NCBI GenBank assembly: GCA_964393515.1
Contig: CAYMTY010000007.1
Coordinates: 15,710-79,709, forward strand
Direction: 5' to 3'
DNA from: an uncultured Verrucomicrobiota bacterium
Lineage (GTDB): Bacteria; Verrucomicrobiota; Kiritimatiellia; CAIQIC01; Lenti-01
Length of the DNA: 64,000 bases
This document shows positions 1-64,000 of this stretch, piece after piece (within the stretch, counting starts at the first letter, position 1; each line of letters starts with the position of its first letter). The notes below the pieces were generated by a model. It saw only the letters and a program-made list of their open reading frames with translations. It did no database searches and was not told the origin of the DNA. The position numbers and the translations under genes are program-made.

Positions 1-495
1 AGACTCGGAGCTGGCGATGATCCACATCACCCAGGCCGTGGCCGTGGTCAGGAGCGCGTCGGCGTCCTTTTGCTTGAAGCTCTGGAGGGCCCGGATGAAC
101 TCGTCGAGGGGGCCGGTTTGGGCCTTCGCGAACCGCCGGTTCCGGGAGAGCCCCCGCAGACCATAGGTCTTGGCCTTGAGATACATCGCCTTGGCTCGGG
201 CTTTCTGGTCCACAAAGCTGGTGGCGTAGGCCAGCTGGGCCTCGGCCGCGGCCAGGAGAATGGCGGGATTGTCGGGATGGGCTTCGGCCAGCGCATCGAG
301 GATGAGCAGAAACGCCGGCGAGCCTTCCCGCACCAGCTGCAGGTCGTTTTGGTGCAGCAGCCCCTCGGAAAGCTGGCTGGCCATCGGAGTCACCAGGCGG
401 GCGGCGCCCGCCCGCACCAGGGCGCAGCCGCTGCCCAGCCCGGCCAGGGACAGCCCCAGCGGAAGAAACCAGATGCCTCGGAGGAGCGTTTTCAT
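1..495 (-). CDS. TRAP transporter TatT-component family lipoprotein (runs off the window edge)
   Basis: Not in the ORF track. Manual translation from ATG 495 gives MKTLLRGIWFLPLGLSLAGLGSGC (lipobox-like) ... NDLQLVREGSPAFLLILDALAEAHPDN..., open to base 1. Helical pattern resembles the TatT family. Confidence 0.65.
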   Translation of the reverse strand, partial: MKTLLRGIWFLPLGLSLAGLGSGCALVRAGAARLVTPMASQLSEGLLHQNDLQLVREGSPAFLLILDALAEAHPDNPAILLAAAEAQLAYATSFVDQKARAKAMYLKAKTYGLRGLSRNRRFAKAQTGPLDEFIRALQSFKQKDADALLTTATAWVMWIIASSES

Positions 496-541
496 TGGAG
501 AACTGTTTCTACCCTCCCCCGCCCCGGCGGACAAGCAAAAC

Positions 542-1330
542 CTACGGTTCCAGCAGGTCCGGGAACGCCTGCCGGACCTGCTGCACGATCTCCGGGGACG
601 GGTTGCGCCGGCGCAGGAGTTGCAGCAGCGCCAACAGGTCGGTTCCGGTCACCTGATAGGTTTGCGTCCGGTTTTTGAGGCGCTTGGCGGCGGTGCGGAA
701 GGTCAGCGGGCGGGGCGCGGCCGGCGCCGGGCCGGCCTGCAGCGCGGCCAGGGCGGCCTCCACGGCAGCGCGTTCCTGCCCGGGGGGGGCGGCCGCGGCG
801 ACGCGGCAGATGGCCTTGGCCCGGGCCCAGCTGATCTCCCCGCTTTCCAGCCGTCGCCGGACCCGTGGGTCCATGCCGGGCGCGTAGTGCAGGATGTCCT
901 CGATCCAGGCGACGTTCTTGTCGAGGAACTGCGCGATGCGGCGCTTGTCCCAGTTGGCGTTGGCCATGAACAGGACCGCGTCGAAATAGTCGGTGATGCG
1001 CGCATCCAGCCGGTCCGCATTCAGCTTGAGGTTCAGCGCCTGGATTTCGTCGAGCTGTCCCTGGACCACGCGCACGTCCACCCGGTCGAAATAGCCCGGG
1101 TGCTCGGCGCGGATCCGGCGCAGGGCGCAATGGCGGTGGAAGCCTCCCACCAGGTAATATTCCCCGGGATTCCGCTCCCAGACCACGATGGGTTCGAGCA
1201 GCCCGTTGCGCAGGATGTCCTCGGCGAAGTGCGCCACCTTGGCCTCGTTCAGAGGGCGGTGGTTCGCCACCGAGGGATGCAGATGCACCTGCTCGAAGGG
1301 CACGTAGTCAAATCGCCGGGTGGTCAGCAT
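542..1330 (-). CDS. ParB/Srx N-terminal domain protein with HTH-like region
   Basis: GLLEPIVVW and YLVGGFHRHCAL resemble ParB boxes I/II. Later IAQFLDKNVAWI and LESGEISWARA are ParB-like helical motifs. Start placed at MLTTRRF (1330), downstream of TTTTCC-N17-TAGAGT. Confidence 0.75.
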   Translation of the reverse strand: MLTTRRFDYVPFEQVHLHPSVANHRPLNEAKVAHFAEDILRNGLLEPIVVWERNPGEYYLVGGFHRHCALRRIRAEHPGYFDRVDVRVVQGQLDEIQALNLKLNADRLDARITDYFDAVLFMANANWDKRRIAQFLDKNVAWIEDILHYAPGMDPRVRRRLESGEISWARAKAICRVAAAAPPGQERAAVEAALAALQAGPAPAAPRPLTFRTAAKRLKNRTQTYQVTGTDLLALLQLLRRRNPSPEIVQQVRQAFPDLLEP

Positions 1331-1454
1331 GGGGTTATCGCGGCGCACTCTAGCGGATCGCGCCGGCGCGGAAAACTTTTTTCTGCGTCGGGCGCCGCCT
1401 TTCATCTTTACTCTTGCGCGCACCTCGGCTACATCATGCGTTTCACAAGGAACC

Positions 1455-1781
1455 ATGGGCATGAAAGCGAACCAGGGCTTGAGCGCGGTCGAAGTCTCCA
1501 TCGTGCTGGCCATCCTGCTGCTGGTGGCGGCCATCGCAGCGCCGGCGCTCTTTCAAAACCGGCAGAAGCAGCAGGCGGCCCGCTGCGCCATGAACCTGGA
1601 CGCCATCGCGGCGGCCTGCAAGAAGCACGCGGCGGAGCGGGGCGGTTTCCCCGCCGCCCTGGCCGACCTGGCGCCGGACTATCTCGAGACCGTGCCGGTC
1701 TGCCCCGCCGGCGGCACCTACACCCTGGGCACCCCCGAGGGCGATCCCCCGACTTGCTCCGTCCCCGGGCATCATTTCTAA
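1455..1781 (+). CDS. Type IV pilin/pseudopilin-like protein
   Basis: Class III signal NQG|LSAVEVSIVLAILLLVAAIAAP (Glu at +5). C-terminal Cys pair CPAGGTY...PTCSVPGH. AAGGAA RBS upstream of ATG 1455. Confidence 0.8.
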   Translation: MGMKANQGLSAVEVSIVLAILLLVAAIAAPALFQNRQKQQAARCAMNLDAIAAACKKHAAERGGFPAALADLAPDYLETVPVCPAGGTYTLGTPEGDPPTCSVPGHHF

Positions 1782-1794
1782 CCGCGGAGAACCC

Positions 1795-2514
1795 ATGAAA
1801 AGTGCGAAATACCGCCGGATCCTGCTGAAACTCAGCGGCGAGGTCCTGCGCGACCCCCGCAGTGGCAACTGCCTGTCGGACGCCGTGCTGGCCGATATGG
1901 CCGCCCAGATCAAGGCGGTCCGCAGCCTGGACGTGCAGATCGGCGTCGTGATCGGCGGCGGGAACATCTTCCGGGGCCTGAAGGGCCAGGACCGGGGCTT
2001 CGGCCGCGCCCACGGCGACAACATGGGCATGCTGGCCACCTTGATCAACAGCCTGGCCCTGCAGTCGGCCCTCGAGGCCGCCGGCGTGCCGGCCAGGACC
2101 CTTGCGGCCACCGCCATGCCGGCCCTGGCCGAGCTGTTCACCTTTCGCCGTGCCCTCGAACTGCTCGCGGGCGGCACCGTCGTCGTGATCGGCGGCGGCA
2201 CCGGCAGCCCCTTCTTCACCACCGACAGCGCCGCCGCGCTGCGCGCCGCCGAGATCGGCGCCGAAATCCTCCTCAAGGCCACCAAGGTCGACGGCATCTA
2301 CGATGCCGATCCCGTGCAGAATCCCGCCGCGGTCAAGTTCGACCGCCTGACCTATTCCGAGGCGCTCGCCCGCCGCCTGCAGGTCATGGACGCCGCCGCC
2401 TTTTCCCTTTGCATGGACAACCGAATCCCTATACTGGTCTTTGATTTCTTCAAACCCGGGGAGCTGCTCCGCGTGGTGTGCGGCGAGAAAGCTGGCACCC
2501 TGGTCACCGCGTAA
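1795..2514 (+). CDS. pyrH: Uridylate kinase
   Basis: YRRILLKLSGE, GGGNIFRG, GTGSPFFTTDSAAALRA, KVDGIY motifs; precedes frr. Confidence 0.97.
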   Translation: MKSAKYRRILLKLSGEVLRDPRSGNCLSDAVLADMAAQIKAVRSLDVQIGVVIGGGNIFRGLKGQDRGFGRAHGDNMGMLATLINSLALQSALEAAGVPARTLAATAMPALAELFTFRRALELLAGGTVVVIGGGTGSPFFTTDSAAALRAAEIGAEILLKATKVDGIYDADPVQNPAAVKFDRLTYSEALARRLQVMDAAAFSLCMDNRIPILVFDFFKPGELLRVVCGEKAGTLVTA

Positions 2515-2537
2515 CCGCCCCCCAGAAAGGAACCGCC

Positions 2538-3104
2538 ATGTACGAATCCGCCGACGATGTCCTGCTGGAGAGCGACGACAAGATGGAAAAGGCCCTGGCC
2601 CACCTTCAGCAGGGACTGGCCGGCCTGCGCACCGGTAAGGCCTCCCCTTCCCTGGTGGAGCACCTCACCGTTGAATGCTACGGCACCCAGACCCGCCTCA
2701 ACCAGATGGCCCTCATCAGCACGCCCGAAGTGCGCCTGATCGTCATCAAGCCCTACGATCCCTCTACCCTCCCGGCCATCGAGAAGGCCATCCTCGCCGC
2801 CAACATCGGCGTTACCCCTCTCAACGACGGCCGGCTCATCCGCGTGCCGATCCCCGAACTGAGCGAAGAGCGCCGCAAGGAGCTCACCAAGGTCGCCCAC
2901 CGCCTGGGCGAAGAAGCCCGGGTTGCCCTGCGTGCCATCCGCCGCGACGGCAACGAGGCCATCAAGGCCCTGGAAAAAGCGGCCACCATCAGCGAGGACG
3001 ACCGCGACCGATCCTTGGCGGAGGTGCAGAAATACACCGACGCCTACTCCCAGAAGGTGGAGGACCTCATCGCCGCCAAAGAAAAAGACATCATGGCCGT
3101 CTGA
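2538..3104 (+). CDS. frr: Ribosome recycling factor
   Basis: LRTGKASPSL, NDGRLIRVPIPELSEERRKEL, AIRRDGN; AAAGGA RBS before ATG 2538. Confidence 0.97.
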   Translation: MYESADDVLLESDDKMEKALAHLQQGLAGLRTGKASPSLVEHLTVECYGTQTRLNQMALISTPEVRLIVIKPYDPSTLPAIEKAILAANIGVTPLNDGRLIRVPIPELSEERRKELTKVAHRLGEEARVALRAIRRDGNEAIKALEKAATISEDDRDRSLAEVQKYTDAYSQKVEDLIAAKEKDIMAV

Positions 3105-3110
3105 CCGGCC

Positions 3111-4268
3111 ATGCGAGTTCCCGCGCGCAAGTCCCCCCTGCGCCATCTGGTTTGGATTGTTCCGCTGCTGGTGCTGGATTTCTTCTTCTTCCGCTGGCTG
3201 GCGCTCCGCCCGGGCGGCTGCGAACTGCCCGCGCCCCGGCCGGCGCCGGCGGGCGGAACCGCCGAATCCCCGGCCCCGCCCCCGCCCGTCTGGCAGCAGC
3301 TGGTTCCGCCCACGCCGCAGACCAACCTTTTGAATCCGGATGCGCCTGGCGTCCTGCAGCCGACGGGCTCCGGGCGCTTGGAATCGGCCAAGTTCGGCTC
3401 GACCCGCACCAGCGCGCGAGGAACGGCCGCTTTCCACGAAGGCGTGGATATCGCCCCCACCGCCCGCGACCGCAAGGGCCATGCCACCGATACGGTCTAT
3501 GCCGTTGCCGAGGGCCGCGTAGCCTTCGTCAATGCCATCGCCGGCAATTCGTCCTACGGCAAGTATGTGGTGCTCGAGCATCCGGATCCGTCGCTGGGCG
3601 AGATCTCCAGGCGGGACGGGTCCACCGTCCCGGCCGTGGTCTACACCCTCTACGGCCATCTTGCCGACATCCGGTTCGGCCTCCGCCCCGGTCGCGCCGT
3701 CCGGCCGGGCGAGGAAATCGGCACGCTGGGCAACACCAGCAACACCTCCCCGCCCATCCCCCGGGACCGCAGCCACCTGCATTGGGAGATCGGCGTGCTG
3801 CTCAACCACCGCTACGAAATCCAGCACCGGGAAAAAAAGCTCAAGCCCGATTTCGGAAACTACAACGGCGGAAACCTGTTCGGCTTCGATCCCCTGGACT
3901 TCTATGCGGTGCACACCCGCGACCCCGGCCTGACCATGGGCGGTTACCTGGCCGCTCTTCCACCGGCCTGCGAAGTTGTCCTGCGCGGCCGCTATCCCGA
4001 CTATTTCCAGCGCCATCCCGCCCTCTGGCAGGGCGCGCCCCACGACGGCGGTCCCCTGCGCCTGGCCCTGTCCGAATCCGGCGCCCCCCTCTCCGGCCGC
4101 AACGCCACGCCCGCCGAAGTCGCGCATCTCGGCAACCGGCGCATGGCGGTCCTCCGGGTGGATGCCGCCGTGCTGGGCCGCAACGGCCGGGGCTACATCG
4201 CCCAGACCGGCGGCCAGTGGCAGTTCACCGAAAAAGGCCGCCAATGGGCGGAGATTCTGCTCTTTTGA
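3111..4268 (+). CDS. M23 family metallopeptidase with N-terminal membrane anchor
   Basis: HEGVD (HxxxD), YGKYVVLEH, LYGHL and SHLHWE (HxH) motifs; hydrophobic N-terminal segment. Confidence 0.85.
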   Translation: MRVPARKSPLRHLVWIVPLLVLDFFFFRWLALRPGGCELPAPRPAPAGGTAESPAPPPPVWQQLVPPTPQTNLLNPDAPGVLQPTGSGRLESAKFGSTRTSARGTAAFHEGVDIAPTARDRKGHATDTVYAVAEGRVAFVNAIAGNSSYGKYVVLEHPDPSLGEISRRDGSTVPAVVYTLYGHLADIRFGLRPGRAVRPGEEIGTLGNTSNTSPPIPRDRSHLHWEIGVLLNHRYEIQHREKKLKPDFGNYNGGNLFGFDPLDFYAVHTRDPGLTMGGYLAALPPACEVVLRGRYPDYFQRHPALWQGAPHDGGPLRLALSESGAPLSGRNATPAEVAHLGNRRMAVLRVDAAVLGRNGRGYIAQTGGQWQFTEKGRQWAEILLF

Positions 4269-4308
4269 TCCGCCGCGGCCGGCCGGTAACGCAACTCCCT
4301 TTTGGAGT

Positions 4309-4337
4309 TTGACATCCCCCCCGCGATGCACCACAAT
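4309..4337 (+). promoter_or_regulatory. Sigma-70-type promoter
   Basis: TTGACA (4309-4314), 17-nt spacer, CACAAT (4332-4337), upstream of ATG 4364 with GGAGG RBS. Confidence 0.6.
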
Positions 4338-4363
4338 GCCGCCACACTGTTTTGGAGGACGCT

Positions 4364-5230
4364 ATGGGCAAATTGTTGAAGCCGTTAGTGGTAATTGTTT
4401 TGTTGATCAGCATTGCCGCCCTTATCCTTCAGGCGGCCGTGCTCTTCCCCAAGCGCACGCTGATCAAGGAGCGGACCCAGAAGCTGGAGGGCGGGGTTGA
4501 ACGCCTGGTCGGTATCCTGAAAGGCTCCCTCGCCGAGGAAATCCGCGGCCAGGTCCCGTTCTCCGCCTCCAACCTCAAGATCGGCGCCACCGAAGACCTG
4601 CCCCGCCTCGACGGCGAACTGAACAACGCCGGCCGCGTCGCCAATGCCGTCCTCCAGGGCTGGAACGATACCAAGACCGACCTGGAAAACACCCGGCAGG
4701 ACCTCGAGAACACCCGCGCCGAACTGGAAAACACCAAGGCCCAGCTCGAAGACGCCAAGACCCAGATCGTGCAGCTCAATGAAACCATCCGCGCCAAGGA
4801 CCAGGAGCTGGATGAAAAGAGCACGCTCATCGCCAGCCTCGAAGAGGAAAAATCCTCCCTCACCGCCCAGGTGGCCGACCTGAACACCCAGCTCACCAGC
4901 CTGCAGGACGAAATCGCCCAGCTCGAGGAGGAGAAGGGCATGCTCGAGGTCCAGCTCGAGAAGTGTGACAAGGAGCTGCACAAGGAAATCACGATGAAGC
5001 CGGGCACCGCCGGCAAGATCGTCTACGCCAATGCCGAGTGGAACTTCGTCGTGATCGACATCGGCTCCCTCGACGGCGCGCAGCCCACGGCTGAAATGAT
5101 CGTTCACCGCGAGGACCAGATGATCGGCAAGATCAAGCTCAGCGCGGTCCGTGACAACGTGTCCATCGCCGAGGTCATTCCATCCTTCCAGAAAGGTTCC
5201 ATCAAGGAGGGCGACGATGTTCTCTTCTAA
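4364..5230 (+). CDS. Membrane-anchored long coiled-coil protein with C-terminal beta domain (unknown function)
   Basis: N-terminal TM segment, heptad-rich E/K/L/T middle (TKTDLENTRQDLENTRAELENTK), C-terminal WNFVVIDIG...IGKIKL beta domain. Confidence 0.75.
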   Translation: MGKLLKPLVVIVLLISIAALILQAAVLFPKRTLIKERTQKLEGGVERLVGILKGSLAEEIRGQVPFSASNLKIGATEDLPRLDGELNNAGRVANAVLQGWNDTKTDLENTRQDLENTRAELENTKAQLEDAKTQIVQLNETIRAKDQELDEKSTLIASLEEEKSSLTAQVADLNTQLTSLQDEIAQLEEEKGMLEVQLEKCDKELHKEITMKPGTAGKIVYANAEWNFVVIDIGSLDGAQPTAEMIVHREDQMIGKIKLSAVRDNVSIAEVIPSFQKGSIKEGDDVLF

Positions 5231-5243
5231 CGGCCTCTCCGCG

Positions 5244-5339
5244 ATGACGCTGGTGGCGCTGCTGCTCCTGATCGGAGTGGTCGCCCTCCAGTTCTTCGAG
5301 ATCAGCTACTACTCCGCGCTCCCATCCATCTGGCCGTGA
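5244..5339 (+). CDS. 31-aa single-TM small protein
   Basis: MTLVALLLLIGVVALQFFEISYYSALPSIWP; GC3-rich codons; TGA overlaps the next GTG start. Confidence 0.5.
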   Translation: MTLVALLLLIGVVALQFFEISYYSALPSIWP

Positions 5340-5497
5340 CCCGGCTCCGCCTCCTGCTCCTGCTGTTGGCCGCCGCGGGCCTGCTGCTGGTCGCTGGCTG
5401 TGCCGCCCCCGACGCCGAGTCCGACCTGCCCTGGAACATGACCCAGCCCTGGGAAAGCGCGCCCAGCATCCCCTTCGGCACCCCCGGCGCCTACTGA
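5336..5497 (+). CDS. 53-aa small lipoprotein (missed by ORF track)
   Basis: GTG start overlapping the previous TGA; MTRLRLLLLLLAAAGLLLVAGC lipobox, then SDLPWNMTQPWESAPSIPFG; stop TGA 5495-5497. Confidence 0.7.
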   Translation: MTRLRLLLLLLAAAGLLLVAGCAAPDAESDLPWNMTQPWESAPSIPFGTPGAY

Positions 5498-5526
5498 TTC
5501 ACGGCCATCTCCTCCCCGGCCGGAAA

Positions 5527-5606
5527 ATTTTTCCACACTGTGGTCCGGCAGGCGCCGGATCCATTGTGTGGAAAAATCTGGAAACATTTTTCCATTGCAT
5601 GGAAAA
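5527..5606. repeat. TTTTCCAC..TGGAAAA palindromic repeat cluster, copy 1
   Basis: ATTTTTCCACAC...GTGTGGAAAAAT inverted repeat plus TTTTTCCATTGCATGGAAAA, between convergent genes. Confidence 0.8.
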
Positions 5607-5633
5607 CTTCCGTCCCCGCCCCGCCTGCGGCGA

Positions 5634-6044
5634 TTACAGCTTGAACGGACCGGGCGCGGCTGGCGCCTCGTCCTCTTTCGGGGGCGGCTTGGGGCGGAAA
5701 TGCGGGCAGGTATCCGTCGCCTGCACCTCGACCCGGTGCCGCCCGCAGCGCTGGATGAAGGGGTTGACCACGTATTCCGCGCAGTAGCGGCACATCCTCC
5801 CCTGCTCGTCCTCGCGGAATACCTTCACGGGCCGCGGCCGGTCGTCTTCGGAAAAAACCTTGGGCCGGCCGCCATCCTTGAATGAGATTTCCGCCTCGGA
5901 GGCGAACGCATGCCCGCACAGGGCGCAGGTCAAGGTTTCGCCGGTCCGGGTAAAGCCGTCGTAGACCGGCTGGCGCCGCAGCCAGGCCTCGTGCCCGCAG
6001 GCGGGACACTGGATCTCGACCCGGGCTGGCTCGCGGTTCTTCAC
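5634..6044 (-). CDS. Cys-rich putative zinc-binding protein
   Basis: GTG start at 6044 just after the upstream stop; CPACGH, CALCGH, CRYC...C...CPHF. Confidence 0.7.
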   Translation of the reverse strand: MKNREPARVEIQCPACGHEAWLRRQPVYDGFTRTGETLTCALCGHAFASEAEISFKDGGRPKVFSEDDRPRPVKVFREDEQGRMCRYCAEYVVNPFIQRCGRHRVEVQATDTCPHFRPKPPPKEDEAPAAPGPFKL

Positions 6045-6046
6045 GG

Positions 6047-7102
6047 CTAGAAGAAGACCTTCGCCAGGCGGAGGATGCCCTGCTTCCACGGCACGCGGTG
6101 CGAGACGCCGCTGGCGTTCCGGAACTGGTCCAGGTGCGCCACGTACCAGCGGTAGTTGCGCACCAGCGCATCCTTGTTGGAAAACCGCGGCGTGAACCCC
6201 AGGATCCGCTCGGCCTTCTCGATCCCCACGAACGAATCCTTGCTGGCGGTCTCGTAGACCCACTTGTAGAGCGGCGAAAGTTTCAGCAGCTCGAGGAAGC
6301 GCAGCGCCCAGATCATTGGTGCCGCCGGAAAGCCGCGCACCTTCTTGCCGTGGCCGGCGTCGTCGAGCACGGCCTGATAGTCCTCGCGCATGGTCGTGAA
6401 CTCCTTCGCGCCGATGTTGAAGGTGTCGTTCACCTTGGCCGCGTCCAGGGTCAAGGCCAGCCAGATCGCCGCGCACAGATCCTCCACGTCCAGCAGCTGG
6501 TAGCGATTTTGGCCATTGCCGATCATCGGGAAGCCGTGGCCGGTGTAGGCCCAGTCGTAAAACAGCGCGAACACTCCCAGCCGTTCCGGGCCGACGAACG
6601 ATTTGGGCCGGATGATCGGCACGCACAGGCCTTGCGCCCGCGCCTGCAGGCATTCCTGCTCGGCTTCGATCTTGGCCTGGCCGTAGGGCCCCACCCCGAT
6701 CATCTCGTCGTTCTCCAGCAGCGGATGGTGGTCGGGAATGCCATACACCGCCGTGCTGGAGATCATCACGAACCGTGCGACCCCCGCCTGCCGCGCGGCG
6801 GCCAGCAGGATTCGAGTGCCGACCACGTCCGTGGTGTGGATGTCCTCCGGCGGGTAGAGCGGCAGGGCCGCCGCGGTGTGAATGACCCACTGCACGCCGG
6901 CCATGCATTTAGCCACCATGGCCTCGTCGCGGATGTCGCCCACGACCGCATCCACGCGGCCTTTCTCGGGGTAGTCGAACGCCACGAGGTCCAGCGTGCG
7001 GATGTCCGTCACGCCCTGGGCGAACAGGTGCCGGATCAGGTTGATCCCCAGGAATCCGCTGCCTCCCGTCACCAGCACCTTGCCTTGAAACGCTGCGCCC
7101 AT
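6047..7102 (-). CDS. NAD-dependent epimerase/dehydratase (extended SDR)
   Basis: VLVTGGSGFLG, HTAA, SSTAVYG, YGQAK (YxxxK); GAGGAG RBS 6 nt before ATG 7102. Confidence 0.9.
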   Translation of the reverse strand: MGAAFQGKVLVTGGSGFLGINLIRHLFAQGVTDIRTLDLVAFDYPEKGRVDAVVGDIRDEAMVAKCMAGVQWVIHTAAALPLYPPEDIHTTDVVGTRILLAAARQAGVARFVMISSTAVYGIPDHHPLLENDEMIGVGPYGQAKIEAEQECLQARAQGLCVPIIRPKSFVGPERLGVFALFYDWAYTGHGFPMIGNGQNRYQLLDVEDLCAAIWLALTLDAAKVNDTFNIGAKEFTTMREDYQAVLDDAGHGKKVRGFPAAPMIWALRFLELLKLSPLYKWVYETASKDSFVGIEKAERILGFTPRFSNKDALVRNYRWYVAHLDQFRNASGVSHRVPWKQGILRLAKVFF

Positions 7103-7170
7103 AATCATCTCCTCATGCAATATGTCCATCTCTTGTAACGCGCCGGCGGGATTCAGTCAATCCGCGCGGT

Positions 7171-8865
7171 TCATTCGCCCTTTACCCGGAAGAAACCGGT
7201 GGCATGGGTTGGCGGTTCCACGGTCCGGTTCGTCCACGGCCGGGTTTCCCGGACCCAGTTGGTCGCGGGATTCCACCCATTGGTCAGGCCCGTGGATTCT
7301 TCCAGCGAATACGCCGTGCCGCGATAGGCCGGGAACCGGAGCTGACCGTCCGCCAGGTCAAGCCTTAGCGGCAGCAGATGGTTCGGCTCTTCGCGTACAT
7401 CGAGCAGGAACCGGTAAGCATGCGGCAGGCGCGCGGCCCAGGCCGCCTCGTTGTGGTCGTGGTCGCAACCGATCATGAACCGCAAATCCGCGTTGGGTGC
7501 GTAACCGAAGCCGAGCAAATACCCGTACAAGTCGTAATTGTCGTCATAGAGGCTTATTCCGCCGATATCGAGTTCGTTGTTGATATTTCCCACGTCCATC
7601 CACACCCGCGCTTCATGCACGCGGTTGCTGGCCAGCCAAGCCATGTAGTTCGGGCAGAAATTGGTGCTGTAGACCCCCGACATGGCGCCGACCAGCCCGA
7701 ACACGTTGGTCCACGTGCCGAGATACATGGCGAGCAGCCCGCCCGAGGAGGAGCCGATGCAGGCGGTATTGGCCCGGTCGTTCTTCGTGCGGTAGTGGCC
7801 ATCGACCGTCGGCCGCACGTTGTGAATCAGGAAGTTCGCGTAGTTGTCGGCCTTGCCCTGCTTGCCGCTGTTGCGGTCCATGTGCGGCAGGTATTCGATT
7901 GTCCGGTCGGCGGCGCAATCCACCCCGACGACTATGGTTTCACGCATCCGGCCGCCTTTGATCTCGGCATCGGCGTGGACTTCTGCGTCCCAGGAATCCC
8001 CTGAATCATGGGGCGTAAAGATATTCTGCCCGTCGCTGAAATAGGCCACAGGATAGCGCCGGTCCGGATTCTCATCATAGCCGCGCGGCAAATAGATCCG
8101 GACGCGCCGCCCCGCTATGTTCGGATAGGACGATTCCACATTGGTCACGACAATCCGGCTAGCGGACACCCCGTTGGAGGGCGGCAGATAGTTGAACACC
8201 TGGCGGTCGCAGACAATCAGCGCGTCCAGAGGTGTCCAGTAGTCCTGACCATCCCAGGCCCCCTCCCAGGTGTTGCTGCCGTTCCGCCGGCCGTTGAAGG
8301 TGAAGCGGATCCATTCCCCCTCGGTGCCGATGTTTTCCGCGACGTGGCGCCATTCGCCCGCGCGCAGGCCCGGGCCGGCCGTCGTCATGGCCACCACCGG
8401 CCAGGCGCCCGTGGCGCTGAAATCGGCTGCAGAAAGCATGGAATAGACCAGGTTCACGTTGGTCATGTCGGAATAAAATTCGATTCGCTTTCCGGCAAAG
8501 GGCGCGGCGGGTTCCGCCGGCGCGTTGGTTTGCAGGTTGGCCCCGTCCGGCCACCAGTCGGCGTTGGCATCGTCGCAGACTTTTGCGGGATCTGTTGACC
8601 GCTTCACGAACTTGTATTCCAGCGCCGTGCCCGCCTGCACGCCGATGTCGCCCCACCAGACGTTGCCGTTCGACCAGACCAGCTTGACCGCCTGGGCCGG
8701 ATGCCAGGTGCCGATATCGGGATGACTGCCCACCACGTACATTTCAAATCCCGGGCCCGTGTTGGTGGTGATGGTAAACCGCAACGGCACGCGCCAAGGG
8801 CTGGCGGCCGGCGCCGTGAAAGCGCCCAAAAGCAGTGCCAAAAGGGCGAATCGCGGCGGTGTCAT
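7171..8865 (-). CDS. Secreted CBM20 (starch-binding) + alpha/beta-hydrolase esterase with C-terminal beta domain
   Basis: Signal peptide; CBM20-like MYVVGSHPDIGTW...LEYKFVK; esterase YPVAYFSDGQN, GSSSGG nucleophile, HDHNE; ends TGFFRVKGE. Confidence 0.8.
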   Translation of the reverse strand: MTPPRFALLALLLGAFTAPAASPWRVPLRFTITTNTGPGFEMYVVGSHPDIGTWHPAQAVKLVWSNGNVWWGDIGVQAGTALEYKFVKRSTDPAKVCDDANADWWPDGANLQTNAPAEPAAPFAGKRIEFYSDMTNVNLVYSMLSAADFSATGAWPVVAMTTAGPGLRAGEWRHVAENIGTEGEWIRFTFNGRRNGSNTWEGAWDGQDYWTPLDALIVCDRQVFNYLPPSNGVSASRIVVTNVESSYPNIAGRRVRIYLPRGYDENPDRRYPVAYFSDGQNIFTPHDSGDSWDAEVHADAEIKGGRMRETIVVGVDCAADRTIEYLPHMDRNSGKQGKADNYANFLIHNVRPTVDGHYRTKNDRANTACIGSSSGGLLAMYLGTWTNVFGLVGAMSGVYSTNFCPNYMAWLASNRVHEARVWMDVGNINNELDIGGISLYDDNYDLYGYLLGFGYAPNADLRFMIGCDHDHNEAAWAARLPHAYRFLLDVREEPNHLLPLRLDLADGQLRFPAYRGTAYSLEESTGLTNGWNPATNWVRETRPWTNRTVEPPTHATGFFRVKGE

Positions 8866-8870
8866 GGGGC

Positions 8871-9845
8871 TTACAGCCGCGCCAGGGCGGCTTTTAAAAC
8901 GGGTTCCACGTCCAAGGTTCGCAGGCAGGCCAGATCCCCCCGCGTGCAGGTGCGGGCGTGGCACGGCCGGCATTCCAACCCGGCCACCGCCACCACGCGG
9001 TCCTGTTGGCGATAGGGCCCGGTCCGCGCGGGATCGGTCGCGCCGAAAACCGCCACCAGCGGCACGCCCAGTGCATCGGCCCAGTGCATGGGTCCCGAAT
9101 CCACGGTGACCAGCAAATCCATGGATTTCAGCAGGGCGCACAGGCCGGGCAGGTCGGTCTTTCCGCACAGGTTGCGCGCTGCGCCGCCGATCTGGCGCGC
9201 CAAGTCCTCGCCTTGCGCTTCATCCTCCGGCCCGCCCAGGATGCGGATCTGGCAGCCCATTTCCGCCGCTAGCCGCCGCCCCAGCTCCGCGAACTTGTCC
9301 AGCGGCCAGTTTTTCGTGGCCCAGCGCGAAAAGGGAACAAACGCCACGTGCGGCCCCGGGCTGCCGTCGCTTTTCGCCTCGGGAAATTCCAGTAGGGGCG
9401 CGGGGGCCGGACCGGCGCCCGGCGCGGCCAGTACCGCCACGTCCAGGCATTCGTCCACGGCATGGCCGCGCGGCCCCGGTCGCCGCGGCGGCTGCGCATC
9501 GTAGAACCAGTGCGCCCCTTCCCGGGCCCAGGCCGGCCCGTAGCGCCGTCCGCCGCGCGCCAGGCGCGCCACCAGCGCGCTTTTCAGCAGGCCCTGCAGA
9601 TCTACGATGGCGTCGTAGCGCTCGCGGCGAAGCGCCCGCAGGAACGGGAACAGCCCCCGGAGGAAATTCCGGCGCGGAAACACCATCATCCGGTCCACAT
9701 CCGGACAGCAGGCCAGCAGGGCGGCGTATTCCGGCTGGACCGCCCAGTCGAGTGCGGCGCCGGTACGCTCCTTCAAGACCCGTACCGCCGGCAGGGCGTT
9801 CGCCAGGTCGCCCAGCGAGCTCAATTTGATGACTAGGATCCGCAT
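8871..9845 (-). CDS. Glycosyltransferase family 9 (LPS heptosyltransferase WaaC/WaaF-like)
   Basis: ILVIKLSSLGD, DLQGLLKSA, KNWP, TVDSGPMH, FGATDP. Confidence 0.92.
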   Translation of the reverse strand: MRILVIKLSSLGDLANALPAVRVLKERTGAALDWAVQPEYAALLACCPDVDRMMVFPRRNFLRGLFPFLRALRRERYDAIVDLQGLLKSALVARLARGGRRYGPAWAREGAHWFYDAQPPRRPGPRGHAVDECLDVAVLAAPGAGPAPAPLLEFPEAKSDGSPGPHVAFVPFSRWATKNWPLDKFAELGRRLAAEMGCQIRILGGPEDEAQGEDLARQIGGAARNLCGKTDLPGLCALLKSMDLLVTVDSGPMHWADALGVPLVAVFGATDPARTGPYRQQDRVVAVAGLECRPCHARTCTRGDLACLRTLDVEPVLKAALARL

Positions 9846-9847
9846 GC

Positions 9848-10639
9848 TCAGGAGGGCTTGGAGAGGATCTCCTCGACGCGCTTGATCTTGAGCGCCTTGC
9901 CGGTCGCCGGGTCGAGCGTCAGCAGCGCCCCGTGCAGGCGCACGTCCCCGCTGGCGATCTCGAACTTCGTGGGCATGCCGGTCAGGAAGCGCGTCAGGAT
10001 GGCGTCCGTCGTGCGGCCGATGACCGAGTCGCAGGGGCCGGTCATGCCGAGGTCGGTCAGGTAGGCCGTACCCTTGGCCGTGACGGCCTCGTCGGCGGTC
10101 TGGATGTGGGTGTGCGTCCCGAGCACGGCCGAAACGCGCCCGTCGAGGTATTTGCCCATCGCCACCTTCTCGCTGGTGGCCTCCGCGTGCATGTCCACGA
10201 CGATCAGCTTGTATTGCGCGGCGTTCTTCTTGAGCCAGTCGTCAATCGCCCGGAACGGGCAGTCCGCGACCGCATTCATGAAGGTGCGCCCCATCAATTG
10301 GACCACGGCCAAGGGGCCGTCCTTCGTCTGGATCGCGGTGGCGCCCCGGCCGGGGCAGCCGGGCGCGAGGTTCAACGCGCGGATCACGCGCAGCTCGCGC
10401 TCGTAGAACGTCGCGGCTTCCTTCTGGTCCCAGACATGGTCGCCCATGGTCAGGACGTCCGCCCCGCTGGCGAACAGCTCTTCGGCCAGCGCGGACGTGA
10501 TGCCCCGCCCGGCGGCGCTGTTTTCCGCGTTGGCGATCACCAGGTCCGCCCGGCCCTCGGCCTTGTAGCGCGTAGCCACGCGCGCCATGGCCATCCGGCC
10601 CGGGCCGCCCACGATGTCTCCGACCACCAGAATCTTCAT
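9848..10639 (-). CDS. ymdB: YmdB-family metallophosphoesterase
   Basis: GDIVG, ANAENSA, TMGDHVWD, DMHAEATSEK, GTHTHIQTAD, TDLGMTG. Confidence 0.92.
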   Translation of the reverse strand: MKILVVGDIVGGPGRMAMARVATRYKAEGRADLVIANAENSAAGRGITSALAEELFASGADVLTMGDHVWDQKEAATFYERELRVIRALNLAPGCPGRGATAIQTKDGPLAVVQLMGRTFMNAVADCPFRAIDDWLKKNAAQYKLIVVDMHAEATSEKVAMGKYLDGRVSAVLGTHTHIQTADEAVTAKGTAYLTDLGMTGPCDSVIGRTTDAILTRFLTGMPTKFEIASGDVRLHGALLTLDPATGKALKIKRVEEILSKPS

Positions 10640-11238
10640 CCGCCCCTCTTTTCTCCGCGGCCCGGGTCGCCCCCGCCCAGCAAGGTTTCCAGTTTCGCCC
10701 CGGCCGTCGGGGAGAACCAGATCCGTTTTTCGGTCACGACCACGTCCATGGGGATGTCGTGGGATTCCATGGGAACCGCCGCCACCAGGCGGTTTTCAAA
10801 GCACAGGCCGACGAGCAACGCGCCCGGACTTTGCGCCAGCAGGCGGTCGAAATGCCCGCCGCCATGGCCCAGGCGGCCGCCGCGGGAGTCGAACGCCACG
10901 CCCGGCACCACGATGATCCGCAGGCCGGCCGGATCGGCGCGTTGGGCCTGCACCGGCTCGGGAATTCCATGCGCTCCGTTGCGCCAGCGGGTGGTTTCAT
11001 CCACCCAGGCCCAGCGGTAGCTTTTGCCGCAGCGCGCCGGCACTGCCGCGCGCGCCTTACGGGCCAGCAGATCTGCCAACAAGACCTCCGTGGCCGGCTC
11101 GCCCGGGATGGACCGGTACACGCCCGCCGGTCCAGCCGCCGCCCACCAATCCTGCTCCCGCAGCCGCTCCTGGATCACAGCAGATGCCGTCCGGGAGGTC
11201 GTTTTCCGCCGGGCTTTCTTGCGCAGGGCCGGCTTCAT
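10636..11238 (-). CDS. 5-formyltetrahydrofolate cyclo-ligase
   Basis: HGIPEP, VVPGVAFD, RLGHGGGHFDRLL, HDIPMDVVVTE. Confidence 0.9.
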   Translation of the reverse strand: MKPALRKKARRKTTSRTASAVIQERLREQDWWAAAGPAGVYRSIPGEPATEVLLADLLARKARAAVPARCGKSYRWAWVDETTRWRNGAHGIPEPVQAQRADPAGLRIIVVPGVAFDSRGGRLGHGGGHFDRLLAQSPGALLVGLCFENRLVAAVPMESHDIPMDVVVTEKRIWFSPTAGAKLETLLGGGDPGRGEKRGG

Positions 11239-11627
11239 GGCACCAGCCTCCGCGGATCGAACCGCTCCGGCGGCCGCGTGGGACGCCCTTCCCCGTCAAC
11301 CACGCACCAGTGCACGGCCGCCTCCGCGATCAGCGCTTCTCCGCGCCGGATGACCTGGCGGAACGTCCCGCCGATCCGGCGCGTTTCCACGGCTTCCGTT
11401 TCAATCGCCAGCGCGTCGTCGGCGTAGGCGGGCGCCCGGTAGGCGATCTCCAGCCTGGCGATGACCGTGAAGAATCCCGCCGCGAGCATCCCCTTGTAGT
11501 CGAAGCCGGCGGCGTGCAGAAACTGCATCCGCGCGTGTTCCAGGTAATTGACGTAGACGGCATGGTTCACGTGCCCGTACGAATCGCATTCGTAGGGCCG
11601 TACCGTCAATGCCGTCACATGCTTCAT
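11235..11627 (-). CDS. Acyl-CoA thioesterase (YbgC/4HBT hotdog fold)
   Basis: VRPYECDSYGHVNHAVYVNYLEHAR; start at MKHV (11627). Confidence 0.88.
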   Translation of the reverse strand: MKHVTALTVRPYECDSYGHVNHAVYVNYLEHARMQFLHAAGFDYKGMLAAGFFTVIARLEIAYRAPAYADDALAIETEAVETRRIGGTFRQVIRRGEALIAEAAVHWCVVDGEGRPTRPPERFDPRRLVP

Positions 11628-11677
11628 AACCCCGCCACCATACACCCCGCTCCGCCCCCCGGCAAGCCGCGCCGGCC

Positions 11678-12415
11678 TCACCGCGCATTGCGCTCGTAGA
11701 TGCGGGCGATGCCGTGCAGCGTCAGATCGGGGATCACCGGGATTTTGAGCCCGGCGTCGGCCAGCACCTGCCGGGCGTAGCCGCCGGTGGCGCACACGTG
11801 GGGATTGTGTTTGCCGCAGGTCTTGGCCAGCTGCCAGAGGATTTCCGTCACCATGCCGCGGTAGCCCCAGCGGGCGCTCAGGCGCATGGCCTCCTCGGTG
11901 TTGCGGCCGGTCCGGGCCTTGACGCCGCCGGGCTTGAGTCGCGGCAGCTGCGCCGCGCCGGCCAGCGCCGCAAACCACATGCCGTAGCCGGGGGCAATCA
12001 CACCCCCTGCGAAGCCGCGGCGCGGCAGCACGAGATTGAAGGTCGTCGCCGTCCCGAAGTCGCACGCGATGCACGGCACGCCGCACAGCTCCGCGCCGGC
12101 CACCGCGTCGGCCAGCCGGTCGCAGCCGGTCTGCTCGGGGCGCTTCAGATCCACCCCGATGCCAAAATCCATTTTGTGGTTGATCCACAGCGCCGGCACC
12201 TTGGGAAAAACCTTTTTTACCAGGTGCGCCCAGGCCGGATTCTTCCGGGGCGCCACCGAGCACAGGCTGATGCCGTCGGGGATCTCGTCGTTGGCCACGG
12301 CTTCCAGGAGCACCGGCGTGGCCTCCTCGAACCGGACCGCCCGCCGGATCTTGCCTTTTGAAAACCAGCCCGCCGCCGTGCGCGAGTTGCCGATGTTGAT
12401 CGCCAGGATGTTCAT
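11678..12415 (-). CDS. coaX: Type III pantothenate kinase
   Basis: NIGNS, GCDRLA, CDFGTATT, GGVIAPG, ATGG motifs. Confidence 0.9.
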   Translation of the reverse strand: MNILAINIGNSRTAAGWFSKGKIRRAVRFEEATPVLLEAVANDEIPDGISLCSVAPRKNPAWAHLVKKVFPKVPALWINHKMDFGIGVDLKRPEQTGCDRLADAVAGAELCGVPCIACDFGTATTFNLVLPRRGFAGGVIAPGYGMWFAALAGAAQLPRLKPGGVKARTGRNTEEAMRLSARWGYRGMVTEILWQLAKTCGKHNPHVCATGGYARQVLADAGLKIPVIPDLTLHGIARIYERNAR

Positions 12416-13017
12416 AGCTCCGGCTCCTCCTCTTTTGCGCCGGCCGCGAGCCAGGCCGTCCGGACTGCGGCGAAGGGCGTTTGCAGGACCCGCTGCAGGG
12501 ATTCCACCAGAAGTTCCAGCAGGCCGTCCACTGAAATCGGCGCGCTTTCGATCCGGCACGAGGTCGCCGCGTCCTGCAGCTCCGGCGAAAAATCGCCGGG
12601 GGCCTGTCCGGCGTTGAGGCCGATGCCCGCCACCGCGAACTCGATGCGCCCCGCCGCCAACCGCGGTTCGACCAGCACGCCGCCGATTTTCCGTCCGCCG
12701 GCGAGCAGGTCGTTGGGCCATTTGACGCGCAAATTCCGGACCCCGGCCTTTTCCAGGGCCTGGAACGCGGCCATGCCGGTGAGAATCGCCAGGTCGGGCG
12801 CGCGCACGGCCGGCCAGTCCGGCCGCAGGATGAAGGAGGCATACAGTCCCGCGCCCGGCGGCGACTTCCAGCTGCGCGCGCGCCGGCCCCGGCCGCGGGT
12901 CTGCCGGTTCGCCGTTACCACCGCCCCCGCCGGCGCGCCCGCCAGCGCCCATTCGCGGGCGGCGTCGTTCGTCGAGCCGGTCTCCGCCAGCCAGCGCCTT
13001 GGATAGCCCCAGGCCAT
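12412..13017 (-). CDS. birA: Biotin-protein ligase, catalytic domain only
   Basis: STND, QTRGRGRRARSW, VKWPNDLL, KIGGVLVE, GIGLN. Confidence 0.88.
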   Translation of the reverse strand: MAWGYPRRWLAETGSTNDAAREWALAGAPAGAVVTANRQTRGRGRRARSWKSPPGAGLYASFILRPDWPAVRAPDLAILTGMAAFQALEKAGVRNLRVKWPNDLLAGGRKIGGVLVEPRLAAGRIEFAVAGIGLNAGQAPGDFSPELQDAATSCRIESAPISVDGLLELLVESLQRVLQTPFAAVRTAWLAAGAKEEEPEL

Positions 13018-13024
13018 CCGGGGC

Positions 13025-13891
13025 CTACTCGAAATCCAGCCCCAGGTCGGCGGCGCGGGCGGAATGAGTCAGCGCGCCGATGGAAATGGCCGTGACGCCC
13101 GCGCGGGCGTATTCGCGCACGTTGTCCTTGGTGATGCCGCCCGAGGCCTCGGTCTTGCAGATGCCGTTGCACAGGATGACCGCAGCGGCCGTCAGCTGCG
13201 GCGACATGTTGTCCAGCAGCACCCAGTCCGGCCGGCCGGGCAGCGCCTCCTGCAACTGTTCCAGCGTGTCCACTTCGATCTCAAGCTTGAGCCCCGGGTA
13301 GGCCTCCCGCGCGGCACGGACCGCGTCGGCCAGCGTGCCCTGATGCTGCTGCTTCCAGAAGGCCAGGTGGTTGTCCTTGATCAGGATCGCATCGTGCAGG
13401 CCGGCGCGGTGGTTGGTGCCGCCGCCGCATTGCACGGCGTACTTGTCCAGCCGCCGGAATCCGGGCACCGTCTTGCGCGTATCCAGGATCAGCGTGCCGT
13501 AGTCAGCCACGATCCGCGCGAGGCATTCGGTGGCCGTGGCGATGCCCGTCAGGCGCTGGGCGAAATTCAGCGCCGTGCGCTCCGCCGTCAGCAGGGCCCG
13601 CGCCGGGCCGTGCACCCGCAGCAGGGTTGTCCCCGGCCCCGCCTCCGCGCCGTCCGGCACCCGGATTTCGCTCTGCAGCGCCGGATCGGCCTGCCGGAAG
13701 ACCTCGGCGGCCACGCCCAGGCCGGCCACGACGACCGCGTGCCGCGCCACGATGCGGGCGGCGGCCTCGGCCCCCTCCGCCACCAGCGCCAGCGTCGTGG
13801 CGTCGCCGGAACCGACGTCTTCGGCCAGCGCGCGCGCGATCAGTTCGCGGACTTCGGGCTCCTGCTCGATCGGTAGGATGTCTGCGGTCAT
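13025..13891 (-). CDS. nadC: Quinolinate phosphoribosyltransferase
   Basis: ERTALN, DTRKT, NHRAGLHDAILIKDNH, LLDNM, EASGGI. Confidence 0.96.
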   Translation of the reverse strand: MTADILPIEQEPEVRELIARALAEDVGSGDATTLALVAEGAEAAARIVARHAVVVAGLGVAAEVFRQADPALQSEIRVPDGAEAGPGTTLLRVHGPARALLTAERTALNFAQRLTGIATATECLARIVADYGTLILDTRKTVPGFRRLDKYAVQCGGGTNHRAGLHDAILIKDNHLAFWKQQHQGTLADAVRAAREAYPGLKLEIEVDTLEQLQEALPGRPDWVLLDNMSPQLTAAAVILCNGICKTEASGGITKDNVREYARAGVTAISIGALTHSARAADLGLDFE

Positions 13892-15945
13892 TTCTTCCTC
13901 CTCCGGCCGCCGGGGCGGCCCTTACCCGGATGATACATCACCGGCCGGCGGCGCGCCTCCTGCACCGTGCCCTTGAAGGGATTTTCCGCCTTCTTCAGCT
14001 CGAAGATCTGGTCGCGCAGCAGCGCCGCGCGCTCGAACTCCAGCGCCTCGGCGGCCTCGGCCATTTCGCGCTCCAGTTCGGCGAGTACGCGCACCACGTC
14101 GTAATCCGCCCCGGCCTCCTTGACGACATATTCCTCGGCTTCGCGGGCCTTCTCGGCCTGAACGAGGCGCTCGCTGATGGCCTTTTCGATCTTCTTCGGG
14201 GTGATGCCGTTGACGCGGTTGTACTCTTCCTGGATGCGGCGGCGCTCGCGGGTCAGGTCAATCATGCGTCGCATCGAGTCGGTGACCTGGTCGGCGTAGA
14301 GGATCACGCGTCCCTGCAGATGGCGGGCCGCACGGCCGGCCGTCTGGATCAGGGAGGTTTCGCTGCGCAGGAAGCCCTCCTTGTCGGCATCCAGCACGGC
14401 CACCAGCGCGACCTCGGGCAGGTCGAGCCCTTCGCGCAGGAGGTTGATGCCGACCAGGCAGTCGAAATCGGCCTTGCGCAGTCCGCGCAGAATAGCCACC
14501 CGGTCCAGCGCCGTGATGTCGGAATGCAGGTATTTGCAGCGGATGCCGATGTTCTGCAGGTAAGCCGACAGGTCCTCGGCGGTCTTCTTCGTCAGGGTGG
14601 TGACCAGCACGCGCGCCCGGCGTTCGGTGCAGGCCCGGACCTCCTCGATCAGATCGTCGATCTGCCCCTGCAAGGGCCGTACCTCAACCTGCGGATCGAG
14701 GATGCCGGTCGGGCGGATGACCTGCTTGACCGGCGCGCCGGCCAGGGCGGCCTCCAACGGACCGGGCGTGGCCGAGGTGAAGAGCATCTGCCGGGCCACG
14801 GACATGAACTCGTCGTAGCTCATGGGCCGGTTGTCGAGCGCGGAGGGCAGGCGGAAGCCATGCTCCACCAGCGTGCGCTTGCGGGCCTGGTCGCCGTTGA
14901 ACATGCCCCGGATCTGCGGCAGCGTCACGTGCGACTCGTCGAGGATCGTCAGGAAATCCGGCGGGAAGAAGTCCATGAGGGTGTCGGGCCGGGAGCCGCG
15001 CGGCCGCCCCGAAAGCGGCCCCGAATAGTTCTCGATGCCGCTGCAGTAGCCCACCTCCCGCAGCATCTCCATGTCGTAGGTCGTGCGCATCCGCAGGCGC
15101 TGGGCCTCGAGCAGCTTGTTCTGGGCCTCCAACTCGGCCACCCGCGCCTCCAGTTCGGCCAGGACCCGTTCGACGGCCGGCGCGATCTTTTCGGCCGGCA
15201 TCACGAAGTGCTTCGCCGGCGAAATGGTCGTGTGGTCGAAGGCCTGCAGCGTTTTGCCGGTCAGCGGATCGATTCGCCGCAGGCTTTCGATGCGGTCGCC
15301 GAAAAATTCGATGCGGACGCCGTCCTGGCGGTAGCCCGGGAAGACATCCAGGACATCCCCCCGCGCGCGGAAGGTGCCCGGCAGCGTGGCCATATCGTTG
15401 CGGGTGTATTGCACATCCACCAGCTTGCGCATGATTTCTTCGCGCGGAAATTCCTCGCCGGTCCGCAGGGTCACGAGCATGCGGCGGTAGTCCTCGGGCG
15501 AACCCAGCCCGTAGATGCACGAGACCGAGGCGATGATGATGACATCCTCGCGGTTGATGAGGGCGTCCGTGGCCGCCAGCCGCAGGCGCTCGATCTCCTC
15601 GTTGATGCTGGCGTCCTTCTCGATGTAGGTGTCCGTCTGCGGGATGTACGCCTCAGGCTGGTAGTAGTCGTAGTAGCTCACGAAGTACTCGACCGCGTTG
15701 CGGGGAAAGAACTCCTTGAGCTCCGCATAGAGCTGCGCGGCCAGCGTCTTGTTGTGTGACACCACCAGCGTGGGCCGGCCCAGCTGCGCGATGACATTGG
15801 CCATCGTGAAGGTCTTGCCGGAGCCGGTCACGCCCTCGAGCGTGCCGAACCGCCGGCCGCCCCGGAATCCCGCCACCAGTGCGGCAATGGCCTCCGGCTG
15901 GTCCCCCGTCGGCCGGTAATCGGATGTCAGTTCGAATTTTGCCAT
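13888..15945 (-). CDS. uvrB: Excinuclease ABC subunit B
   Basis: [51 protein letters not shown]-terminal UVR domain. Confidence 0.98.
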
Positions 15946-15959
15946 AAAATCAGCCGTTC

Positions 15960-15983
15960 GGAGGGGCAGGCTCCGTCCTGCCC
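15960..15983. repeat. Short REP-like hairpin
   Basis: GGAG followed by the stem-loop GGGCAGG-CTCCGT-CCTGCCC, between the nitroreductase stop and uvrB start. Confidence 0.4.
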
Positions 15984-16057
15984 GTCTTCGTCACCGGGCA
16001 ACCCGGAGGTTGACCCTCCAGAAACCAACCATTCCGCCCCGCGTTCCGCCCGGCGGC

Positions 16058-16588
16058 TCAGCCCCAGCGCTCCTGCCGCACGGTCTCGCCCAGCGGCCGG
16101 CGCGAGCGCCCGCGCGGACTGGGCTCGACATCGGGGAACCCCAGCGGCGTCAGCCCGACGATCTCGACGCCGTCAGGCAGGCCGAGGATTTCGCGGGCGG
16201 CCGCGGGATCGAAGGCGCCGATCCAGCAGGTGCCCAGTCCCAATTCGGCCGCGGCCAGGGTCATGTGGTCCAGCGCCAGCGCGCCGTCCACCAGGGCGTA
16301 GTTCTGACCGTCGTAGGACCGCACCCAGGCCTCCTGCGGCAGGACACAGACGGCGATCACGACCGGCGCCTTCCAGAACCATTCGCGGGCGTAGGCCGTG
16401 CCCAGCGCGCGCCGGCCCGTTTCGCTGCGCACCACGATGAACCGCCAGGGCTGCTTGTTGGCGGCCGAGGGCGCCAGCCGCCCGGCCTCCAGCACCGCCT
16501 GCAGCAGGTCCTCGGGCACCGGTGCGGGCTTGTAGGCCCGCACGCTGCGCCGCTTCTCCGCCAGTTCCAGGAAAGGGGTCCTGCGCAT
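16058..16588 (-). CDS. Nitroreductase family protein
   Basis: RRSVRAY, GRLAPSAANKQPWRFIVV, LGLGTCWIG. Confidence 0.92.
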   Translation of the reverse strand: MRRTPFLELAEKRRSVRAYKPAPVPEDLLQAVLEAGRLAPSAANKQPWRFIVVRSETGRRALGTAYAREWFWKAPVVIAVCVLPQEAWVRSYDGQNYALVDGALALDHMTLAAAELGLGTCWIGAFDPAAAREILGLPDGVEIVGLTPLGFPDVEPSPRGRSRRPLGETVRQERWG

Positions 16589-16593
16589 GGCGC

Positions 16594-17541
16594 CTACCTC
16601 TTGGTGGCGGTGATCTGGCCGCTGAAGTTGCCCGGATCGACCAGGTCGGTGGAATAGCCGTCCACCCGCGCCGTGCAGGCGTCTGCCGTGAGTTCGCCCG
16701 ACACGATCAGGCGCGCGGCTGGGAACTTGGGCGAGGCCGGGACATCCTTCACCGCCGAGAACACCTGCCCGCCCAGGGTCGCCGTGAGGACTTCCGCTCC
16801 CCACAGACCGACGATTTCCACCTGGGTGCCGTCCACGTAGACGTTCACCGGGCCGCTGTCGCAGACCGTCAGGGTGTTCGAGGGCGACGTGGGCTCGAAG
16901 CAGATGTTGTAGTTGCCGCCGTAGTTGCCGTCGGGAGACGAGCCGCCCCCCCCGCCCCCGCCGCCTTCATTGTGGGACGCGATGGCCAGCGCGCCGCCGA
17001 CCGCCACGGCGCCGCCGACGATCACTGCCGCCGGCAGCAGGTACTTCGACTTGCCGCTTTTCGCCGCCGGGGCCGGGGCCGGCGCGGGCCGGGTCGCCGG
17101 GGCGGCCACGGCCTCCCGCTGCGCCTGCTGGGCCACCGCCGTCGCCGAGGGGATCGCCGCCGGCGCGACGCCGGATTCGGCCACCTTCACGGTCTGCCAA
17201 TCGGTCTCCTTGGCCTCGCCGTCGGCATTTTCGGCCTGGAGGTAGTAGAACAGCTGGCTGCCCGGGCCGATCATGTGGCCGGGGATCGTGGCGTACCACA
17301 CCCCCGCCCCGGTGCTCGCCATCGGCAGCCGGAACGGCGTCATGCCCCGCGACGCCGCGTAGAAGAGCGCAACCGTCTCCACCCGCGCGCCCGCGTCGCG
17401 CACCGTCGCCCGGATCCCCAGCGGCTGGCCCTTCTCCGCCACCGTGATCGGGTCGTGCACGATCACCGGCGCGCCGAACCCCGGCGCCGCCAGCAGGGCC
17501 AGCACCAGGCCGGCGGATATCGCTTTCCGTCTCAAATTCAT
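16594..17541 (-). CDS. Secreted hypothetical protein (Ig-like N-domain, Ala/Pro linker, Gly-rich hydrophobic segment)
   Basis: Signal peptide MNLRRKAISAGLVLALLAAPGFG; GC3-rich coding pattern; no recognised family. Confidence 0.7.
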   Translation of the reverse strand: MNLRRKAISAGLVLALLAAPGFGAPVIVHDPITVAEKGQPLGIRATVRDAGARVETVALFYAASRGMTPFRLPMASTGAGVWYATIPGHMIGPGSQLFYYLQAENADGEAKETDWQTVKVAESGVAPAAIPSATAVAQQAQREAVAAPATRPAPAPAPAAKSGKSKYLLPAAVIVGGAVAVGGALAIASHNEGGGGGGGGSSPDGNYGGNYNICFEPTSPSNTLTVCDSGPVNVYVDGTQVEIVGLWGAEVLTATLGGQVFSAVKDVPASPKFPAARLIVSGELTADACTARVDGYSTDLVDPGNFSGQITATKR

Positions 17542-17552
17542 GCGGTTCTCCG

Positions 17553-17688
17553 GTTTTTCCACGCTATGGTCCGGCAGCTGCCGGATTTTCCACGGGGTGG
17601 AAAACTACACCACTTTTTCCCGTACCATGGAGAGTATTTTCGCAGATTTTCCACGCCATGGAAAACTTTTTTCCACGGGGTGGAAAAC
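17553..17688. repeat. TTTTCCAC..TGGAAAA palindromic repeat cluster, copy 2
   Basis: TTTTTCCACGCTATGGTCCGGCAGCTGCCGGAT, TTTTCCACGGGGTGGAAAA (twice), TTTTCCACGCCATGGAAAA. Confidence 0.8.
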
Positions 17689-17694
17689 CGCCGC

Positions 17695-19131
17695 CTACCA
17701 CCCATAATGAACGCTGTAGGTCAGGACGGCCTCGCCGTCCGCCGGCACCGCCGCGCGGAACTCGGCCGTGTGCGCGTCGAACTTCGTAAACGGCAGGCTG
17801 CTGGCGGTGATCTTCCAGTTCGCGCAGCGGTAGAGCGGCTCGATCACGCGGATCTCGACGGCGTCCTTGTCCTTGCGGTTGCGCAGCTTGATCTCGACGG
17901 TTTCGTCCATTGTGTGGGCCGTGTTGTCCACCTTGAAATCCGTCCGCTTGCGCTCGCCGACGAGGTCGAAGGCGCTGCCCATGTCGAGCTTGAGCTTTTC
18001 GTTCTTGGGCAGGTGGTCGATTTCGTTTTCGCCGGTGAATTCGCGCCGGCCGTCCACCTCGTCCGTGCGGTACAACCGCATCTTGCCCTTGGGCAGCGGG
18101 ACGCCGAGGCGGTTGTCCTCGCTGTTCAGGATCTCGATCCGCACGCCGACCTTCTTGCTTTCCGTGGTGCCGTAGTCCGGATCCGTCTGAATGCCGCCAT
18201 GATATTGAAATCCGACGAGCGGATTGTAGACATAGTACCGGCTGCCCTTGACGCCCGTGGCGCGCAGGAATTCGACCTGCTTGAGCTCGTTGTTCCGCAC
18301 CCGGACCGGCCGCGGCAGCGTGTAAAGATGGAATTCGTCGAACGCGCGCTCCTCGGGCATGCTGGTATCAGGCGCAAATTCCATCGCTTTCATGGCATAA
18401 TGCCGCCCGCCGTATGCCATCGGTTTCTGCACCTTCTGGACATCGCCGGCGATGAGCTTGACCTCAGCATCCTGGAAGTCCTTGCCGGTGCTGTTCCGCA
18501 GCGAGATCCAACCCGAAATGTCGAATTCGTCCTGGCCCTCGGCCGGGGCGACGAGGTTGTAGGTGGCCTCCCAGGTCATGCCGGCGGTGAGGTAGGCCAC
18601 CTCCACGGGGCACTCCCCCGCCCGTTGCGCGGCAAGCTGCCACACCAACGCAGGCTTGAGAAACGCGTTCGGATCAATGCCCTCGAACACCGGCTGGCCC
18701 GGCAGCGAAAACCGCACCGCACCGCCTTCCTCGATGATGGGCTGCTCCGCGCCGCCGCCCGGGATGTAGCCGCTGCGGACCACCTTGCCGAGGTGCTCCT
18801 TGACGGTGCCGTCTTCGCGCTTTTCCTCGAAGCGGACTTCCTTGCCTTCCATCTGGTAGAGCAGCAAGCCCTCGGTCAGCGGGTCGTTGACGAAGCTCTG
18901 CTCGAGGATCCGCACGCCGAAGGGCTTTGGGGACAACTCGCGCAGCATGACCGAATCGGGTTCGAGCTGGCGCGACATGTCCGTTACGCGCACCTCGGAT
19001 ACGCCCTCCGCGAGCGTCAGCGCCCGGGTTTCCTTCACGGTGGCGAAACCGCCGTTGTAGATGGTGACCTGCGGGCCGGCAGCCAGCGCCGCCATCGGCA
19101 GCAGGCTGAAAAAGAACCCGATTTTGTTCAT
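17695..19131 (-). CDS. DUF4139/DUF4140-like secreted protein
   Basis: Signal peptide; VTIYNGGFATVKETR, VAYLTAGMTWEATY, HLYTLPRPV, LGVPLPKGKMRLY; AGGAG RBS. Confidence 0.8.
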   Translation of the reverse strand: MNKIGFFFSLLPMAALAAGPQVTIYNGGFATVKETRALTLAEGVSEVRVTDMSRQLEPDSVMLRELSPKPFGVRILEQSFVNDPLTEGLLLYQMEGKEVRFEEKREDGTVKEHLGKVVRSGYIPGGGAEQPIIEEGGAVRFSLPGQPVFEGIDPNAFLKPALVWQLAAQRAGECPVEVAYLTAGMTWEATYNLVAPAEGQDEFDISGWISLRNSTGKDFQDAEVKLIAGDVQKVQKPMAYGGRHYAMKAMEFAPDTSMPEERAFDEFHLYTLPRPVRVRNNELKQVEFLRATGVKGSRYYVYNPLVGFQYHGGIQTDPDYGTTESKKVGVRIEILNSEDNRLGVPLPKGKMRLYRTDEVDGRREFTGENEIDHLPKNEKLKLDMGSAFDLVGERKRTDFKVDNTAHTMDETVEIKLRNRKDKDAVEIRVIEPLYRCANWKITASSLPFTKFDAHTAEFRAAVPADGEAVLTYSVHYGW

Positions 19132-19288
19132 GGGGGTCTCCTGTTTATGATCATGAGTATTTATACCTTGCCGGCGAAGGAAGATTCAATCCCGGCGGTT
19201 TCGCTCGCTCGATCGGATTTCACGGTTTGTCGCGTTGTCCCAGCGGGGAACGCACGTGTCCCGCACGTTGTTTGCCCGGGCGCGGCAT

Positions 19289-19333
19289 TATGGTATTTAT
19301 AAATTCCATACTATGCTGTTTATAAATAGCATA
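19289..19333. promoter_or_regulatory. Tandem 22-bp palindromic operator-like sites
   Basis: TATGGTATTTATAAATTCCATA (19289-19310) and TATGCTGTTTATAAATAGCATA (19312-19333), an AT-rich patch in GC-rich DNA. Confidence 0.6.
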
Positions 19334-19449
19334 ATGGAGCGTGCGCGAGGTTTTGCGGTTGTGTTGCTTTGGCGTGCGTGGAGATAGAGCGCCGCAGGGG
19401 GGGGCGCCCGTTCCTGGTGGTCCGGGCCAGAGCGCCCGGACTCGCCCGG

Positions 19450-20508
19450 TTACGGATAAGCGCCGGGCTGGTCGAGGCCCAGGTTTTCGGGCAGGCCGCA
19501 AATGAGGTTCATGTTCTGCAACGCGTTGCCGGCTTGGCCTTTCATGAGGTTGTCGATGTGCGACACCACGCGCAGGCGGCGCGTGCGCTCGTCGACGTCC
19601 ACGATGAGGTTGCAGAAGTTGGAACCGCGCACGTGGGCGGTGCCAACGGTCGCTTTGCTGTCATAGAGCCGCACAAAGGGATTGCCCTTGTGGAACTCGG
19701 CGAAGGCCTCCCGGACCTGGGGCAGGCCGATGCCGTCGCGGAGCGTGCCGTAAAGGCAGCTCAGGATGCCGCGGCAGACGGGCACCACCTGCGCGGTGAA
19801 GGTCACCGGCACGGCCTGGCCCGCGAGGCCGCCGAGCAGGCGCTCGACCTCCATCACGTGCTGATGGCCGCTCAGGCGGTAGGCCTGCATGTTCTCGTAC
19901 CGCGCCGGATAGTGGTGGATCGGCGTGGCCTTCTTGCCGGCACCGGACACGCCCGTCTTGCAATCGCAGATGAGGCTCTTCAAGTCCACCAGCTTGGCGG
20001 CGACGACCGGCGCCAGCCCGAGTAGGCAGCTCATGGCGAAACAGCCCGGATTGCCGACCAACTTCTGGTCCTTGCCGTAGGCCTTGCGGTTCAGCTCGGG
20101 CAGGCCGTAGACGGTTTTCGGGAGCAGTTCCGGCGCCTTGTGCACCGGATCGCGCCCGATGCGCCGGGCGTATTCCGCGTAATCGTCCGTGTTGTTGAAG
20201 CGGAAGTCGCCGCTGTAGTCGATCACGCGCGCGCCCTTGGCCAGTTCGGCCGGGGCCTGCAGCATGCCGACGCCGTCGGGCGTGGAGAAGAACACCACGT
20301 CGGCCGGCGCCTGCGCGGCCGGATCGTCGGGCTTGAGGATCGGCAGGTCGCAGAAGCCCTTCAGGTGCGGATAGAGGTCGCTCATGGGCAGTCCCGTTTC
20401 CGTCGCCGCCACCAGCGTCTGGATCTGCGCCTCGGGATGCCGCAGCAGCAATTCCACGATCCCCACCCCGCCGTAGCCCCCGCACCCGACCACTTTGACC
20501 TTGATCAT
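19450..20508 (-). CDS. argC: N-acetyl-gamma-glutamyl-phosphate reductase
   Basis: GCGGYGG, DYSGDFR, YGLPE, NPGCF, GVSGAG, IDNLMKGQAGNALQNMN. Confidence 0.96.
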   Translation of the reverse strand: MIKVKVVGCGGYGGVGIVELLLRHPEAQIQTLVAATETGLPMSDLYPHLKGFCDLPILKPDDPAAQAPADVVFFSTPDGVGMLQAPAELAKGARVIDYSGDFRFNNTDDYAEYARRIGRDPVHKAPELLPKTVYGLPELNRKAYGKDQKLVGNPGCFAMSCLLGLAPVVAAKLVDLKSLICDCKTGVSGAGKKATPIHHYPARYENMQAYRLSGHQHVMEVERLLGGLAGQAVPVTFTAQVVPVCRGILSCLYGTLRDGIGLPQVREAFAEFHKGNPFVRLYDSKATVGTAHVRGSNFCNLIVDVDERTRRLRVVSHIDNLMKGQAGNALQNMNLICGLPENLGLDQPGAYP

Positions 20509-20550
20509 GATCTATTCTCCCTCTGTCTGTCCTGAATCCATGAAGATTTA

Positions 20551-20626
20551 ACCACGGATTTCACAGATCAGCACGGATAAAGACATCGGTTTGATTTGAT
20601 CCGTGGTCATCCGTGACATCCGTGGT
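20551..20626. repeat. Inverted array of ~9-bp (CACGGAT) repeats
   Basis: ACCACGGAT-TTCACAGAT-CAGCACGGAT ... ATCCGTGGTC-ATCCGTGAC-ATCCGTGGT. Confidence 0.75.
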
Positions 20627-20644
20627 GAAACACGTTTTCATCCC

Positions 20645-21712
20645 TCAAAACGGAACCCAGCTTTGGCCGGGCTTCAGCGCGGCGACCGCGTGGGCGATCA
20701 GCGCCGCCGTCCGGTCGAGGTCGTCGATGCTGACGATTTCGCCGGGGGTGTGCATGTAGCGCAGGGGAATGCTGACCAGGGCGGCGGCCACCCCGGCGCG
20801 CGAGACCTGGATGGGATCCGCGTCCGTGGGCGTCGCCCGGCCATCCGCCACGATCTGGACGGGGATCTTGTGCGCCCGGGCCGTTTTCACCAGGTGCTCG
20901 AAGAGCACGGGATTGATGTTGGCCCCGCGCGACAGCACCGGGCCGCCGCCGAGGACCACCTTGCCTTCGCGCTTCTCGGCCGCATCCATCATGGGGTGGT
21001 CCGTCGCATGGGTCACATCCACGGCGATGCCGGCCTCGGGGGCGATGCCGAAGGCGGAGGTGACCGCGCCCCGGCTGCCGATTTCCTCCTGGACGGTGCC
21101 GACGGCGTGCACCTCGGCCTGCGGCTTCAGTTCCGCCAGCAGGCGCGCGGCCTCCAGCACCACGAAGGCGCCGGCGCGGTCGTCGAAGGCCCGGCCCGCC
21201 AGGCGGTGGTTCGGCAGGGCGGTGACTCCCTGGTCGATCACCATCGGATCGCCCACGGCGACCAGGTTTTCGGCCTCCTTCTGGTCCTTCGCGCCGATAT
21301 CCACCCACAGGTCTGTCAGGGGGGTCACGCGGCCGCGGTCGTCGGGTTTCTGCACATGCACGGGCACTTTGCCGATGACGCCGGGCACCACGCCCTTGGC
21401 GGTGCGGATCGAGACCCGCTGGCCCTGCGGAATTTGCGCGTCCCAGCCGCCGATCGGCGAAATCCAGAGGTACCCCTTGGAATCGATGAGCGTCACGATG
21501 AAGCCGATCTCGTCGTAGTGCCCCGCCAGCATGACGCGCGGCGCGCCGCCGGGATGGATCACGACGTCTGTGTTGCCGTGCACGTCGGTGCGGACCTCGG
21601 CCGCGAAGGTCTCGGCCTCCTGCCGGAATAGGCGGGCGGCGTCCAGTTCGTAGCCCGATGGCGAGATGGCGGACATCAGCCGTTTCAGGAAATCCAGGCT
21701 CGTTTTCTTCAT
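20645..21712 (-). CDS. M42 family aminopeptidase
   Basis: SPSGYE, LAGHYDEIGF, IGGWD, RAFDDRAG, TVQEEIG, DVTHA, RYMHTP. Confidence 0.92.
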   Translation of the reverse strand: MKKTSLDFLKRLMSAISPSGYELDAARLFRQEAETFAAEVRTDVHGNTDVVIHPGGAPRVMLAGHYDEIGFIVTLIDSKGYLWISPIGGWDAQIPQGQRVSIRTAKGVVPGVIGKVPVHVQKPDDRGRVTPLTDLWVDIGAKDQKEAENLVAVGDPMVIDQGVTALPNHRLAGRAFDDRAGAFVVLEAARLLAELKPQAEVHAVGTVQEEIGSRGAVTSAFGIAPEAGIAVDVTHATDHPMMDAAEKREGKVVLGGGPVLSRGANINPVLFEHLVKTARAHKIPVQIVADGRATPTDADPIQVSRAGVAAALVSIPLRYMHTPGEIVSIDDLDRTAALIAHAVAALKPGQSWVPF

Positions 21713-21728
21713 GGGGTCTTTCTGGGCT

Positions 21729-23003
21729 TTATGGCGGCCGGGTGGCGAGGGTGGGATTGAGCAATTTCGAGGGCGGCGGAGCGATGGCCTGCAGGGGCCG
21801 CGGCGCGGGGGCGGGCATCGCCGGCGGCGGAACGCGTGCCGGGGCAGGCGCGGCCGCCACCGCGGCCGCCCGCGGGGCCGGCGCGAAAGCCGCCGGGGAA
21901 ACCGTCGGCACCGCGACGGCCGGAATCGCAGCCGGGGCCGGAACCGCAACCGCCGCTGAGGCGGCGGCCGGGGCTGGGCGCGGGATGACGGGCGCGCCGA
22001 TCTCCACCCGGGCCCGGTTCACCAGCGCGAAGTAGTTCAGGATGCCTTGGGCGATGCCGAGCGCCAACGTTTCCCGGTAGGACGGCGACGACAGCTTCTG
22101 CTCCTCCTGCGGATTCGTCAGAAAACCGCACTCGACCAGGGCGGCCGGCATCGCAGAGTCGCGCAGCACGGCGAACCGCGCGCGCTTCAGGCCCCGGTCC
22201 TGCGCCCGGGTGATCGCCACCATCGCGCGCTGGATCTGGCTCCCGAGCGCCGCGTTCGAATGGTTGAAGCGGTTGTTCGGCACCGCGGGATAGCGGCCGA
22301 CCAGCTTGGACACCGCGGTCGGCGGATAGTTCTCCGCCGCCGTCACGAAGGTCTCGATCCCCTGTACGGCGCGCGTGGCCGAGGCGTTCACATGGATGCT
22401 CACAAAGGCATCCCCCCCGCCCCGCGCGGCCAGGAACGGCCGGTCTTCCAACTCCCAGAACCGGTCGGTGTCGCGGGTCATGACGACGCGCACACCCGCC
22501 GCCGCCAGATGGGCTTTCGCCCGCAGGGCGATGTCCAGCACCAGGTCCTTTTCCTTGAGGCCGGACCGGCCGATCGCGCCGGGATCCTTGCCGCCGTGGC
22601 CGGCGTCCAGCACGACCGTGCGGGCGCCTCGCGCCCCGAGATAGGCCGAAGGCCGCACCAGCGGATCCACCCCGAACTGCGCGTCCGCGTCGCTGATGGA
22701 CCAGAGCCCGCGCACCTTGGTCACGGGGGCGTGCAGCCAGACCTGGCTGCCGTTGACGACCGCCTGGCGGCTGTCGGTGGTGAACTGCAGGCTGGTGTAC
22801 TGGCCGCGGATCAGGAGCGTCTTGCCGCCGGGAACCGTCAGGGGCAGGCCGTACATCGCGGCCAGGTCCTTGAGCGCCACGTAGCGCTTGCCCGCCAGCG
22901 CGACGGCCTTGAGGGTGCGCACCTGCCCCGCCACCGGGGACGGCAACCCCAGTCCGAGCCCCAGCCCGAGACAGAGCAGCCCGATGGTACGCAATGCATG
23001 CAT
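21729..23003 (-). CDS. N-acetylmuramoyl-L-alanine amidase (Amidase_3) with Pro/Ala-rich tail
   Basis: VVLDAGHGGKDPGA, EKDLVL, FVSIHVNA, PAALVECGFLTN. Start 23003 chosen because the upstream ATGs overlap the -10 box. Confidence 0.9.
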   Translation of the reverse strand: MHALRTIGLLCLGLGLGLGLPSPVAGQVRTLKAVALAGKRYVALKDLAAMYGLPLTVPGGKTLLIRGQYTSLQFTTDSRQAVVNGSQVWLHAPVTKVRGLWSISDADAQFGVDPLVRPSAYLGARGARTVVLDAGHGGKDPGAIGRSGLKEKDLVLDIALRAKAHLAAAGVRVVMTRDTDRFWELEDRPFLAARGGGDAFVSIHVNASATRAVQGIETFVTAAENYPPTAVSKLVGRYPAVPNNRFNHSNAALGSQIQRAMVAITRAQDRGLKRARFAVLRDSAMPAALVECGFLTNPQEEQKLSSPSYRETLALGIAQGILNYFALVNRARVEIGAPVIPRPAPAAASAAVAVPAPAAIPAVAVPTVSPAAFAPAPRAAAVAAAPAPARVPPPAMPAPAPRPLQAIAPPPSKLLNPTLATRPP

Positions 23004-23016
23004 ATAATGGGGGCGC

Positions 23017-23045
23017 ATCATAGGGCAGCGGAAGGGGAAAGGCAA
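23017..23045 (-). promoter_or_regulatory. Sigma-70-type promoter of the amidase gene
   Basis: TTGCCT-N17-TATGAT on the minus strand. Confidence 0.55.
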
Positions 23046-23082
23046 CTGTTCCATCGGCCGGCGCGCCTGCCCCTGCATTTGC

Positions 23083-23111
23083 TTGCACCGCCCGCCCGGG
23101 CGGCCTATCCT
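23083..23111 (+). promoter_or_regulatory. Sigma-70-type promoter, probably leaderless
   Basis: TTGCAC-N17-TATCCT; ATG 23119 follows 7 nt later with no SD sequence. Confidence 0.5.
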
Positions 23112-23118
23112 GCCCGCT

Positions 23119-23682
23119 ATGAAACCGATCATGCATAGCGCGCTGTCCGCCCTGGTCCTCGGCCTGGCGGGTGCCGGCTGTATTTCCACCCAGGATCCAG
23201 ACAATCCCCCGGCCACCCAGGAGGACATCACCTACCTGCGCGAGGAAATCCGCCGCCTGAATTCCCGGATCGAAGCCTCCGCCGCCGAACTCGGCCGCGT
23301 GCAGGGCGACGTCATGTCCAGCCGTGCCAGCCAACCGGACTACGCCTCCGCCGCCCAAGTGCAGTCGCTCCAGACCCAGCTCGATGGCTTGCAGGGCCAG
23401 ATCCGCACCCTGGACGCCGCCCGCGCGCAGGATAAGAAGGAAATCTACGACGACATCTCCAAGAAGATCGCCACCCTGCTCAAGCCGGCGGCGTCCGCGA
23501 GCACCCGCGCCCCCAAGCGGACCGGCAGCGAAACCGGCTATGAGCACGTCGTCCAGTCCGGCGAATCCCTCTCCAAGATCGCGGCCGCCTACGGCGTCAA
23601 GATGTCCGCCATCGTCGAGGCCAACGGCCTTGACAGCCCCGACAACATCCGCGTCGGCCAGAAGCTGTTCATCCCCGACTGA
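23119..23682 (+). CDS. Coiled-coil LysM lipoprotein
   Basis: Lipobox LAGAGC; coiled coil; C-terminal HVVQSGESLSKIAAAYGV...IRVGQKLFIP. Confidence 0.88.
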   Translation: MKPIMHSALSALVLGLAGAGCISTQDPDNPPATQEDITYLREEIRRLNSRIEASAAELGRVQGDVMSSRASQPDYASAAQVQSLQTQLDGLQGQIRTLDAARAQDKKEIYDDISKKIATLLKPAASASTRAPKRTGSETGYEHVVQSGESLSKIAAAYGVKMSAIVEANGLDSPDNIRVGQKLFIPD

Positions 23683-23683
23683 T

Positions 23684-23781
23684 TTGTTGATCGTTCCTTG
23701 TTGATCGTTGAGCGATTCGTGCAGCGCGCGCCAAACGGCCGCTGACCTGCACGACCAACGGGCGGCAATCAACGACCAACG
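23684..23781. repeat. Imperfect inverted repeat with TTGATCG/CAACGAC units
   Basis: TTGTTGATCGTT..TTGTTGATCGTTG ... CGTGCAG..CTGCACG ... AATCAACGACCAACG. Confidence 0.6.
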
Positions 23782-23790
23782 TGTGCGATC

Positions 23791-24516
23791 ATGTGTTGCC
23801 GCTATGTCATTCCGGACGAGGCCGCGGTGGAGCGGCTGTGCGCGGCGGAATTCCGGCGCGGATTCAGCTGGATCCAGCCGCTGTTCAACGTCGCGCCGAC
23901 CACGCAGGTGCCGGTCATCGTCAAGGCCCGCGCCGGCGCGCGGGAAATCCAGGGCATGCGCTGGGGCCTGATCCCCGCCTGGTGGAAGCAGACCGCGCCC
24001 CCCGCCCTGACGTTCAACGCGCGGACCGAGGAAATCGAACAGAAGCCGGTCTGGCGGGAAAGCTTCCGCCGCAAGCGCGGCCTCATGCCGGCCCGCGGGT
24101 GGTATGAGTGGAACGAAAGCCAGCCCGCCCGCTCGCCCGCCGGCCGCAAGGTGCATCAGCCCTATTTCATTTCCTGTCCCGGGGCCGAGGCGCTGGCGTT
24201 CGCCGCCCTGTGGTCCGTCTGGGAACCGGCCGGGGGCGCCCCCGTCGCGTCCTGCGCGCTGCTGACCAAGCCCGCCGCACCGGCCGTCGCCTTCGTCCAC
24301 CCCCGCATGCCCGTGGTCCTCAAACCCGAATATTTCGAGGCCTGGCTGGATTCCGCCGCGCCGGAGCACAAGCTCGACGCGGCCATCGCCGACGCCCGGA
24401 CGGACCTGGCGGCCTACCCTGTCAGCACCCGCGTCAACGATGTCCGCAACAACGGTCCCGAACTGCTGGACCGCATCCCGCTCGAAACCACCGGCACGCT
24501 GGATCTCGGCGGTTGA
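23791..24516 (+). CDS. SOS response-associated peptidase (SRAP/YedK/HMCES)
   Basis: N-terminal MCCRY (Cys2), FNVAPT, MRWGLIP, FNARTE, WYEW, HPRMP, VSTRVN. Confidence 0.9.
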   Translation: MCCRYVIPDEAAVERLCAAEFRRGFSWIQPLFNVAPTTQVPVIVKARAGAREIQGMRWGLIPAWWKQTAPPALTFNARTEEIEQKPVWRESFRRKRGLMPARGWYEWNESQPARSPAGRKVHQPYFISCPGAEALAFAALWSVWEPAGGAPVASCALLTKPAAPAVAFVHPRMPVVLKPEYFEAWLDSAAPEHKLDAAIADARTDLAAYPVSTRVNDVRNNGPELLDRIPLETTGTLDLGG

Positions 24517-24541
24517 AGGGTTCCGGGGGCGAGTCCGCCCG

Positions 24542-26074
24542 CTAGCGGATCGCGGCCTGGCGGAAGGCGGCGGGAAGGGCTTTCGCGATATCCTCGGCCT
24601 GCATGGCGATCTGGGTGTGCTGCAGCGCGGCCAAGTCCCCGGCGGTTCCGTGCAGCCAGACGGCGGCGCAGGCGGCTTCGAACGGATCGAGCTTCTGGGC
24701 CAGCAGGCCGGCCAGCAGGCCGGCCAGCACGTCGCCGCTGCCCCCGCAGGCCATGCCGGGATTGCCGTTGAGATTGATCCAGACAGGCCGGCCTTTCTTG
24801 GCCACGAGCGTGCCGGCTCCCTTCAGCACGACGATGGCCCCGGTGCGTTCCGCGGCCTCCTGGGCCGCCGCAATCCGGTCCTGCTGGACCCAAGCCGTGT
24901 TTTTGCCCAGCAGCGCGGCCAGTTCGCCGGCATGCGGAGTCAGGAGGACCGGCTGCGTGCAGGTCCGGAGGGTTTCCGGCCTGCCGGCCAGCAGCGCGAT
25001 GGCGTCCGCGTCCAGCACCAGCGGACACGGGATTTCCTGCACGAGGCGCGCCACGAGCCGGTCGGCCTCCGCATTGCGCCCCAGGCCGGGCCCGGCCAGG
25101 ATCGCGGTCATTCCCTCCAGCGGGATGTCCGCAGCCAGGTCGGCGCGGATGATCGCCCCGGGCGTGCGCCCGGCCAGGGCGGAAACGGCCGCAGGCGCGG
25201 CGGCCACCTGGATCAGGCCCACGCCGGAATGCAAGGCGCCCTCCGCGGCCAGCACGATGGCGCCCGGATACTGCGCCGAACCGCCCAGCAGCAGCCCCCG
25301 GCCGAAATGGCCCTTGTGGCTGGACCGGCGGCGGCGCGGCAGGAGCCGGTGGACATCCGGGGCGGAAATCCACTGCAGGTCGGGATCCGCCTCGGGAATC
25401 GCCTCGGCGAACTCCGCCGGCAGGCCGATCTCCGCCAGGCTCAACGAGCCCAGCGCCTCCCGGGCCGCGGCCGCGGCCATCCCCGCCTTGGGAAAACCCA
25501 TGGTGACCGTGAAATCGGCCTGAACCACCGCGCCGGCCGCTTCGCCGGTATCTGCGTTCATGCCGGAGGGAATGTCGGCAGAAACCACCAGGCTGGCGTC
25601 GCCCTGCCGGTTCAGGCATTCGATGGCGCGGTGGATCACGCCCGTCGGCGGACCTTTCGCGCCGGTGCCCAGCAGGCCGTCCACGAGGATCGGCACCGGG
25701 GCGGGTTCAATGGCTGACACCCAGTCCCGCTCGTGCGGCATTTCGCGGCAGGGAATTTCCAGGGCGACCGCCTGGTCGAAGAAATGCCGGGCGACGCCCT
25801 TGAGCTTGGCTACGGAACAGGCCATCCAGATTTCCGGCTTGAGGCCGCGGCCGGCCAGGTAGAGCGCCGCGGCGAAGGCATCCCCGCCGTTGTTGCCGGG
25901 CCCGGCCAGCAGGCGCACTCCGGCCCCCGGCTGGCCCGTTTGCCGGGCGATTCCAGCCACGCTGGCGGCGAGGCCCCGGCCCGCCCGGTCCATCATGGCC
26001 CGGTCCAGCGCCGGAAGTTTCAGGATGGCGCGCTTTTCGCCCTCCCGCATGCCGGCCGCCGTGACGAATTTCAT
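24542..26074 (-). CDS. nnr: Bifunctional NAD(P)HX epimerase/dehydratase (NnrE-NnrD)
   Basis: GPGNNGGD, DGLLGTG, DIPSG, SHKG, GPGLG, VLDADA, LTPHAGE, VLKG, GGSGDVLAG. Confidence 0.94.
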   Translation of the reverse strand: MKFVTAAGMREGEKRAILKLPALDRAMMDRAGRGLAASVAGIARQTGQPGAGVRLLAGPGNNGGDAFAAALYLAGRGLKPEIWMACSVAKLKGVARHFFDQAVALEIPCREMPHERDWVSAIEPAPVPILVDGLLGTGAKGPPTGVIHRAIECLNRQGDASLVVSADIPSGMNADTGEAAGAVVQADFTVTMGFPKAGMAAAAAREALGSLSLAEIGLPAEFAEAIPEADPDLQWISAPDVHRLLPRRRRSSHKGHFGRGLLLGGSAQYPGAIVLAAEGALHSGVGLIQVAAAPAAVSALAGRTPGAIIRADLAADIPLEGMTAILAGPGLGRNAEADRLVARLVQEIPCPLVLDADAIALLAGRPETLRTCTQPVLLTPHAGELAALLGKNTAWVQQDRIAAAQEAAERTGAIVVLKGAGTLVAKKGRPVWINLNGNPGMACGGSGDVLAGLLAGLLAQKLDPFEAACAAVWLHGTAGDLAALQHTQIAMQAEDIAKALPAAFRQAAIR

Positions 26075-26781
26075 TCGAGCAGGTCCTTCATTTCTCGCAC
26101 GGCCCGTTCCATGCCGACCATGACGGCGCGGGCGACAATGCTGTGGCCGATGTTCAGGGTGTCGAGATGCGGGACTGCTTTCAGGAAGGCCGACAGGTTG
26201 TCGTAGTTGAGGCCGTGGCCGGCGTTGATCTGCAGGCCGGCCCGGTGGCCGTGCTCGGCCGCCGCCGCGAGGCGTTCAAGCTCGGCCGCCTGCGCCGCGC
26301 CGCAGAGCTCGCAGTATTTTCCCGTGTGAAGTTCGACCACCGGCGCGCCGAGGGCCCGGGCCGCATCCAGCTGGCGGACGGCGGGCTCGATGAACAGGCT
26401 GACGCGGATGCCGGCGGCCCGTAGTTGCGTGACGGCGGGTTTCAGCGCGGCCAGCTGCCCGGCAGCGTCCAGCCCGCCCTCGGTGGTGAGTTCCTGCCGC
26501 CGCTCGGGCACGAGGCAGACCTCGGCGGGCCGGGCGCGCAGGGCGATCGCCACGATTTCCGGACAATTGGCCATTTCCAGGTTCAGGGGAACCTTCAGTG
26601 CCTGTCGCAGGGCGAACAGGTCGGCGTCCTGGATGTGGCGGCGGTCTTCGCGCAGGTGGATGGTGATGCCGTCGGCTCCGCCCTTTTCGCAGAGGGCCGC
26701 GGCCGCCAGCGGCGAGGGATACGCCGTGCCGCGCGCCTGGCGCAGCGTGGCGACGTGATCGATGTTGACGCCGAGCTTCAA
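26071..26781 (-). CDS. pdxJ: Pyridoxine 5'-phosphate synthase
   Basis: LGVNIDHVATLRQARG, ITIHLREDRRHI, LVPERRQELTTEGG, ELHTG, NAGHGL, NIGHSI. TTG start overlaps the stop of an upstream small ORF. Confidence 0.95.
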   Translation of the reverse strand: MKLGVNIDHVATLRQARGTAYPSPLAAAALCEKGGADGITIHLREDRRHIQDADLFALRQALKVPLNLEMANCPEIVAIALRARPAEVCLVPERRQELTTEGGLDAAGQLAALKPAVTQLRAAGIRVSLFIEPAVRQLDAARALGAPVVELHTGKYCELCGAAQAAELERLAAAAEHGHRAGLQINAGHGLNYDNLSAFLKAVPHLDTLNIGHSIVARAVMVGMERAVREMKDLLE

Positions 26782-26912
26782 AACGCGCCGCCTTCCGGCT
26801 TCCGCCAGGTGGCCGCCTCCGCCTTGCAGAACAACGCCAGGGCGGCCAGGACCGCAAAGGCTGCCCCCCCCGCGGCCAGGGTTAGAAGCAACTCGCGGAC
26901 ACATGCAGGCAT
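26778..26912 (-). CDS. 44-aa single-TM small protein (missed by ORF track)
   Basis: MPACVRELLLTLAAGGAAFAVLAALALFCKAEAATWRKPEGGAF*; GAGGA RBS; TGA overlaps the pdxJ TTG. Confidence 0.55.
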   Translation of the reverse strand: MPACVRELLLTLAAGGAAFAVLAALALFCKAEAATWRKPEGGAF

Positions 26913-26920
26913 GGCGTCCT

Positions 26921-28027
26921 CTACTGCAGCAGGGATTTCTCGTCGGCGCCGCCGAAGAAATGGGCCTGGTCGAGATCCAGCACGACCTCGACCGGATCGC
27001 CGATCTGCTTGCGGCAGGAGGGACGCACGCGCGCGGTGAAGCTGGACTTGCCCGTGCTGGCGTAGAGGTAAACCTCGGAACCCATCATTTCGACCACTTC
27101 GACGGTGGCCTGGATCACGCGGCCGGGATCAACATCCGGCCGGGCGGCGCGCTCATCGATGTTCTCGGGCCGGATGCCCATGGTGACGGCCTGCCCGTCC
27201 TGCGCCGCCAGCTTGGCCGCGGCCGGGGCGGGCAGCGCCACGCGGAACCGGTCCGCGTCGAACACGACGGTGTTGCCCTGGCGGACGATTCGGCCCGGGA
27301 AGAAATTCATCGGCGGGCTGCCGATGAAGCCGGCGACGAACTGGTTGGCGGGGCGGTTGTAGATGGCCAGCGGCGTGTCCACCTGCTGGATCCAGCCGTC
27401 CTTCATCACCACGATCCGGTCGCCCATCGTCATGGCCTCGATCTGGTCGTGGGTCACGTAGATCATCGTGCTCTTGAGGCGGTTGTGCAGCTTGCTAATC
27501 TCCGCGCGCATCTGCACCCGCATCTTGGCGTCCAGGTTGGACAGCGGCTCGTCGAACAGGAACGCCTTGGGCTTGCGGACGATGGCGCGGCCGACCGCCA
27601 CGCGCTGGCGCTGGCCGCCCGAGAGCGCCTTGGGCTTGCGCTCGAGATAGTCCACGATGCCGAGGATCTCGGCGGCTTCCATCACGCGCTTATGGATTTC
27701 GGCCTTGGGGTACTTGCGCAGCTTCAGGCCGAAGGCCATGTTGTTGTACACGCTCATGTGGGGATAGAGCGCGTAGTTCTGGAACACCATGGCGATGTCG
27801 CGGTCCTTCGGCGGGATGTCGTTGACCTTCTTGCCGTCGATGTAGATCGCCCCCTGGCTGATGTCCTCGAGGCCGGCGACCATGCGCAGGGTCGTGGACT
27901 TCCCGCAGCCAGAGGGGCCGACCAGCACGACGAATTCCTGGTCCTGGATCTCCAGGTTCGCATCGTGCACGGCGGTCACGTCGCCGGGGTAGATTTTATA
28001 GACGTTTTCGAGGACGACCTTGGCCAT
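26921..28027 (-). CDS. Sugar ABC transporter ATP-binding protein (MalK/UgpC-like)
   Basis: GPSGCGKS, MVFQNYALYPHM, LSGGQRQR, LFDEPLSNLDAKMR, YVTHDQIEAM, GSPPMN, TOBE-like C-terminus. Confidence 0.95.
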   Translation of the reverse strand: MAKVVLENVYKIYPGDVTAVHDANLEIQDQEFVVLVGPSGCGKSTTLRMVAGLEDISQGAIYIDGKKVNDIPPKDRDIAMVFQNYALYPHMSVYNNMAFGLKLRKYPKAEIHKRVMEAAEILGIVDYLERKPKALSGGQRQRVAVGRAIVRKPKAFLFDEPLSNLDAKMRVQMRAEISKLHNRLKSTMIYVTHDQIEAMTMGDRIVVMKDGWIQQVDTPLAIYNRPANQFVAGFIGSPPMNFFPGRIVRQGNTVVFDADRFRVALPAPAAAKLAAQDGQAVTMGIRPENIDERAARPDVDPGRVIQATVEVVEMMGSEVYLYASTGKSSFTARVRPSCRKQIGDPVEVVLDLDQAHFFGGADEKSLLQ

Positions 28028-28115
28028 GGAACGCTCCTTGCCGCGCGCTGGAAGTACCCGCGTATGGACCCTGTTTCTAGCATCCGGCGGAAGGGCCTGT
28101 CAAAACAAACCCCGC

Positions 28116-28144
28116 TTGAATTGGCGGCCGGCCTGCCCCATACT
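28116..28144 (+). promoter_or_regulatory. Sigma-70-type promoter, probably leaderless
   Basis: TTGAAT-N17-CATACT, then 6 nt to ATG 28151. Confidence 0.5.
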
Positions 28145-28150
28145 GCGCCC

Positions 28151-29137
28151 ATGACAACATCTCCAGCCAGCGTGTCGGTGGTCGTTCCGGTCTACAACGA
28201 GGAAGCCAATGTCCCGGACCTCGCCCGCCGCCTCCACGCGGCGCTCGCCGCCATCGGGCGGACCTACGAGATCATCCTGGTGGACGACGGCTCGCGCGAC
28301 GCCACCTGGGCGCGCCTCAAGGAGGCCGCGGCGGCCTGGCCGCGCTTCCGGCTCATCCGCTTCCGCCGCAACTTCGGCCAGACCGCCGCCATGTCCGCCG
28401 GCATCGATGCGGCGCGGCACGATGTGATCGTGACCCTCGACGCCGACCTGCAGAACGACCCCGCCGACATCCCCCTGCTCCTCGCCGAGATGGAAAAGAA
28501 CCACTCCGCCGTGGTGTCCGGCTGGCGCAAGGACCGCAAGGACCCGTTCCTGAACCGGCGGCTGCCCTCCATGCTCGCCAACGGGCTCATTTCGCGCATC
28601 ACCGGCGTGCAGCTGCACGACTACGGCTGCACGCTCAAGGCCTATCGCCGCGAGGTGCTGCAGGGCGTGCGCCTCTACGGCGAAATGCACCGTTTCATCC
28701 CGGCCCTGTGCTCATGGGTTGGCGGCGACATCGCCGAGGTGGTCGTCACCCATCATCCGCGCCGGGCGGGCCAATCCAAGTACGGCATCGGGCGCACCTT
28801 CCGGGTTATCCTCGATTTGTTCACGGTGAAGTTCCTGCTGCGGTTCACGGGCGGCCCCATGCAGCTCTTCGGCAAGATCGCCTTCGTCTTCGGGGGCGCG
28901 GCCGCGCTGATGCTGGGCGTGGTGGTCTTCGACCAGTTCGTCCACCTGGGCGGCGGGGAAAGCCTGTACCTGATCAAGCGGCCCTTCTGGGTCATCACGC
29001 CGTTCATGCTGCTGGCGTTCTGCATGCAGTTCCTCTCGATGGGCCTGCTGGCGGAGGTCCAGATCCGCACCTACCACGAGTCGCAGAACAAGCCCATCTA
29101 CACGGTCCGCGAGACGTTCGACTCTCCCGGCGTCTGA
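28151..29137 (+). CDS. Glycosyltransferase family 2 (ArnC/DPM1-like polyprenol-phosphate glycosyltransferase)
   Basis: SVVVPVYNE, VDDGSRD, RRNFGQTAA, LDADLQNDP, DYGCTLKAYR, HRFIP, two C-terminal TM segments. Confidence 0.92.
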   Translation: MTTSPASVSVVVPVYNEEANVPDLARRLHAALAAIGRTYEIILVDDGSRDATWARLKEAAAAWPRFRLIRFRRNFGQTAAMSAGIDAARHDVIVTLDADLQNDPADIPLLLAEMEKNHSAVVSGWRKDRKDPFLNRRLPSMLANGLISRITGVQLHDYGCTLKAYRREVLQGVRLYGEMHRFIPALCSWVGGDIAEVVVTHHPRRAGQSKYGIGRTFRVILDLFTVKFLLRFTGGPMQLFGKIAFVFGGAAALMLGVVVFDQFVHLGGGESLYLIKRPFWVITPFMLLAFCMQFLSMGLLAEVQIRTYHESQNKPIYTVRETFDSPGV

Positions 29138-29943
29138 TGCCCCCCCCCGAAAGCCTCCACCTGTTTGTTCCGGTTGCCGCTGCGATGGCGCTGCTGCTGG
29201 TGGGCGGGGTGGCCGCGCTCGTCCACCTGGGACGGGGCGGTCCGGCGGACGCCGCGCCGTGGCGGCTCCAACTGGCGCGTTTCGCCGCCGCCAGCCCTTG
29301 GCGGCGGGGCGACCTGGCGGCCCTGCTGGCGCTGCTGGCCCTCGCACAGCTCCTTCGCTCACGCCTCCCGGGATCCCTCACCGCGCACGTGCTGGCCTTT
29401 CAGGGCGTCGTGCTGGCCGGAGTGCTTTGGCGCGCGCGCCGCAAGACGCGGCCCTTTGGCGACCGCCTCCCCCTGCGCACCGTTGCGGGACAAGCGCTCC
29501 TTCGCTGGCTGGCGATCCTGCCGGTTCTCTGGTTTTCCGCCTTCGTTTCGCAGCTCCTGCTGGATGCCTGGGGACATCCGGCCGGCTTCCAGGAGGCCAT
29601 CCGGTATTTTCTGGAAAGCTCCGACACCCGCCAGCGGTCGGCGCTCGTGCTGTTTGCGGTCGGCGTGGCGCCGGTGGCCGAGGAGCTGCTGTTCCGGGGC
29701 GTCCTGCTGCCGCTGCTGGTCCGCGGCGCGGGCGCGGCAGCCGGCCTGGCGCTGACGGCCATCGGCTTCGCAGCCCTGCACGGGCACCTCGGCACCTTCG
29801 TGCCGCTGGCGGCGATCTCCGTCGCCCTCTCGCTGGCCTACGCGCGCACCGGGTCGCTCCTCGTGCCCATGGCGATGCACGCCCTGTTCAACGGGGTCAA
29901 CCTCGCCCTGCTGGGCGTACTGGTCCGCGCCGGCGTGGTGTAA
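29137..29943 (+). CDS. CPBP (CAAX/Abi) intramembrane metalloprotease
   Basis: APVAEELLFRG, FAALH, AMHALFN; start overlaps the GT2 stop. Confidence 0.88.
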   Translation: MPPPESLHLFVPVAAAMALLLVGGVAALVHLGRGGPADAAPWRLQLARFAAASPWRRGDLAALLALLALAQLLRSRLPGSLTAHVLAFQGVVLAGVLWRARRKTRPFGDRLPLRTVAGQALLRWLAILPVLWFSAFVSQLLLDAWGHPAGFQEAIRYFLESSDTRQRSALVLFAVGVAPVAEELLFRGVLLPLLVRGAGAAAGLALTAIGFAALHGHLGTFVPLAAISVALSLAYARTGSLLVPMAMHALFNGVNLALLGVLVRAGVV

Positions 29944-29969
29944 TCACTTTCACCAAGAGATCGCCGCCG

Positions 29970-32900
29970 TCAAGGGCGGGTCACCTTCAGTCGCAGGAAT
30001 CGGTTTGAAAGCAGGGGCAAGACATCCTGCACATAACAAGTGACCGGATTGCCGGAGCCGCTCTCCGTCACATTTGAGGCCCCCCCCCAAGACCCATTGA
30101 TGTTGGTGGCAAGACCGGACCAGATTGTTCCGTTCGAGATCGCATGTGCACCCTGCACAATCAGGGTGGCATCATCCACATCGGTATTTCGATGAAAAAC
30201 GAGGACCGGCAGGCCATTGCTCCGGGTGCCACTTACCCGGGCGATATCGTCCGTATTCGTTGGACTGCTGCCGGTGGCATATTTCAACAGGTTGGGATAT
30301 CCATCGCCTGTTGCGCAATCGGTGTAATTAGACAATCCGTTCGTGATGCGGCTGGCCCAGGCCCAATAGCCGGCCGGCGCGGATCCTTCGCCTTGGTACT
30401 CATAGGCACCCATGTCCACCGTGCTGTTCACGATGCGTGGATTTCCGTCCAGGTCGGTTGTGCCATTCACATAGACATTGGTGCCTTGGTCGAGGCACGG
30501 GGAATTCGTGCTCAACCGGTAGTTGCCCGCTCCTGTATTCACGAACAACGGATTGTTGGTGATATTCCGCGTGCCGCCAGGGTCAGGAGTTGTGCAACTG
30601 GATACGAGCCAAGAAGCCTGATAATTCGCTCCGGTCGGGGCCGTGTTGAAATACACGATGCAGTTGTTCAGCCGGCCCGTGAACGAACCCCCGCCGCTAC
30701 CGCCCGCCACGTTGTCCGTAAGCGTGCAGTTGTTCAACGTTCCGTAACTTGATCCCCCGCCGTTGGTCAAGGCCGTGTTGCCGACCAGCAAGCTGTTGTT
30801 CAGCGTGCTGTCATATGCCCCGCCACCGGAGTTGAATGCCGAGTTGCCTGTCAGCCGGCAGCTGCTCAGCGTGCCGTAGTACGACCCGCCGCCGATGTTT
30901 GAGGACAAGTTGTCGGCGACAATGCAGTTGTTCAGAGTGCCGCTGTTAGCCCCGCCGCCGTAGCGGGCTGTATTGTTGGTCAGCGTGCAATTGTTCAGAG
31001 TGCTGCTGGCAACTCCGCCGCCATGGTAAGACGAATTGCCGACCAGCATGCAGTTGTTCAGCGTGGCGTAATATGTTCCGCCACCATAGCTATTATTACC
31101 ATATGCAGAATTTCCGGTTAACGTGCAGTTGTTCAGCGTACCGCCATAGGAGCCGCCGCCATAGTCGGACCGATTGCCGGTCAATGAGCAATTCTGCAGC
31201 GTTCCATAGCTTGAGCCGCCACCATAGCGATACGCCGCATTCCCAACCAGCGTACAATTGCTCAACATCCCGGAAGCCTCGCACCATGCGCCGCCTCCGC
31301 TACTGTCGTAATTCGGCTCGTAAACCGCCCGGGTGGCGCCGTTGGTCAGCGTGAAGCCCGAGAGCACCGCGTTGGTTCCCACATAGACGCAGCGCACCGC
31401 CGCGTTGCCATTGGTTTCGCCCGGATGCCGGGCGCCCCGAATGATCGTCGCGCCGGGACCGTTGACGCTACGCACCAGGATGGGCTTGGTAATTGCCACG
31501 CGGTTGGTCAGGGCACCTTGGACTACGCGCCCACCCGTGGCATACACCCCGTTGCTCACCAAAACCAGCGCCCCGGGCTGCGACGCTGCATCCACCGCGT
31601 CCTGGATGTTCGTGGCCGCCGTGGCCCACGAGGTAAACGGCGAGGAAGGAGTCGCATTACCAATGTTCACATAATGGACGGACTGTGTTGCCACCTGTAC
31701 CGTCACCGTGGCCGCCACGCCCGAGGGGTGGGTTTCATTATAAGCCCGGAGCACGACGGCATACGTCCCGGCCGACACAAAGGCATGGGCGACAAACGGC
31801 TGGTTGCTGGCAACCGCAGATCCACCCGCCCAGTGCCACGTGCTTCTCGTCGTCCGCCCGATGATGTCCGCCCGGAATTGAATGGGGAACCCGACCGCCG
31901 CATTCGTGGGAACTGCCCAGATGCTGACGCTCAGTGCGCCTGTGATCGCCCCGGCATGCACCTCGTCACAGCCCATGGAGGGCGGATTGCGCCACGCCTC
32001 TCCGTCGATGTCGGTTCCCGTCGTATTGGCACTGCTTCCCGCCCCGATGCAGGGTGAATTGGTCGCCAGATGCGAAGGGCTTGCCAATACCGGCTCATTG
32101 GTGATATTGCCCGCGCCTCCGCTTGGCGCAGGAGTCGTGCAAGTATAGTTGAACGTTCCGCCACTGAAATTTGGATTGTCCCCGGCGGTGTTGAAATACA
32201 CAATGCAGTTGTTTCGCGTACCGGAATACGAGCCACCGCCGGTATATGAGGCTGAATTTCCAGAGATCGTGCAGTTGTTCAACGTTCCGTTATACGACCC
32301 TCCTCCATTGGTGGAAGCTGAATTGCCAAAGATGGCACAGTTGTTCAGGGTGCCGTAGTACGAGCCTCCGCCTTGGGCGGCTGAATTGCCGGTGATCGTA
32401 CAGTTGTTCAATGTGCCGTTATTCGCCCCGCCACCGGCGAGTCCGGCCGAATTGCCGTTCAGCCTGCAATTCTGCAACGTGCCATAGGACGAGCCCCCGC
32501 CGTTGCCATTGGTGGCTGAATTGCCGGTGAGCGTGCAGTTGTTCAGCGTGCCATAGTATGTCCCACCACCAGAACTGGAATACCCATTTGCAGAATTGCC
32601 GGAGATCGTGCAGTTGTTCAGCGTGCCATAGTAGGCGCCGCCACCCGAGGCGTAATTGCTATATGTCGAATTGCCAGACAGTGTGCAGTTATTCAGTGTG
32701 CTGTAAGCGACTCCCCCGCCATTGGTCGCAGCCAAGTTCCCGGCCACCATGCAGTTGTCCAACATTCCATTGAACACGCCGCCACCGGCGGAACTGGCCG
32801 CGTTGCCCGCCACGATGCAGTTGCTTACGGCGCCGTAAACCTCGCACCAAACCCCGCCGCCGCTTTGTTCGCGAAGGATATCGCCGCTCGCCCGGGTGGC

Positions 32901-35900
32901 GCCGTTGGTCAGCGTGAAGCCCGAGAGCAGCGCGTTGGTTCCCAAATAGACGCAACGCACCGCCGCGTTGCCGTTGGTCGCGCCCGGATGTCGCGCCCCC
33001 TGGATGATCGTCGCGCCGGGGCCGTTGACGCTGCGCACCATGACAGGCTTGGAGATGGCCACCCGATTGGTCATGCTGCCATGGACCACGCGTCCGCCTG
33101 TGGCATACACCCCGTTGCTGACCAGGACCAAGGCGCCAGGCTGCAAGGTCGCATCGATGGCGTCCTGGATGTTCGTCGCCGCCGTGGTCCACGAGGTAAA
33201 CGGCGAGGATGGAGTCACATTGCCGATGTTCACGTAATGGACCGCCTGCGCCGCCACCTGCACCGTCACCGTAGCCGCCACCCCAAGAGGATAGGTTTCG
33301 TTGTAGGCTCGAAGCACGACGGCATACGTCCCGGCCGTCGCAAAGGCGTGGGAGACATACGGCTGGTTGCTGGCGACTGCGGATCCATCCCCCCATTGCC
33401 ATGCGCTCGCCGTCGTCCGCCCGGCAATGTTCGCCCGGAATTGAACGGGGAAGCCCACGGCCGCATTCGTAAGGGCCGCCCAAATGCCAACGCTTAATGT
33501 CCCGGTGACCGAGCCGGCCACTATTTCGTCGCACCCCATGGAGGGCGGATTCTGCCACGCCTCCCCGTCGATGTCGGTTCCCACAGCATTGGTACTATGG
33601 CCCGCACCGATGCACGGTGAACCGATTGCCAGATGGGATGCGCTTGCCAGCCGGGGTTCATTGGCGATATTGCCCGTTCCACCCGGCGCAGGAGTCGCGC
33701 AACTGTAGTTGAACGATCCGCCCATGTAATTTGGCCCGTTCAGCGCCGTGTTGTAATATGCAATGGAGTTCTGCAACGTGCCATAATACGAGCCGCCGCC
33801 GTTGTCGCCCGCCAAATTGCCGGTCAGCGTGCAATTTTTCAGCGTGCCAAAATACGAGCCGCCGCCGTTGGTGGCGGCCGTATTGCCGAAAATTGCACAG
33901 TTGTTCGGCGAGCCATAATACACTCCGCCGCCCGAACCTGCTGCATTGCCGGAGATCGTACAATTACTCAGAGCGCCGTAATAGGACCCGCCGCCAAAGG
34001 CGCCGGCCGCATTGCCGGAGATCGTACAATTGCTCAATATACCGTTATACGCCCCGCCACCGGAATAGGCCGCCAAATTGCCCGAGATGGTGCAGTTGTT
34101 CAGCCGGCCGGTATACGATCCGCCACCGGAGAGGCGCGCCGAATTGTTCGTCAAGAGGCAGTTATTGAGCGTTCCGGCATACGAACCGCCGCCGTTAGTG
34201 GCCGAATTGCCGGCCAGGATGCAGTCCGTCAGCGTGCCGTAATAGGATCCGCCGCCGTTGGTGGCGACATTGGCAGTCAAAGTGCAGTTGCTCAACGTAG
34301 AGTCACACGCCCCGCCGCCGGCGCTGGTGGCCGAATTGCCGGTTAACGCACAGTTGTCCAAGGTGCCGTAATAGATCCCGCCACCTAACCAAGCCGAATT
34401 GTCGTTCAACGCACAATCAATCATGACACTATGGCTGGATCCGCCCCCAAGATAAGCAGAATTACCGGTCACCGTGCAGTTGCTCAACGTGCCATAGTAC
34501 GAACCCCCACCGTAGTTGTTGGGGGCCGAATTGGCGGAGATCGAGCAATTATTCAGCGTTGAATAATAGGCCCCGCCGCCATAGGAGGCCGAATTGCCGA
34601 CAAGCGTGCAGTTGTTCAAAGTGCCATAGCAGGCGCCGCCTCCATAGCGGTAGGCCGAATTGCCGGAAATGACGCAATTGCTCAACACTCCGGAAGCCTC
34701 GCACCACGCGCCGCCGCCATCGCATTCTGGCCAGTCGCCGTAGTATATGTTAAGAGCGGTTGCGCCATTGGTCAGCGTGAAGCCCGATAGCATGGCATTG
34801 TCCCCGACAACGGCGCAACGCACCGCCGCGTTGCCGTTGGTTGTGATTGGATGCCATGCACCTTGGATGATCGTCGCGCCAGGCCCGTTGACACTGCGCA
34901 CCACGATGGCGTTGGTAATCACCACGCGGTTGGTCAAGCCCCCATGAACCACCCGTCCTCCCGTGGCATAGATTCCGTTACTGACCAGGATCAAGGCGCC
35001 CGGTTGCGAGGCCGCATCCACCGCGTCTTGGATGTTTGTCGCTGCCGTGGCCCACGTCGCAAACGGCGCGGAAGGCGCTGCATTGCCGATATCCACATAG
35101 TGGACCGCCTGCGCCGCCACCTGCACTGTTACCGTAGCCGCCACGCCAAGGGGATAAGTAGCATTATAAGCACGCAAGACCACGGCATAGGTACCGGCTG
35201 TCGCATAGGCATGTGTGGTAAACGGCTGGTTGCTGGAAACTGCCGCCCCATCCCCCCACTGCCAGACGGTTCCCGTCGGTCGGCCCGTGACGTCCGCCCG
35301 GAATTGAATGGGAAAGCCCACCGCCACATTCGTGGGTGCGGCCCAGATGCTGACGCCCAAGGCCCCCGTGATCGAACCGGCATGCACTTCGTCGCAACCC
35401 ATGGAAGGCGGATTGAGCCAAGCCTCCCCGTCGATGTCGGTCCCAGCCGCATTCGTACGGTTTCCGGCACCTATACATGGCGAGTCCGCCAGAAGATGGG
35501 AGGCGCTCGCCAAACGGGGATCGGCGGTGATGTTGCCGGGCCTGCCACTATACGCCGGCGTCGCACAACTGTAGCCGAGGATGGAGCCGGAGTAATTCGG
35601 CCCTTCCTGCGCCTGATTGTGATAGACAATGCAGTTGGTCAACGTTCCGTCGTACGAACCGCCACCTTGATTAGCCCGGTTGCCGCCCAAAGTGCAGTTG
35701 ATCAGCGTGCCTTGGTATGACCCGCCGCCATATTGGGCGGCATTGCCGGCCAACGCGCAGTTTCTCAACGTGCTTTGAAAAACGCCGCCGCCATTGGTCG
35801 CGGCCGAATTGCCGGTGAGCGTGCAGTTGTTCAGCGTGCCGTAGTACGACCCGCCGCCGGAGTTGGTTGCCGAATTGTTTAACAGTGCGCAGTTGCCTAG

Positions 35901-38900
35901 CGTTGCGGAATACGACCCGCCACCGAGTCTTGCGGAATTTCCAGACAGCGTGCAGTTGTTCAACAAACCGATACACACGCCTCCACCAGAGTATGCCGTA
36001 TTGCCGGAAATCGTGCAGTTGTTCATCATGCTGTCATATGCTCCACCGCCGGATCCTGCTGAATTGCCGGTCAACGTACAGTTGTCTAGCAAGCCGTTAT
36101 AAGCACCCCCGCCCGAAGATTGGGCGGAATTGCCGAGCAATGTGCAGTTGGCCAGCGTGCTATAGTATGCTCCCCCACCGTAGGTTCTGGCCGTGTTGCC
36201 GGCCAGAGTGCAATTATGGAGAGTACCGCCGACCGTACCGCCGCCGGATACATAGGCCGAATTGCCCGTCAGCGTACAGTTGCTCAGTATTCCAAAAGCC
36301 TCGCACCAAGCGCCGCCGCCGCATCGTTCGCGAACCTCGTCGCCTCCCGCCCGGGTTGCACCATTGGTCAGCGTGAAGCCCGAGAGTACCGCGTTGGTCC
36401 CGACATAGACGCAACGCACGGCCGTATTGCCATTGGTTTGGCCCGGATGCCAAGCGCCCTGGATGATCGTCGCGGCCGGCCCGTTGACGCTGCGCACCGT
36501 GACGGGCTTGGAAAGCGCCACGCGGTTGGTCATGCTGCCAAAGACTACCCGTCCCCCCGTGGCATACACCCCGTTGCTGACGAGGATCAAGGCGCCTGGC
36601 TGCGAGGCCGCATCCACCGCATCCTGGATGTTTGTCGCCGCCGTGGACCATGACGCGAACGGCGAGGAAGGCGTCGCATTTGCAATGTTCACATAATGGA
36701 CCGCCTGCGCTGCCACCTGCACCATCACCGTGGCTGCAACACCAAGAGGATAGGTCTCGTTGTAGGCCCTGAGCACAACGGCATAGGTTCCGGCCGTGGA
36801 AAAGGCATGGGTGGCATGGGGCTGATTGCTGGAGATCGTGCCGTCTCCCCATTGCCAAGCACTTGCCGTCGCCCGCCCGGAGATATCCGCCCGGAACTGC
36901 ACTGGAAAGCCCACGGCCACGTTGGTGGGAAACGCCCAAGCGCTGACGCTCAAGGCCCCCGTGATCGAACCGGCATAGACTTCATCGCATCCCATGGCGG
37001 GGGGACTGCGCCACGATTGGCCGTCGATATCGAATCCTGTCGCATACGAAGTGGATCCCTTGCCAATACACGGCGAATCAGCGGCCAGATGGGTGGCGCT
37101 CGCCAGGCGGGGCTCGTTGGTAATGTTGCCTGTCCCGCCCAGAGGTGCTGGAGTTATGCAACTATATTGCGGATCGCAACTGTAATTTGCAGAGACCGGA
37201 GCCGTGTTGTAATATGCGATACTGTTCAACAGACTACCATCGGAGGAGCCGCCGCCGGAAGAACCGGCCGAATTGCCCGTTAAAGTGCAGTTATACAGGA
37301 GGCTCTGATATGCACCCCCTCCCGTGTTGGCCGAATTGCCGGACACCATGCAATTCGTCATGCCACCACGAAACATGCCGCCGCCATTGTTGCTGGCCGT
37401 ATTGCCGATGAATGAACAATTTTTAGCGGCACCTTCGTATGCGCCGCCGCCATCGCTGCGGGCCGAATTGCCCGTCATCGTGCAGTTGCTCAACGTCCCA
37501 TAGTATGAACCACCGCCAGAGCCAGCCGAATTGCTTGTCAGCGTGCAATTCTGCAGCGCGCCATAATACGAGCCGCCACCGCTGTCAGCCGTGTTGCCGG
37601 TCAACGTACTGTCGATTAATACTGCATAATATGATCCGCCGCCGCGATTGCGAGCCGCATTGTCAGACAAGGTACAATTGTTCAGCAGCCCATAGTACGT
37701 GCCGCCGCCATAGTAGTACGCCGCATTTCCGGACAGAACACAATTGGTGATGATTTCGTTGGTGCCCGCACACCAAATGCCGCCGCCGTAGCCGTCGGCG
37801 CCGCTTGTTTCTCGCGTTGCGCCATTGGTCATGGTGAATCCGGAAAGGGTTGCGCCGTTGGTCATCCAGACGCACCGGACGGCGGCATTGCCATTGGTGG
37901 TTTCTGGGACTTGCGCGCCCTGGATGATGGTGACGGCCGGACCATTCACGCTACGAACCGTGATGGTGTTCGTGATCGTCACCCGGTTGGTCAGGGATAC
38001 TCCCGTTGCCGGCCGGCCCCCGGTTCCATAAACGCCATTTGTAACCAAAACCACGGAAGCAGGCAGAGTTGCCGCATCGACGGCATCTTGGATGTTTGTC
38101 GCGGCTTTTCCCCAACTGTCATAGGGCGCCGCCGGAGTCGCGTTGGAACCATTCACGTAATAGATGCCGGTCACGACGCGGACTTGCACGGTCGCTGCCA
38201 CCCCGCCCGGATGGTCGTCGTTCCACGCCCGCAATACAACGGCATACAGGCCCGTTGCGGCCCAGGCATGGCTGACTTCGAAGGATTGATTCGCCAAGAA
38301 TCCGCCGTCCCCGAAGGACCAGAGGTTGGAAACCGGAATTCCTTGGATATTGGCGCTCAACCGGACGGGATAGTTGAGAACCGCGTTTGTTGCGTCAGCG
38401 GCAAGGGCCACCGTCAGCGCCCCCGTCGCCGGCCGGGTGGGTTCATCGCAACCCATCGCAGGCGGAACGAGCCAAGGCTGGCCATCGATATCCACGCCAC
38501 GGGAATAATTCGTTCTCCCGGCTCCGACACAAGGCGAATTGGCGGCGATGTGGGCGGGATTCAGCAACAGAGGGTTGTCGGCGATATTGCCCGTGCCGTT
38601 GGTCGGCATTGGTGTGGAGCAGGAATAGTTGAATGTGCCGCCATCATAATTCGTCCCGCTGGGAGCCATATTGTGATACACGATGCAGTTGCCCAGCGTG
38701 CCACCAGACGAACCGCCGCCCGAATTGGTCGCTGAATTGCCGGTTAAGGTGCAGTTGTTCAGTGTGCCACCGGACGAGCCGCCGCCCGATGAACCGGCCG
38801 AATTCCCAGAGAGCGCACAGTTGTTCAGCGTGCCGTAGTACGAGCCGCCGCCATAGGAACCAGCCGCATTGCCTGTCAATATGCAGTTGGTCAACGCGCC

Positions 38901-41489
38901 ATAATACGCGCCACCGCCGCGGTAAGCCGAATTATCCGTCAAGGTGCAGTTGCTCAATGTACCGCCATACATGCCCCCGCCGTTCCAATAGGCCGTATTG
39001 CTGACCAACGTGCAATTGTTCAGAGTGCCGTAATAGGCCCCGCCGCCCTCGCCTGCGTAAGTACCGGTTACCGAATTTCTGGTCAGCGTGCAGTTGTCCA
39101 GCGTGCCATAATATGAGCCGCCGCCGTAGGAAGCCGTATTGCTGGCTACCGTGCAGTTGCTCAACGCGCCATAGCATGCGCCGCCGCCTAAGGAAGCCGA
39201 GTTGCTGGCCAGCGTGCAGTTGTTCAGCCGACTAGTATATGCACCGCCGCCGCTGCCGTATTGGGCCGAATTGCCGGCCACCGTGCAGTTGTTGAGCGTG
39301 CCGCCGAACACCCCGCCGCCGTTGGTGGAGGCCCGGTTGCCGATCAAGGTGCAATTGTTCAGCAAGCCCGTGTAGGCGCCGCCCCCGTGGGCCCGGGCCC
39401 AGTTGCCGGTCATTGAACAATCTACCAACATGCCATTATTCGCTCCGCCGCCATAATAGGCCGCATTGCCGGAAAGCACACAGTTTGATATCGAAGCATT
39501 CGTGGTTGAACACCATATTCCGCCACCCTTTCCATCCTCGCTCCAATAGCTATTGAGGGTGGCACCGTTGGTCAGGGTGAATCCCGCCAAGGAGGCGCCG
39601 TCGGTCATCCAGACACAACGCACCGCGCCATTGCCGTTGGTGGTCAGCGGATCTTTTGCGCCTTGGATGAAGGTGACGTTCGGCCCATTCACGCTGCGCA
39701 CCCTTATGGCATTGGTGATTGCCACCCGGTTGGTCAGCGGCATCCCCGGCGCCTTCCGCCCCCCGGTCGCATAGATGCCATTGGTTACCAAAACCAGGGA
39801 TCCCGATATGGTCGCGGCATCCACCGCGTCTTGGATGTTCGTGGCGGCGGTCGCCCAGTTGGTGTAGGGATGCGCCGGCGCGGGACTGTCCAGCCTTACG
39901 TAATGAATTCCCCCCTGCACGGTCAACGTGGCCACTGCAGATGTCACGGCTCCATACGCATTGCTGACCACGCACCGATATCCGCCGGCATCGGATGGCA
40001 CCAACTCAGATATTCCATGCCCGCTATTGGTGGCACTCGGGATGAGAGCGGCGTCTTTTTGCCATTGATAATACAACGGAGCAGGACCTCCGGCGACAAC
40101 GCGAAAGGATACGGAGGCCCCGGCAATGTTGGTTTGGGAAACAGGATGAACGCCGATCGCTGGCGGCACCATCCGGACATACAGGCTGTTAACCGATGCG
40201 GTTCGCCCGGTAGCAATGGATACTTCCTGGTCAGTTGGGGCCAGAAACCCGGCAACCGTGCTGCAAGTGACGGTATGGATGCCCACCGACAGCCCCGAAA
40301 GGTAGGTTCCGCTGCTCCGCCAAGACCCGCCATCCACGCGCCACTGCGCGCCGGCATCGACGGCCTCGGATGGATAGAGCGTGACCCGCAGCCCGGCTGC
40401 AGTTCCCGGGTGCTCATAGGCCCCCATGTCCACCGAGCTATTGACAATCCGCGGATTATCCTCCAAGTCGCGGTCCACGGTCACATCGTTGGTACGCCCT
40501 GCATCGATGCAAGGAGAGGCACTGGCCAAATGATAGTTTCCCGTGGCGGGAGTCACGAACTGCGGATGGTCGGAAATGTTGCCCGCACCGTCGGGTTGGG
40601 GCGCTGCGCAGGTATAAGTGAAAGCACCTCCCGTCCAATTCTGGACAGCATCCCCCGCCATGTTCAGTTGGATGATCGAATTGACAAACTCCGTCGCTGC
40701 AGAAACCACATACACCCCGCCGCCATCCGCAATCCCATTGCCGGGCAATGGGCTCCCCCAACCCGCCCCGCCAGATCCGCCCACGCCCACGGCGCGGTTG
40801 CTGGAAATCGTGGAGTTTTCCACGTGAAGCTGTCCCGCGGCATAGAGCCCGCCGCCCTGGCCATAGCCATCGCCGCCTGGCCCCATATATCCCATACATG
40901 GATCATAAAGGCCATTCCCGCCCTCGCCATAGGCGACATTGGCATAAATCAAGCAGTTGCGGATCGTGAGATTGCTCGTCGCATAGATTCCCGCACCCTG
41001 TCCGTACCCAGCGCCGCCTCCGTCATATCCCAATCCCTCGACACGGTTACTGAAAATGATGCAGGAATCGATCAGTGCTGCGCGGTTGGCATAAATACCG
41101 CCACCGCGTGAAATGCCCGGTGTGCCATATGCGGTTGTAACGCACGAGCGGATGGTGAATCCCTCCACCCGCGCGTTGGTGTGGTCCAGATACAGCCCCC
41201 GAACCAATCCACTCCCATTCAGGACCGCAGCCCGAGGGCCGCCCAAGCTCTTCAGCGTGATTCCATTGGTGATGTTGATCGTTGTCGGCAACAGATATGT
41301 TCCATCTCCGACCAACACGACATCCCCGTTGGTGGCGACATCCACCGCCGATTGAATGTTGGTGGCCGCAATCCAAGAGTTGGTGAAGGGGGCAACATGC
41401 TGTCCGTTGGTGGCGACATAAATGGTTCTTGCCGAGCCTGATAGTGCAATTCCCGCCGCGATCATCAGCGCCAAGGCTGTTCTCTTCAT
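29970..41489 (-). CDS. Giant (3839 aa) secreted beta-helix/PKD repeat surface protein
   Basis: Signal peptide; seven modules starting ...AATNIQ(D/S)A(V/I)D; ~22-aa rungs NNCTLTGNSA..GGG.Y.GTL; SPCI..G and VDMGAYE (choice-of-anchor-Q-like); Ig domain (YQWQKD...YRCVVSN); five PKD-like domains; ends NRFLRLKVTRP. Confidence 0.9.
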   Translation of the reverse strand: MKRTALALMIAAGIALSGSARTIYVATNGQHVAPFTNSWIAATNIQSAVDVATNGDVVLVGDGTYLLPTTINITNGITLKSLGGPRAAVLNGSGLVRGLYLDHTNARVEGFTIRSCVTTAYGTPGISRGGGIYANRAALIDSCIIFSNRVEGLGYDGGGAGYGQGAGIYATSNLTIRNCLIYANVAYGEGGNGLYDPCMGYMGPGGDGYGQGGGLYAAGQLHVENSTISSNRAVGVGGSGGAGWGSPLPGNGIADGGGVYVVSAATEFVNSIIQLNMAGDAVQNWTGGAFTYTCAAPQPDGAGNISDHPQFVTPATGNYHLASASPCIDAGRTNDVTVDRDLEDNPRIVNSSVDMGAYEHPGTAAGLRVTLYPSEAVDAGAQWRVDGGSWRSSGTYLSGLSVGIHTVTCSTVAGFLAPTDQEVSIATGRTASVNSLYVRMVPPAIGVHPVSQTNIAGASVSFRVVAGGPAPLYYQWQKDAALIPSATNSGHGISELVPSDAGGYRCVVSNAYGAVTSAVATLTVQGGIHYVRLDSPAPAHPYTNWATAATNIQDAVDAATISGSLVLVTNGIYATGGRKAPGMPLTNRVAITNAIRVRSVNGPNVTFIQGAKDPLTTNGNGAVRCVWMTDGASLAGFTLTNGATLNSYWSEDGKGGGIWCSTTNASISNCVLSGNAAYYGGGANNGMLVDCSMTGNWARAHGGGAYTGLLNNCTLIGNRASTNGGGVFGGTLNNCTVAGNSAQYGSGGGAYTSRLNNCTLASNSASLGGGACYGALSNCTVASNTASYGGGSYYGTLDNCTLTRNSVTGTYAGEGGGAYYGTLNNCTLVSNTAYWNGGGMYGGTLSNCTLTDNSAYRGGGAYYGALTNCILTGNAAGSYGGGSYYGTLNNCALSGNSAGSSGGGSSGGTLNNCTLTGNSATNSGGGSSGGTLGNCIVYHNMAPSGTNYDGGTFNYSCSTPMPTNGTGNIADNPLLLNPAHIAANSPCVGAGRTNYSRGVDIDGQPWLVPPAMGCDEPTRPATGALTVALAADATNAVLNYPVRLSANIQGIPVSNLWSFGDGGFLANQSFEVSHAWAATGLYAVVLRAWNDDHPGGVAATVQVRVVTGIYYVNGSNATPAAPYDSWGKAATNIQDAVDAATLPASVVLVTNGVYGTGGRPATGVSLTNRVTITNTITVRSVNGPAVTIIQGAQVPETTNGNAAVRCVWMTNGATLSGFTMTNGATRETSGADGYGGGIWCAGTNEIITNCVLSGNAAYYYGGGTYYGLLNNCTLSDNAARNRGGGSYYAVLIDSTLTGNTADSGGGSYYGALQNCTLTSNSAGSGGGSYYGTLSNCTMTGNSARSDGGGAYEGAAKNCSFIGNTASNNGGGMFRGGMTNCMVSGNSANTGGGAYQSLLYNCTLTGNSAGSSGGGSSDGSLLNSIAYYNTAPVSANYSCDPQYSCITPAPLGGTGNITNEPRLASATHLAADSPCIGKGSTSYATGFDIDGQSWRSPPAMGCDEVYAGSITGALSVSAWAFPTNVAVGFPVQFRADISGRATASAWQWGDGTISSNQPHATHAFSTAGTYAVVLRAYNETYPLGVAATVMVQVAAQAVHYVNIANATPSSPFASWSTAATNIQDAVDAASQPGALILVSNGVYATGGRVVFGSMTNRVALSKPVTVRSVNGPAATIIQGAWHPGQTNGNTAVRCVYVGTNAVLSGFTLTNGATRAGGDEVRERCGGGAWCEAFGILSNCTLTGNSAYVSGGGTVGGTLHNCTLAGNTARTYGGGAYYSTLANCTLLGNSAQSSGGGAYNGLLDNCTLTGNSAGSGGGAYDSMMNNCTISGNTAYSGGGVCIGLLNNCTLSGNSARLGGGSYSATLGNCALLNNSATNSGGGSYYGTLNNCTLTGNSAATNGGGVFQSTLRNCALAGNAAQYGGGSYQGTLINCTLGGNRANQGGGSYDGTLTNCIVYHNQAQEGPNYSGSILGYSCATPAYSGRPGNITADPRLASASHLLADSPCIGAGNRTNAAGTDIDGEAWLNPPSMGCDEVHAGSITGALGVSIWAAPTNVAVGFPIQFRADVTGRPTGTVWQWGDGAAVSSNQPFTTHAYATAGTYAVVLRAYNATYPLGVAATVTVQVAAQAVHYVDIGNAAPSAPFATWATAATNIQDAVDAASQPGALILVSNGIYATGGRVVHGGLTNRVVITNAIVVRSVNGPGATIIQGAWHPITTNGNAAVRCAVVGDNAMLSGFTLTNGATALNIYYGDWPECDGGGAWCEASGVLSNCVISGNSAYRYGGGACYGTLNNCTLVGNSASYGGGAYYSTLNNCSISANSAPNNYGGGSYYGTLSNCTVTGNSAYLGGGSSHSVMIDCALNDNSAWLGGGIYYGTLDNCALTGNSATSAGGGACDSTLSNCTLTANVATNGGGSYYGTLTDCILAGNSATNGGGSYAGTLNNCLLTNNSARLSGGGSYTGRLNNCTISGNLAAYSGGGAYNGILSNCTISGNAAGAFGGGSYYGALSNCTISGNAAGSGGGVYYGSPNNCAIFGNTAATNGGGSYFGTLKNCTLTGNLAGDNGGGSYYGTLQNSIAYYNTALNGPNYMGGSFNYSCATPAPGGTGNIANEPRLASASHLAIGSPCIGAGHSTNAVGTDIDGEAWQNPPSMGCDEIVAGSVTGTLSVGIWAALTNAAVGFPVQFRANIAGRTTASAWQWGDGSAVASNQPYVSHAFATAGTYAVVLRAYNETYPLGVAATVTVQVAAQAVHYVNIGNVTPSSPFTSWTTAATNIQDAIDATLQPGALVLVSNGVYATGGRVVHGSMTNRVAISKPVMVRSVNGPGATIIQGARHPGATNGNAAVRCVYLGTNALLSGFTLTNGATRASGDILREQSGGGVWCEVYGAVSNCIVAGNAASSAGGGVFNGMLDNCMVAGNLAATNGGGVAYSTLNNCTLSGNSTYSNYASGGGAYYGTLNNCTISGNSANGYSSSGGGTYYGTLNNCTLTGNSATNGNGGGSSYGTLQNCRLNGNSAGLAGGGANNGTLNNCTITGNSAAQGGGSYYGTLNNCAIFGNSASTNGGGSYNGTLNNCTISGNSASYTGGGSYSGTRNNCIVYFNTAGDNPNFSGGTFNYTCTTPAPSGGAGNITNEPVLASPSHLATNSPCIGAGSSANTTGTDIDGEAWRNPPSMGCDEVHAGAITGALSVSIWAVPTNAAVGFPIQFRADIIGRTTRSTWHWAGGSAVASNQPFVAHAFVSAGTYAVVLRAYNETHPSGVAATVTVQVATQSVHYVNIGNATPSSPFTSWATAATNIQDAVDAASQPGALVLVSNGVYATGGRVVQGALTNRVAITKPILVRSVNGPGATIIRGARHPGETNGNAAVRCVYVGTNAVLSGFTLTNGATRAVYEPNYDSSGGGAWCEASGMLSNCTLVGNAAYRYGGGSSYGTLQNCSLTGNRSDYGGGSYGGTLNNCTLTGNSAYGNNSYGGGTYYATLNNCMLVGNSSYHGGGVASSTLNNCTLTNNTARYGGGANSGTLNNCIVADNLSSNIGGGSYYGTLSSCRLTGNSAFNSGGGAYDSTLNNSLLVGNTALTNGGGSSYGTLNNCTLTDNVAGGSGGGSFTGRLNNCIVYFNTAPTGANYQASWLVSSCTTPDPGGTRNITNNPLFVNTGAGNYRLSTNSPCLDQGTNVYVNGTTDLDGNPRIVNSTVDMGAYEYQGEGSAPAGYWAWASRITNGLSNYTDCATGDGYPNLLKYATGSSPTNTDDIARVSGTRSNGLPVLVFHRNTDVDDATLIVQGAHAISNGTIWSGLATNINGSWGGASNVTESGSGNPVTCYVQDVLPLLSNRFLRLKVTRP

Positions 41490-43333
41490 TTGTCTTTCTC
41501 CTCTATCGCGGGAGCGCCCAAAGCAACCAGATCCCGACGAATCAATTCTGACATTTGTTCAGAATTTGACAGTACCATTGCCTGCCGGTAGGAAGCAATG
41601 GCCTCCTCCGTCAGATTACGTTCTCGTTCGGCCAGCGCCTTCTGGAACCACAACCCGAAATCCATAGGGAAACGCGCCAACCCCTGGCCGAGGGTGGCAA
41701 AAGCCTCTCGGGCTTTACCGCAGGCAAATTGGGCTTGAACCAATGAATGAAAGGCGGGGATAAAGCAGGGATTCAGACGCAGCGTACGGTTCAGAAGCGA
41801 TTCGGCGGCTTCGCAATCGGCGGCGACAGACGTGGTGGCCCCGGAGTGCAGGGATAGGGATCTGGATTGAATCCAAGGTGCCCTCCAGTCACGGATGGGA
41901 TTCAGGGAAATCCAGCGGTGTTTCAGCCCGCCCGGATGCAGTTCCACGGCCGGTTTCCTTCTCAAGGCAGATTCCATGATGGAATTATTTGCCCATAGCG
42001 AGAAACCTCCCATCGCACAACAAGCCAGTATAATCCCCAGCGCGAGCGTGGCTGGCGTCCTGTCCTGCTCGCAGGGGGCTTGGTTCGCGCATGGGCGCAA
42101 GCCCCGGCAGGCAACCCCCAACAATACCGCCAGAACCACCACATTAGCCGGAACGTGCAGGGTGAAATCAAAAACCGATTGCGCCAGCATGCCTCCGGCG
42201 GAAGCGGTGCTCGCTGCGAGCAGCGCTCGCCCCCTGCGGCTCGTTGCGCGAACCCCCCGGCGCCCAGCAAGGAAGACCAGCCCGCAAACCGCGATGCCCC
42301 CAATCAGTCCGGATTGCGTGAGCAATTCCAGAAAATCATTGTGGGCATGCGTTCGCTTGAGCGGGGCGGCGGAAAGATGGCGGTCGTAAGCTGGATAGAT
42401 CCAGGCATAGGAGCCCGGGCCCCAACCCCACAAGGGCTTGGCGCGAATCATGTCGATGGTTGCCGGCCATAGCTGGGTCAGCCGGTCATCGCGGGCCCAC
42501 GCCCCCATTCGATGCGTTAAGTGGCGCTTGGAAGCCTCCCCCATCAAACACCATGCGCTGATTGTGCAAACAAGCAACCCGGTGGCGAGCCCCAGCCATA
42601 CCCGTTTCCCCGGCCTTCTGAAAATGAACCATATGGCCAAGGCGCAACACAGACCGATCAGTCCTGAACGGGACTGAGTAAACATGATGGCGATGAATCC
42701 AAGACCCAGGGGGAGCCCATAGACGGCGAACCGCCATCGCCCGTAGGACGGAGTGGACAATGCCGTAAGGAGAAATGGAGACACGATCACGATCAAATTG
42801 GCCAAGTGATTGGGGTTGTAATAAACCGATCCCGGGCGATGCAGGTAATCCGCGTTTTCGGGGATTCCAAACATCCGCCAGCCCGTGGCTGCCTCCAGAA
42901 AGACATGAACAGACAACAGTCCGATCATGATTGAGAAAACGAACAGAATTCGGCCGGGATGCATCTGTTTCAGGCATGAAGCCGCAATCAGGAAAGTAAG
43001 CAGGTAAACCGCCCAAGCCCAGACTTCCTCGATGGCGCTGATGAAAACGATGGCACTGAAACATTGAATGAATGCGATCGCCCACGCGACCAACAGCGGC
43101 ACGGCTATGGAACGGCGGGGAAGGTTGCAGGTCTCGCCGGTTCGCTGCTGAAAGAAAATCCAGAAACTGGCGGTTATCAGAAAACCGACGCTAACCAGAG
43201 TGAAATGGGCAGAATTCATGCCCCCGCGCAAAACGACCAGAATCAACGCGTAAGCCAAAAGAAGATAGAAGACGACTGTTTTCCGATGTGGCCGCTGATC
43301 TGGTTCACAAGCGCTTACAACAGCACCATTCAT
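41486..43333 (-). CDS. O-antigen ligase (Wzy_C) family membrane protein with C-terminal TPR-like repeats
   Basis: Multiple TM segments; YYNPNHLAN, FTQSRSGLIG, KPLWGWGPGSY, HAHNDFLELL; helical TPR-like C-terminus. Confidence 0.85.
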   Translation of the reverse strand: MNGAVVSACEPDQRPHRKTVVFYLLLAYALILVVLRGGMNSAHFTLVSVGFLITASFWIFFQQRTGETCNLPRRSIAVPLLVAWAIAFIQCFSAIVFISAIEEVWAWAVYLLTFLIAASCLKQMHPGRILFVFSIMIGLLSVHVFLEAATGWRMFGIPENADYLHRPGSVYYNPNHLANLIVIVSPFLLTALSTPSYGRWRFAVYGLPLGLGFIAIMFTQSRSGLIGLCCALAIWFIFRRPGKRVWLGLATGLLVCTISAWCLMGEASKRHLTHRMGAWARDDRLTQLWPATIDMIRAKPLWGWGPGSYAWIYPAYDRHLSAAPLKRTHAHNDFLELLTQSGLIGGIAVCGLVFLAGRRGVRATSRRGRALLAASTASAGGMLAQSVFDFTLHVPANVVVLAVLLGVACRGLRPCANQAPCEQDRTPATLALGIILACCAMGGFSLWANNSIMESALRRKPAVELHPGGLKHRWISLNPIRDWRAPWIQSRSLSLHSGATTSVAADCEAAESLLNRTLRLNPCFIPAFHSLVQAQFACGKAREAFATLGQGLARFPMDFGLWFQKALAERERNLTEEAIASYRQAMVLSNSEQMSELIRRDLVALGAPAIEEKDK

Positions 43334-43426
43334 ACATGGATTATCTTCATGTTGCAGCTAGGGATCAACAAGATTATGCGCCACATGATGATGCGGCAAG
43401 TCCTTGCTCCGTACGGACGATGACGA

Positions 43427-44050
43427 TTAAATTTGGGAGTCGCGCGGGAATTCCGCGGCGCCGGCGGCGATCAGGGCGCCCCATTTTTCCCTGGCCAGCG
43501 CCAAGGCCCGGCCCCGGTGGCTCAAGGCGTGCTTCTCGGCGCCGTCCATCTCGGCGAAGGTCCGGTCATGGCCTTCCGGCACGAACAGCGGATCGTAGCC
43601 GAAGCCCTTGGCCCCGCGCAGTTCCGCCACGATGCGCCCCGGGCACGCGCCGGACACCGTCTCGGCGCGGCCGGAGGGATCACTCAGGGCCACGACGCAC
43701 CGGAAGCGCGCGGAACGGTCTTTTTTTCCGGCCAGCTCGCGCAGGAGCTTGGCGTTGTTCTTCGCGTGGTTGCCCGGGTCGCCGGCGTAGCGGGCGGAAT
43801 AGACCCCCGGCGCATTGCCGAGCGCGGTCACTTCGAGCCCCGAGTCGTCGGCCAGCGCCCACAGGCCGGTCGCCTGCGCCAGTTCCGTCGCTTTCTTGAG
43901 GGCGTTGCCCTCGAAGGTGTCCCGGTCCTCCTCCACGTCGGGCAGTCCGGGGAATTCCGCGGTGGAGACCCACTCCACGCCGGGCAGGTCGAAGATCTCC
44001 CGGATTTCCTGGATCTTGTGGGCGTTGCGCGAGGCGATCAGGAGCTTCAT
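43427..44050 (-). CDS. rdgB: Non-canonical purine NTP pyrophosphatase
   Basis: ASRNAHK, NALKKA, ADDSGL, PGVYSARY, GFGYDPLF, KHALSHRG. Confidence 0.96.
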   Translation of the reverse strand: MKLLIASRNAHKIQEIREIFDLPGVEWVSTAEFPGLPDVEEDRDTFEGNALKKATELAQATGLWALADDSGLEVTALGNAPGVYSARYAGDPGNHAKNNAKLLRELAGKKDRSARFRCVVALSDPSGRAETVSGACPGRIVAELRGAKGFGYDPLFVPEGHDRTFAEMDGAEKHALSHRGRALALAREKWGALIAAGAAEFPRDSQI

Positions 44051-44059
44051 GGAATCTTT

Positions 44060-45193
44060 CTAGGCGCCGGCGTAGCGCCGTTCGATCTGCCGGCAAATCC
44101 CGGTCAGGATTTCATAGGGGATGGTGTTGCAGTGCTTGGCCAGTTCATCGGCCCAGATCCGCTCCCCGCCCTGTTCACCGATCAGCACGACCTCGTCGCC
44201 GGCTTTCACGCCGCTGTCCGGGCCGAGATCGGCCGAAATCCAGTTCATGCTGACGCGGCCGACCACGGGGCGGCGTTTCCCGCCGATGAGTACGTGGCCT
44301 TTGTTGCCGAGGTGCCGCTGGTAGCCGTCGGTGTAGCCGCAGCTGATGGTGGCCAGTTCCGTGGGCGCCGGGGTCTTGTAGCTGGCGTAATAACCCACCG
44401 CAAACCCGGCTGGCACCTTTTTCACCTGCAGCACGCGCGATTTCCACTGGAGCACGGGGGCGGTCGCAAAGCGCCGGCCGGCCTCCGCCGCGCCATAGCC
44501 GTAGAGCGAAATCCCGATCCGCACCGCGTCGTGATCGCATTCCGGCAGCAGCAGCGCGGCCCGGCTGCTGGACAGGTGGCGGAACAGGCGCCGGCCCGCC
44601 GCCGTCTCGATCGCCGGCAGCGCCTGGCGGAACTTTTCGAACTGCCCTTTGGCGGCCGTCGGCTTCTTTTCCGGCTCCACCATGGAGAAGTGGGTGCAGA
44701 CCCCCAGCACCTCCAGGCCGGTCAAGCGGACGGTCTCCGCCGCCGCCTCCGTTTCGGCCGGGCAGACGAACCCGAGCCGCCCCATACCGGTGTCCAATTT
44801 GAGGTGTACGCCCAGCCGGCCGCCGGCGGCCATTGCCGCATCGGAAAGCGCGCGGCCATGCCCGGCCGACACCACCACCGGCGTGATGCGCCCCGCCAGC
44901 ATCCGCGGCACCTCCGCCGGCCCGGCCGCCCCCAGGACCAGGATCAGTTCCGCGTCCGGCGCGGCGGCCCGCACCGCCACCGCCTCGGCCACATAAGCCA
45001 CCGCGAACCGGCTCACGCCCGCGCGGGCCAGCGCGGCCGCCACCGGCGCCAGGCCGTGGCCGTAGGCGTCCGCCTTCACGACCGCGATCATCCCCGCCCG
45101 GCCCACGGCGGCTTGGATCGCCACCGCGTTCCCGCGCAGCCGGCCCACATCCACCTCGACCCATGACCCGTTGCAATCCATCTTGGCCGCCAT
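44060..45193 (-). CDS. alr: Alanine racemase
   Basis: VVKADAYGHG (PLP Lys), KLDTGMGRLG, VRIGISLYG, GYTDG, GRVSMN, TIPYEIL. Confidence 0.96.
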   Translation of the reverse strand: MAAKMDCNGSWVEVDVGRLRGNAVAIQAAVGRAGMIAVVKADAYGHGLAPVAAALARAGVSRFAVAYVAEAVAVRAAAPDAELILVLGAAGPAEVPRMLAGRITPVVVSAGHGRALSDAAMAAGGRLGVHLKLDTGMGRLGFVCPAETEAAAETVRLTGLEVLGVCTHFSMVEPEKKPTAAKGQFEKFRQALPAIETAAGRRLFRHLSSSRAALLLPECDHDAVRIGISLYGYGAAEAGRRFATAPVLQWKSRVLQVKKVPAGFAVGYYASYKTPAPTELATISCGYTDGYQRHLGNKGHVLIGGKRRPVVGRVSMNWISADLGPDSGVKAGDEVVLIGEQGGERIWADELAKHCNTIPYEILTGICRQIERRYAGA

Positions 45194-45322
45194 TTAACAC
45201 CGGGACCTTCCCGGGCGCGACATTTTTCAGGCGGTTCCGCAAAATAGCTTCCGGAAGCCGGGACTGGACTTGCGCCCTAAGCCCGGTATACTACCGCACC
45301 AAGAACGAAGGAGGCTGCCCCG

Positions 45323-45967
45323 ATGAAATCCCGTCGCGTCCGTTTTGGGTTGTCAGTTCTAGCAGGTGTTCTGGTCCTGGGCTTACCGGCCGGCTGCGAT
45401 GACGGCGACGGCGGCCTCACCAACAAGAATCCCGGCGACAACGACAAGAACGTCGTGGCCTGCTTCGGGGACAGCATTACCATGGGGAACATGTGCGCGT
45501 GCACCCCATATCCCGCCCGCCTCGGCGCCCGCATCCGTAAAACCGTCTATAATTCCGGCGTCAACGGCACCACGGCCCAGGAAAGCGTCGGCCGCACCCA
45601 GGAAGCCATCGACCGCTACCATCCCGCCTTCATGATGATCCTCTACGGCGTCAACGACATGATTCACGGTTTCGGCGCGGGCAGCACCGCGGCCGCCGTC
45701 GGCCAGATGGTGGACATCTGTCGGCAGAACCACGTGGTGCCGGTCATCGCCACCTATCCGATCCCGATCGCGGACCACCAGGCGTTTGCCAACCGCACCC
45801 GCCTGCTGAACAGCCATCTGCGGAATCTGGCCAAGGACCTCGGCGTGCGCTGCGTCGAACTGGAGCGGGAATTCAACGAGGATCCCACTCTGTACGAACC
45901 GGACGGCCTCCACCCGAACGAAACCGGCACCCAGATCATCGCCATGGCGTTTGCGGACCTCTTTTAA
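45323..45967 (+). CDS. SGNH/GDSL hydrolase lipoprotein, paralog 1
   Basis: Lipobox LPAGC; FGDSIT, NSGVNG, YGVND, DGLHPN. Confidence 0.88.
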   Translation: MKSRRVRFGLSVLAGVLVLGLPAGCDDGDGGLTNKNPGDNDKNVVACFGDSITMGNMCACTPYPARLGARIRKTVYNSGVNGTTAQESVGRTQEAIDRYHPAFMMILYGVNDMIHGFGAGSTAAAVGQMVDICRQNHVVPVIATYPIPIADHQAFANRTRLLNSHLRNLAKDLGVRCVELEREFNEDPTLYEPDGLHPNETGTQIIAMAFADLF

Positions 45968-46060
45968 CGGACTAACTCAATTCTCATCGTTTCGCGCTGG
46001 ACGCGGGCGCTCCAATGTCCTACCCTCCAGAAAGATAGGCAATCCGAGGAGGTTTTCCTG

Positions 46061-46738
46061 ATGAAAGTTCATTGGCTGCGCCTGATGATTACCGTAACTG
46101 CGGCGGTCGCGGTTCTGTCCCTGCTGGCCGGCTGCGATGACGAGGAAGCCATCAAAAACAAGAATCCGGGCCTCAACGACCTGAACGTGGTGGTGGCCTT
46201 TGGGGACAGCCTCACCTCCGGCAGCGAATGCGCCTGCGTCCCCTACCCGGCCCGGCTTGGCTCCCTGATCAACAAAGTGGTTGTCAACGAGGGCAACAGC
46301 GGCAGCCGGGCCAACGAAGGCCTGAGCCGGATCCAGGGCGTGATCAACAGCCATCGCCCGGCGTTCATGCTGATTCTGTACGGAGTCAACGATATCATCC
46401 ACGGCGGTTCCCCGGACGGCACCGCGGCCGCCGTGATGCAGATGGCCGACATCTGCCGGCAAAACAACGTCGTGCCCGTCCTCGCCACCTATCCGCGGCC
46501 CTTCGCCGGCCACAATCTGTTCTCCACCGGTACCATCCGCCTCAACCGCGCCATCCGCGAAATGTGCCGCGCCCAGAACATCCATTACGTGAACCTCGAG
46601 CGGGAGTTCTCCGCGGGCAGGGATCCGGCGATCCCCGAGTGGCCGGTGACCGATCCCTTGCTCATGGAGCCGGACGGCCTCCACCCCAACGACGCCGGCA
46701 CCCAGGTCATCGCCGCCGCGTTCGCCGACCTGTTCTAG
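46061..46738 (+). CDS. SGNH/GDSL hydrolase lipoprotein, paralog 2
   Basis: Lipobox LLAGC; FGDSLT, NEGNSG, YGVND, DGLHPN. Confidence 0.88.
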   Translation: MKVHWLRLMITVTAAVAVLSLLAGCDDEEAIKNKNPGLNDLNVVVAFGDSLTSGSECACVPYPARLGSLINKVVVNEGNSGSRANEGLSRIQGVINSHRPAFMLILYGVNDIIHGGSPDGTAAAVMQMADICRQNNVVPVLATYPRPFAGHNLFSTGTIRLNRAIREMCRAQNIHYVNLEREFSAGRDPAIPEWPVTDPLLMEPDGLHPNDAGTQVIAAAFADLF

Positions 46739-46791
46739 GTTCGGCCGCTGGCCAACGGCAGATTGCTGACTGCCGCCTGATCCCCGCCGGC

Positions 46792-47538
46792 CTACAAGCG
46801 GGCGGCGGCCATGAGCTTGGCCAGCGTGGTGCGGCCTTCATAGAGCGCCTTGCCGACGATGGCCCCCGCCAGATTCGGCTGGCCCAGCGCCCGCAGGCGC
46901 CGGATGTGGTCCGGCGTCGTGATGCCCCCGGAGGCGATCACCCGGCACTCCGGCCCCACGGCCGCGCACAACTCCGCGGTGCCGGCGAAATTCGGGCCCC
47001 GCAGCATGCCGTCGGTGGCCGTGTCGGTGTAGATGATCGTCCGGACGCCCGCCGCTGCCGCCCGGCGCGCCAGATCCGCCGCCGTCGTCCGCGAGGTTTC
47101 GGTCCAGCCCTTCACCTGCACGAAGCCATCGCGCGCATCGATCCCGACCGCCAGCCGGTCGCCCTGCTTGGCGGCCAGCGCCGCCAGTTCCTCCGGTTGT
47201 TCCAGCGCGCGGGTGCCCAGGATCGCCCGCCGCACGCCCCGGGCCAGGGCCGCTTCGAGGTCTGCGTCGGTCCGCAGACCTCCGCCGCACTCGACCGGGA
47301 TCGCCACGGCGGCCGCCATGCGCCCGATGACGTCCAGATGCGCCGGATTGCCTTGAAACGCACCGTCGAGGTCTACCACGTGCAGCCAGGTTGCGCCCTG
47401 CCGGGCCCATTCGTGCGCCTGCGCCACCGGATCGCTGCCGTACACTGTCGCCTCTTCCGCGCGCCCCTGCCGCAGGCGGACGCATTGTCCGCCCTTCAGG
47501 TCGATCGCCGGCAGGATCGTGAATTCCGTCATGGTCAT
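46792..47538 (-). CDS. hisA: ProFAR isomerase
   Basis: ILPAIDLKGGQCVRLRQG, HVVDLDGA, GGGLRT, YTDTATDGML, IASGG, VGKALYEG. Confidence 0.96.
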   Translation of the reverse strand: MTMTEFTILPAIDLKGGQCVRLRQGRAEEATVYGSDPVAQAHEWARQGATWLHVVDLDGAFQGNPAHLDVIGRMAAAVAIPVECGGGLRTDADLEAALARGVRRAILGTRALEQPEELAALAAKQGDRLAVGIDARDGFVQVKGWTETSRTTAADLARRAAAAGVRTIIYTDTATDGMLRGPNFAGTAELCAAVGPECRVIASGGITTPDHIRRLRALGQPNLAGAIVGKALYEGRTTLAKLMAAARL

Positions 47539-48152
47539 TCCCCGCTCCAGTCAATGAAGTTCTGCAGCATGCGCAGGCCCGCCTGCTGGCTTTTCTCCGG
47601 ATGGAACTGCACGGCGGCCGTCCGTCCCCGCCACACCACCGAGGCGTATTCCACGCCATATTCCGTCCGGCCCGCCGTCCAGCCTTCCGCGCCGGGCAGA
47701 TAGAAAGAGTGCACGAAATAGAAGTAGGTGCCGTCGGGGATCCCCCGGAACAGGGGGCATTCGCGGCCCGGCGCCCGGCGCACCCGGTTCCAACCGATCT
47801 GGGGCACTTTCAAACCCGGCGCTTCCGCGAACCGCACCACCGCCGCCGGAATCAAGCCCAGGCCTTTCGCTCCGGGAGACTCCGCGCTCGATTCGCACAG
47901 CACCTGCAGGCCCAGGCACAGGCCCAGCAGCGGCCGATCCTCGCCGAGCCATTGCCGCAGCGGCTCCCCATAGCCCCGGCCGCCCAAATTGGCCATGCAA
48001 TCGCCGAAGGCCCCCACCCCCGGCAAGATCAGCGCGCGGCAGCCGGCCAGCTCCTCCGGGCCGCGCAGGATGCGCGCGGGCGCCCGCAGGAACGCCAGCG
48101 CGTTGGCCACGCTCCCGAGGTTGCCCATGCCGTAATCGATCACGCCGATCAT
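47535..48152 (-). CDS. hisH: Imidazole glycerol phosphate synthase glutaminase subunit
   Basis: DYGMGNLGSV, LPGVGAF, GLCLG, PQIGWN, YFVHSFY, QFHPEKS. Confidence 0.96.
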   Translation of the reverse strand: MIGVIDYGMGNLGSVANALAFLRAPARILRGPEELAGCRALILPGVGAFGDCMANLGGRGYGEPLRQWLGEDRPLLGLCLGLQVLCESSAESPGAKGLGLIPAAVVRFAEAPGLKVPQIGWNRVRRAPGRECPLFRGIPDGTYFYFVHSFYLPGAEGWTAGRTEYGVEYASVVWRGRTAAVQFHPEKSQQAGLRMLQNFIDWSGE

Positions 48153-48185
48153 GCCCGCATCCCTGCCGTCGCCGGCGGCGGAGTT

Positions 48186-48776
48186 TTACAGAACGCCTTT
48201 GCTCGAGGGCACGCCTTGCACGCGCGGATCCCGCCGGCAGGCCGTCTTCAGCGCCCGCGCCAGCCCCTTGAAGACCGATTCCCAGGCGTGGTGGGCATCC
48301 GCCCCGTAGAACTGGCGGATGTGCAGGTTCAGGCGCGCCTGCGTCGTGAACGCCCGGAAAAACTCGCCCAGCAGCGCCAGCTCGAAATCGAGGATTTTTT
48401 TCTTCTTATTCGCGATGTCCAGCACCAGGTACGGGCGGCCGCCGAGATCCACCACCACCCGCGACAGCGCGTCGTCCATCGGCATCAGGCTGAATCCGTA
48501 GCGTTCGATGCCCTGGCGGTCGCCGAGCGCCTTGTCCAGGGCTTCGCCCAGCGCCAGCCCGACGTCTTCGACCGTGTGGTGGTGGTCCACCGCCAGGTCG
48601 CCGGCGGCCCGCAGTTTCAGGTCGAACAGCGCGTGCTTGGCGCACAGCTCCAGCATGTGGTTGAGGAACGGCAGGCCGGTGTCGATCTCGTAGGTCCCGC
48701 CGCCATCCACGTCCAGTTCCACGCGGATCCGCGTCTCGCGCGTGTTCCGCTCCACGATGGCCTTGCGTGCATTCAT
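48186..48776 (-). CDS. hisB: Imidazoleglycerol-phosphate dehydratase
   Basis: RNTRETRI, FLNHML, DHHHTVED, PMDDAL, AHHAWESVFK, PSSKG. Confidence 0.96.
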   Translation of the reverse strand: MNARKAIVERNTRETRIRVELDVDGGGTYEIDTGLPFLNHMLELCAKHALFDLKLRAAGDLAVDHHHTVEDVGLALGEALDKALGDRQGIERYGFSLMPMDDALSRVVVDLGGRPYLVLDIANKKKKILDFELALLGEFFRAFTTQARLNLHIRQFYGADAHHAWESVFKGLARALKTACRRDPRVQGVPSSKGVL

Positions 48777-48861
48777 GTTCCCCGGAGGATAACCCGGTTG
48801 GCCGTCGCCGCGCAATGGATTTCCCGACGGCCGGAATTCCGGCGGCCGGCCGGCAACTTCA

Positions 48862-48890
48862 TCGACATTTCATCCCGGTTTGCCTAGAAT
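48862..48890 (+). promoter_or_regulatory. Sigma-70-type promoter, probably leaderless
   Basis: TCGACA-N17-TAGAAT, then 6 nt to ATG 48897. Confidence 0.55.
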
Positions 48891-48896
48891 GCCCGC

Positions 48897-49619
48897 ATGA
48901 AAGCAACAAATGTCTTTCGGCACCTGATCTGCGGTTTGGGCCTGCTGGCGGTGAGCGGCTGCCAGACCGCGCGTCTGGCCGTTCCGGCCGATCTGGAGTC
49001 CCGCGCCGAGGTGTATCCCTGCATCGGCCGCGGCGGCTTCTCGTTCGGCGAACGGTTTTCCTTCGGCCCCTACGAGGTGGCGGACGTCCGCCGCGGCTGG
49101 ACCCGCCGGGTGACATGGGGCGTTATCAGCTATGAAAACACCCGGGCGCGGCAGCAGTACGAGTTCACCCTCCGGCCCCCGGGCGGCAAGACCTGGCAGG
49201 GCCAGGCTGCCACCCACGTGCGCAAGGAGGATCTGAAGGACACCGTGGCCGGCGGCGAACTCACCTGGGGCTTGTCGCGGGAGGTCAGTCTGGTGGCGCA
49301 GTTCGGCGTGGCGGGCCAGACCAACGCCTGGACCCTCGCCCTGACCGAAGAGCGCGGGAACGTCGTGCTCAAGGGTACGCTCGCCTCCGCGACCGCCGCC
49401 TACCGGATCGAAGGCTCCCGCCAGCTCGCCGGGACTTCCATGCCCCTCATGGAAAACGCCGGCTTCCTGATCTTCGATGGCACCCGGCTGGTGGCGGCCG
49501 TCGATCTGCTCAATGCGGGCGCCGTCCATTTCGCCAACGACCTCGCCCCTGCCCGGCGCGCCCCCCTGGCGGCGGCCGCCGCCGCACTCCTCCTCTACCG
49601 CGACATCTCCCAGAACTGA
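48897..49619 (+). CDS. Hypothetical lipoprotein
   Basis: Lipobox LAVSGC; beta-rich mature region; GC3-rich codons. Confidence 0.75.
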   Translation: MKATNVFRHLICGLGLLAVSGCQTARLAVPADLESRAEVYPCIGRGGFSFGERFSFGPYEVADVRRGWTRRVTWGVISYENTRARQQYEFTLRPPGGKTWQGQAATHVRKEDLKDTVAGGELTWGLSREVSLVAQFGVAGQTNAWTLALTEERGNVVLKGTLASATAAYRIEGSRQLAGTSMPLMENAGFLIFDGTRLVAAVDLLNAGAVHFANDLAPARRAPLAAAAAALLLYRDISQN

Positions 49620-49633
49620 CGCTTACCCCCGGT

Positions 49634-50152
49634 TTACCCTTCGAACCGCGAGGCCAGTTGCGCGTATTGTTCTGCCTTGGCCCCGGACGGGTCCGCCTGG
49701 CGCAGATATTGCCGCGCGCATTCCAGACCCGCCGCCCGGCTGCCGGCGGCATCCCGGCCGGCGCGATACCCGGCATAGCGGACGGCATACTCCAGCAACA
49801 AGGCCGTCAACCACGGTTCATCATCCGTCAGGCCCGGGCGGTATTGGATCGCCAGCATCGCTACGCCTTTCCGGACCAGCGTTCCCGGATGCCGATGACC
49901 AAGAAAATACTGCATGAAAACCACATAGCGGATTCCGGAAGCAGGCCAGGCCGCCTCCACCTGCGCCCGCGCCACGGCGGCATTGCCCGCCGCCATCTGC
50001 CGCACCAAGGCGTCCCGATCCTCAAATCCCGCATACATCACCCGTACCCGGCCGATCCGCCGACGCTCATCGCAGAAGGGCCAAAGGATTGCGGCAAAGA
50101 GGTGCGAGACGAACTCCCTTGCCTTTACAACGGTGACATGCATCCCACTCAT
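49634..50152 (-). CDS. Hypothetical protein
   Basis: 172-aa ORF filling the gap between two plus-strand genes; less GC-biased codons; no recognised motif. Confidence 0.5.
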   Translation of the reverse strand: MSGMHVTVVKAREFVSHLFAAILWPFCDERRRIGRVRVMYAGFEDRDALVRQMAAGNAAVARAQVEAAWPASGIRYVVFMQYFLGHRHPGTLVRKGVAMLAIQYRPGLTDDEPWLTALLLEYAVRYAGYRAGRDAAGSRAAGLECARQYLRQADPSGAKAEQYAQLASRFEG

Positions 50153-50338
50153 GGCCGCCGGCGATCCTAGTTCTCTGCTTCGCCCTCCGTCAATGCCGTC
50201 CGGACAAAATGTCGCAGCCGCGCCGCTCGTTTTGGCGCAGGACGCGGATCATGGCCGTCCATGCGCAAATGCAATCCCTCACGGATTTATCCTTTAAAAC
50301 CACGGTGTTCCGGCCTCATTCGCAACACCCGGCGGAGT

Positions 50339-50353
50339 TGGCATGACTTCTGC
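50339..50353 (+). promoter_or_regulatory. Sigma-54-like -24/-12 element
   Basis: TGGCATGACTTCTGC: GG and GC at canonical spacing, upstream of ATG 50369. Confidence 0.4.
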
Positions 50354-50368
50354 TCAAAGAGAACCGCC

Positions 50369-51061
50369 ATGACAGACAACGCCAACAATCCCAACCCGGC
50401 CCCGACGGGGGAGCGCAAACTGCTCCGGTGGATTTTGGTCTTGCAGGTCATCATCCTGGCCTGGCTGGCCAAAAACCACTTTGACGGGGCATTCAGCCGC
50501 AGAAGCCACAACCAACCCACTGCGGTCGTTACCCAACCGGACACTCCCCCCTCCTTGGAGCCATCCGCACAACTGAATGCCCCGTCATCTTTTTCCCTCC
50601 TGCCCCGCCTGCTCGCCTTCCCGCAGCCGGCCCGGCCACCGCGCTTCCGCCATTCCGCCGACCGCATGCGCGCCGAAATGGAACAAATGCTGGCGGAAGC
50701 CAACCGCGCTTTCGCCGGTTTTGATTCCTTTTTCGACCGGGACGACGTCTGGGCGGCCCTGCCTGCCTCGCCCGCCGTAAACATGCGCGAACAGGACGAC
50801 GCCTACGAGCTCTCGCTCGCCCTGCCCAACACCGATCCCGCCGCGCTCGATGTCCGCCTCAACGGTCGCCTGCTCAGCATCTCCTCGCACCAGGACACCC
50901 GGACGCCCCGCGCGTCCGCCTCGCAGCACTTCCGCTCGAGCCTGCTGCTGCCGGGCCCCGTTGATCCGGACGCCGCTCTGCAAATCACCAACGAAACCGG
51001 GCGTATCCGCATCCGGATCCCCAAGCCGGCCGCCACCGCCACCGCGGCGCGCCGGCCTTGA
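50369..51061 (+). CDS. Hsp20/alpha-crystallin-like protein with N-terminal TM segment
   Basis: PAVNMREQDDAYELSLALP, LDVRLNGRLLSIS, FRSSLLLPGPVD, GRIRIRIPK; N-terminal LLRWILVLQVIILAWLA. Confidence 0.8.
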   Translation: MTDNANNPNPAPTGERKLLRWILVLQVIILAWLAKNHFDGAFSRRSHNQPTAVVTQPDTPPSLEPSAQLNAPSSFSLLPRLLAFPQPARPPRFRHSADRMRAEMEQMLAEANRAFAGFDSFFDRDDVWAALPASPAVNMREQDDAYELSLALPNTDPAALDVRLNGRLLSISSHQDTRTPRASASQHFRSSLLLPGPVDPDAALQITNETGRIRIRIPKPAATATAARRP

Positions 51062-51086
51062 TCTTGAAACCGACAGGAGATTCCCC

Positions 51087-52082
<996 letters not shown>

Positions 52083-52084
52083 TC

Positions 52085-52128
52085 CCGACCGGAGGTCTTC
52101 CCCTATTCTGAAATCTGACTTCTGAATC
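52085..52128. repeat. REP-like fragment plus reverse AGAAGTC-type heptamers
   Basis: CCGACCGGAGGTC followed by TATTCT-GAAATCT-GACTTCT-GAATCC between moxR and the DUF58 gene. Confidence 0.45.
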
Positions 52129-52140
52129 CGGGCTGCACCC

Positions 52141-53012
<872 letters not shown>

Positions 53013-53016
<4 letters not shown>

Positions 53017-54092
53017 GCCGATCTCTTCCAGCGCGGTTTTTCCACACAATGGAAAAAGGTTTCGCGGTTTTTCCACACTATGGAAAAAAGTTTTCCATAG
53101 TGTGGAAAACTTCCGCTTTCGGGCTGGCCGTCGCCGGCCTGGCGGCCTGTTCCAAGCCCGCGCCGCCGCCGCCGGCCCTTCCCGCCGGAAAGAATTTTTC
53201 GATCACCGCCGAGATGTCCACCAACCGGATCCGCATCGGCGACCTCGTGGACGTCACCCTGACCGCCCTGCACCGCGAAGGAACCGTCGTGGGCTTTCCC
53301 AATCCCGCCCAGGGCAAGGACGTCATCGTCCGCGACGCCCAGACCGCATCCGAAGCCCTGCCCAACGGCCTGCGGCGCACCGTGCAGAAGCTGCGCCTGA
53401 CGTCGCTGACCGTCACCAACCACATCATCGGCGAGCAGGCTGCCATTACCATTTCCACGCCGCAAGGTTTGCAGTGGACCAATTCCTATCCGTTCCTTTC
53501 GCTAGAAGTGGTCTCGGCGTTGCAGCCCGGCGAACAGGACATCCGGCCCGCCAAGGGCGGCCTGGCGCATTGGCCGCCCCCGCCGTCGCGCTGGCTTTGG
53601 GTCGCGCTGGCCGTGCTCGCCATTCTCGCCGCCGCCTTCCTCGCGCTGCGCAAAATCCTGACCACGCCGCGCACCATCCTGCACCTGGCCCCGCCGGTGC
53701 CGCCCCATGAAATCGCCCTGAACGCCCTGGCCGACCTCCGGGGGAAAGGCTGGATCGAGGCGCTCAAGATCGAGCCGTTCTACGTTGCGCTCTCCGGCAT
53801 CGTCCGCCGCTATCTCGAGGGCCGCTTCGGCCTGCGCGCCCCCGAACGCACCACCGAGGAGTTCATCCGCGACGCCCTCACCTCCCGCACGCTGTCCGAC
53901 GTCCACCGCGAGCTCGTGGCCGGCTTCCTCGAACAGAGCGACCTCGTCAAGTTCGCCCGCCACGCCCCGGGGCCGGCCGACATGCGCAACGCCCTCGATT
54001 CCGCCGAACGCCTGGTTCGCGAAACGATGCCCGTTGCCGCCGCGCCCGCGCCGCCTCCCGCGGCAAATCCGTCTCCCGGAGGGGCGGCATGA
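53013..54092 (+). CDS. Bat-operon-associated lipoprotein/membrane protein with repeat-encoded N-terminus
   Basis: GTG overlaps the DUF58 stop; lipobox GLAAC; TM segment; RRYLEGRFG..APERTTEE and DLVKFA motifs typical of genes between DUF58 and batA. Confidence 0.8.
53036..53110. repeat. TTTTCCAC..TGGAAAA palindromic repeat cluster, copy 3 (inside CDS 5' end)
   Basis: TTTTTCCACACAATGGAAAAA, TTTTTCCACACTATGGAAAAAA, TTTTCCATAGTGTGGAAAA. Confidence 0.8.
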
Positions 54093-55069
54093 TCATCTTC
54101 CGCCATCCGTTGTTCCTGCTGCTTCTGCTGCTGGTGCCGGCGCTGGCGTGGCTGCGGCATGCCCGCCGCCGCCGGGCGCCGCTGGCCTTTTCCGACGGCG
54201 CGGCGCTGCTTGGCCTGCCGCGTTCGCCATGGCTGGCCCTGCGGCACCTGCCGCCCGTCTTGTTCGCCGCGGGACTCGTTTTCCTGGTCGTGGCGGCCGC
54301 CCGGCCCCAGAAGGGCATGAGCGAATCGCGCGTCGAAACCGAAGGCGTGGACATCGTTCTGGTCGTGGACACCTCCACCTCCATGCGGGCGGAGGACTTT
54401 TCCACGGCCATCCAGCGCATGGACCGCCTCGGTGCCGCCAAATCGGTCATTGGAAAATTCATCCAGGCCCGGCCCGACGACCGCCTGGGCATCGTGGCTT
54501 TCGCCGCGATGCCCTACACCATCGCGCCGCTGACCACCGACCACGCGTGGCTGATGCTCCAGATGGACCGCCTGCAGACCGGCATGCTCGAGGACGCCAC
54601 GGCCATCGGGGATGCCATTGCCTCCGGCGTCAACCGCCTGCGCGATTCCAAGGCCAAGTCCAAGATCGTGATCCTGCTCACCGACGGCATCAACAACGCC
54701 GGACGCATGACGCCGCAGGACGCCGCGCAGGCCGCCGCCGCCCTCGGCATCAAGGTCTACACCGTTGGCGCGGGCTCCGACCAGCCGCGGACCGCCGGCA
54801 TCTTCGGCTTCATGCAGGCCGGCGGGGAAATAGACGAAGCGACGCTCAAGAAGATCGCCGAGATCACCCGGGCGAAGTATTTCCGCGCCACCGACCTGAA
54901 GAGCCTGGAAGAGACCTACCAGGCGATTGACCAGATGGAAAAAACCAAGATCGAGCTCGACCAGTACACGCGCTACGAGGAGAAGTTCGCGCCGTTCCTC
55001 GTGCTGGGGTTGCTGTGCCTCGGGCTAGAAACGCTGCTGGGCGGCACCCGCCTCGGGAGGCTGCCGTGA
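54089..55069 (+). CDS. batA: BatA-like vWA domain membrane protein
   Basis: N-terminal FRHPLFLLLL, ARPQ, DTSTSM (MIDAS), PLTTD, TAIGDA, ILLTDG, KVYTVG. Confidence 0.9.
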   Translation: MIIFRHPLFLLLLLLVPALAWLRHARRRRAPLAFSDGAALLGLPRSPWLALRHLPPVLFAAGLVFLVVAAARPQKGMSESRVETEGVDIVLVVDTSTSMRAEDFSTAIQRMDRLGAAKSVIGKFIQARPDDRLGIVAFAAMPYTIAPLTTDHAWLMLQMDRLQTGMLEDATAIGDAIASGVNRLRDSKAKSKIVILLTDGINNAGRMTPQDAAQAAAALGIKVYTVGAGSDQPRTAGIFGFMQAGGEIDEATLKKIAEITRAKYFRATDLKSLEETYQAIDQMEKTKIELDQYTRYEEKFAPFLVLGLLCLGLETLLGGTRLGRLP

Positions 55070-56079
55070 AATGGGGCCAGATCCAGCTTTTGTACTGGCT
55101 GCCGCTGGCGCTCCCGCTGGCGTGGGCGCTGTTCGCCCTCCTGCGACACCGGCGCCGCGCGCTGGGACAGGTGGTGGCTCCGGCCATGCTGCCGGTCCTC
55201 GCCCCGGCCTGGAATCCCGGGCGGGCGAAACAGCGCCTGGTCCTGCGGATCCTCGCCCTGACGCTGCTGGTCGCCGCCCTCGCCCGCCCGCAATGGGGCT
55301 TCCACTGGGAGGAAGTCCGCCGCAAGGGCCTCGACCTGATGGTTGTCCTCGACACCTCGCGCTCGATGCTGGCGGCCGACATCAAGCCCTCGCGCCTCCA
55401 GCAGGCCCAATGGGGCGTGCGCGACCTGCTGCGCAACCTGCGCGGCGACCGCGTCGGCCTGGTGCCCTTCGCCGGCGCATCGATCCTCCAGTGCCCGCTG
55501 ACCATCGACTACGCCGCGTTCGCCATGACCCTGGATGATCTTTACAGCGGCATCATCCCGCGCGGGGGCACCGCCATTGAACAGGCGCTGCGCACGGCCA
55601 TCCAGGCTTTTCCCGAAAGCGGCACCGCCGACCGCGTGATCCTGCTCATCACCGACGGCGAAGACCACGAAGGCGATCCACTCGCCCTCCTGCCCGAGCT
55701 GAAGGAAAAGAGCATCCGCGTCTACACCATCGGCATCGGCACCCTCGAAGGCGAAATGGTTCCCGCCGGCGACGGCCGGGGCGCGTACTTCAAGGACCGC
55801 CAGGGCCAGGTCGTCAAGACCGCGCTGAAGGAGGACGTGCTGCAGAAACTCGCGCTGGGCACCGGCGGCACCTATGTCCGCTCCGCCCCCGGCGACACCG
55901 GCCTCGAACGCGTCTTCCGCGAAAGCATCGACAGCCTCAAGCGGGCGGAGCAGGAAACCCGCACGGCCAAAATCTTCGAAGAGCGCTTTCCCTGGCCGAT
56001 CGCGGCCGCCTTCCTGCTGCTGGCCTGGGAAGCCCTGCTTTCCGACCGGCGGAAACCGAATGCGGAGGCGGGCGCATGA
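55066..56079 (+). CDS. batB: BatB-like vWA domain membrane protein
   Basis: GTG overlaps the batA stop; ARPQWG, DTSRSM, PSRL, DRVGLVPFAG, ITDGEDHE, IGIGT. Confidence 0.9.
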   Translation: MKWGQIQLLYWLPLALPLAWALFALLRHRRRALGQVVAPAMLPVLAPAWNPGRAKQRLVLRILALTLLVAALARPQWGFHWEEVRRKGLDLMVVLDTSRSMLAADIKPSRLQQAQWGVRDLLRNLRGDRVGLVPFAGASILQCPLTIDYAAFAMTLDDLYSGIIPRGGTAIEQALRTAIQAFPESGTADRVILLITDGEDHEGDPLALLPELKEKSIRVYTIGIGTLEGEMVPAGDGRGAYFKDRQGQVVKTALKEDVLQKLALGTGGTYVRSAPGDTGLERVFRESIDSLKRAEQETRTAKIFEERFPWPIAAAFLLLAWEALLSDRRKPNAEAGA

Positions 56080-57077
56080 AGGCAAGAGGTCAGAGGACAG
56101 AGGACAGAGATCAGGGTTTAGGTAGGGCGAGGCGTCCCCGCCGAGCCGGGCTGTTCCCTTGGATGTTGAAGATTGGATATTGGATATTGAACATTGATCT
56201 TCTCCATTCCCGGCTCACCGGGACGGTTCGCCCTACCTGTTTTGCCCTCGCATTTTCGCTTCTGATGATGTGGGGGGCATATCCCGCGAAAGCCGCCGAG
56301 CCTTCTGCGCGGACTTCGTTCAACGCGGGCCTGCAGGCTTTCGCCGCCAGCAACTATCCGTCCGCCACCAACGCCTTCCTCGCGGCGGCCGCCGCGGCGC
56401 CCGCGGAAAAGCTCGATCCCGCGGCCGCCTACTACAACGCCGGCCTCGCCGCCTATGCCGGCGGCGACTTGCCGGCCGCCGCCGCCGCCTTCGCGCGCGC
56501 CGGCGCCGGCACCGATCTGGGCCTGCAGGCCCGGGCCTACTACAACCGTGGCAACGCCCTCTTCCACCAGGCCGGCGGCCCCGCCGGCATGCTGCAAGCC
56601 GGTGCCGCCCCGCTGCCGGCGATGTCCACGCAGGAGCTGGCCGCCGCGGAATCCTCCGTGGGCGAGGCCGTCCAGATGTTCGAAAACGCCATCGCCCTCG
56701 ATCCCCAGGACGAAGACGCCAAAGCCAATTACGAACTGGCCATCCTGAAACAACAGCAGCTCCAGCAGCAGAAACAGCAGCAGCAAAATCAGCAAAAACA
56801 GGACCAAAAGCAGGAGGACCAGAACGACCAGCAGAAGCAGGACCAACAACAGCAGCAACAAGAGCAGCCGGCGGAGCAACAACCCCAGCCGCAACCCCAA
56901 TCCCAGGACAACCCGCAGAAACCGGAGGAGCAGATCCAGGAAGAGAAACCATCCGAAGAGATGACGCCCGAAGAGGCCGCGATGATGCTGGATGCCATGA
57001 AGGCGCAGGAGCAATCCCAGCGCGACCAGCTCCATCCCTTCTTCGGGCGGCCCGTCCCGGTGGAAAAAGACTGGTAG
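56076..57077 (+). CDS. batC: BatC-like TPR protein with Gln-rich linker and repeat-encoded N-terminus
   Basis: AYYNAG and AYYNRGNALF TPRs, DAKANYELA, poly-Q tract, MTPEEAAMMLDAMK...VEKDW C-terminus. Confidence 0.85.
   Translation: MKARGQRTEDRDQGLGRARRPRRAGLFPWMLKIGYWILNIDLLHSRLTGTVRPTCFALAFSLLMMWGAYPAKAAEPSARTSFNAGLQAFAASNYPSATNAFLAAAAAAPAEKLDPAAAYYNAGLAAYAGGDLPAAAAAFARAGAGTDLGLQARAYYNRGNALFHQAGGPAGMLQAGAAPLPAMSTQELAAAESSVGEAVQMFENAIALDPQDEDAKANYELAILKQQQLQQQKQQQQNQQKQDQKQEDQNDQQKQDQQQQQQEQPAEQQPQPQPQSQDNPQKPEEQIQEEKPSEEMTPEEAAMMLDAMKAQEQSQRDQLHPFFGRPVPVEKDW
56085..56112 (+). repeat. Four AGAG(G/A)(T/A)C heptamers inside batC 5' end
   Basis: AGAGGTC-AGAGGAC-AGAGGAC-AGAGATC. Confidence 0.75.
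56120..56238. repeat. GTAG REPIN-like inverted repeat with nested GGATATT heptamers
   Basis: AGGTAGGGCGAGGCGTCCCCGCCGAGCCGGG ... CCCGGCTCACCGGGACGGTTCGCCCTACCT; spacer contains GGATGTT-GAAGATT-GGATATT-GGATATT-GAACATT. Confidence 0.75.
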
Positions 57078-57106
57078 CAAGGTCTTGTCCCGGTAAAGTA
57101 CACGCC

Positions 57107-58897
57107 ATGAAAGCCCCGATCCAACCCGCGAAGAACCTGGCGGGCGTCTTGGCGCTCGTTTTCGCGTGGTTGCTTCCGGCCGGCGCCATGGACGTGACGT
57201 TCGACGTCCAGCCCCGCCTGCTGAACCTGGGCGAGACCGCCCAGGCGACCCTGGTTTTCCACGGCGTGCGCAACGCGCCGGCCATCGAATTTCCGCAAAT
57301 CCCCGGGTTGCAGATCACCGGCACCGGGCAGATGTATCAGAACATCAACGGAGCTTCGAGCGTCCGCCTGGGCTACAACTTCTTCCCTCAGAAGGCCGGC
57401 AGTTTCACCATCGGCCCCTACGCGCTCGAGTTCAACGGCGAGCAGATCCAGATCCCCGAGGTGAAACTCGAGGTGCGCGCGCCGGCCGGCGGCGACTCCC
57501 CGGCCGAAATGCTGTTCGCGCGCATGCAGCTGCCGGACACGCCCCCCTACATCCACCAGGTCTTCGACATCGTCCTCAGCCTCTACGCCCTGCCCGGCGT
57601 GGAACTGGCCCGCGAAGTCAACCTGCTCGGGGGCTTCCCCGAGTCCGGCTTCATCATGGGGAATTTCGAAGAGCTCCAGACCGTGCGCGAGGAGGTCAAC
57701 GGGCGGTTCTACACGCTGCGCCGCTTCCGGGCCCGCGTCCGCGCGTTGACCGCCGGCGCATTCCCGCTGCAGCCCGCCCTGCGCGCGGGCGTGGTCGACC
57801 GGAACCAGGCGCGCCAGCGCCGCGATCCCTTCGGCGGCTTCTTTGACGATCCCTTTTCCGGTCCGGTTGCCAATCCCGTCAACGTGGCGATTCCGGCGGC
57901 CACGCTGGAGGTCCGGCCGCTGCCGGAGGAAGGCCGCCCGGCCGACTTCACCGGCGCCGTCGGCCAGTTCGAGCTGGCCGTGGACGTCCGCCCGCGTGAA
58001 TTGAAGGTCGGCGAACCGGTCACGGTCACCCTGCGCCTGCAGGGAGCGGGCAACATCGCCGCGGCGCTGCCCCCCGCCTATCGCGACAGCGACGCCTTCA
58101 AGGCCTACGAGGCGCGTCAGGTCGGCGACACGCCGGCTCCGACCGCCGAGGGGGGCGCCAAAGCCTTCGAGCAGGTGGTCATTCCGCGCACCGAGAACCT
58201 GAAGGAACTGCCGCTGTTGCAGTTCTCCTTCTTCGATCCGGTTGCGGGACGGTACCGTTCGGTCGCCGCGGGGCCTTTTCCCCTGACGGTGCATCCGTCC
58301 GAAAACGGCGCCAACGCCCTGCTTTTGCAGGTGCCCGGCCATGCGGCCGCCGGCGGCAGTTCCCTGGTGCTGGGCAGCGATATTGTGTATCTCAAATCCG
58401 CCCCTGCCCGCTGGCGCAACGGCCGCGGCTGGGCGGCGCACCCGGCCCTTCTGATCGGCCTGCATGCCGCCGCGCCGCTGGTGCTGGCCGGCCTGTTCCT
58501 TGCCGCCCGCCGCCGCAACCAGCTGGCCACGGACCTCGCCCTGGCCCGCCGCCAGAAAGCACCCCGCAGTGCGCGCGCCAACCTGCACCAGGCGGAAGCG
58601 GCCTGGAAGGCCGGGGGCGCGCCCGGCGCCGTCTTCACGTTCCTGGCCGCCGCCGTGTCCGATTATTTCGGCCACCGGCTCAACCTGGCGCCCGGCGCCG
58701 TGGATGCCCCGCTCATCCTCGGCAAACTCCAGGCCGCCATGACCGATGAAACCACCCTCGCCCGGTGGCGGGAATTCTTCGCGCTGTCCGACCAGGTCCG
58801 CTACGCTTCCGCATCCGACCTTTCCCGCGCCGCGCTCCAGGAATGGATTACCACCGTCGCCACCCTCCTGCGGAAGGCGGAAAGGGTGAAGCTGTGA
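57107..58897 (+). CDS. batD: BatD-like protein
   Basis: Signal peptide, tandem Ig-like domains, VRPLPEEGRPADFTGAVGQF, FSFFDP, C-terminal TM segment. Confidence 0.88.
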   Translation: MKAPIQPAKNLAGVLALVFAWLLPAGAMDVTFDVQPRLLNLGETAQATLVFHGVRNAPAIEFPQIPGLQITGTGQMYQNINGASSVRLGYNFFPQKAGSFTIGPYALEFNGEQIQIPEVKLEVRAPAGGDSPAEMLFARMQLPDTPPYIHQVFDIVLSLYALPGVELAREVNLLGGFPESGFIMGNFEELQTVREEVNGRFYTLRRFRARVRALTAGAFPLQPALRAGVVDRNQARQRRDPFGGFFDDPFSGPVANPVNVAIPAATLEVRPLPEEGRPADFTGAVGQFELAVDVRPRELKVGEPVTVTLRLQGAGNIAAALPPAYRDSDAFKAYEARQVGDTPAPTAEGGAKAFEQVVIPRTENLKELPLLQFSFFDPVAGRYRSVAAGPFPLTVHPSENGANALLLQVPGHAAAGGSSLVLGSDIVYLKSAPARWRNGRGWAAHPALLIGLHAAAPLVLAGLFLAARRRNQLATDLALARRQKAPRSARANLHQAEAAWKAGGAPGAVFTFLAAAVSDYFGHRLNLAPGAVDAPLILGKLQAAMTDETTLARWREFFALSDQVRYASASDLSRAALQEWITTVATLLRKAERVKL

Positions 58898-59670
58898 AAA
58901 CCAGAGAGGTCAGAGGTCAGTGGTCAGAAGTCAGACTGGCCGGGATTCTGTGCTTCGTGTTGGCCCTCGGGGCAGCCCATGCGGCGCCCGAGCGGGAAAC
59001 CCGCTTCGAGCGCACCTTTGCCGACGCGGCGCGGGCCTATGATGAGAACCGGCTGCCGGAGGCCATCGCGGGCTGGCAGGCGCTGGTGGACGAAAACCAG
59101 GCGCTGCCGGAAGTGCTGTTCAATCTCGGCAACGCCTATTACCGCCATGGCCAACTGGGCGAAGCCATGCGGGCCTACCGCGCGGCCCAGCGCCGCGCGC
59201 CACGGGATCCCGACCTTCGCGCCAACCTGGGTTTCGCGGCGCAGTCCGCCGGTGTTGTCCTGCCCGTGCGCGGTCCGCTGGCCGGACTGCTGCTGGATTT
59301 CAGCCGCGGGGAATGGCTCGCGTTCGGTACGGGCGTTTACTGGCTGCTGGCGGCGGTGCTGGCGGGCTGGATCCTGCGGCCGCGTTTTCGCGCCCTGGCC
59401 CGCCCGCTGGCGGCCGGGCTGGCGGTCCTCCTGCTGCTGGCGCTGGCCGGATTGTACGCCCACTACGACCTCCAGCAAATTCCCGAATGCGTGGTCATGG
59501 CCCCCGACCAGCAGGTGCGGTCCAGCCCGCTGGAAACCGCCACGCCGCTGCTGGCGATCCCCGCCGGCGCCATCGTCCGCCAGCTGGATGAACGCGGCAG
59601 CTGGCGCGAAATCCGCTACGACACGGTTCGCGGCTGGCTCCCCGCCGCCACCCTCGCCCGCGTGCCGTGA
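58894..59670 (+). CDS. batE: BatE-like TPR + SH3 protein with heptamer-encoded N-terminus
   Basis: GTG overlaps the batD stop; VLFNLGNAYYR, PRDPDLRANL, two TM segments, SH3-like WREIRY..VRGW. Confidence 0.85.
   Translation: MKTREVRGQWSEVRLAGILCFVLALGAAHAAPERETRFERTFADAARAYDENRLPEAIAGWQALVDENQALPEVLFNLGNAYYRHGQLGEAMRAYRAAQRRAPRDPDLRANLGFAAQSAGVVLPVRGPLAGLLLDFSRGEWLAFGTGVYWLLAAVLAGWILRPRFRALARPLAAGLAVLLLLALAGLYAHYDLQQIPECVVMAPDQQVRSSPLETATPLLAIPAGAIVRQLDERGSWREIRYDTVRGWLPAATLARVP
58905..58932 (+). repeat. Four AGAGGTC-type heptamers inside batE 5' end
   Basis: AGAGGTC-AGAGGTC-AGTGGTC-AGAAGTC. Confidence 0.75.
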
Positions 59671-60032
59671 AATCTCGACTGTCCACCTTTCTGCGGAACG
59701 ATTGGCGGTGGCGTCTGGCCCTGCTCGCCTTTGCCGGATTCACGTATGTCGTCGTATTCGAACCCTGCGGCTCCCGCCGTCCGCCGGCGCCGATGCAAAA
59801 TCCGGCGCCCCCGGCCGCGGAAGCCGTCACCGCTGCCGATCCGGACCATCCGCCGGTCATGGATGAAGAGGACTGCTTGCATTACACCGTGCAGGACGGA
59901 GACACGGTGGAGTCCATCGCCCGCCTCTTCGTCGTTCCCGAAGCCGCCATCCGCCGCCAGAACGGCTTTTCCCCCGATGAAGAGGTCGCCTCCGGCCGCC
60001 GGATCCTCATTCCCCCGTCCGAGCGGTTCTAG
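59667..60032 (+). CDS. Membrane-anchored LysM protein
   Basis: GTG overlaps the batE stop; TM segment; YTVQDGDTVESIARLF...RRILIP. Confidence 0.8.
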   Translation: MKSRLSTFLRNDWRWRLALLAFAGFTYVVVFEPCGSRRPPAPMQNPAPPAAEAVTAADPDHPPVMDEEDCLHYTVQDGDTVESIARLFVVPEAAIRRQNGFSPDEEVASGRRILIPPSERF

Positions 60033-60039
60033 CTAAAGT

Positions 60040-60843
60040 TCAGCGCCCGAGCAGGCAGCGCGCCGCGCTGCGCGCGACTTCGGCGCACTGCCAGGCCACC
60101 GGCCGGCGGAAACCGTTGGTGACCGCCGGCGCGAATTCGCTGCTGCCGCCCCACGGCCAGTAGATGCCGCGCAGGGGCGCGGCGGCGTTGTCCGCGTGGA
60201 CCACCTGGCACCACATCGGCCGCAGGTACTGAAAGACCACCGGCGCGACCGCGGCGATCTGCGCATGCTCCGCCGCCAGGACCGTCCGGGCGCATTCCGG
60301 CGCCGACACAAAGCTCACGAAGGAGTTGTAGGGTTCGCGCCGCAAGTAGAAATCCCCCTTCCGCTCGGCGCAGCCGAGGGGAAAGCTGATGTAGAAACCG
60401 GTTTTCAAATCCGGGCTTTCCAGCCGGGCGCGGGCCAGTTCCTGCACGTGCGCGACCATCCGCGGATGGAGGGCGTCGTCGTTGTCGAGGGCGGTGGTGA
60501 TGCGCACGCTGCCGGGCGCTTCGCTCCGGCGGATTTCCGTCAGCGCCGTTTCTTCGTCGAACGGGGAGCAATAGACCGGCCGCAGGAAATCATAGTGCAC
60601 CGCCAGCGCGGCCATCTTCTCCTTGAACGGCACGGGTGTGGCCCAGTCGAGAAAAACCAGCCATTGGAAGTCGCCCTCGGTCTGGCGGTCCACCGACGGC
60701 AGGCAGATGCGTTCGAACAAGTCGAACCGCCGTTTCAACCACTCGGGATCCAGGCCCTTGCGCGGCGCGCCCGCCGTCGCCGCTGGCGCGGCTTTCATGA
60801 GGACGTTGAAGCGGGTCAGGATGAAATGGGCAAACGGCTTCAT
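60040..60843 (-). CDS. Putative rhamnosyltransferase-like glycosyltransferase
   Basis: HFILTRFNV, WLKRRFDLFERICLPSVDRQT, F.WLVFLD, TTALDNDDALH. Confidence 0.7.
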   Translation of the reverse strand: MKPFAHFILTRFNVLMKAAPAATAGAPRKGLDPEWLKRRFDLFERICLPSVDRQTEGDFQWLVFLDWATPVPFKEKMAALAVHYDFLRPVYCSPFDEETALTEIRRSEAPGSVRITTALDNDDALHPRMVAHVQELARARLESPDLKTGFYISFPLGCAERKGDFYLRREPYNSFVSFVSAPECARTVLAAEHAQIAAVAPVVFQYLRPMWCQVVHADNAAAPLRGIYWPWGGSSEFAPAVTNGFRRPVAWQCAEVARSAARCLLGR

Positions 60844-60895
60844 TCCGCCGTCCATAGTGCCATGCGGCCTGCGGCACTCAAGCGTTTTCCGGCGG

Positions 60896-61882
60896 TCACC
60901 GGCGGCGGGCCAGCAGCCCGAGGAACAGCGGCCCGCCCAGCACGGCCGTCAAGGCTCCGACCGGCATTTCCAGGGGGGCGGCGGCCCACCGGCCGGCGGC
61001 GTCGCAGGCGGCCAGCAGCGCGCCGCCCAGCAGGAAGGACCCCGGCAGGACCAGGCGCATGTCCGGGCCGGCGATTTTGCGGACGGCATGGGGCGCCAGC
61101 AGGCCGACAAAACCGATCGGCCCCGCTACCGCCGCCACGGCGGCGGCGGCGATTCCAGCCCCGAGAGCCGTCCAGCGGCGCACGCGCGCCACCTCGACGC
61201 CCTGGCCGGCCGCCATCTCCTCGCCCAGCCCCAGCGGATTCAGATCGCGGCCGAAACGCGCCAGGATGGCGATCCCCGGAACGGCCAGAACCGCCAGGGC
61301 GCCAAGCGCCTCCCAATCCGCCGCGTCCAGTCCGCCCAGCAGCCAGCGATGGAATTCCGCCAGTTTCCACGGCGAAACGAAGCTGCTAACCACCATGATC
61401 AAGCCCCCGCTGACCACGCCGATCGTTACGCCGGCCAGCAGCAGCGTCTGGTCGCCTCCGCCGGGCTGCCGGCGGGCCAGCGCCATGCCCAGCCCCAAGG
61501 CTCCCGCTGCGCCCAGCAAGGCCAGCGCCTGGGAGGTGTTCAGCGGTCCCAGGGCAAACCACAGGAAGGGGCAGATCCGCGCCAGGAACGCCCCGAGACT
61601 GGCGCCGCCGGCGATGCCCAGCGTCCAGGGCTCGGCCAGCGGATTGCGTAACACAATCTGCAGCGCCGCTCCGGCCAGTGCCAGCGCGCCACCGGCCAGC
61701 AGCCCCGCCAGGACCCGCGGCAGCCGCAGCTGGTAGAAGATCATGCCGTCGGCTGTCCATTCGCCGAAACCGTACGCGAGCACCTCGCGCACGCGCAGTT
61801 TTTCGGACCCGATCCAGGGGCAGGCCAGCAGAGCCAGGCCGAAAACAGCCCAGAAGACGCAAAGTTTCCGGCTTTTGGTCAT
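60896..61882 (-). CDS. FecCD/BtuC family ABC permease
   Basis: LRLPRVLAGLLAG, RNPLAEP..LGIAGGA, GPIGFVGLLAPH, EMPVGALTAVLGGP. Confidence 0.92.
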   Translation of the reverse strand: MTKSRKLCVFWAVFGLALLACPWIGSEKLRVREVLAYGFGEWTADGMIFYQLRLPRVLAGLLAGGALALAGAALQIVLRNPLAEPWTLGIAGGASLGAFLARICPFLWFALGPLNTSQALALLGAAGALGLGMALARRQPGGGDQTLLLAGVTIGVVSGGLIMVVSSFVSPWKLAEFHRWLLGGLDAADWEALGALAVLAVPGIAILARFGRDLNPLGLGEEMAAGQGVEVARVRRWTALGAGIAAAAVAAVAGPIGFVGLLAPHAVRKIAGPDMRLVLPGSFLLGGALLAACDAAGRWAAAPLEMPVGALTAVLGGPLFLGLLARRR

Positions 61883-62664
61883 TTCTTTGCTACCACGATC
61901 GGGCTGCCGGTTTCCGGGCGCGGGAGGACTTCGAGCTGGCGGCCGTACACCGCGCAAAGCCGGGACTCGGTGAGGATTTCGGCGGGCGCGCCGGCGGCGG
62001 CGATCCGACCGGCCTGCAGCAGCACCAGCCGGTCACAGAAAAGCCCGGCGAGGTTGAGGTCGTGCATAGCCGCGACCACCCGCAGGCCGGCCGCCGCCTT
62101 GCGCGCCAGGACTTCCATGACCACGGCGGCCTGGTGGAGATCGAGCGCGGCGGTGGGTTCATCCAGCAGGAGGATGCCGGTTTCCTGCGCCAGGGCGGAA
62201 GCCAGCCAAGCCCGCCGGCGTTCGCCGCCGGAAAGTTGAGAAAGCCGGCGGTGCCGCAATGCTTCCAGGCCGGTATCGGCCAGGGCGCGGTCGACGGCCT
62301 CGCGGTCGGCGGCCGCCGGCGTGTCCAACCGGCCTCCGTAGGCATGGCGCCCCATTGCGGCCACCTGCCCCACCGTGTAGTCGAAGAGCGCCGGGCATTC
62401 CTGCGGCAGGAAGCCCAGGCGGCGGGCGATTTCCGGGCGGCGCATTCGCGCCAGGAGGCGGTTGTCCAACGTCACGGCTCCCGCCCCCGGCATCAGAAGC
62501 CCTGCCGCCACTTTCAGCAGCGTGCTCTTGCCGGAACCGTTGGGACCGATCAGGCCGCACAGCGGCTCGCGGCCGAGCGCCAGGTCGGGTATTTCCAGGG
62601 ACCAGCCGGCCGGTTCGTAGGAAAATCGGAGGTTGCGAAGCTCAAGCTGGCTGGCGGAGTTCAA
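61879..62664 (-). CDS. FecE/BtuD family ABC ATP-binding protein
   Basis: GPNGSGKS, LSGGERRR, LLLDEPTAALD, HDLNLA. TTG 62664 preferred because the ATG at 62700 lies in a heptamer repeat. Confidence 0.88.
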   Translation of the reverse strand: MNSASQLELRNLRFSYEPAGWSLEIPDLALGREPLCGLIGPNGSGKSTLLKVAAGLLMPGAGAVTLDNRLLARMRRPEIARRLGFLPQECPALFDYTVGQVAAMGRHAYGGRLDTPAAADREAVDRALADTGLEALRHRRLSQLSGGERRRAWLASALAQETGILLLDEPTAALDLHQAAVVMEVLARKAAAGLRVVAAMHDLNLAGLFCDRLVLLQAGRIAAAGAPAEILTESRLCAVYGRQLEVLPRPETGSPIVVAKK

Positions 62665-62672
62665 AGCCTTCG

Positions 62673-62766
62673 ATCTCAATATCCAACACCCAACATCCAA
62701 TATCCAATGGAACAGCCGGGCGGTTCACCTGAAAATTGGGCGGTGGATATTGGATATTGAAGATCT
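62673..62766. repeat. Inverted array of AATATCC/GGATATT heptamers
   Basis: AATATCC-AACACCC-AACATCC-AATATCC ... GGATATT-GGATATT-GAAGAT between aspS and the ABC ATPase. Confidence 0.75.
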
Positions 62767-64000
62767 CACGCCTCGGCCTTGGGCGCCACGGCCAGTTTGA
62801 TGTGGATGTCGCGCAGCTGCTTGTCGTCCACCGTCGAGGGCGCGTTCATCAGCAGGTCCATGGCCTTCTGGGTTTTGGGGAAGGCGATGACGTCGCGAAT
62901 GCTGGAGCGGCCGGCGAGGAGCATGACCAGGCGGTCCGCGCCGATGGCGAGGCCGCCGTGTGGCGGCGCGCCGTACTCGAGCGCCCGGATCAGGTGGCTG
63001 AAGCGGCTCTGGATCTCGGCCTCGGGCAGGCCGAGGATCTTGAACATCCGCGCCTGGAAGGCCGGGTCGTGGATCCGGATGCTGCCGCCGCCGAGTTCGG
63101 TGCCGTTGAGCACGATGTCATAGGCCTGCGCGCGGACCTTTTCCGGCGCCGTCTCGAGCAGCGGGACATCTTCCGGCCGGGGCGAAGTGAATGGATGGTG
63201 CACGCTGACCAGCTGGCCTTCGTCGTTGCGTTCGAACAGCGGGAAATCCACCACCCAGGTGAACTTGAAGACATCGTCCGGGATCGCCTTGGCCTGCCAC
63301 CCCGCCAGCAGGCGGATGCGGCCGAGGACCGGCAGGACTTTTTCGGCTTTGTCCGCGCCGAACAGGACCAGGTCGCCGGGCTGGATGTCCAGCGCGGCCT
63401 GCAGCCCCGCCTTCTCGGCGTCGGTGAAGAACTTCACGATGGGCGACTTCCAGGTGCCGTCCGCCTGCACGCGGATGTAGGCCAGGCCGCCGAGGCCGCC
63501 TTCCTTGGCGAGCCCGGTCCAGTCCTCTTCCACCATCTTGATCGGCGCGTGGGCCAGGCCCTTGGCGTTGAGCCCCTTGACCACGCCGCCGCCGTCCAGC
63601 GCGCGGGCGAAGACCTTGAATTGCGTGCCCTGGAAGACGGCGGCGAGGTCCGTGATCTCCATGCCGAAGCGCAGATCGGGCTTGTCGCTGCCGAAGCGGT
63701 CCATGGCCTCGCGGTAGGTCATGCGCGGCAGCGGCAGCGCCGGCGCCGGCAGGCCTGCGGCCGGCAGCAGCCGCGCGATCAGGCCGTCGACGGTCGTCAG
63801 GATGTCGTCGGCGGTCACGAACGACATCTCCAGGTCGATCTGGGTGAATTCGGGCTGGCGGTCGGCGCGCAGGTCTTCATCCCGGAAGCAGCGGGCGATC
63901 TGGACGTAGCGGTCCAGGCCGGACATCATCAGCAACTGCTTGTACTGCTGCGGGGCCTGCGGCAGCGCGAAGAACAAGCCCGGACACACGCGGCTGGGCA
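62766..64000 (-). CDS. aspS: Aspartyl-tRNA synthetase (5' part outside window)
   Basis: ALPQAPQQYKQLLM, CFRDEDLRADRQPEFTQIDLEM, HHPFT, GGGSIRIH, PPHGG, DVIAFPKT. Confidence 0.98.
   Translation of the reverse strand, partial: PSRVCPGLFFALPQAPQQYKQLLMMSGLDRYVQIARCFRDEDLRADRQPEFTQIDLEMSFVTADDILTTVDGLIARLLPAAGLPAPALPLPRMTYREAMDRFGSDKPDLRFGMEITDLAAVFQGTQFKVFARALDGGGVVKGLNAKGLAHAPIKMVEEDWTGLAKEGGLGGLAYIRVQADGTWKSPIVKFFTDAEKAGLQAALDIQPGDLVLFGADKAEKVLPVLGRIRLLAGWQAKAIPDDVFKFTWVVDFPLFERNDEGQLVSVHHPFTSPRPEDVPLLETAPEKVRAQAYDIVLNGTELGGGSIRIHDPAFQARMFKILGLPEAEIQSRFSHLIRALEYGAPPHGGLAIGADRLVMLLAGRSSIRDVIAFPKTQKAMDLLMNAPSTVDDKQLRDIHIKLAVAPKAEA

Follow-up and report, generated by a model that had tools for sequence, protein, structure and literature searches.

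Does a ligase-like membrane enzyme glycosylate the giant secreted protein whose gene overlaps its own? The initial annotation of the window (the whole stretch of DNA analysed, 64,000 nucleotides) proposed that it does, by transfer of a lipid-linked glycan onto a substrate recognised through the TPRs of the enzyme. Bacterial O-oligosaccharyltransferases (O-OTases) are either general, such as PglL, or dedicated to type IV pilins (TfpO, TfpM and PglS), and a giant non-pilin target would extend this picture.

An overlapping gene pair of low GC content

The ligase-like gene (P0001; 41486-43333, minus strand) is an open reading frame for a 615-aa Wzy_C membrane protein with a C-terminal TPR domain, and the giant gene (P0002; 29970-41489, minus strand) is one for a 3839-aa secreted protein. 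The coordinates agree exactly with the proposed overlap of ligase stop and giant-gene start in an ATGA (41486-41489, minus strand), an arrangement of translational coupling: the giant-gene ATG (41489-41487) shares bases with the ligase TGA (41488-41486) on the minus strand (...GAGGAGAAAGACAAATGAAG...). A Shine-Dalgarno-like hexamer, GAGGAG, precedes the giant-gene start at 41503-41498. A sigma-70-like promoter match (TTGATC-17-GATAAT; 43340-43368, minus strand) lies just upstream of the ligase start, as a consensus match only, in a region whose total of promoter matches is not above shuffle expectation.

The lower GC content and weaker GC3 bias noted for the pair at the outset were confirmed, with GC values of 0.57 (ligase) and 0.60 (giant gene) versus 0.65-0.71 in the flanks, and GC3 values of 0.64 and 0.69 versus 0.85-0.93 (~0.88 in the housekeeping flanks). 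Recent horizontal transfer was considered as the cause and rejected, since the low GC3 of the pair is common to four lineages and dS relative to the ortholog-bearing contig L001 is ~0.68 for all genes, flanks included. We take the composition to be a persistent trait of the pair, with no sign of recent import.

P0001 belongs to the Wzy_C/O-antigen ligase superfamily

Pfam Wzy_C (PF04932) matched P0001 at residues 210-349 with 75 bits (cut-off 31.7, E 7e-21), and a home-built HMM scan found this one Wzy_C gene in the 64-kb window. Among the families that the initial annotation had singled out for an HMM search, TPR was likewise recovered, through weak matches, whereas the Pfam scan listed neither PglL_A (PF15864) nor Wzy_C_2 (PF11846) for P0001 at E <= 0.01; both motifs are likewise missing from TfpO and TfpM (PMC12645811; PMC3643930). 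The AF2 model of P0001 (pLDDT 75, pTM 0.76) had as its top Foldseek match WaaL from Cupriavidus metallidurans (CmWaaL, PDB 7TPG; E 1.2e-5, TMt 0.61), followed by related SEDS proteins. A phmmer search of the PDB with the P0001 membrane domain alone gave no match; a profile search instead aligned this domain to 7TPG (E 7e-18), at ~16% identity.

The membrane domain (residues 1-447; 41993-43333, minus strand) has 13 predicted TM helices, in line with AF2 helices, and a predicted cytoplasmic N-terminus, with 14 Lys and Arg residues in the short cytoplasmic loops versus three in the periplasmic ones. Its large periplasmic catalytic loop (residues 264-332; 42338-42544, minus strand) contains the HAHND motif and the residues R284, G303, G305, H331 and N332, whose columns are invariant in alignments of 24 and 13 distant homologs. 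The triad R222/R284/H331 is intact in P0001; all distant homologs aligned retain R284 and H331, and nearly all retain R222. The arginines of the SRSG and RL..W motifs and the HAHND histidine all align to 7TPG motifs, and the triad corresponds to R215/R288/H338 of EcWaaL and R224/R298/H349 of NmPglL (PMC3643930). Based on the Wzy_C score, the WaaL-type polytopic fold and the Arg/Arg/His residues, we conclude that P0001 is a member of the Wzy_C/O-antigen ligase superfamily.

Both genes are under purifying selection: dN/dS is 0.21-0.33 for the ligase gene, with its lowest values in the catalytic loop (0.09-0.22), and 0.13-0.18 for the N-terminal 525 aa of the partner. These values bear on whether P0001 might be without catalytic activity, or repurposed, and serve to assemble, anchor or export the giant protein, with its periplasmic TPR domain as a chaperone-like dock. 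Strict pairing, gene overlap and the predicted location of the TPR domain would all suit such a role, as would the fact that a recognisable outer-membrane export partner for P0002 is missing from the window, but no variation is seen in the triad or the HAHND loop, the most constrained part of P0001, which argues for retained enzymatic activity and makes this role quite improbable.

The TPR domain of the enzyme

Beyond TM13, the C-terminal domain (residues 448-615; 41489-41992, minus strand) contains three TPR-like repeats and an invariant DFGLWFQKALAERERN motif. Weak Pfam TPR/BTAD matches (residues 502-593), further TPR profile matches, AF2 helical repeats (residues 503-604) and Foldseek matches to three-repeat TPR proteins (TMt ~0.7) converge on this assignment. 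A topology with 13 TM helices agrees with the positive-inside rule, so that the TPR domain is predicted to lie in the periplasm. In the searches run, the C-terminal domain was found in the seven ortholog clusters described below only.

The partner is a choice-of-anchor Q beta-helix surface protein

P0002 consists of a signal peptide (MKRTALALMIAAGIALSGSA), seven right-handed beta-helix modules, five PKD linkers and, at the C-terminus, a domain of ~135 aa, with a beta-sandwich and an Ig domain following the first beta-helix module. Pfam recognised seven Beta_helix stretches (2.5e-29), five PKD domains and Ig_3, and NCBIfam choice_anchor_Q NF041518 matched with 92 bits (cut-off 25). Together, the NF041518 match, the beta-helix repeats and the signal peptide identify P0002 as a choice-of-anchor Q beta-helix surface protein. 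It carries no pilin domain and, as a Sec-signal beta-helix/Ig/PKD protein, is not a pilin-like target. BLASTP revealed no similarity that would indicate a C-terminal sorting domain common to P0002 and the esterase encoded at 7171-9219.

As proposed, P0002 is rich in Ser, Thr and Asn (28.5% together, versus 10.7% in pooled flanking proteins). It contains 89 N-X-S/T sites, 36 of them NCT, and only four Bacteroidota-type D[ST][AILVMT] motifs; in the beta-helix rungs, the N-X-S/T sites make up a structural Asn/Cys/Thr ladder, and their count is uninformative on glycosylation.

The N-terminal 525 aa of the partner (39915-41489, minus strand), comprising the signal peptide, beta-helix 1, the beta-sandwich (~365-440) and an I-set Ig domain, are 62-97% identical across all ligase-linked partners, and the downstream parts vary. 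The AF2 model of this region is mediocre (pLDDT 65, residues 330-441 below 50), and its Foldseek matches concern mostly the Ig domain, leaving the beta-helix and the beta-sandwich unaddressed. The beta-sandwich is specific to the clade and missing from distant partner homologs, found at ~30% identity, which also have no Wzy_C neighbour.

Conservation and mobility of the pair

The partner lies directly downstream of the ligase gene, with a 4-bp overlap, in all seven ortholog clusters examined (56-81% identity; the window, P0003, P0005, P0006, P0007, P0008 and P0009, all from Opitutia metagenome contigs). The overlap is kept in contigs L001, L002, L003-5, L006, L016 and L022, and takes the form GTGA in L017. 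Three unrelated contexts flank the pair, namely Ham1-alr/CAAX, patatin-ABC/fmt and ScpAB-aminotransferase/DAHP synthase; in one of them, that of L017/L018, the 3' half of the aminotransferase gene is duplicated, and the two copies of 512 bp (96% identical) enclose the pair, which was inserted there as a unit. The locus is, moreover, a recombination mosaic between near-identical genomes.

Among 1.84 billion representatives, clustering at 50% identity places the ligase clade in one cluster, and a scan of the genome contigs of GTDB species representatives found the ligase ortholog in one MAG only (Opitutia MAG SABN01); scans of metagenome contigs with the partner N-terminus and with the ligase alignment gave nothing useful. 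Within these searches, both proteins have the same narrow distribution. Could the two genes be neighbours that are merely co-inherited or co-transferred, with no functional link between them? Adjacency could partly reflect shared ancestry, as a single narrow clade is available, and the similar dS of pair and flanks would be expected under this scenario. It is nevertheless improbable given an overlap kept down to 56% identity in three contexts, insertion of the pair as a unit in one of these and matching restricted distributions. A functional coupling of enzyme and giant protein is well supported by these genomic patterns, and the locus is best explained as an accessory cassette of two genes in a small clade of uncultured Opitutia from wastewater and bioreactors, which bears out the dedicated cassette of the initial annotation.

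Four runs labelled metatranscriptomic contain the locus, and some of their contigs span the gene junction. We rejected them as evidence of co-transcription, since contigs from these runs are as long as 262 kb and flat in depth, and the runs probably contain DNA.

Genomic surroundings and Wzy_C relatives

The flanking genes are housekeeping genes, encoding Ham1/RdgB, alanine racemase, two GDSL lipases and HisA/H/B as well as a CAAX protease, a MalK-like ABC ATPase and NAD(P)HX repair. As the initial annotation had observed, no sugar-biosynthesis genes accompany the pair: no glycosyltransferase, flippase, nucleotide-sugar or tRNA gene was found within ~10 kb. PADLOC defence models gave no match. 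No LPS core or O-antigen locus lies near the pair, which has housekeeping flanks in all three contexts, unlike the location expected of a WaaL sensu stricto. That P0001 simply serves the organism as its housekeeping WaaL, the LPS O-antigen ligase, as its top structural and profile match to 7TPG could imply, is highly improbable: P0001 is accessory, with one MAG among GTDB species representatives and a single 50% cluster worldwide, sits in a recombining locus and extends the CmWaaL fold by one TM helix, the 13th, and by a TPR domain of 168 aa. Other Opitutales have Wzy_C paralogs in Kdo/sugar clusters; in two Opitutales MAGs, these ordinary paralogs lie among genes for KdsB, KdsD, UDP-Glc dehydrogenase, ManC and GDP-Man dehydratase.

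The nearest non-orthologous relatives of the ligase (22-34% identity, some with TPRs) are found in EPS clusters with Wzz/GNVR, Poly_export and BBP2_2 genes. The expectation that homologs would be linked to large secreted proteins held for the orthologs, in all seven clusters examined, and failed for these remote homologs. Many profile matches are 590-650 aa long, with a matched stretch that runs from the membrane domain on into the C-terminal part, and their length and span suggest that a Wzy_C plus C-terminal TPR architecture may be common. The Wzy_C(+TPR) proteins of EPS loci (e.g. Ca. Electrothrix P0010) are embedded in Wzz/Poly_export clusters with no adjacent beta-helix protein, and they do not share the P0001 C-terminal domain.

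Such relatives raise the possibility, which we consider doubtful but of some weight, that P0001 ligates or polymerises a polysaccharide with a lipid or glycan (LPS or EPS), not a protein, as its acceptor, and that the beta-helix protein is a surface partner working with it to bind, organise or modify this polysaccharide. Besides the EPS-locus homologs and their apparent shared architecture, this reading would accommodate a weak, sub-threshold likeness of P0001 to the IctB family and the match of the P0002 beta-helix modules to the NosD/CASH carbohydrate-binding-type profile PF05048 (5e-19). Wzy-type polymerases, however, are normally embedded in clusters of such genes, as the ordinary Opitutales paralogs are, and a flippase, glycosyltransferase, Wzz or export gene is missing from all three contexts of the pair; nor does this reading account for why translation of the enzyme is so strictly coupled to that of one protein.

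A candidate dedicated protein O-oligosaccharyltransferase

In our best reading, to which we assign a probability of roughly 0.4, P0001 would be a dedicated protein O-OTase with P0002 as its own target. P0001 would be an inner-membrane glycan transferase of the WaaL fold whose extra 13th TM helix places the three-repeat TPR domain in the periplasm, and P0002 a translationally coupled, Sec-exported surface protein. Here we infer the topology of the TPR domain, a lipid-linked donor, a protein acceptor and a docking role for the TPRs: P0001 would take up a glycan linked to undecaprenyl-pyrophosphate and synthesised by genes elsewhere in the genome, its TPR domain would dock P0002, and the glycan would be transferred en bloc at the R222/R284/H331 site onto Ser/Thr of P0002 during its periplasmic passage. 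The WaaL fold, the intact triad, the predicted periplasmic TPR domain and the location outside any LPS or EPS cluster match how dedicated O-OTases are encoded, and in all seven clusters and three contexts the gene adjoins its putative target, co-oriented and outside glycan clusters. The cassette part of the original interpretation thus stands, whereas the absence of PglL_A and Wzy_C_2 motifs and the EPS-cluster location of relatives at <=34% identity count against its glycosylation part. To our knowledge, the known dedicated Wzy_C OTases all target pilin-like proteins and none a beta-helix giant, which also counts against an OTase reading.

A simple lock-and-key between TPR domain and partner N-terminus fits badly with the comparison to the near-identical L006, in which the TPR part is the most divergent segment of the ligase (75-77% nucleotide identity) whereas the N-terminus of the partner is conserved at 98% identity. 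Our proposal that P0001 would be the first Wzy_C-type OTase dedicated to a non-pilin giant beta-helix adhesin, TPR-recognised and carried on a recombining, self-contained cassette under diversifying surface pressure, is put forward as tentative. If true, a new class of substrate would fall under the enzyme-next-to-target rule, O-OTase substrate choice, which is poorly understood and relevant to bioconjugate engineering, would gain a sequence-defined handle, and many Wzy_C+TPR proteins annotated as 'O-antigen ligase' would be worth re-examining; the proposal concerns a tiny clade of uncultured wastewater and bioreactor Opitutia and a putative chemistry.

Comparison with known systems

The closest parallels in gene arrangement are TfpO (PilO), TfpM and PglS, which are encoded beside their targets and outside LPS loci (PMC3643930; PMC12645811). 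Like P0001, they are Wzy_C/WaaL-like enzymes co-oriented beside a single secreted protein, but they have no C-terminal TPR domain, close sequence relationship to P0001 is undetectable, and they act on small type IV pilin-like proteins, where the partner here is a beta-helix/Ig/PKD protein of 1.3-3.8 kaa. PglL of Neisseria shares the superfamily and the catalytic triad with P0001 but is a general OTase unlinked to one target. Periplasmic TPRs have a precedent in TfpW, a pilin OTase (bioRxiv 10.1101/2020.04.19.049825). This arabinosyl-OTase of P. aeruginosa is, like P0001, a membrane enzyme encoded beside its target with a large periplasmic C-terminal TPR domain; it is a GT-C (ArnT-like) enzyme, however, and offers a functional analogy for TPR docking from another family. 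The likeness to eukaryotic OGT, a soluble GT-B enzyme, is one of docking logic only, and eukaryotic TMTC provides a further analogy for TPR-mediated substrate docking. On the partner side, relatives of P0002 at ~30% identity are common among Verrucomicrobiota choice-of-anchor Q/beta-helix surface proteins, and the extra beta-sandwich and the upstream Wzy_C gene occur only in the ligase-linked clade.

Organization and conservation of the gene pair

The pair consists of two minus-strand open reading frames, the ligase gene (41486-43333), encoding a 615-aa Wzy_C protein with C-terminal TPRs, and the giant gene (29970-41489), encoding a protein of 3839 aa, and both these positions and the ATGA overlap described in the initial annotation were confirmed exactly. 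At the junction, which reads GAGGAGAAAGACAAATGAAG on the minus strand, the ATG of the giant gene (41489-41487) overlaps the TGA of the ligase gene (41488-41486), and a Shine-Dalgarno-like hexamer, GAGGAG, lies 8 nt upstream of the giant-gene start. The flanks on both sides hold housekeeping genes, namely hisA/H/B, alr, Ham1/RdgB and genes for NAD(P)HX repair, a MalK-like ATPase, a CAAX protease and two GDSL lipases; sugar-pathway genes, whose lack had been claimed, and tRNA genes were indeed missing within ~10 kb of the pair. The weaker GC3 bias that had been reported was likewise recovered, with GC3 at 0.64 in the ligase gene, 0.69 in the giant gene and 0.85-0.93 in neighbouring genes.

Only seven ligase ortholog clusters, with identities of 56-81%, came out of a word-indexed search covering 5.8 billion proteins, and one is annotated as an Opitutae MAG. 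When 1.84 billion representatives were searched exhaustively with an HMM, the clade formed a single 50%-identity cluster, the next best match reaching at most 142 bits. This small, uncultured clade is known from bioreactor and wastewater metagenomes, and the C-terminal domain of the ligase was not found outside it. In all seven cases examined, six of the seven clusters plus the window's own protein, a homologue of the giant protein (the partner) is encoded directly downstream with a 4-bp overlap. The partner measures 3815-3836 aa or is cut by the contig end in the related contigs L001, L002 and L006, measures 1329 aa in L003-L005 and 1362 aa in L016, and is cut by the contig end in L022; in L017/L018 a GTGA overlap exists, and the gene caller picked a later start. 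Beside two more distant partner relatives of ~30% identity (L019, L021), a Wzy_C neighbour is missing.

The pair was found in three unrelated genomic contexts: between Ham1-alr and a CAAX protease, between patatin/ABC genes and fmt, and between ScpA/ScpB/aminotransferase genes and a DAHP synthase gene. In the third context, two copies of a 512-bp direct repeat (96.3% nucleotide identity; L017 2493-3004 and 9883-10394, and the same in L018) lie on either side of the cassette. The duplicated sequence is the 3' half of a hisC-like aminotransferase gene, and the 6.9-kb insert between the L017 copies comprises a 91-aa ORF, the ligase gene and the partner gene. This repeat is the footprint of insertion of the cassette as a unit. 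Both genes are under purifying selection: dN/dS is 0.21-0.33 in the ligase as a whole, falls to 0.09-0.22 in the catalytic loop, and is 0.13-0.18 in the N-terminal part of the partner. Functional coupling of ligase and partner is thus well supported by the retained overlap, the three contexts, the insertion as a unit, the distribution on the partner side and the purifying selection, and the two-gene cassette proposed in the initial annotation is well supported by the same comparative evidence. Relative to L001, dS is ~0.67-0.69 for ligase, partner, Ham1, alr and hisA alike, which points to vertical co-inheritance since the split from L001; as an explanation of the pair as such, mere co-inheritance is improbable, given its recurrence in three contexts.

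Predicted fold and topology of the ligase

Among the Pfam families that the initial annotation had named for the ligase, Wzy_C matched clearly (75 bits, cut-off 31.7) and TPR, together with BTAD, weakly at the C-terminus, and PglL_A and Wzy_C_2 gave no match. The best PDB match of an AF2 model (pLDDT 75, pTM 0.76) was WaaL (7TPG; E 1.2e-5, TMt 0.61), with the structurally related SEDS proteins ranking after it, and the last ~100 residues matched three-repeat TPR proteins (TMt ~0.7). A profile of the membrane domain matched 7TPG with E 7e-18, including the SRSG, RL..W and HAHND motifs. Residues R284, G303, G305, H331 and N332 are invariant across distant homologs and R222 is nearly so, and R222/R284/H331 correspond to R215/R288/H338 of E. 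coli WaaL and R224/R298/H349 of N. meningitidis PglL (PMC3643930). Set beside this conservation, a role of the ligase as a non-catalytic assembly factor of the partner seems quite improbable. The model contains 13 TM helices, and the short loops hold 14 K+R on the cytoplasmic and 3 on the periplasmic side; if the catalytic loop (264-332) faces the periplasm, as it does in WaaL, the additional helix 13 would place the 168-aa TPR domain on that side too.

A periplasmic-loop motif, SVYYNPNHLAN (window 42805-42831, residues 168-176), is conserved in the ligase, and distant homologs retain its N175 and H176 almost without exception. The motif is similar to the 'NPNL' signature reported for Wzy_C proteins of the IctB group in cyanobacteria (PMC4594306), and the match to TIGR00947 (IctB) is far under the cut-off (68 versus 366 bits). 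The full-length ligase profile also matched PDB chain 9rmk_A (610 aa, named 'Oligosaccharyltransferase'; E 3.7e-13, profile positions 127-531), which might be a solved O-oligosaccharyltransferase (O-OTase); this chain was unmatched by the membrane-only profile and missing from the Foldseek matches of the model.

A candidate dedicated O-oligosaccharyltransferase

The best single explanation of the pair, to which we give a probability of roughly 0.4, is a dedicated O-OTase that glycosylates the giant protein: the ligase would transfer a glycan to its co-encoded partner, which its TPR domain would recognise. If true, this would be a target-adjacent O-OTase that acts on a new class of substrate and has a receptor domain fused to it; to our knowledge, the known dedicated Wzy_C OTases all act on pilins, which counts against this reading. 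In its favour, the ligase gene lies outside any glycan cluster in three of three contexts. The dedicated O-OTases TfpO, TfpM and PglS typically adjoin their targets outside LPS loci, and TfpO and TfpM, like the ligase here, are without PglL-specific motifs (PMC3643930, PMC12645811). TfpW, a protein OTase encoded beside its target, also carries a TPR domain in the periplasm and so offers a precedent (bioRxiv 10.1101/2020.04.19.049825), although its fold is GT-C, unlike the WaaL fold of the ligase.

Also in favour of the O-OTase reading, ordinary Wzy_C paralogs, 26-29% identical to the ligase, occur in two other Opitutales MAGs, where they are surrounded by genes for kdsB, kdsD, UDP-glucose dehydrogenase, ManC and GDP-mannose dehydratase; these paralogs are likely to encode the genuine LPS ligase/polymerase in this order. 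On contig L013 (6181-10495), two such paralogs of ~490-520 aa flank a UDP-glucose dehydrogenase gene, and on L014 one paralog was confirmed (1977-3545). That the ligase, with its WaaL fold, is itself the housekeeping LPS ligase is unlikely, and the least probable of the readings considered, because its clade is accessory and rare.

Against the O-OTase reading, the nearest non-orthologous relatives, P0010 (Ca. Electrothrix) and P0011 (22-34% identity), are encoded in EPS loci with Wzz/GNVR, Poly_export and BBP2_2 genes; the linkage to a large protein claimed earlier holds for all orthologs examined and not for these relatives. Also against it, many profile matches are 590-650 aa long with alignments extending past the membrane domain into the C-terminal part, a length and extent consistent with the Wzy_C+TPR architecture being common. 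A polysaccharide ligase or polymerase that cooperates with a glycan-binding beta-helix protein would suit the EPS setting of these relatives and sits less easily with a gene outside glycan clusters; we regard it as possible but rather doubtful.

The giant protein and its relatives

The giant protein carries a Sec signal peptide, seven right-handed beta-helix modules (caps beginning at residues 41, 548, 1129, 1617, 2149, 2770 and 3291), an Ig domain, five PKD domains, NCBIfam choice_anchor_Q and 110 Cys. Its reported richness in Ser, Thr and Asn was borne out (S+T+N 28.5% versus 10.7% in flanking proteins). The abundance of N-X-S/T sites (89, of which 36 are NCT) was rejected as a sign of glycosylation, being a structural ladder of beta-helix rungs and irrelevant to an O-linking enzyme. 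Between the C-terminus (29970-30419) and the CBM20-esterase (7171-9219), BLASTP similarity was not found (best E 1.8).

The N-terminal 525-750 aa are common, at 60% identity or above, only to ligase-linked partners, past which length and C-terminal domains vary greatly. Partner length is bimodal (1329-1362 versus 3815-3839 aa) with the N-terminal ~750 aa shared, and the short forms (L003 11824-15813; L016 2879-6967) show weak, sub-threshold Pfam matches to BACON_2 and bacterial TSP3. A beta-sandwich-like domain (GLRVTL..QWRVDGGSW..HTV..; window 40170-40395, residues ~365-440) follows beta-helix 1 in all ligase-linked partners and is absent from the ~30%-identity relatives, in which Ig domains come directly instead; AF2 gives this region a pLDDT below 50. 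The short S/T-rich linker preceding it (HPGTAAG, LGTSSG, PGTTTG or LGATTG; MGSTTG in L022) is, speculatively, a candidate acceptor site.

Composition history and recombination

GC3 of the pair is also lower than that of its flanks (0.62-0.73 versus 0.81-0.91) in L001, L002, L003 and L017, and recent import into this genome was therefore rejected as the cause. Across 38600-50560, the window is 100.0% identical to L006 over 5.1 kb (50560-45461), after which there is a sharp drop to 87-91% identity in alr and Ham1 and 75-96% in the ligase gene; identity is 98% over the first 1.2 kb of the partner gene and 54-69% deeper in the giant gene. At this finer scale the locus is a recombination mosaic between near-identical genomes, a pattern that suggests a hypervariable surface locus; such mosaics are typically seen where surface antigens are encoded and alleles are often exchanged or selection is diversifying. 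In the same comparison the TPR-coding part is the most divergent segment of the ligase gene (75-77% nucleotide identity) and the partner N-terminus is 98% identical, which counts against the O-OTase reading; the TPRs, if they dock the partner, may recognise its variable modules and not the conserved N-terminus.

In all of four sequencing runs labelled metatranscriptomic (X4-X7), the repeat-rich central part of the giant gene (~31.3-39.3 kb) was unassembled. For window 28500-45500 these runs gave contigs 145-262 kb in length, on which depth was flat over housekeeping and cassette genes, and the runs therefore probably contain genomic DNA.

Follow-up and report, generated by a model that had tools for sequence, protein, structure and literature searches.

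Three genes of a Bat/MoxR operon in an uncultured Verrucomicrobiota bacterium (Kiritimatiellia; CAIQIC01; Lenti-01; GCA_964393515.1, contig CAYMTY010000007.1, positions 15,710-79,709, forward strand) begin on codons that overlap the stop codon of the preceding gene, and repetitive DNA lies between each start and the hydrophobic signal that follows it. The locus raises the question of whether these repeats are translated and how genes for exported proteins accommodate them. The genes of interest lie at 53,013-59,670 of the 64,000-nt stretch that was analyzed in full (the window), which has a G+C content of 66% and in which long spurious open frames are frequent. The window was compared with 18 syntenic relatives (L-numbered), yielding 45 junction instances: 13 DUF58/G1 (the window and 12 relatives, with protein identity down to 55%), 18 BatB/BatC and 14 BatD/BatE. 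Metagenome evidence was taken from contigs, not raw reads; runs labelled metatranscriptomic contained 200-kb contigs and are therefore DNA.

Table 1 Genes and repeat elements at the operon junctions, with related repeat copies elsewhere in the window.
Feature	Position	Strand	Remarks
Lone same-family palindrome, intergenic	5588..5606	.	Between convergent genes
Cluster of three same-family palindromes, intergenic	17586..17687	.	Between two minus-strand genes
CTGA-orientation heptamer array, MoxR/DUF58 spacer	52105..52127	+	Untranslated; control junction
DUF58 gene	52141..53016	+	Pfam PF01882, E 2e-76; TGA stop 53014-53016 overlaps G1 start
G1 lipoprotein precursor, no family assignment	53013..54092	+	GTG start 53013; lipobox Cys46 at 53148-53150
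Three TTTTCCA-N5-TGGAAAA palindromes in G1 leader	53038-53056, 53069-53087, 53091-53109	+	7 window copies
BatB, VWA domain	55066..56079	+	TGA stop 56077-56079 overlaps BatC start
BatC-like TPR protein precursor	56076..57077	+	ATG start 56076; 73-residue leader
TCAG-type heptamer array, BatC leader	56085..56109	+	AGAGGTC AGAGGAC AGAGGAC AGAGATC, read RGQRTEDRDQ
GTAG REPIN-like inverted repeat, BatC leader	56121..56237	+	Arms 56121-56149 and 56210-56237; read GRARRPRRAGLFPWMLKIGYWILNIDLLHSRLTGTVRPT
BatD	57089..58897	+	TGA stop 58895-58897 overlaps BatE start
BatE-like TPR/SH3 protein precursor	58894..59670	+	GTG start 58894; predicted cleavage between AHA and AP, after 58983
TCAG-type heptamer array, BatE leader	58905..58935	+	AGAGGTC x4.4, read REVRGQWSEVR
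CAATATC/TTGGATA heptamer hairpin, intergenic	62677..62759	.	Between aspS and ABC ATPase (cytoplasmic protein)

The original prediction had placed each of the three starts on the stop codon of the upstream gene, and all three overlaps were confirmed (Table 1). An ATG or GTG lay on the upstream TGA in 45/45 junction instances, and Shine-Dalgarno-like motifs were conserved 7-10 nt 5' of every overlapped start, including GGGAG 8-9 nt 5' of G1 (13/13 instances) and GGAGG 7-9 nt 5' of BatC (18/18). The true start of BatB is its GTG on the BatA stop. G1 had no family match in Pfam or NCBIfam; 597 homologs were found, the distant ones with short lipoprotein signals. BatC gave a weak match to the NCBIfam BatC family. 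Each leader ended in a hydrophobic core, SAFGLAVAGLAAC with a lipobox in G1, CFALAFSLLMMWGAYPAKA directly before AEPS in BatC and LAGILCFVLALGAAHA directly before APE in BatE. By inspection and a Kyte-Doolittle scan, the leaders had the positive n-region, the hydrophobic core of 7-15 residues and the AxA motif or lipobox of Sec or lipoprotein signal peptides. Cleavage of BatC was predicted between AKA and AEPS, after position 56294, and the motifs AKA/AEPS, AHA/AP and LAAC aligned with those of repeat-free orthologs.

Repeats were present in frame ahead of the hydrophobic core in all three leaders, as palindromes in G1, heptamers and a GTAG REPIN in BatC, and heptamers in BatE. The peptides quoted in the original prediction, FFHTMEKGFAVFPHYGKKFSIVWK (G1), RGQRTEDRDQ...KIGYWILNID (BatC) and REVRGQWSEVR (BatE), were exact. 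Its assignment of a different repeat family to each gene needs correction: BatC and BatE share TCAG-type heptamers, so the three leaders do not hold three wholly different families. The G1 palindromes, whose family occurs seven times in the window compared with none expected from shuffles, translate as FFHTMEK, FPHYGKK and FSIVWK, with a 19-bp hairpin between units 2 and 3 (fold z -6.3). The BatC REPIN opens with GGTAGGGCGAGGCGTCCCCGCCGAGCC (56121-56147) and closes with CGCCCTACC, the end of the inverted partner, at 56237; a TTGGATA heptamer array (56159-56197) occupies its loop. It folds at -69.2 kcal/mol (z -5.6) as a long hairpin of two inverted REPs and a spacer, and its arms were conserved across 6 copies. 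The BatE array forms no hairpin (z -0.9). In-ORF heptamer units were GGTCAGA, GGACAGA and ATTCAGG, imperfect and few in each leader (3-5 copies). A leader of 73 residues, as in BatC, or a hairpin of -50 to -70 kcal/mol after the start is unusual and might lower expression.

The repeat families had also been said to occur between genes elsewhere in the window, which was borne out for palindromes and heptamers (Table 1) and not for the GTAG REP arm, present in the window as one copy only. In metagenome contigs, to which other organisms contribute, this arm showed a depth spike of about 14-fold with at least 8 different flanks, which suggests a multi-copy element. About 47 of roughly 65 palindrome clusters from metagenome contigs were intergenic, as scored by a crude coding/non-coding classifier. 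The heptamer hairpin near aspS was likewise outside ORFs in L005, L009 and L017. The array in the MoxR/DUF58 spacer is in the CTGA orientation and therefore has stops in all frames; the arrays of this spacer in the window and 4 relatives (ATTCTGA, CTCTGAC, TACTGAA/TACTGAC) are the reverse complement of those within ORFs. Within ORFs, 15/15 TCAG-type arrays had the orientation that is free of stops, and the CTGA orientation was found in 5/5 spacer cases.

Reading frame was conserved throughout. The distance from the overlapped start to an anchor in the mature protein was a multiple of three in 45/45 instances, spread over 36 distinct lengths of 54-273 nt; for non-coding DNA, such a result would have a probability of less than about 1e-15. 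Control spacers of the same operon, which are also repeat-rich, had mixed phases (5/2/4 for MoxR/DUF58 and 9/3/3 for BatC/BatD). The coding frame contained no stops in 1,940 codons, where the density in other frames predicted about 46; the other forward frames held 62 and 38 and the reverse frames 56 each. No other canonical start that would give a functional signal peptide was found in 8/10 repeat-bearing BatE leaders or in BatC of L009 and L012, and BatE of the window has no other canonical in-frame start 5' of the hydrophobic core. Internal in-frame starts occur in G1 (ATG 53049, the gene caller's choice, and GTG 53100) and BatC (ATG 56163 and TTG 56187) of the window, and therefore some molecules could initiate within the repeats. 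In G1 of L003, L008 and L017 and BatE of L008 and L009, TTCATTC arrays encode the hydrophobic core itself (ILHSSFFILNF). Repeats were found at 34/45 overlapped junctions before signal peptides and at 0/34 of those before the conserved, uncleaved N-terminal membrane helices of BatA and BatB. The same order of overlapped start, in-frame palindromes and h-region or lipobox recurred on metagenome contigs in three unrelated genes (L022, L035, L125). Initiation downstream of the repeats is contradicted by the uniform frame, the varied lengths and the absence of in-frame stops, and the sequences strongly imply that the leader repeats are translated.

The presence of repeats varied among relatives. 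As the original prediction had expected, several orthologs lacked them and had signal peptides of 18-25 residues from the same overlapped codon; repeat-free BatC orthologs read MKRLL...A followed by AEP. Some orthologs carried different repeat families at the same leader site, and the peptides were not conserved independently of the DNA repeats. Heptamer arrays occurred at 10/14 BatE junctions and were absent from L002, L005, L007 and L014; L002, the closest relative, had no repeats at its BatC or BatE junctions. The BatD signal peptide contains repeats in relatives and none in the window. In a BatA+BatB tree, repeat-bearing and repeat-free states were interspersed. The same REPIN was found at the BatC junction of L003, L005 and L017, whereas L004 and L005 have it in inverted orientation at the G1 junction; it occupies two junctions in opposite orientations in different genomes and is therefore mobile. 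Its heptamer number varied by 21 nt, or 3 units. The palindrome family recurred at 13/13 DUF58/G1 junctions, a pattern that fits lasting residence or a function better than repeated selfish insertion; the final unit was next to the hydrophobic core in every case. L001 and L006, which form a subclade, share a compensatory dialect (TTTTACGT..ACGTAAAA) at this G1 position, so the palindrome is kept while its sequence shifts.

We consider it likely that the in-frame repeats are translated, probably disposable extensions of signal-peptide n-regions that are tolerated at overlapped junctions. Genes of the Bat/MoxR operon would be translationally coupled through 4-nt stop/start overlaps, and at least three kinds of repeat (REP-like AT-rich palindromes, a GTAG REPIN and heptamer arrays) collect at gene boundaries in this lineage. 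At an overlap, the DNA just past the stop consists only of the first codons of the next gene. An insert between the start codon and the core of a cleavable Sec or lipoprotein signal would survive if its length is a multiple of three, if it is stop-free in the frame used and if the n-region stays net positive. After finishing the upstream gene, the ribosome would re-initiate at the overlapped codon, unwind the hairpins and read the insert as an extended n-region; in some relatives, the h-region is repeat-encoded too. Signal peptidase I or II would then remove the entire leader, so that the mature protein would be unchanged. The proposal that signal-peptide n-regions act as a safe haven is largely supported by the frame, stop and junction data, with cleavage and neutrality of the extension presumed, as are the manner in which the repeats move and the selfish character of the heptamers and AT-rich palindromes. 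A genome-wide enrichment in such n-regions is likewise presumed, approximated here by the operon-internal controls and the roughly 65 palindrome clusters.

An explanation based on untranslated spacers holds that the true starts are internal, 3' of the repeats, and that the open frames are a by-product of high G+C content. Spurious long open frames are indeed common in this DNA, internal ATG, GTG or TTG codons are present in the G1 and BatC leaders, and many REPs at ORF N-termini were judged extragenic by Di Nocera et al. 2013 (PMC3733652). However, the single phase of all 45 instances, the missing stops, the lack of alternative starts in most repeat-bearing BatE leaders and the repeat-encoded hydrophobic cores leave this explanation very improbable, and on present evidence it is virtually ruled out. 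It is even harder to credit that 7-nt slippage in the heptamer arrays toggles the exported proteins. In Neisseria, phase-variable opa genes have a CTCTT coding repeat in the leader, and the arrays described here resemble it as short tandem repeats, translated in the signal-peptide region, with a unit length that three does not divide. Yet among the assembled contigs 0/45 alleles were out of frame, the units are imperfect with 3-5 copies, and copy number differs in 3-unit steps; unlike the opa repeats, the arrays act as frame-preserved passengers and not as switches. An assembly artefact, with collapse or chimeric joining of repeats at these sites of the MAG, has next to no probability. De Bruijn contigs do break at palindromes and REP arms, but 18 assemblies, made independently in different studies, share this architecture, and in X3, X6 and X9 there are contigs that span the junctions of BatC and BatE with 0-1 differences.

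An unlikely alternative, though one with more in its favor, is that the repeats serve as RNA or DNA elements (hairpins, or heptamer sites for protein binding) at coupled junctions, where they would adjust coupling or the stability or processing of the mRNA, with translation secondary; it is compatible with translation. The constant presence of palindromes against the core of G1 down to 55% protein identity, the preservation of the palindrome in the L001/L006 dialect, the strong hairpins (z -5.6 to -6.3) and, at other junctions, the heptamer arrays that extend exactly to start codons all point this way, as does a resemblance to TAACTGA repeats, proposed as post-transcriptional regulators (PMC4679880). 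In contrast, repeats at the BatC and BatE junctions of close relatives are present or absent and swapped between unrelated families, the BatE array is unstructured, the same families lie between convergent genes, and sequence conservation is limited to family-defining features.

A broader reading of the translated extensions is possible but doubtful as a whole: that in Kiritimatiellia the repeats are not just passengers but a working source of export-signal sequence, that hairpins enforce coupling and that signal peptides are a general safe harbour. Palindromes in the FPxxGKK-FSTxWK frame would supply Lys-rich n-regions and TTCATTC arrays hydrophobic cores. With hairpins just after the overlapped start, initiation would require a ribosome coming from the upstream gene, and this dependence would give strict one-to-one coupling of exported subunits, while cleavable signal peptides would let non-autonomous repeats persist in tightly packed operons.

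We found no description in the literature of a signal-peptide niche for repeats; in-frame palindromic elements themselves are known. Rickettsia palindromic elements (RPEs; Ogata et al. 2000, as described in PMC10969869) are multi-copy, in-frame, stop-free inserts in genes that are translated with the host protein, and expression of N-terminal RPE-1 fusions has been reported (cited in PMC3733652). The inserts described here are likewise in frame and stop-free within ORFs, but the likeness is one of behaviour only: they have no sequence relation to RPE families, and the host belongs to the Kiritimatiellia, not Rickettsia. RPEs, as these sources describe them, occupy varied internal sites and are kept in the mature protein, whereas the present inserts concentrate in the predicted cleaved part, where several unrelated families, including plain tandem heptamers, occupy one slot. 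GTAG REPs and REPINs are mobilised by RAYT transposases (PMC3733652; PMC3116915, Bertels and Rainey 2011), and the verrucomicrobium Opitutus terrae has many intragenic GTAG REPs with an excess at ORF N-termini (PMC3733652). The BatC element is similar in its GTAG-tagged GC-rich inverted arms, its spacer and its different sites in different genomes. It differs in that the spacer holds a variable heptamer array, and the frame statistics indicate coding where PMC3733652 treats many N-terminal cases as probably non-coding. TAACTGA-type direct repeats of Beggiatoaceae, Cyanobacteria and Bacteroidetes (MacGregor 2015, PMC4679880) share with the present arrays a heptamer unit with a CTGA core, 2-6 tandem copies mostly just 5' of start codons, indels in 7-nt steps, and stops in all frames of the forward orientation with a translatable reverse. 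The units here (GGTCAGA, ATTCAGG, GGACAGA) are not TAACTGA and are used in the reverse (TCAG) orientation within ORFs as signal-peptide sequence; signal peptides are not mentioned in PMC4679880.

PMC3733652 did not decide if REPs located at the N-termini of ORFs are coding; for this lineage, the results give an answer. The long and unusual N-termini that secreted proteins of PVC-group MAGs can have are probably real, trimming them to downstream starts is unwarranted, and signal-peptide predictors will tend to miss them. The orthologs also form a natural mutagenesis series, in which n-regions with 0 to about 100 extra residues precede the same mature proteins, that could show how much extension an n-region tolerates. 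If the preferred reading of translated, disposable extensions is true, it would explain how repeats build up at overlapped junctions that seem to have no room for them, and it would add a new rule for repeat persistence in compact bacterial genomes: residence in the segment of an exported protein's gene whose product is predicted to be removed.

The MoxR/Bat operon lies at 50.8-60.0 kb of the window, which has a G+C content of 66% and whose nearest relatives are bioreactor and wastewater MAGs that carry the label Kiritimatiellia or Verrucomicrobiota. Overlaps of 4 nt, of the ATGA or GTGA type, were found at six of the eight operon junctions. The longest BatB ORF, from 55015, would share 55 nt with BatA (window 55015-55069); the GTG at 55066 shares a GTGA with the stop of BatA, and 16 of the 17 instances keep (A/G)TGA there, with MKWGxxxLL after it. 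G1 matched no Pfam or NCBIfam family.

Gene coordinates of the MoxR/Bat operon (window positions)
Feature	Position	Remark
MoxR ATPase gene	52080-52082	stop codon
DUF58	52141-53016	
G1	53013-54092	unassigned lipoprotein
BatA	54089-55069	
BatB	55066-56079	true start GTG 55066
BatC-like	56076-57077	TPR protein
BatD	57089-58897	
BatE-like	58894-59670	TPR/SH3 protein
LysM protein	59667-60032	

BatC contains a long Gln-rich low-complexity stretch of CAG/CAA repeats at 56749-56868 (QQQLQQQKQQQQNQQKQDQ...), and one strain of sequencing run X10 carried a 6-nt deletion near it, at 56896. Between G1 and BatA, three syntenic relatives (L008:8733-10001, L007 and L017) encode an extra secreted protein of 422 residues with C-terminal TPRs, which has ATGA overlaps at both ends and is absent from the window.

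The original prediction held that G1, BatC and BatE start on overlapped codons and are read in frame through repeats that extend the signal peptide. The three overlapped starts (53013, 56076 and 58894) and the quoted leader peptides proved exact. The G1 leader contains three TTTTCCA-N5-TGGAAAA palindromes at 53038-53109 (fold z -6.3), a unit present in seven copies in the window against 0 expected by chance. Heptamer arrays are present at 56085-56109, 56159-56197 and 58905-58935, and the BatC leader also carries a GTAG-tagged inverted repeat at 56121-56237 (-69 kcal/mol, z -5.6), a REPIN with GGTAGGGCGAGGCG as its REP arm. No structure was obtained on folding the BatE heptamer array. Each leader closes with a hydrophobic core and a cleavage motif, namely the lipobox LAAC (G1), AKA/AEPS (BatC) and AHA/AP (BatE); signal peptides were called from inspection and hydropathy alone. 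Two parts of the prediction required correction. A different repeat family had been assigned to each gene, which holds for the palindromes in G1 and the REPIN in BatC, but TCAG heptamers are common to BatC and BatE. Intergenic members had been claimed elsewhere in the window, and palindromes or heptamers were indeed located at 5588, 17586-17687, 52105-52127 and 62677-62759, but the window has just one copy of the REP arm. TTTTCCACA also fits the relaxed DnaA box TTWTNCACA; this reading was rejected because the palindrome family is dispersed and a subclade has TTTTACGT..ACGTAAAA at the same site.

Translation of the repeats was assessed in 18 syntenic operons, one genome per species, by mapping, junction by junction, where the upstream gene stops and where a conserved anchor of the mature downstream protein lies. 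The three focal junctions gave 45 instances, window counted; an ATG or GTG lay on the upstream TGA in 45/45, and the distance from this start to the anchor was divisible by 3 in all of them, with ranges of 123-216 nt for G1, 57-273 nt for BatC and 54-117 nt for BatE (12, 14 and 10 distinct lengths, respectively). Under a null in which each length change keeps phase with a probability of one in three, and with one ancestral state per junction already discounted, the chance that all would be in phase if untranslated was below ~1e-15. Control spacers of the same operon, which also bear repeats, were distributed over the three phases (5/2/4 for MoxR-DUF58 and 9/3/3 for BatC-BatD). Across the leaders (1,940 codons) there were 0 stops in the coding frame, compared with 62 and 38 in the other forward frames, where the upstream genes' own stops were excluded, and 56 in each reverse frame.

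Shine-Dalgarno-like motifs (GGGAG, GGAGG or GAAAGG) were positioned 7-10 nt 5' of every overlapped start. No other canonical in-frame start that leaves a charged n-region and hydrophobic core was present in eight of ten repeat-bearing BatE leaders, the window's included, or in BatC of L009 and L012. A TTCATTC array, read as ILHSSFFILNF, forms the hydrophobic core itself in G1 of L003, L008 and L017 and in BatE of L008 and L009, and therefore these proteins have no signal peptide there unless the repeat is translated. A TTCATTC array with the reading FLILHSSFLI was also seen in an unrelated gene 5' of the operon, within its hydrophobic N-terminal segment (L011:4187-4260). Runs X3, X6, X7 and X8 are labelled METATRANSCRIPTOMIC, have contigs >200 kb and show even depth along the operon; their content is most likely DNA, not RNA, and was therefore unsuitable as expression evidence.

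TCAG-type heptamers had the stop-free orientation in 15/15 in-ORF arrays, while the five arrays in the MoxR-DUF58 spacer were all CTGA-oriented, which puts stops into every frame. Overlapped junctions 5' of cleavable signal peptides carried repeats in 34 of 45 instances, compared with 0 of 34 for those 5' of conserved N-terminal membrane helices (BatA MIIFRHPLFLLLLLL; BatB MKWGxxxLLxWLPLAIPLAW). At a cytoplasmic ABC ATPase 3' of aspS, a heptamer hairpin sits just outside the start codon in L005, L009 and L017. Purifying selection on the leaders for frame, openness and orientation was evident.

The BatD signal peptide is a fourth repeat host, in relatives. Five of them (L001:4799-4963, L005:11730-11921, L006, L007 and L008) contain other GC-rich repeats that form hairpins and are read in frame as PDPRGLxPRVNQ..., and in L010, L011 and L017 the BatD start codon is bracketed by the hairpin CTCGCCAAGGACGCCAAG ... 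CGTCCTTGGCGTTCTTGGCGAG, whose right arm is read as ASLAFLAR. The MoxR-DUF58 spacer of L014 (7769-8050) holds a cassette-like arrangement in which a 59-residue ORF, matching no Pfam or NCBIfam family, lies between inverted TCAG and CTGA heptamer arrays; the window has the right-hand array alone at this position (52105-52127).

Orthologs without repeats had been expected to have shorter N-termini, and this was borne out. They keep the same overlapped codon and have short classical signal peptides, MKRLLSLAACAALAAVSVRA/AEP in BatC (L002, L006, L008, L014-L016 and L018) and VKRLICIPIFLVLLAATALA/APE in BatE (L002, L005, L007 and L014). L002, the closest relative by identity, lacks repeats at both junctions. 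At the DNA level, G1 was examined in the window and 12 relatives and bore repeats in all 13; short lipoprotein signals were found in more distant G1 homologs and in a small number of close homologs (P0047, P0059 and P0062). Repeat-bearing and repeat-free states were intermingled on a BatA+BatB tree; with 4 of 16 branches supported, the tree is poorly resolved and therefore yields no gain/loss count.

At least six families occupy these slots across the clade: TTTTCCA palindromes, a TTTTACGT..ACGTAAAA 'dialect', TCAG heptamers, CAATATC/TTGGATA and TTCATTC heptamers, the GTAG REPIN and a GGGGTCAGTCCTATGATTTAATG element. Neither the last of these nor RGQSYDLM, a repeat element of the relatives, was found in the window. 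At the G1 junction of L001 (702-824) and L006 (8950-9072), TTTTACGT-TCT-ACGTAAAA palindromes replace TTTTCCAC..GTGGAAAA, and the first unit is chimeric, with a new left arm and an old right arm. The compensatory change on both arms suggests concerted evolution of the family.

Copies of the REPIN, with its variable TTGGATA loop, occupy the BatC junctions of the window, L003, L005 and L017 and, in opposite orientation, the G1 junctions of L004 and L005; loop length differs between copies by 21 nt, or three heptamers. In Logan metagenome contigs, depth over the operon spiked ~30-fold at palindromes and ~14-fold at REP arms, and many contigs had different flanks around these elements. A palindrome scan returned at least 120 stretches, which among the matches listed were mostly GC-rich contigs bearing clusters of 2-9 units. 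The repeats are polymorphic for presence and absence and multi-copy, the REPIN probably so.

Roughly 65 palindrome clusters among the matches listed were classed by GC1/GC2/GC3, and most appeared intergenic; the classifier was wrong on the clear cases L022, L121 and L125, which were then examined by hand, and was too crude for other than semi-quantitative use. Inspection by hand yielded at least five unrelated genes whose open frame runs through palindromes directly into a hydrophobic core. Three of these genes, at L022:1139-1216, L035:11416-11527 and L125:10352-10669, start on an ATGA or GTGA overlap and continue with 2-9 in-frame palindromes and then a hydrophobic core or lipobox; the leader of the last has ~105 codons. 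The final palindrome was read as FSTxWK, an acid-free, Lys-ending frame, in five of six independent genes, a small sample that would fit selection for a positive n-region. In L132 (3789-3851), three palindromes interrupt a gene, and both flanks look coding in the frame of the palindromes (...TVEGGGAG-FPRNGKKFSTVWKKVFHGVEK-PVFRAAGG...), a clear internal insertion that resembles the RPEs of Rickettsia, described as palindromic inserts in frame (PMC10969869).

In the catalogue of intragenic GTAG REPs by Di Nocera et al., the verrucomicrobium Opitutus terrae accounts for the majority; the authors reported an excess of REPs at ORF N-termini, many of which they suspected to be non-coding (PMC3733652). 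CTGA-type heptamer repeats are known as intergenic elements 5' of starts (PMC4679880). A full-text literature search returned no paper tying REPs, REPINs, MITEs or heptamer repeats to signal peptides.

These sequence comparisons support the original reading, in which the repeats are in frame and would be carried as a leader extension. Ribosomes very probably re-initiate at the overlapped codon and read through the repeats, signal peptidase I or II would take off the leader, and the inserts would be neutral passengers; the REPIN was plausibly moved by a RAYT. The hairpins may also act in coupling or mRNA fate; that palindromes have long persisted at the G1 junction, and have a compensatory dialect there, speaks for such a role. 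The leader-extension reading is best classed as in-frame repeat insertion confined here to signal peptides with predicted cleavage and common to several repeat families.
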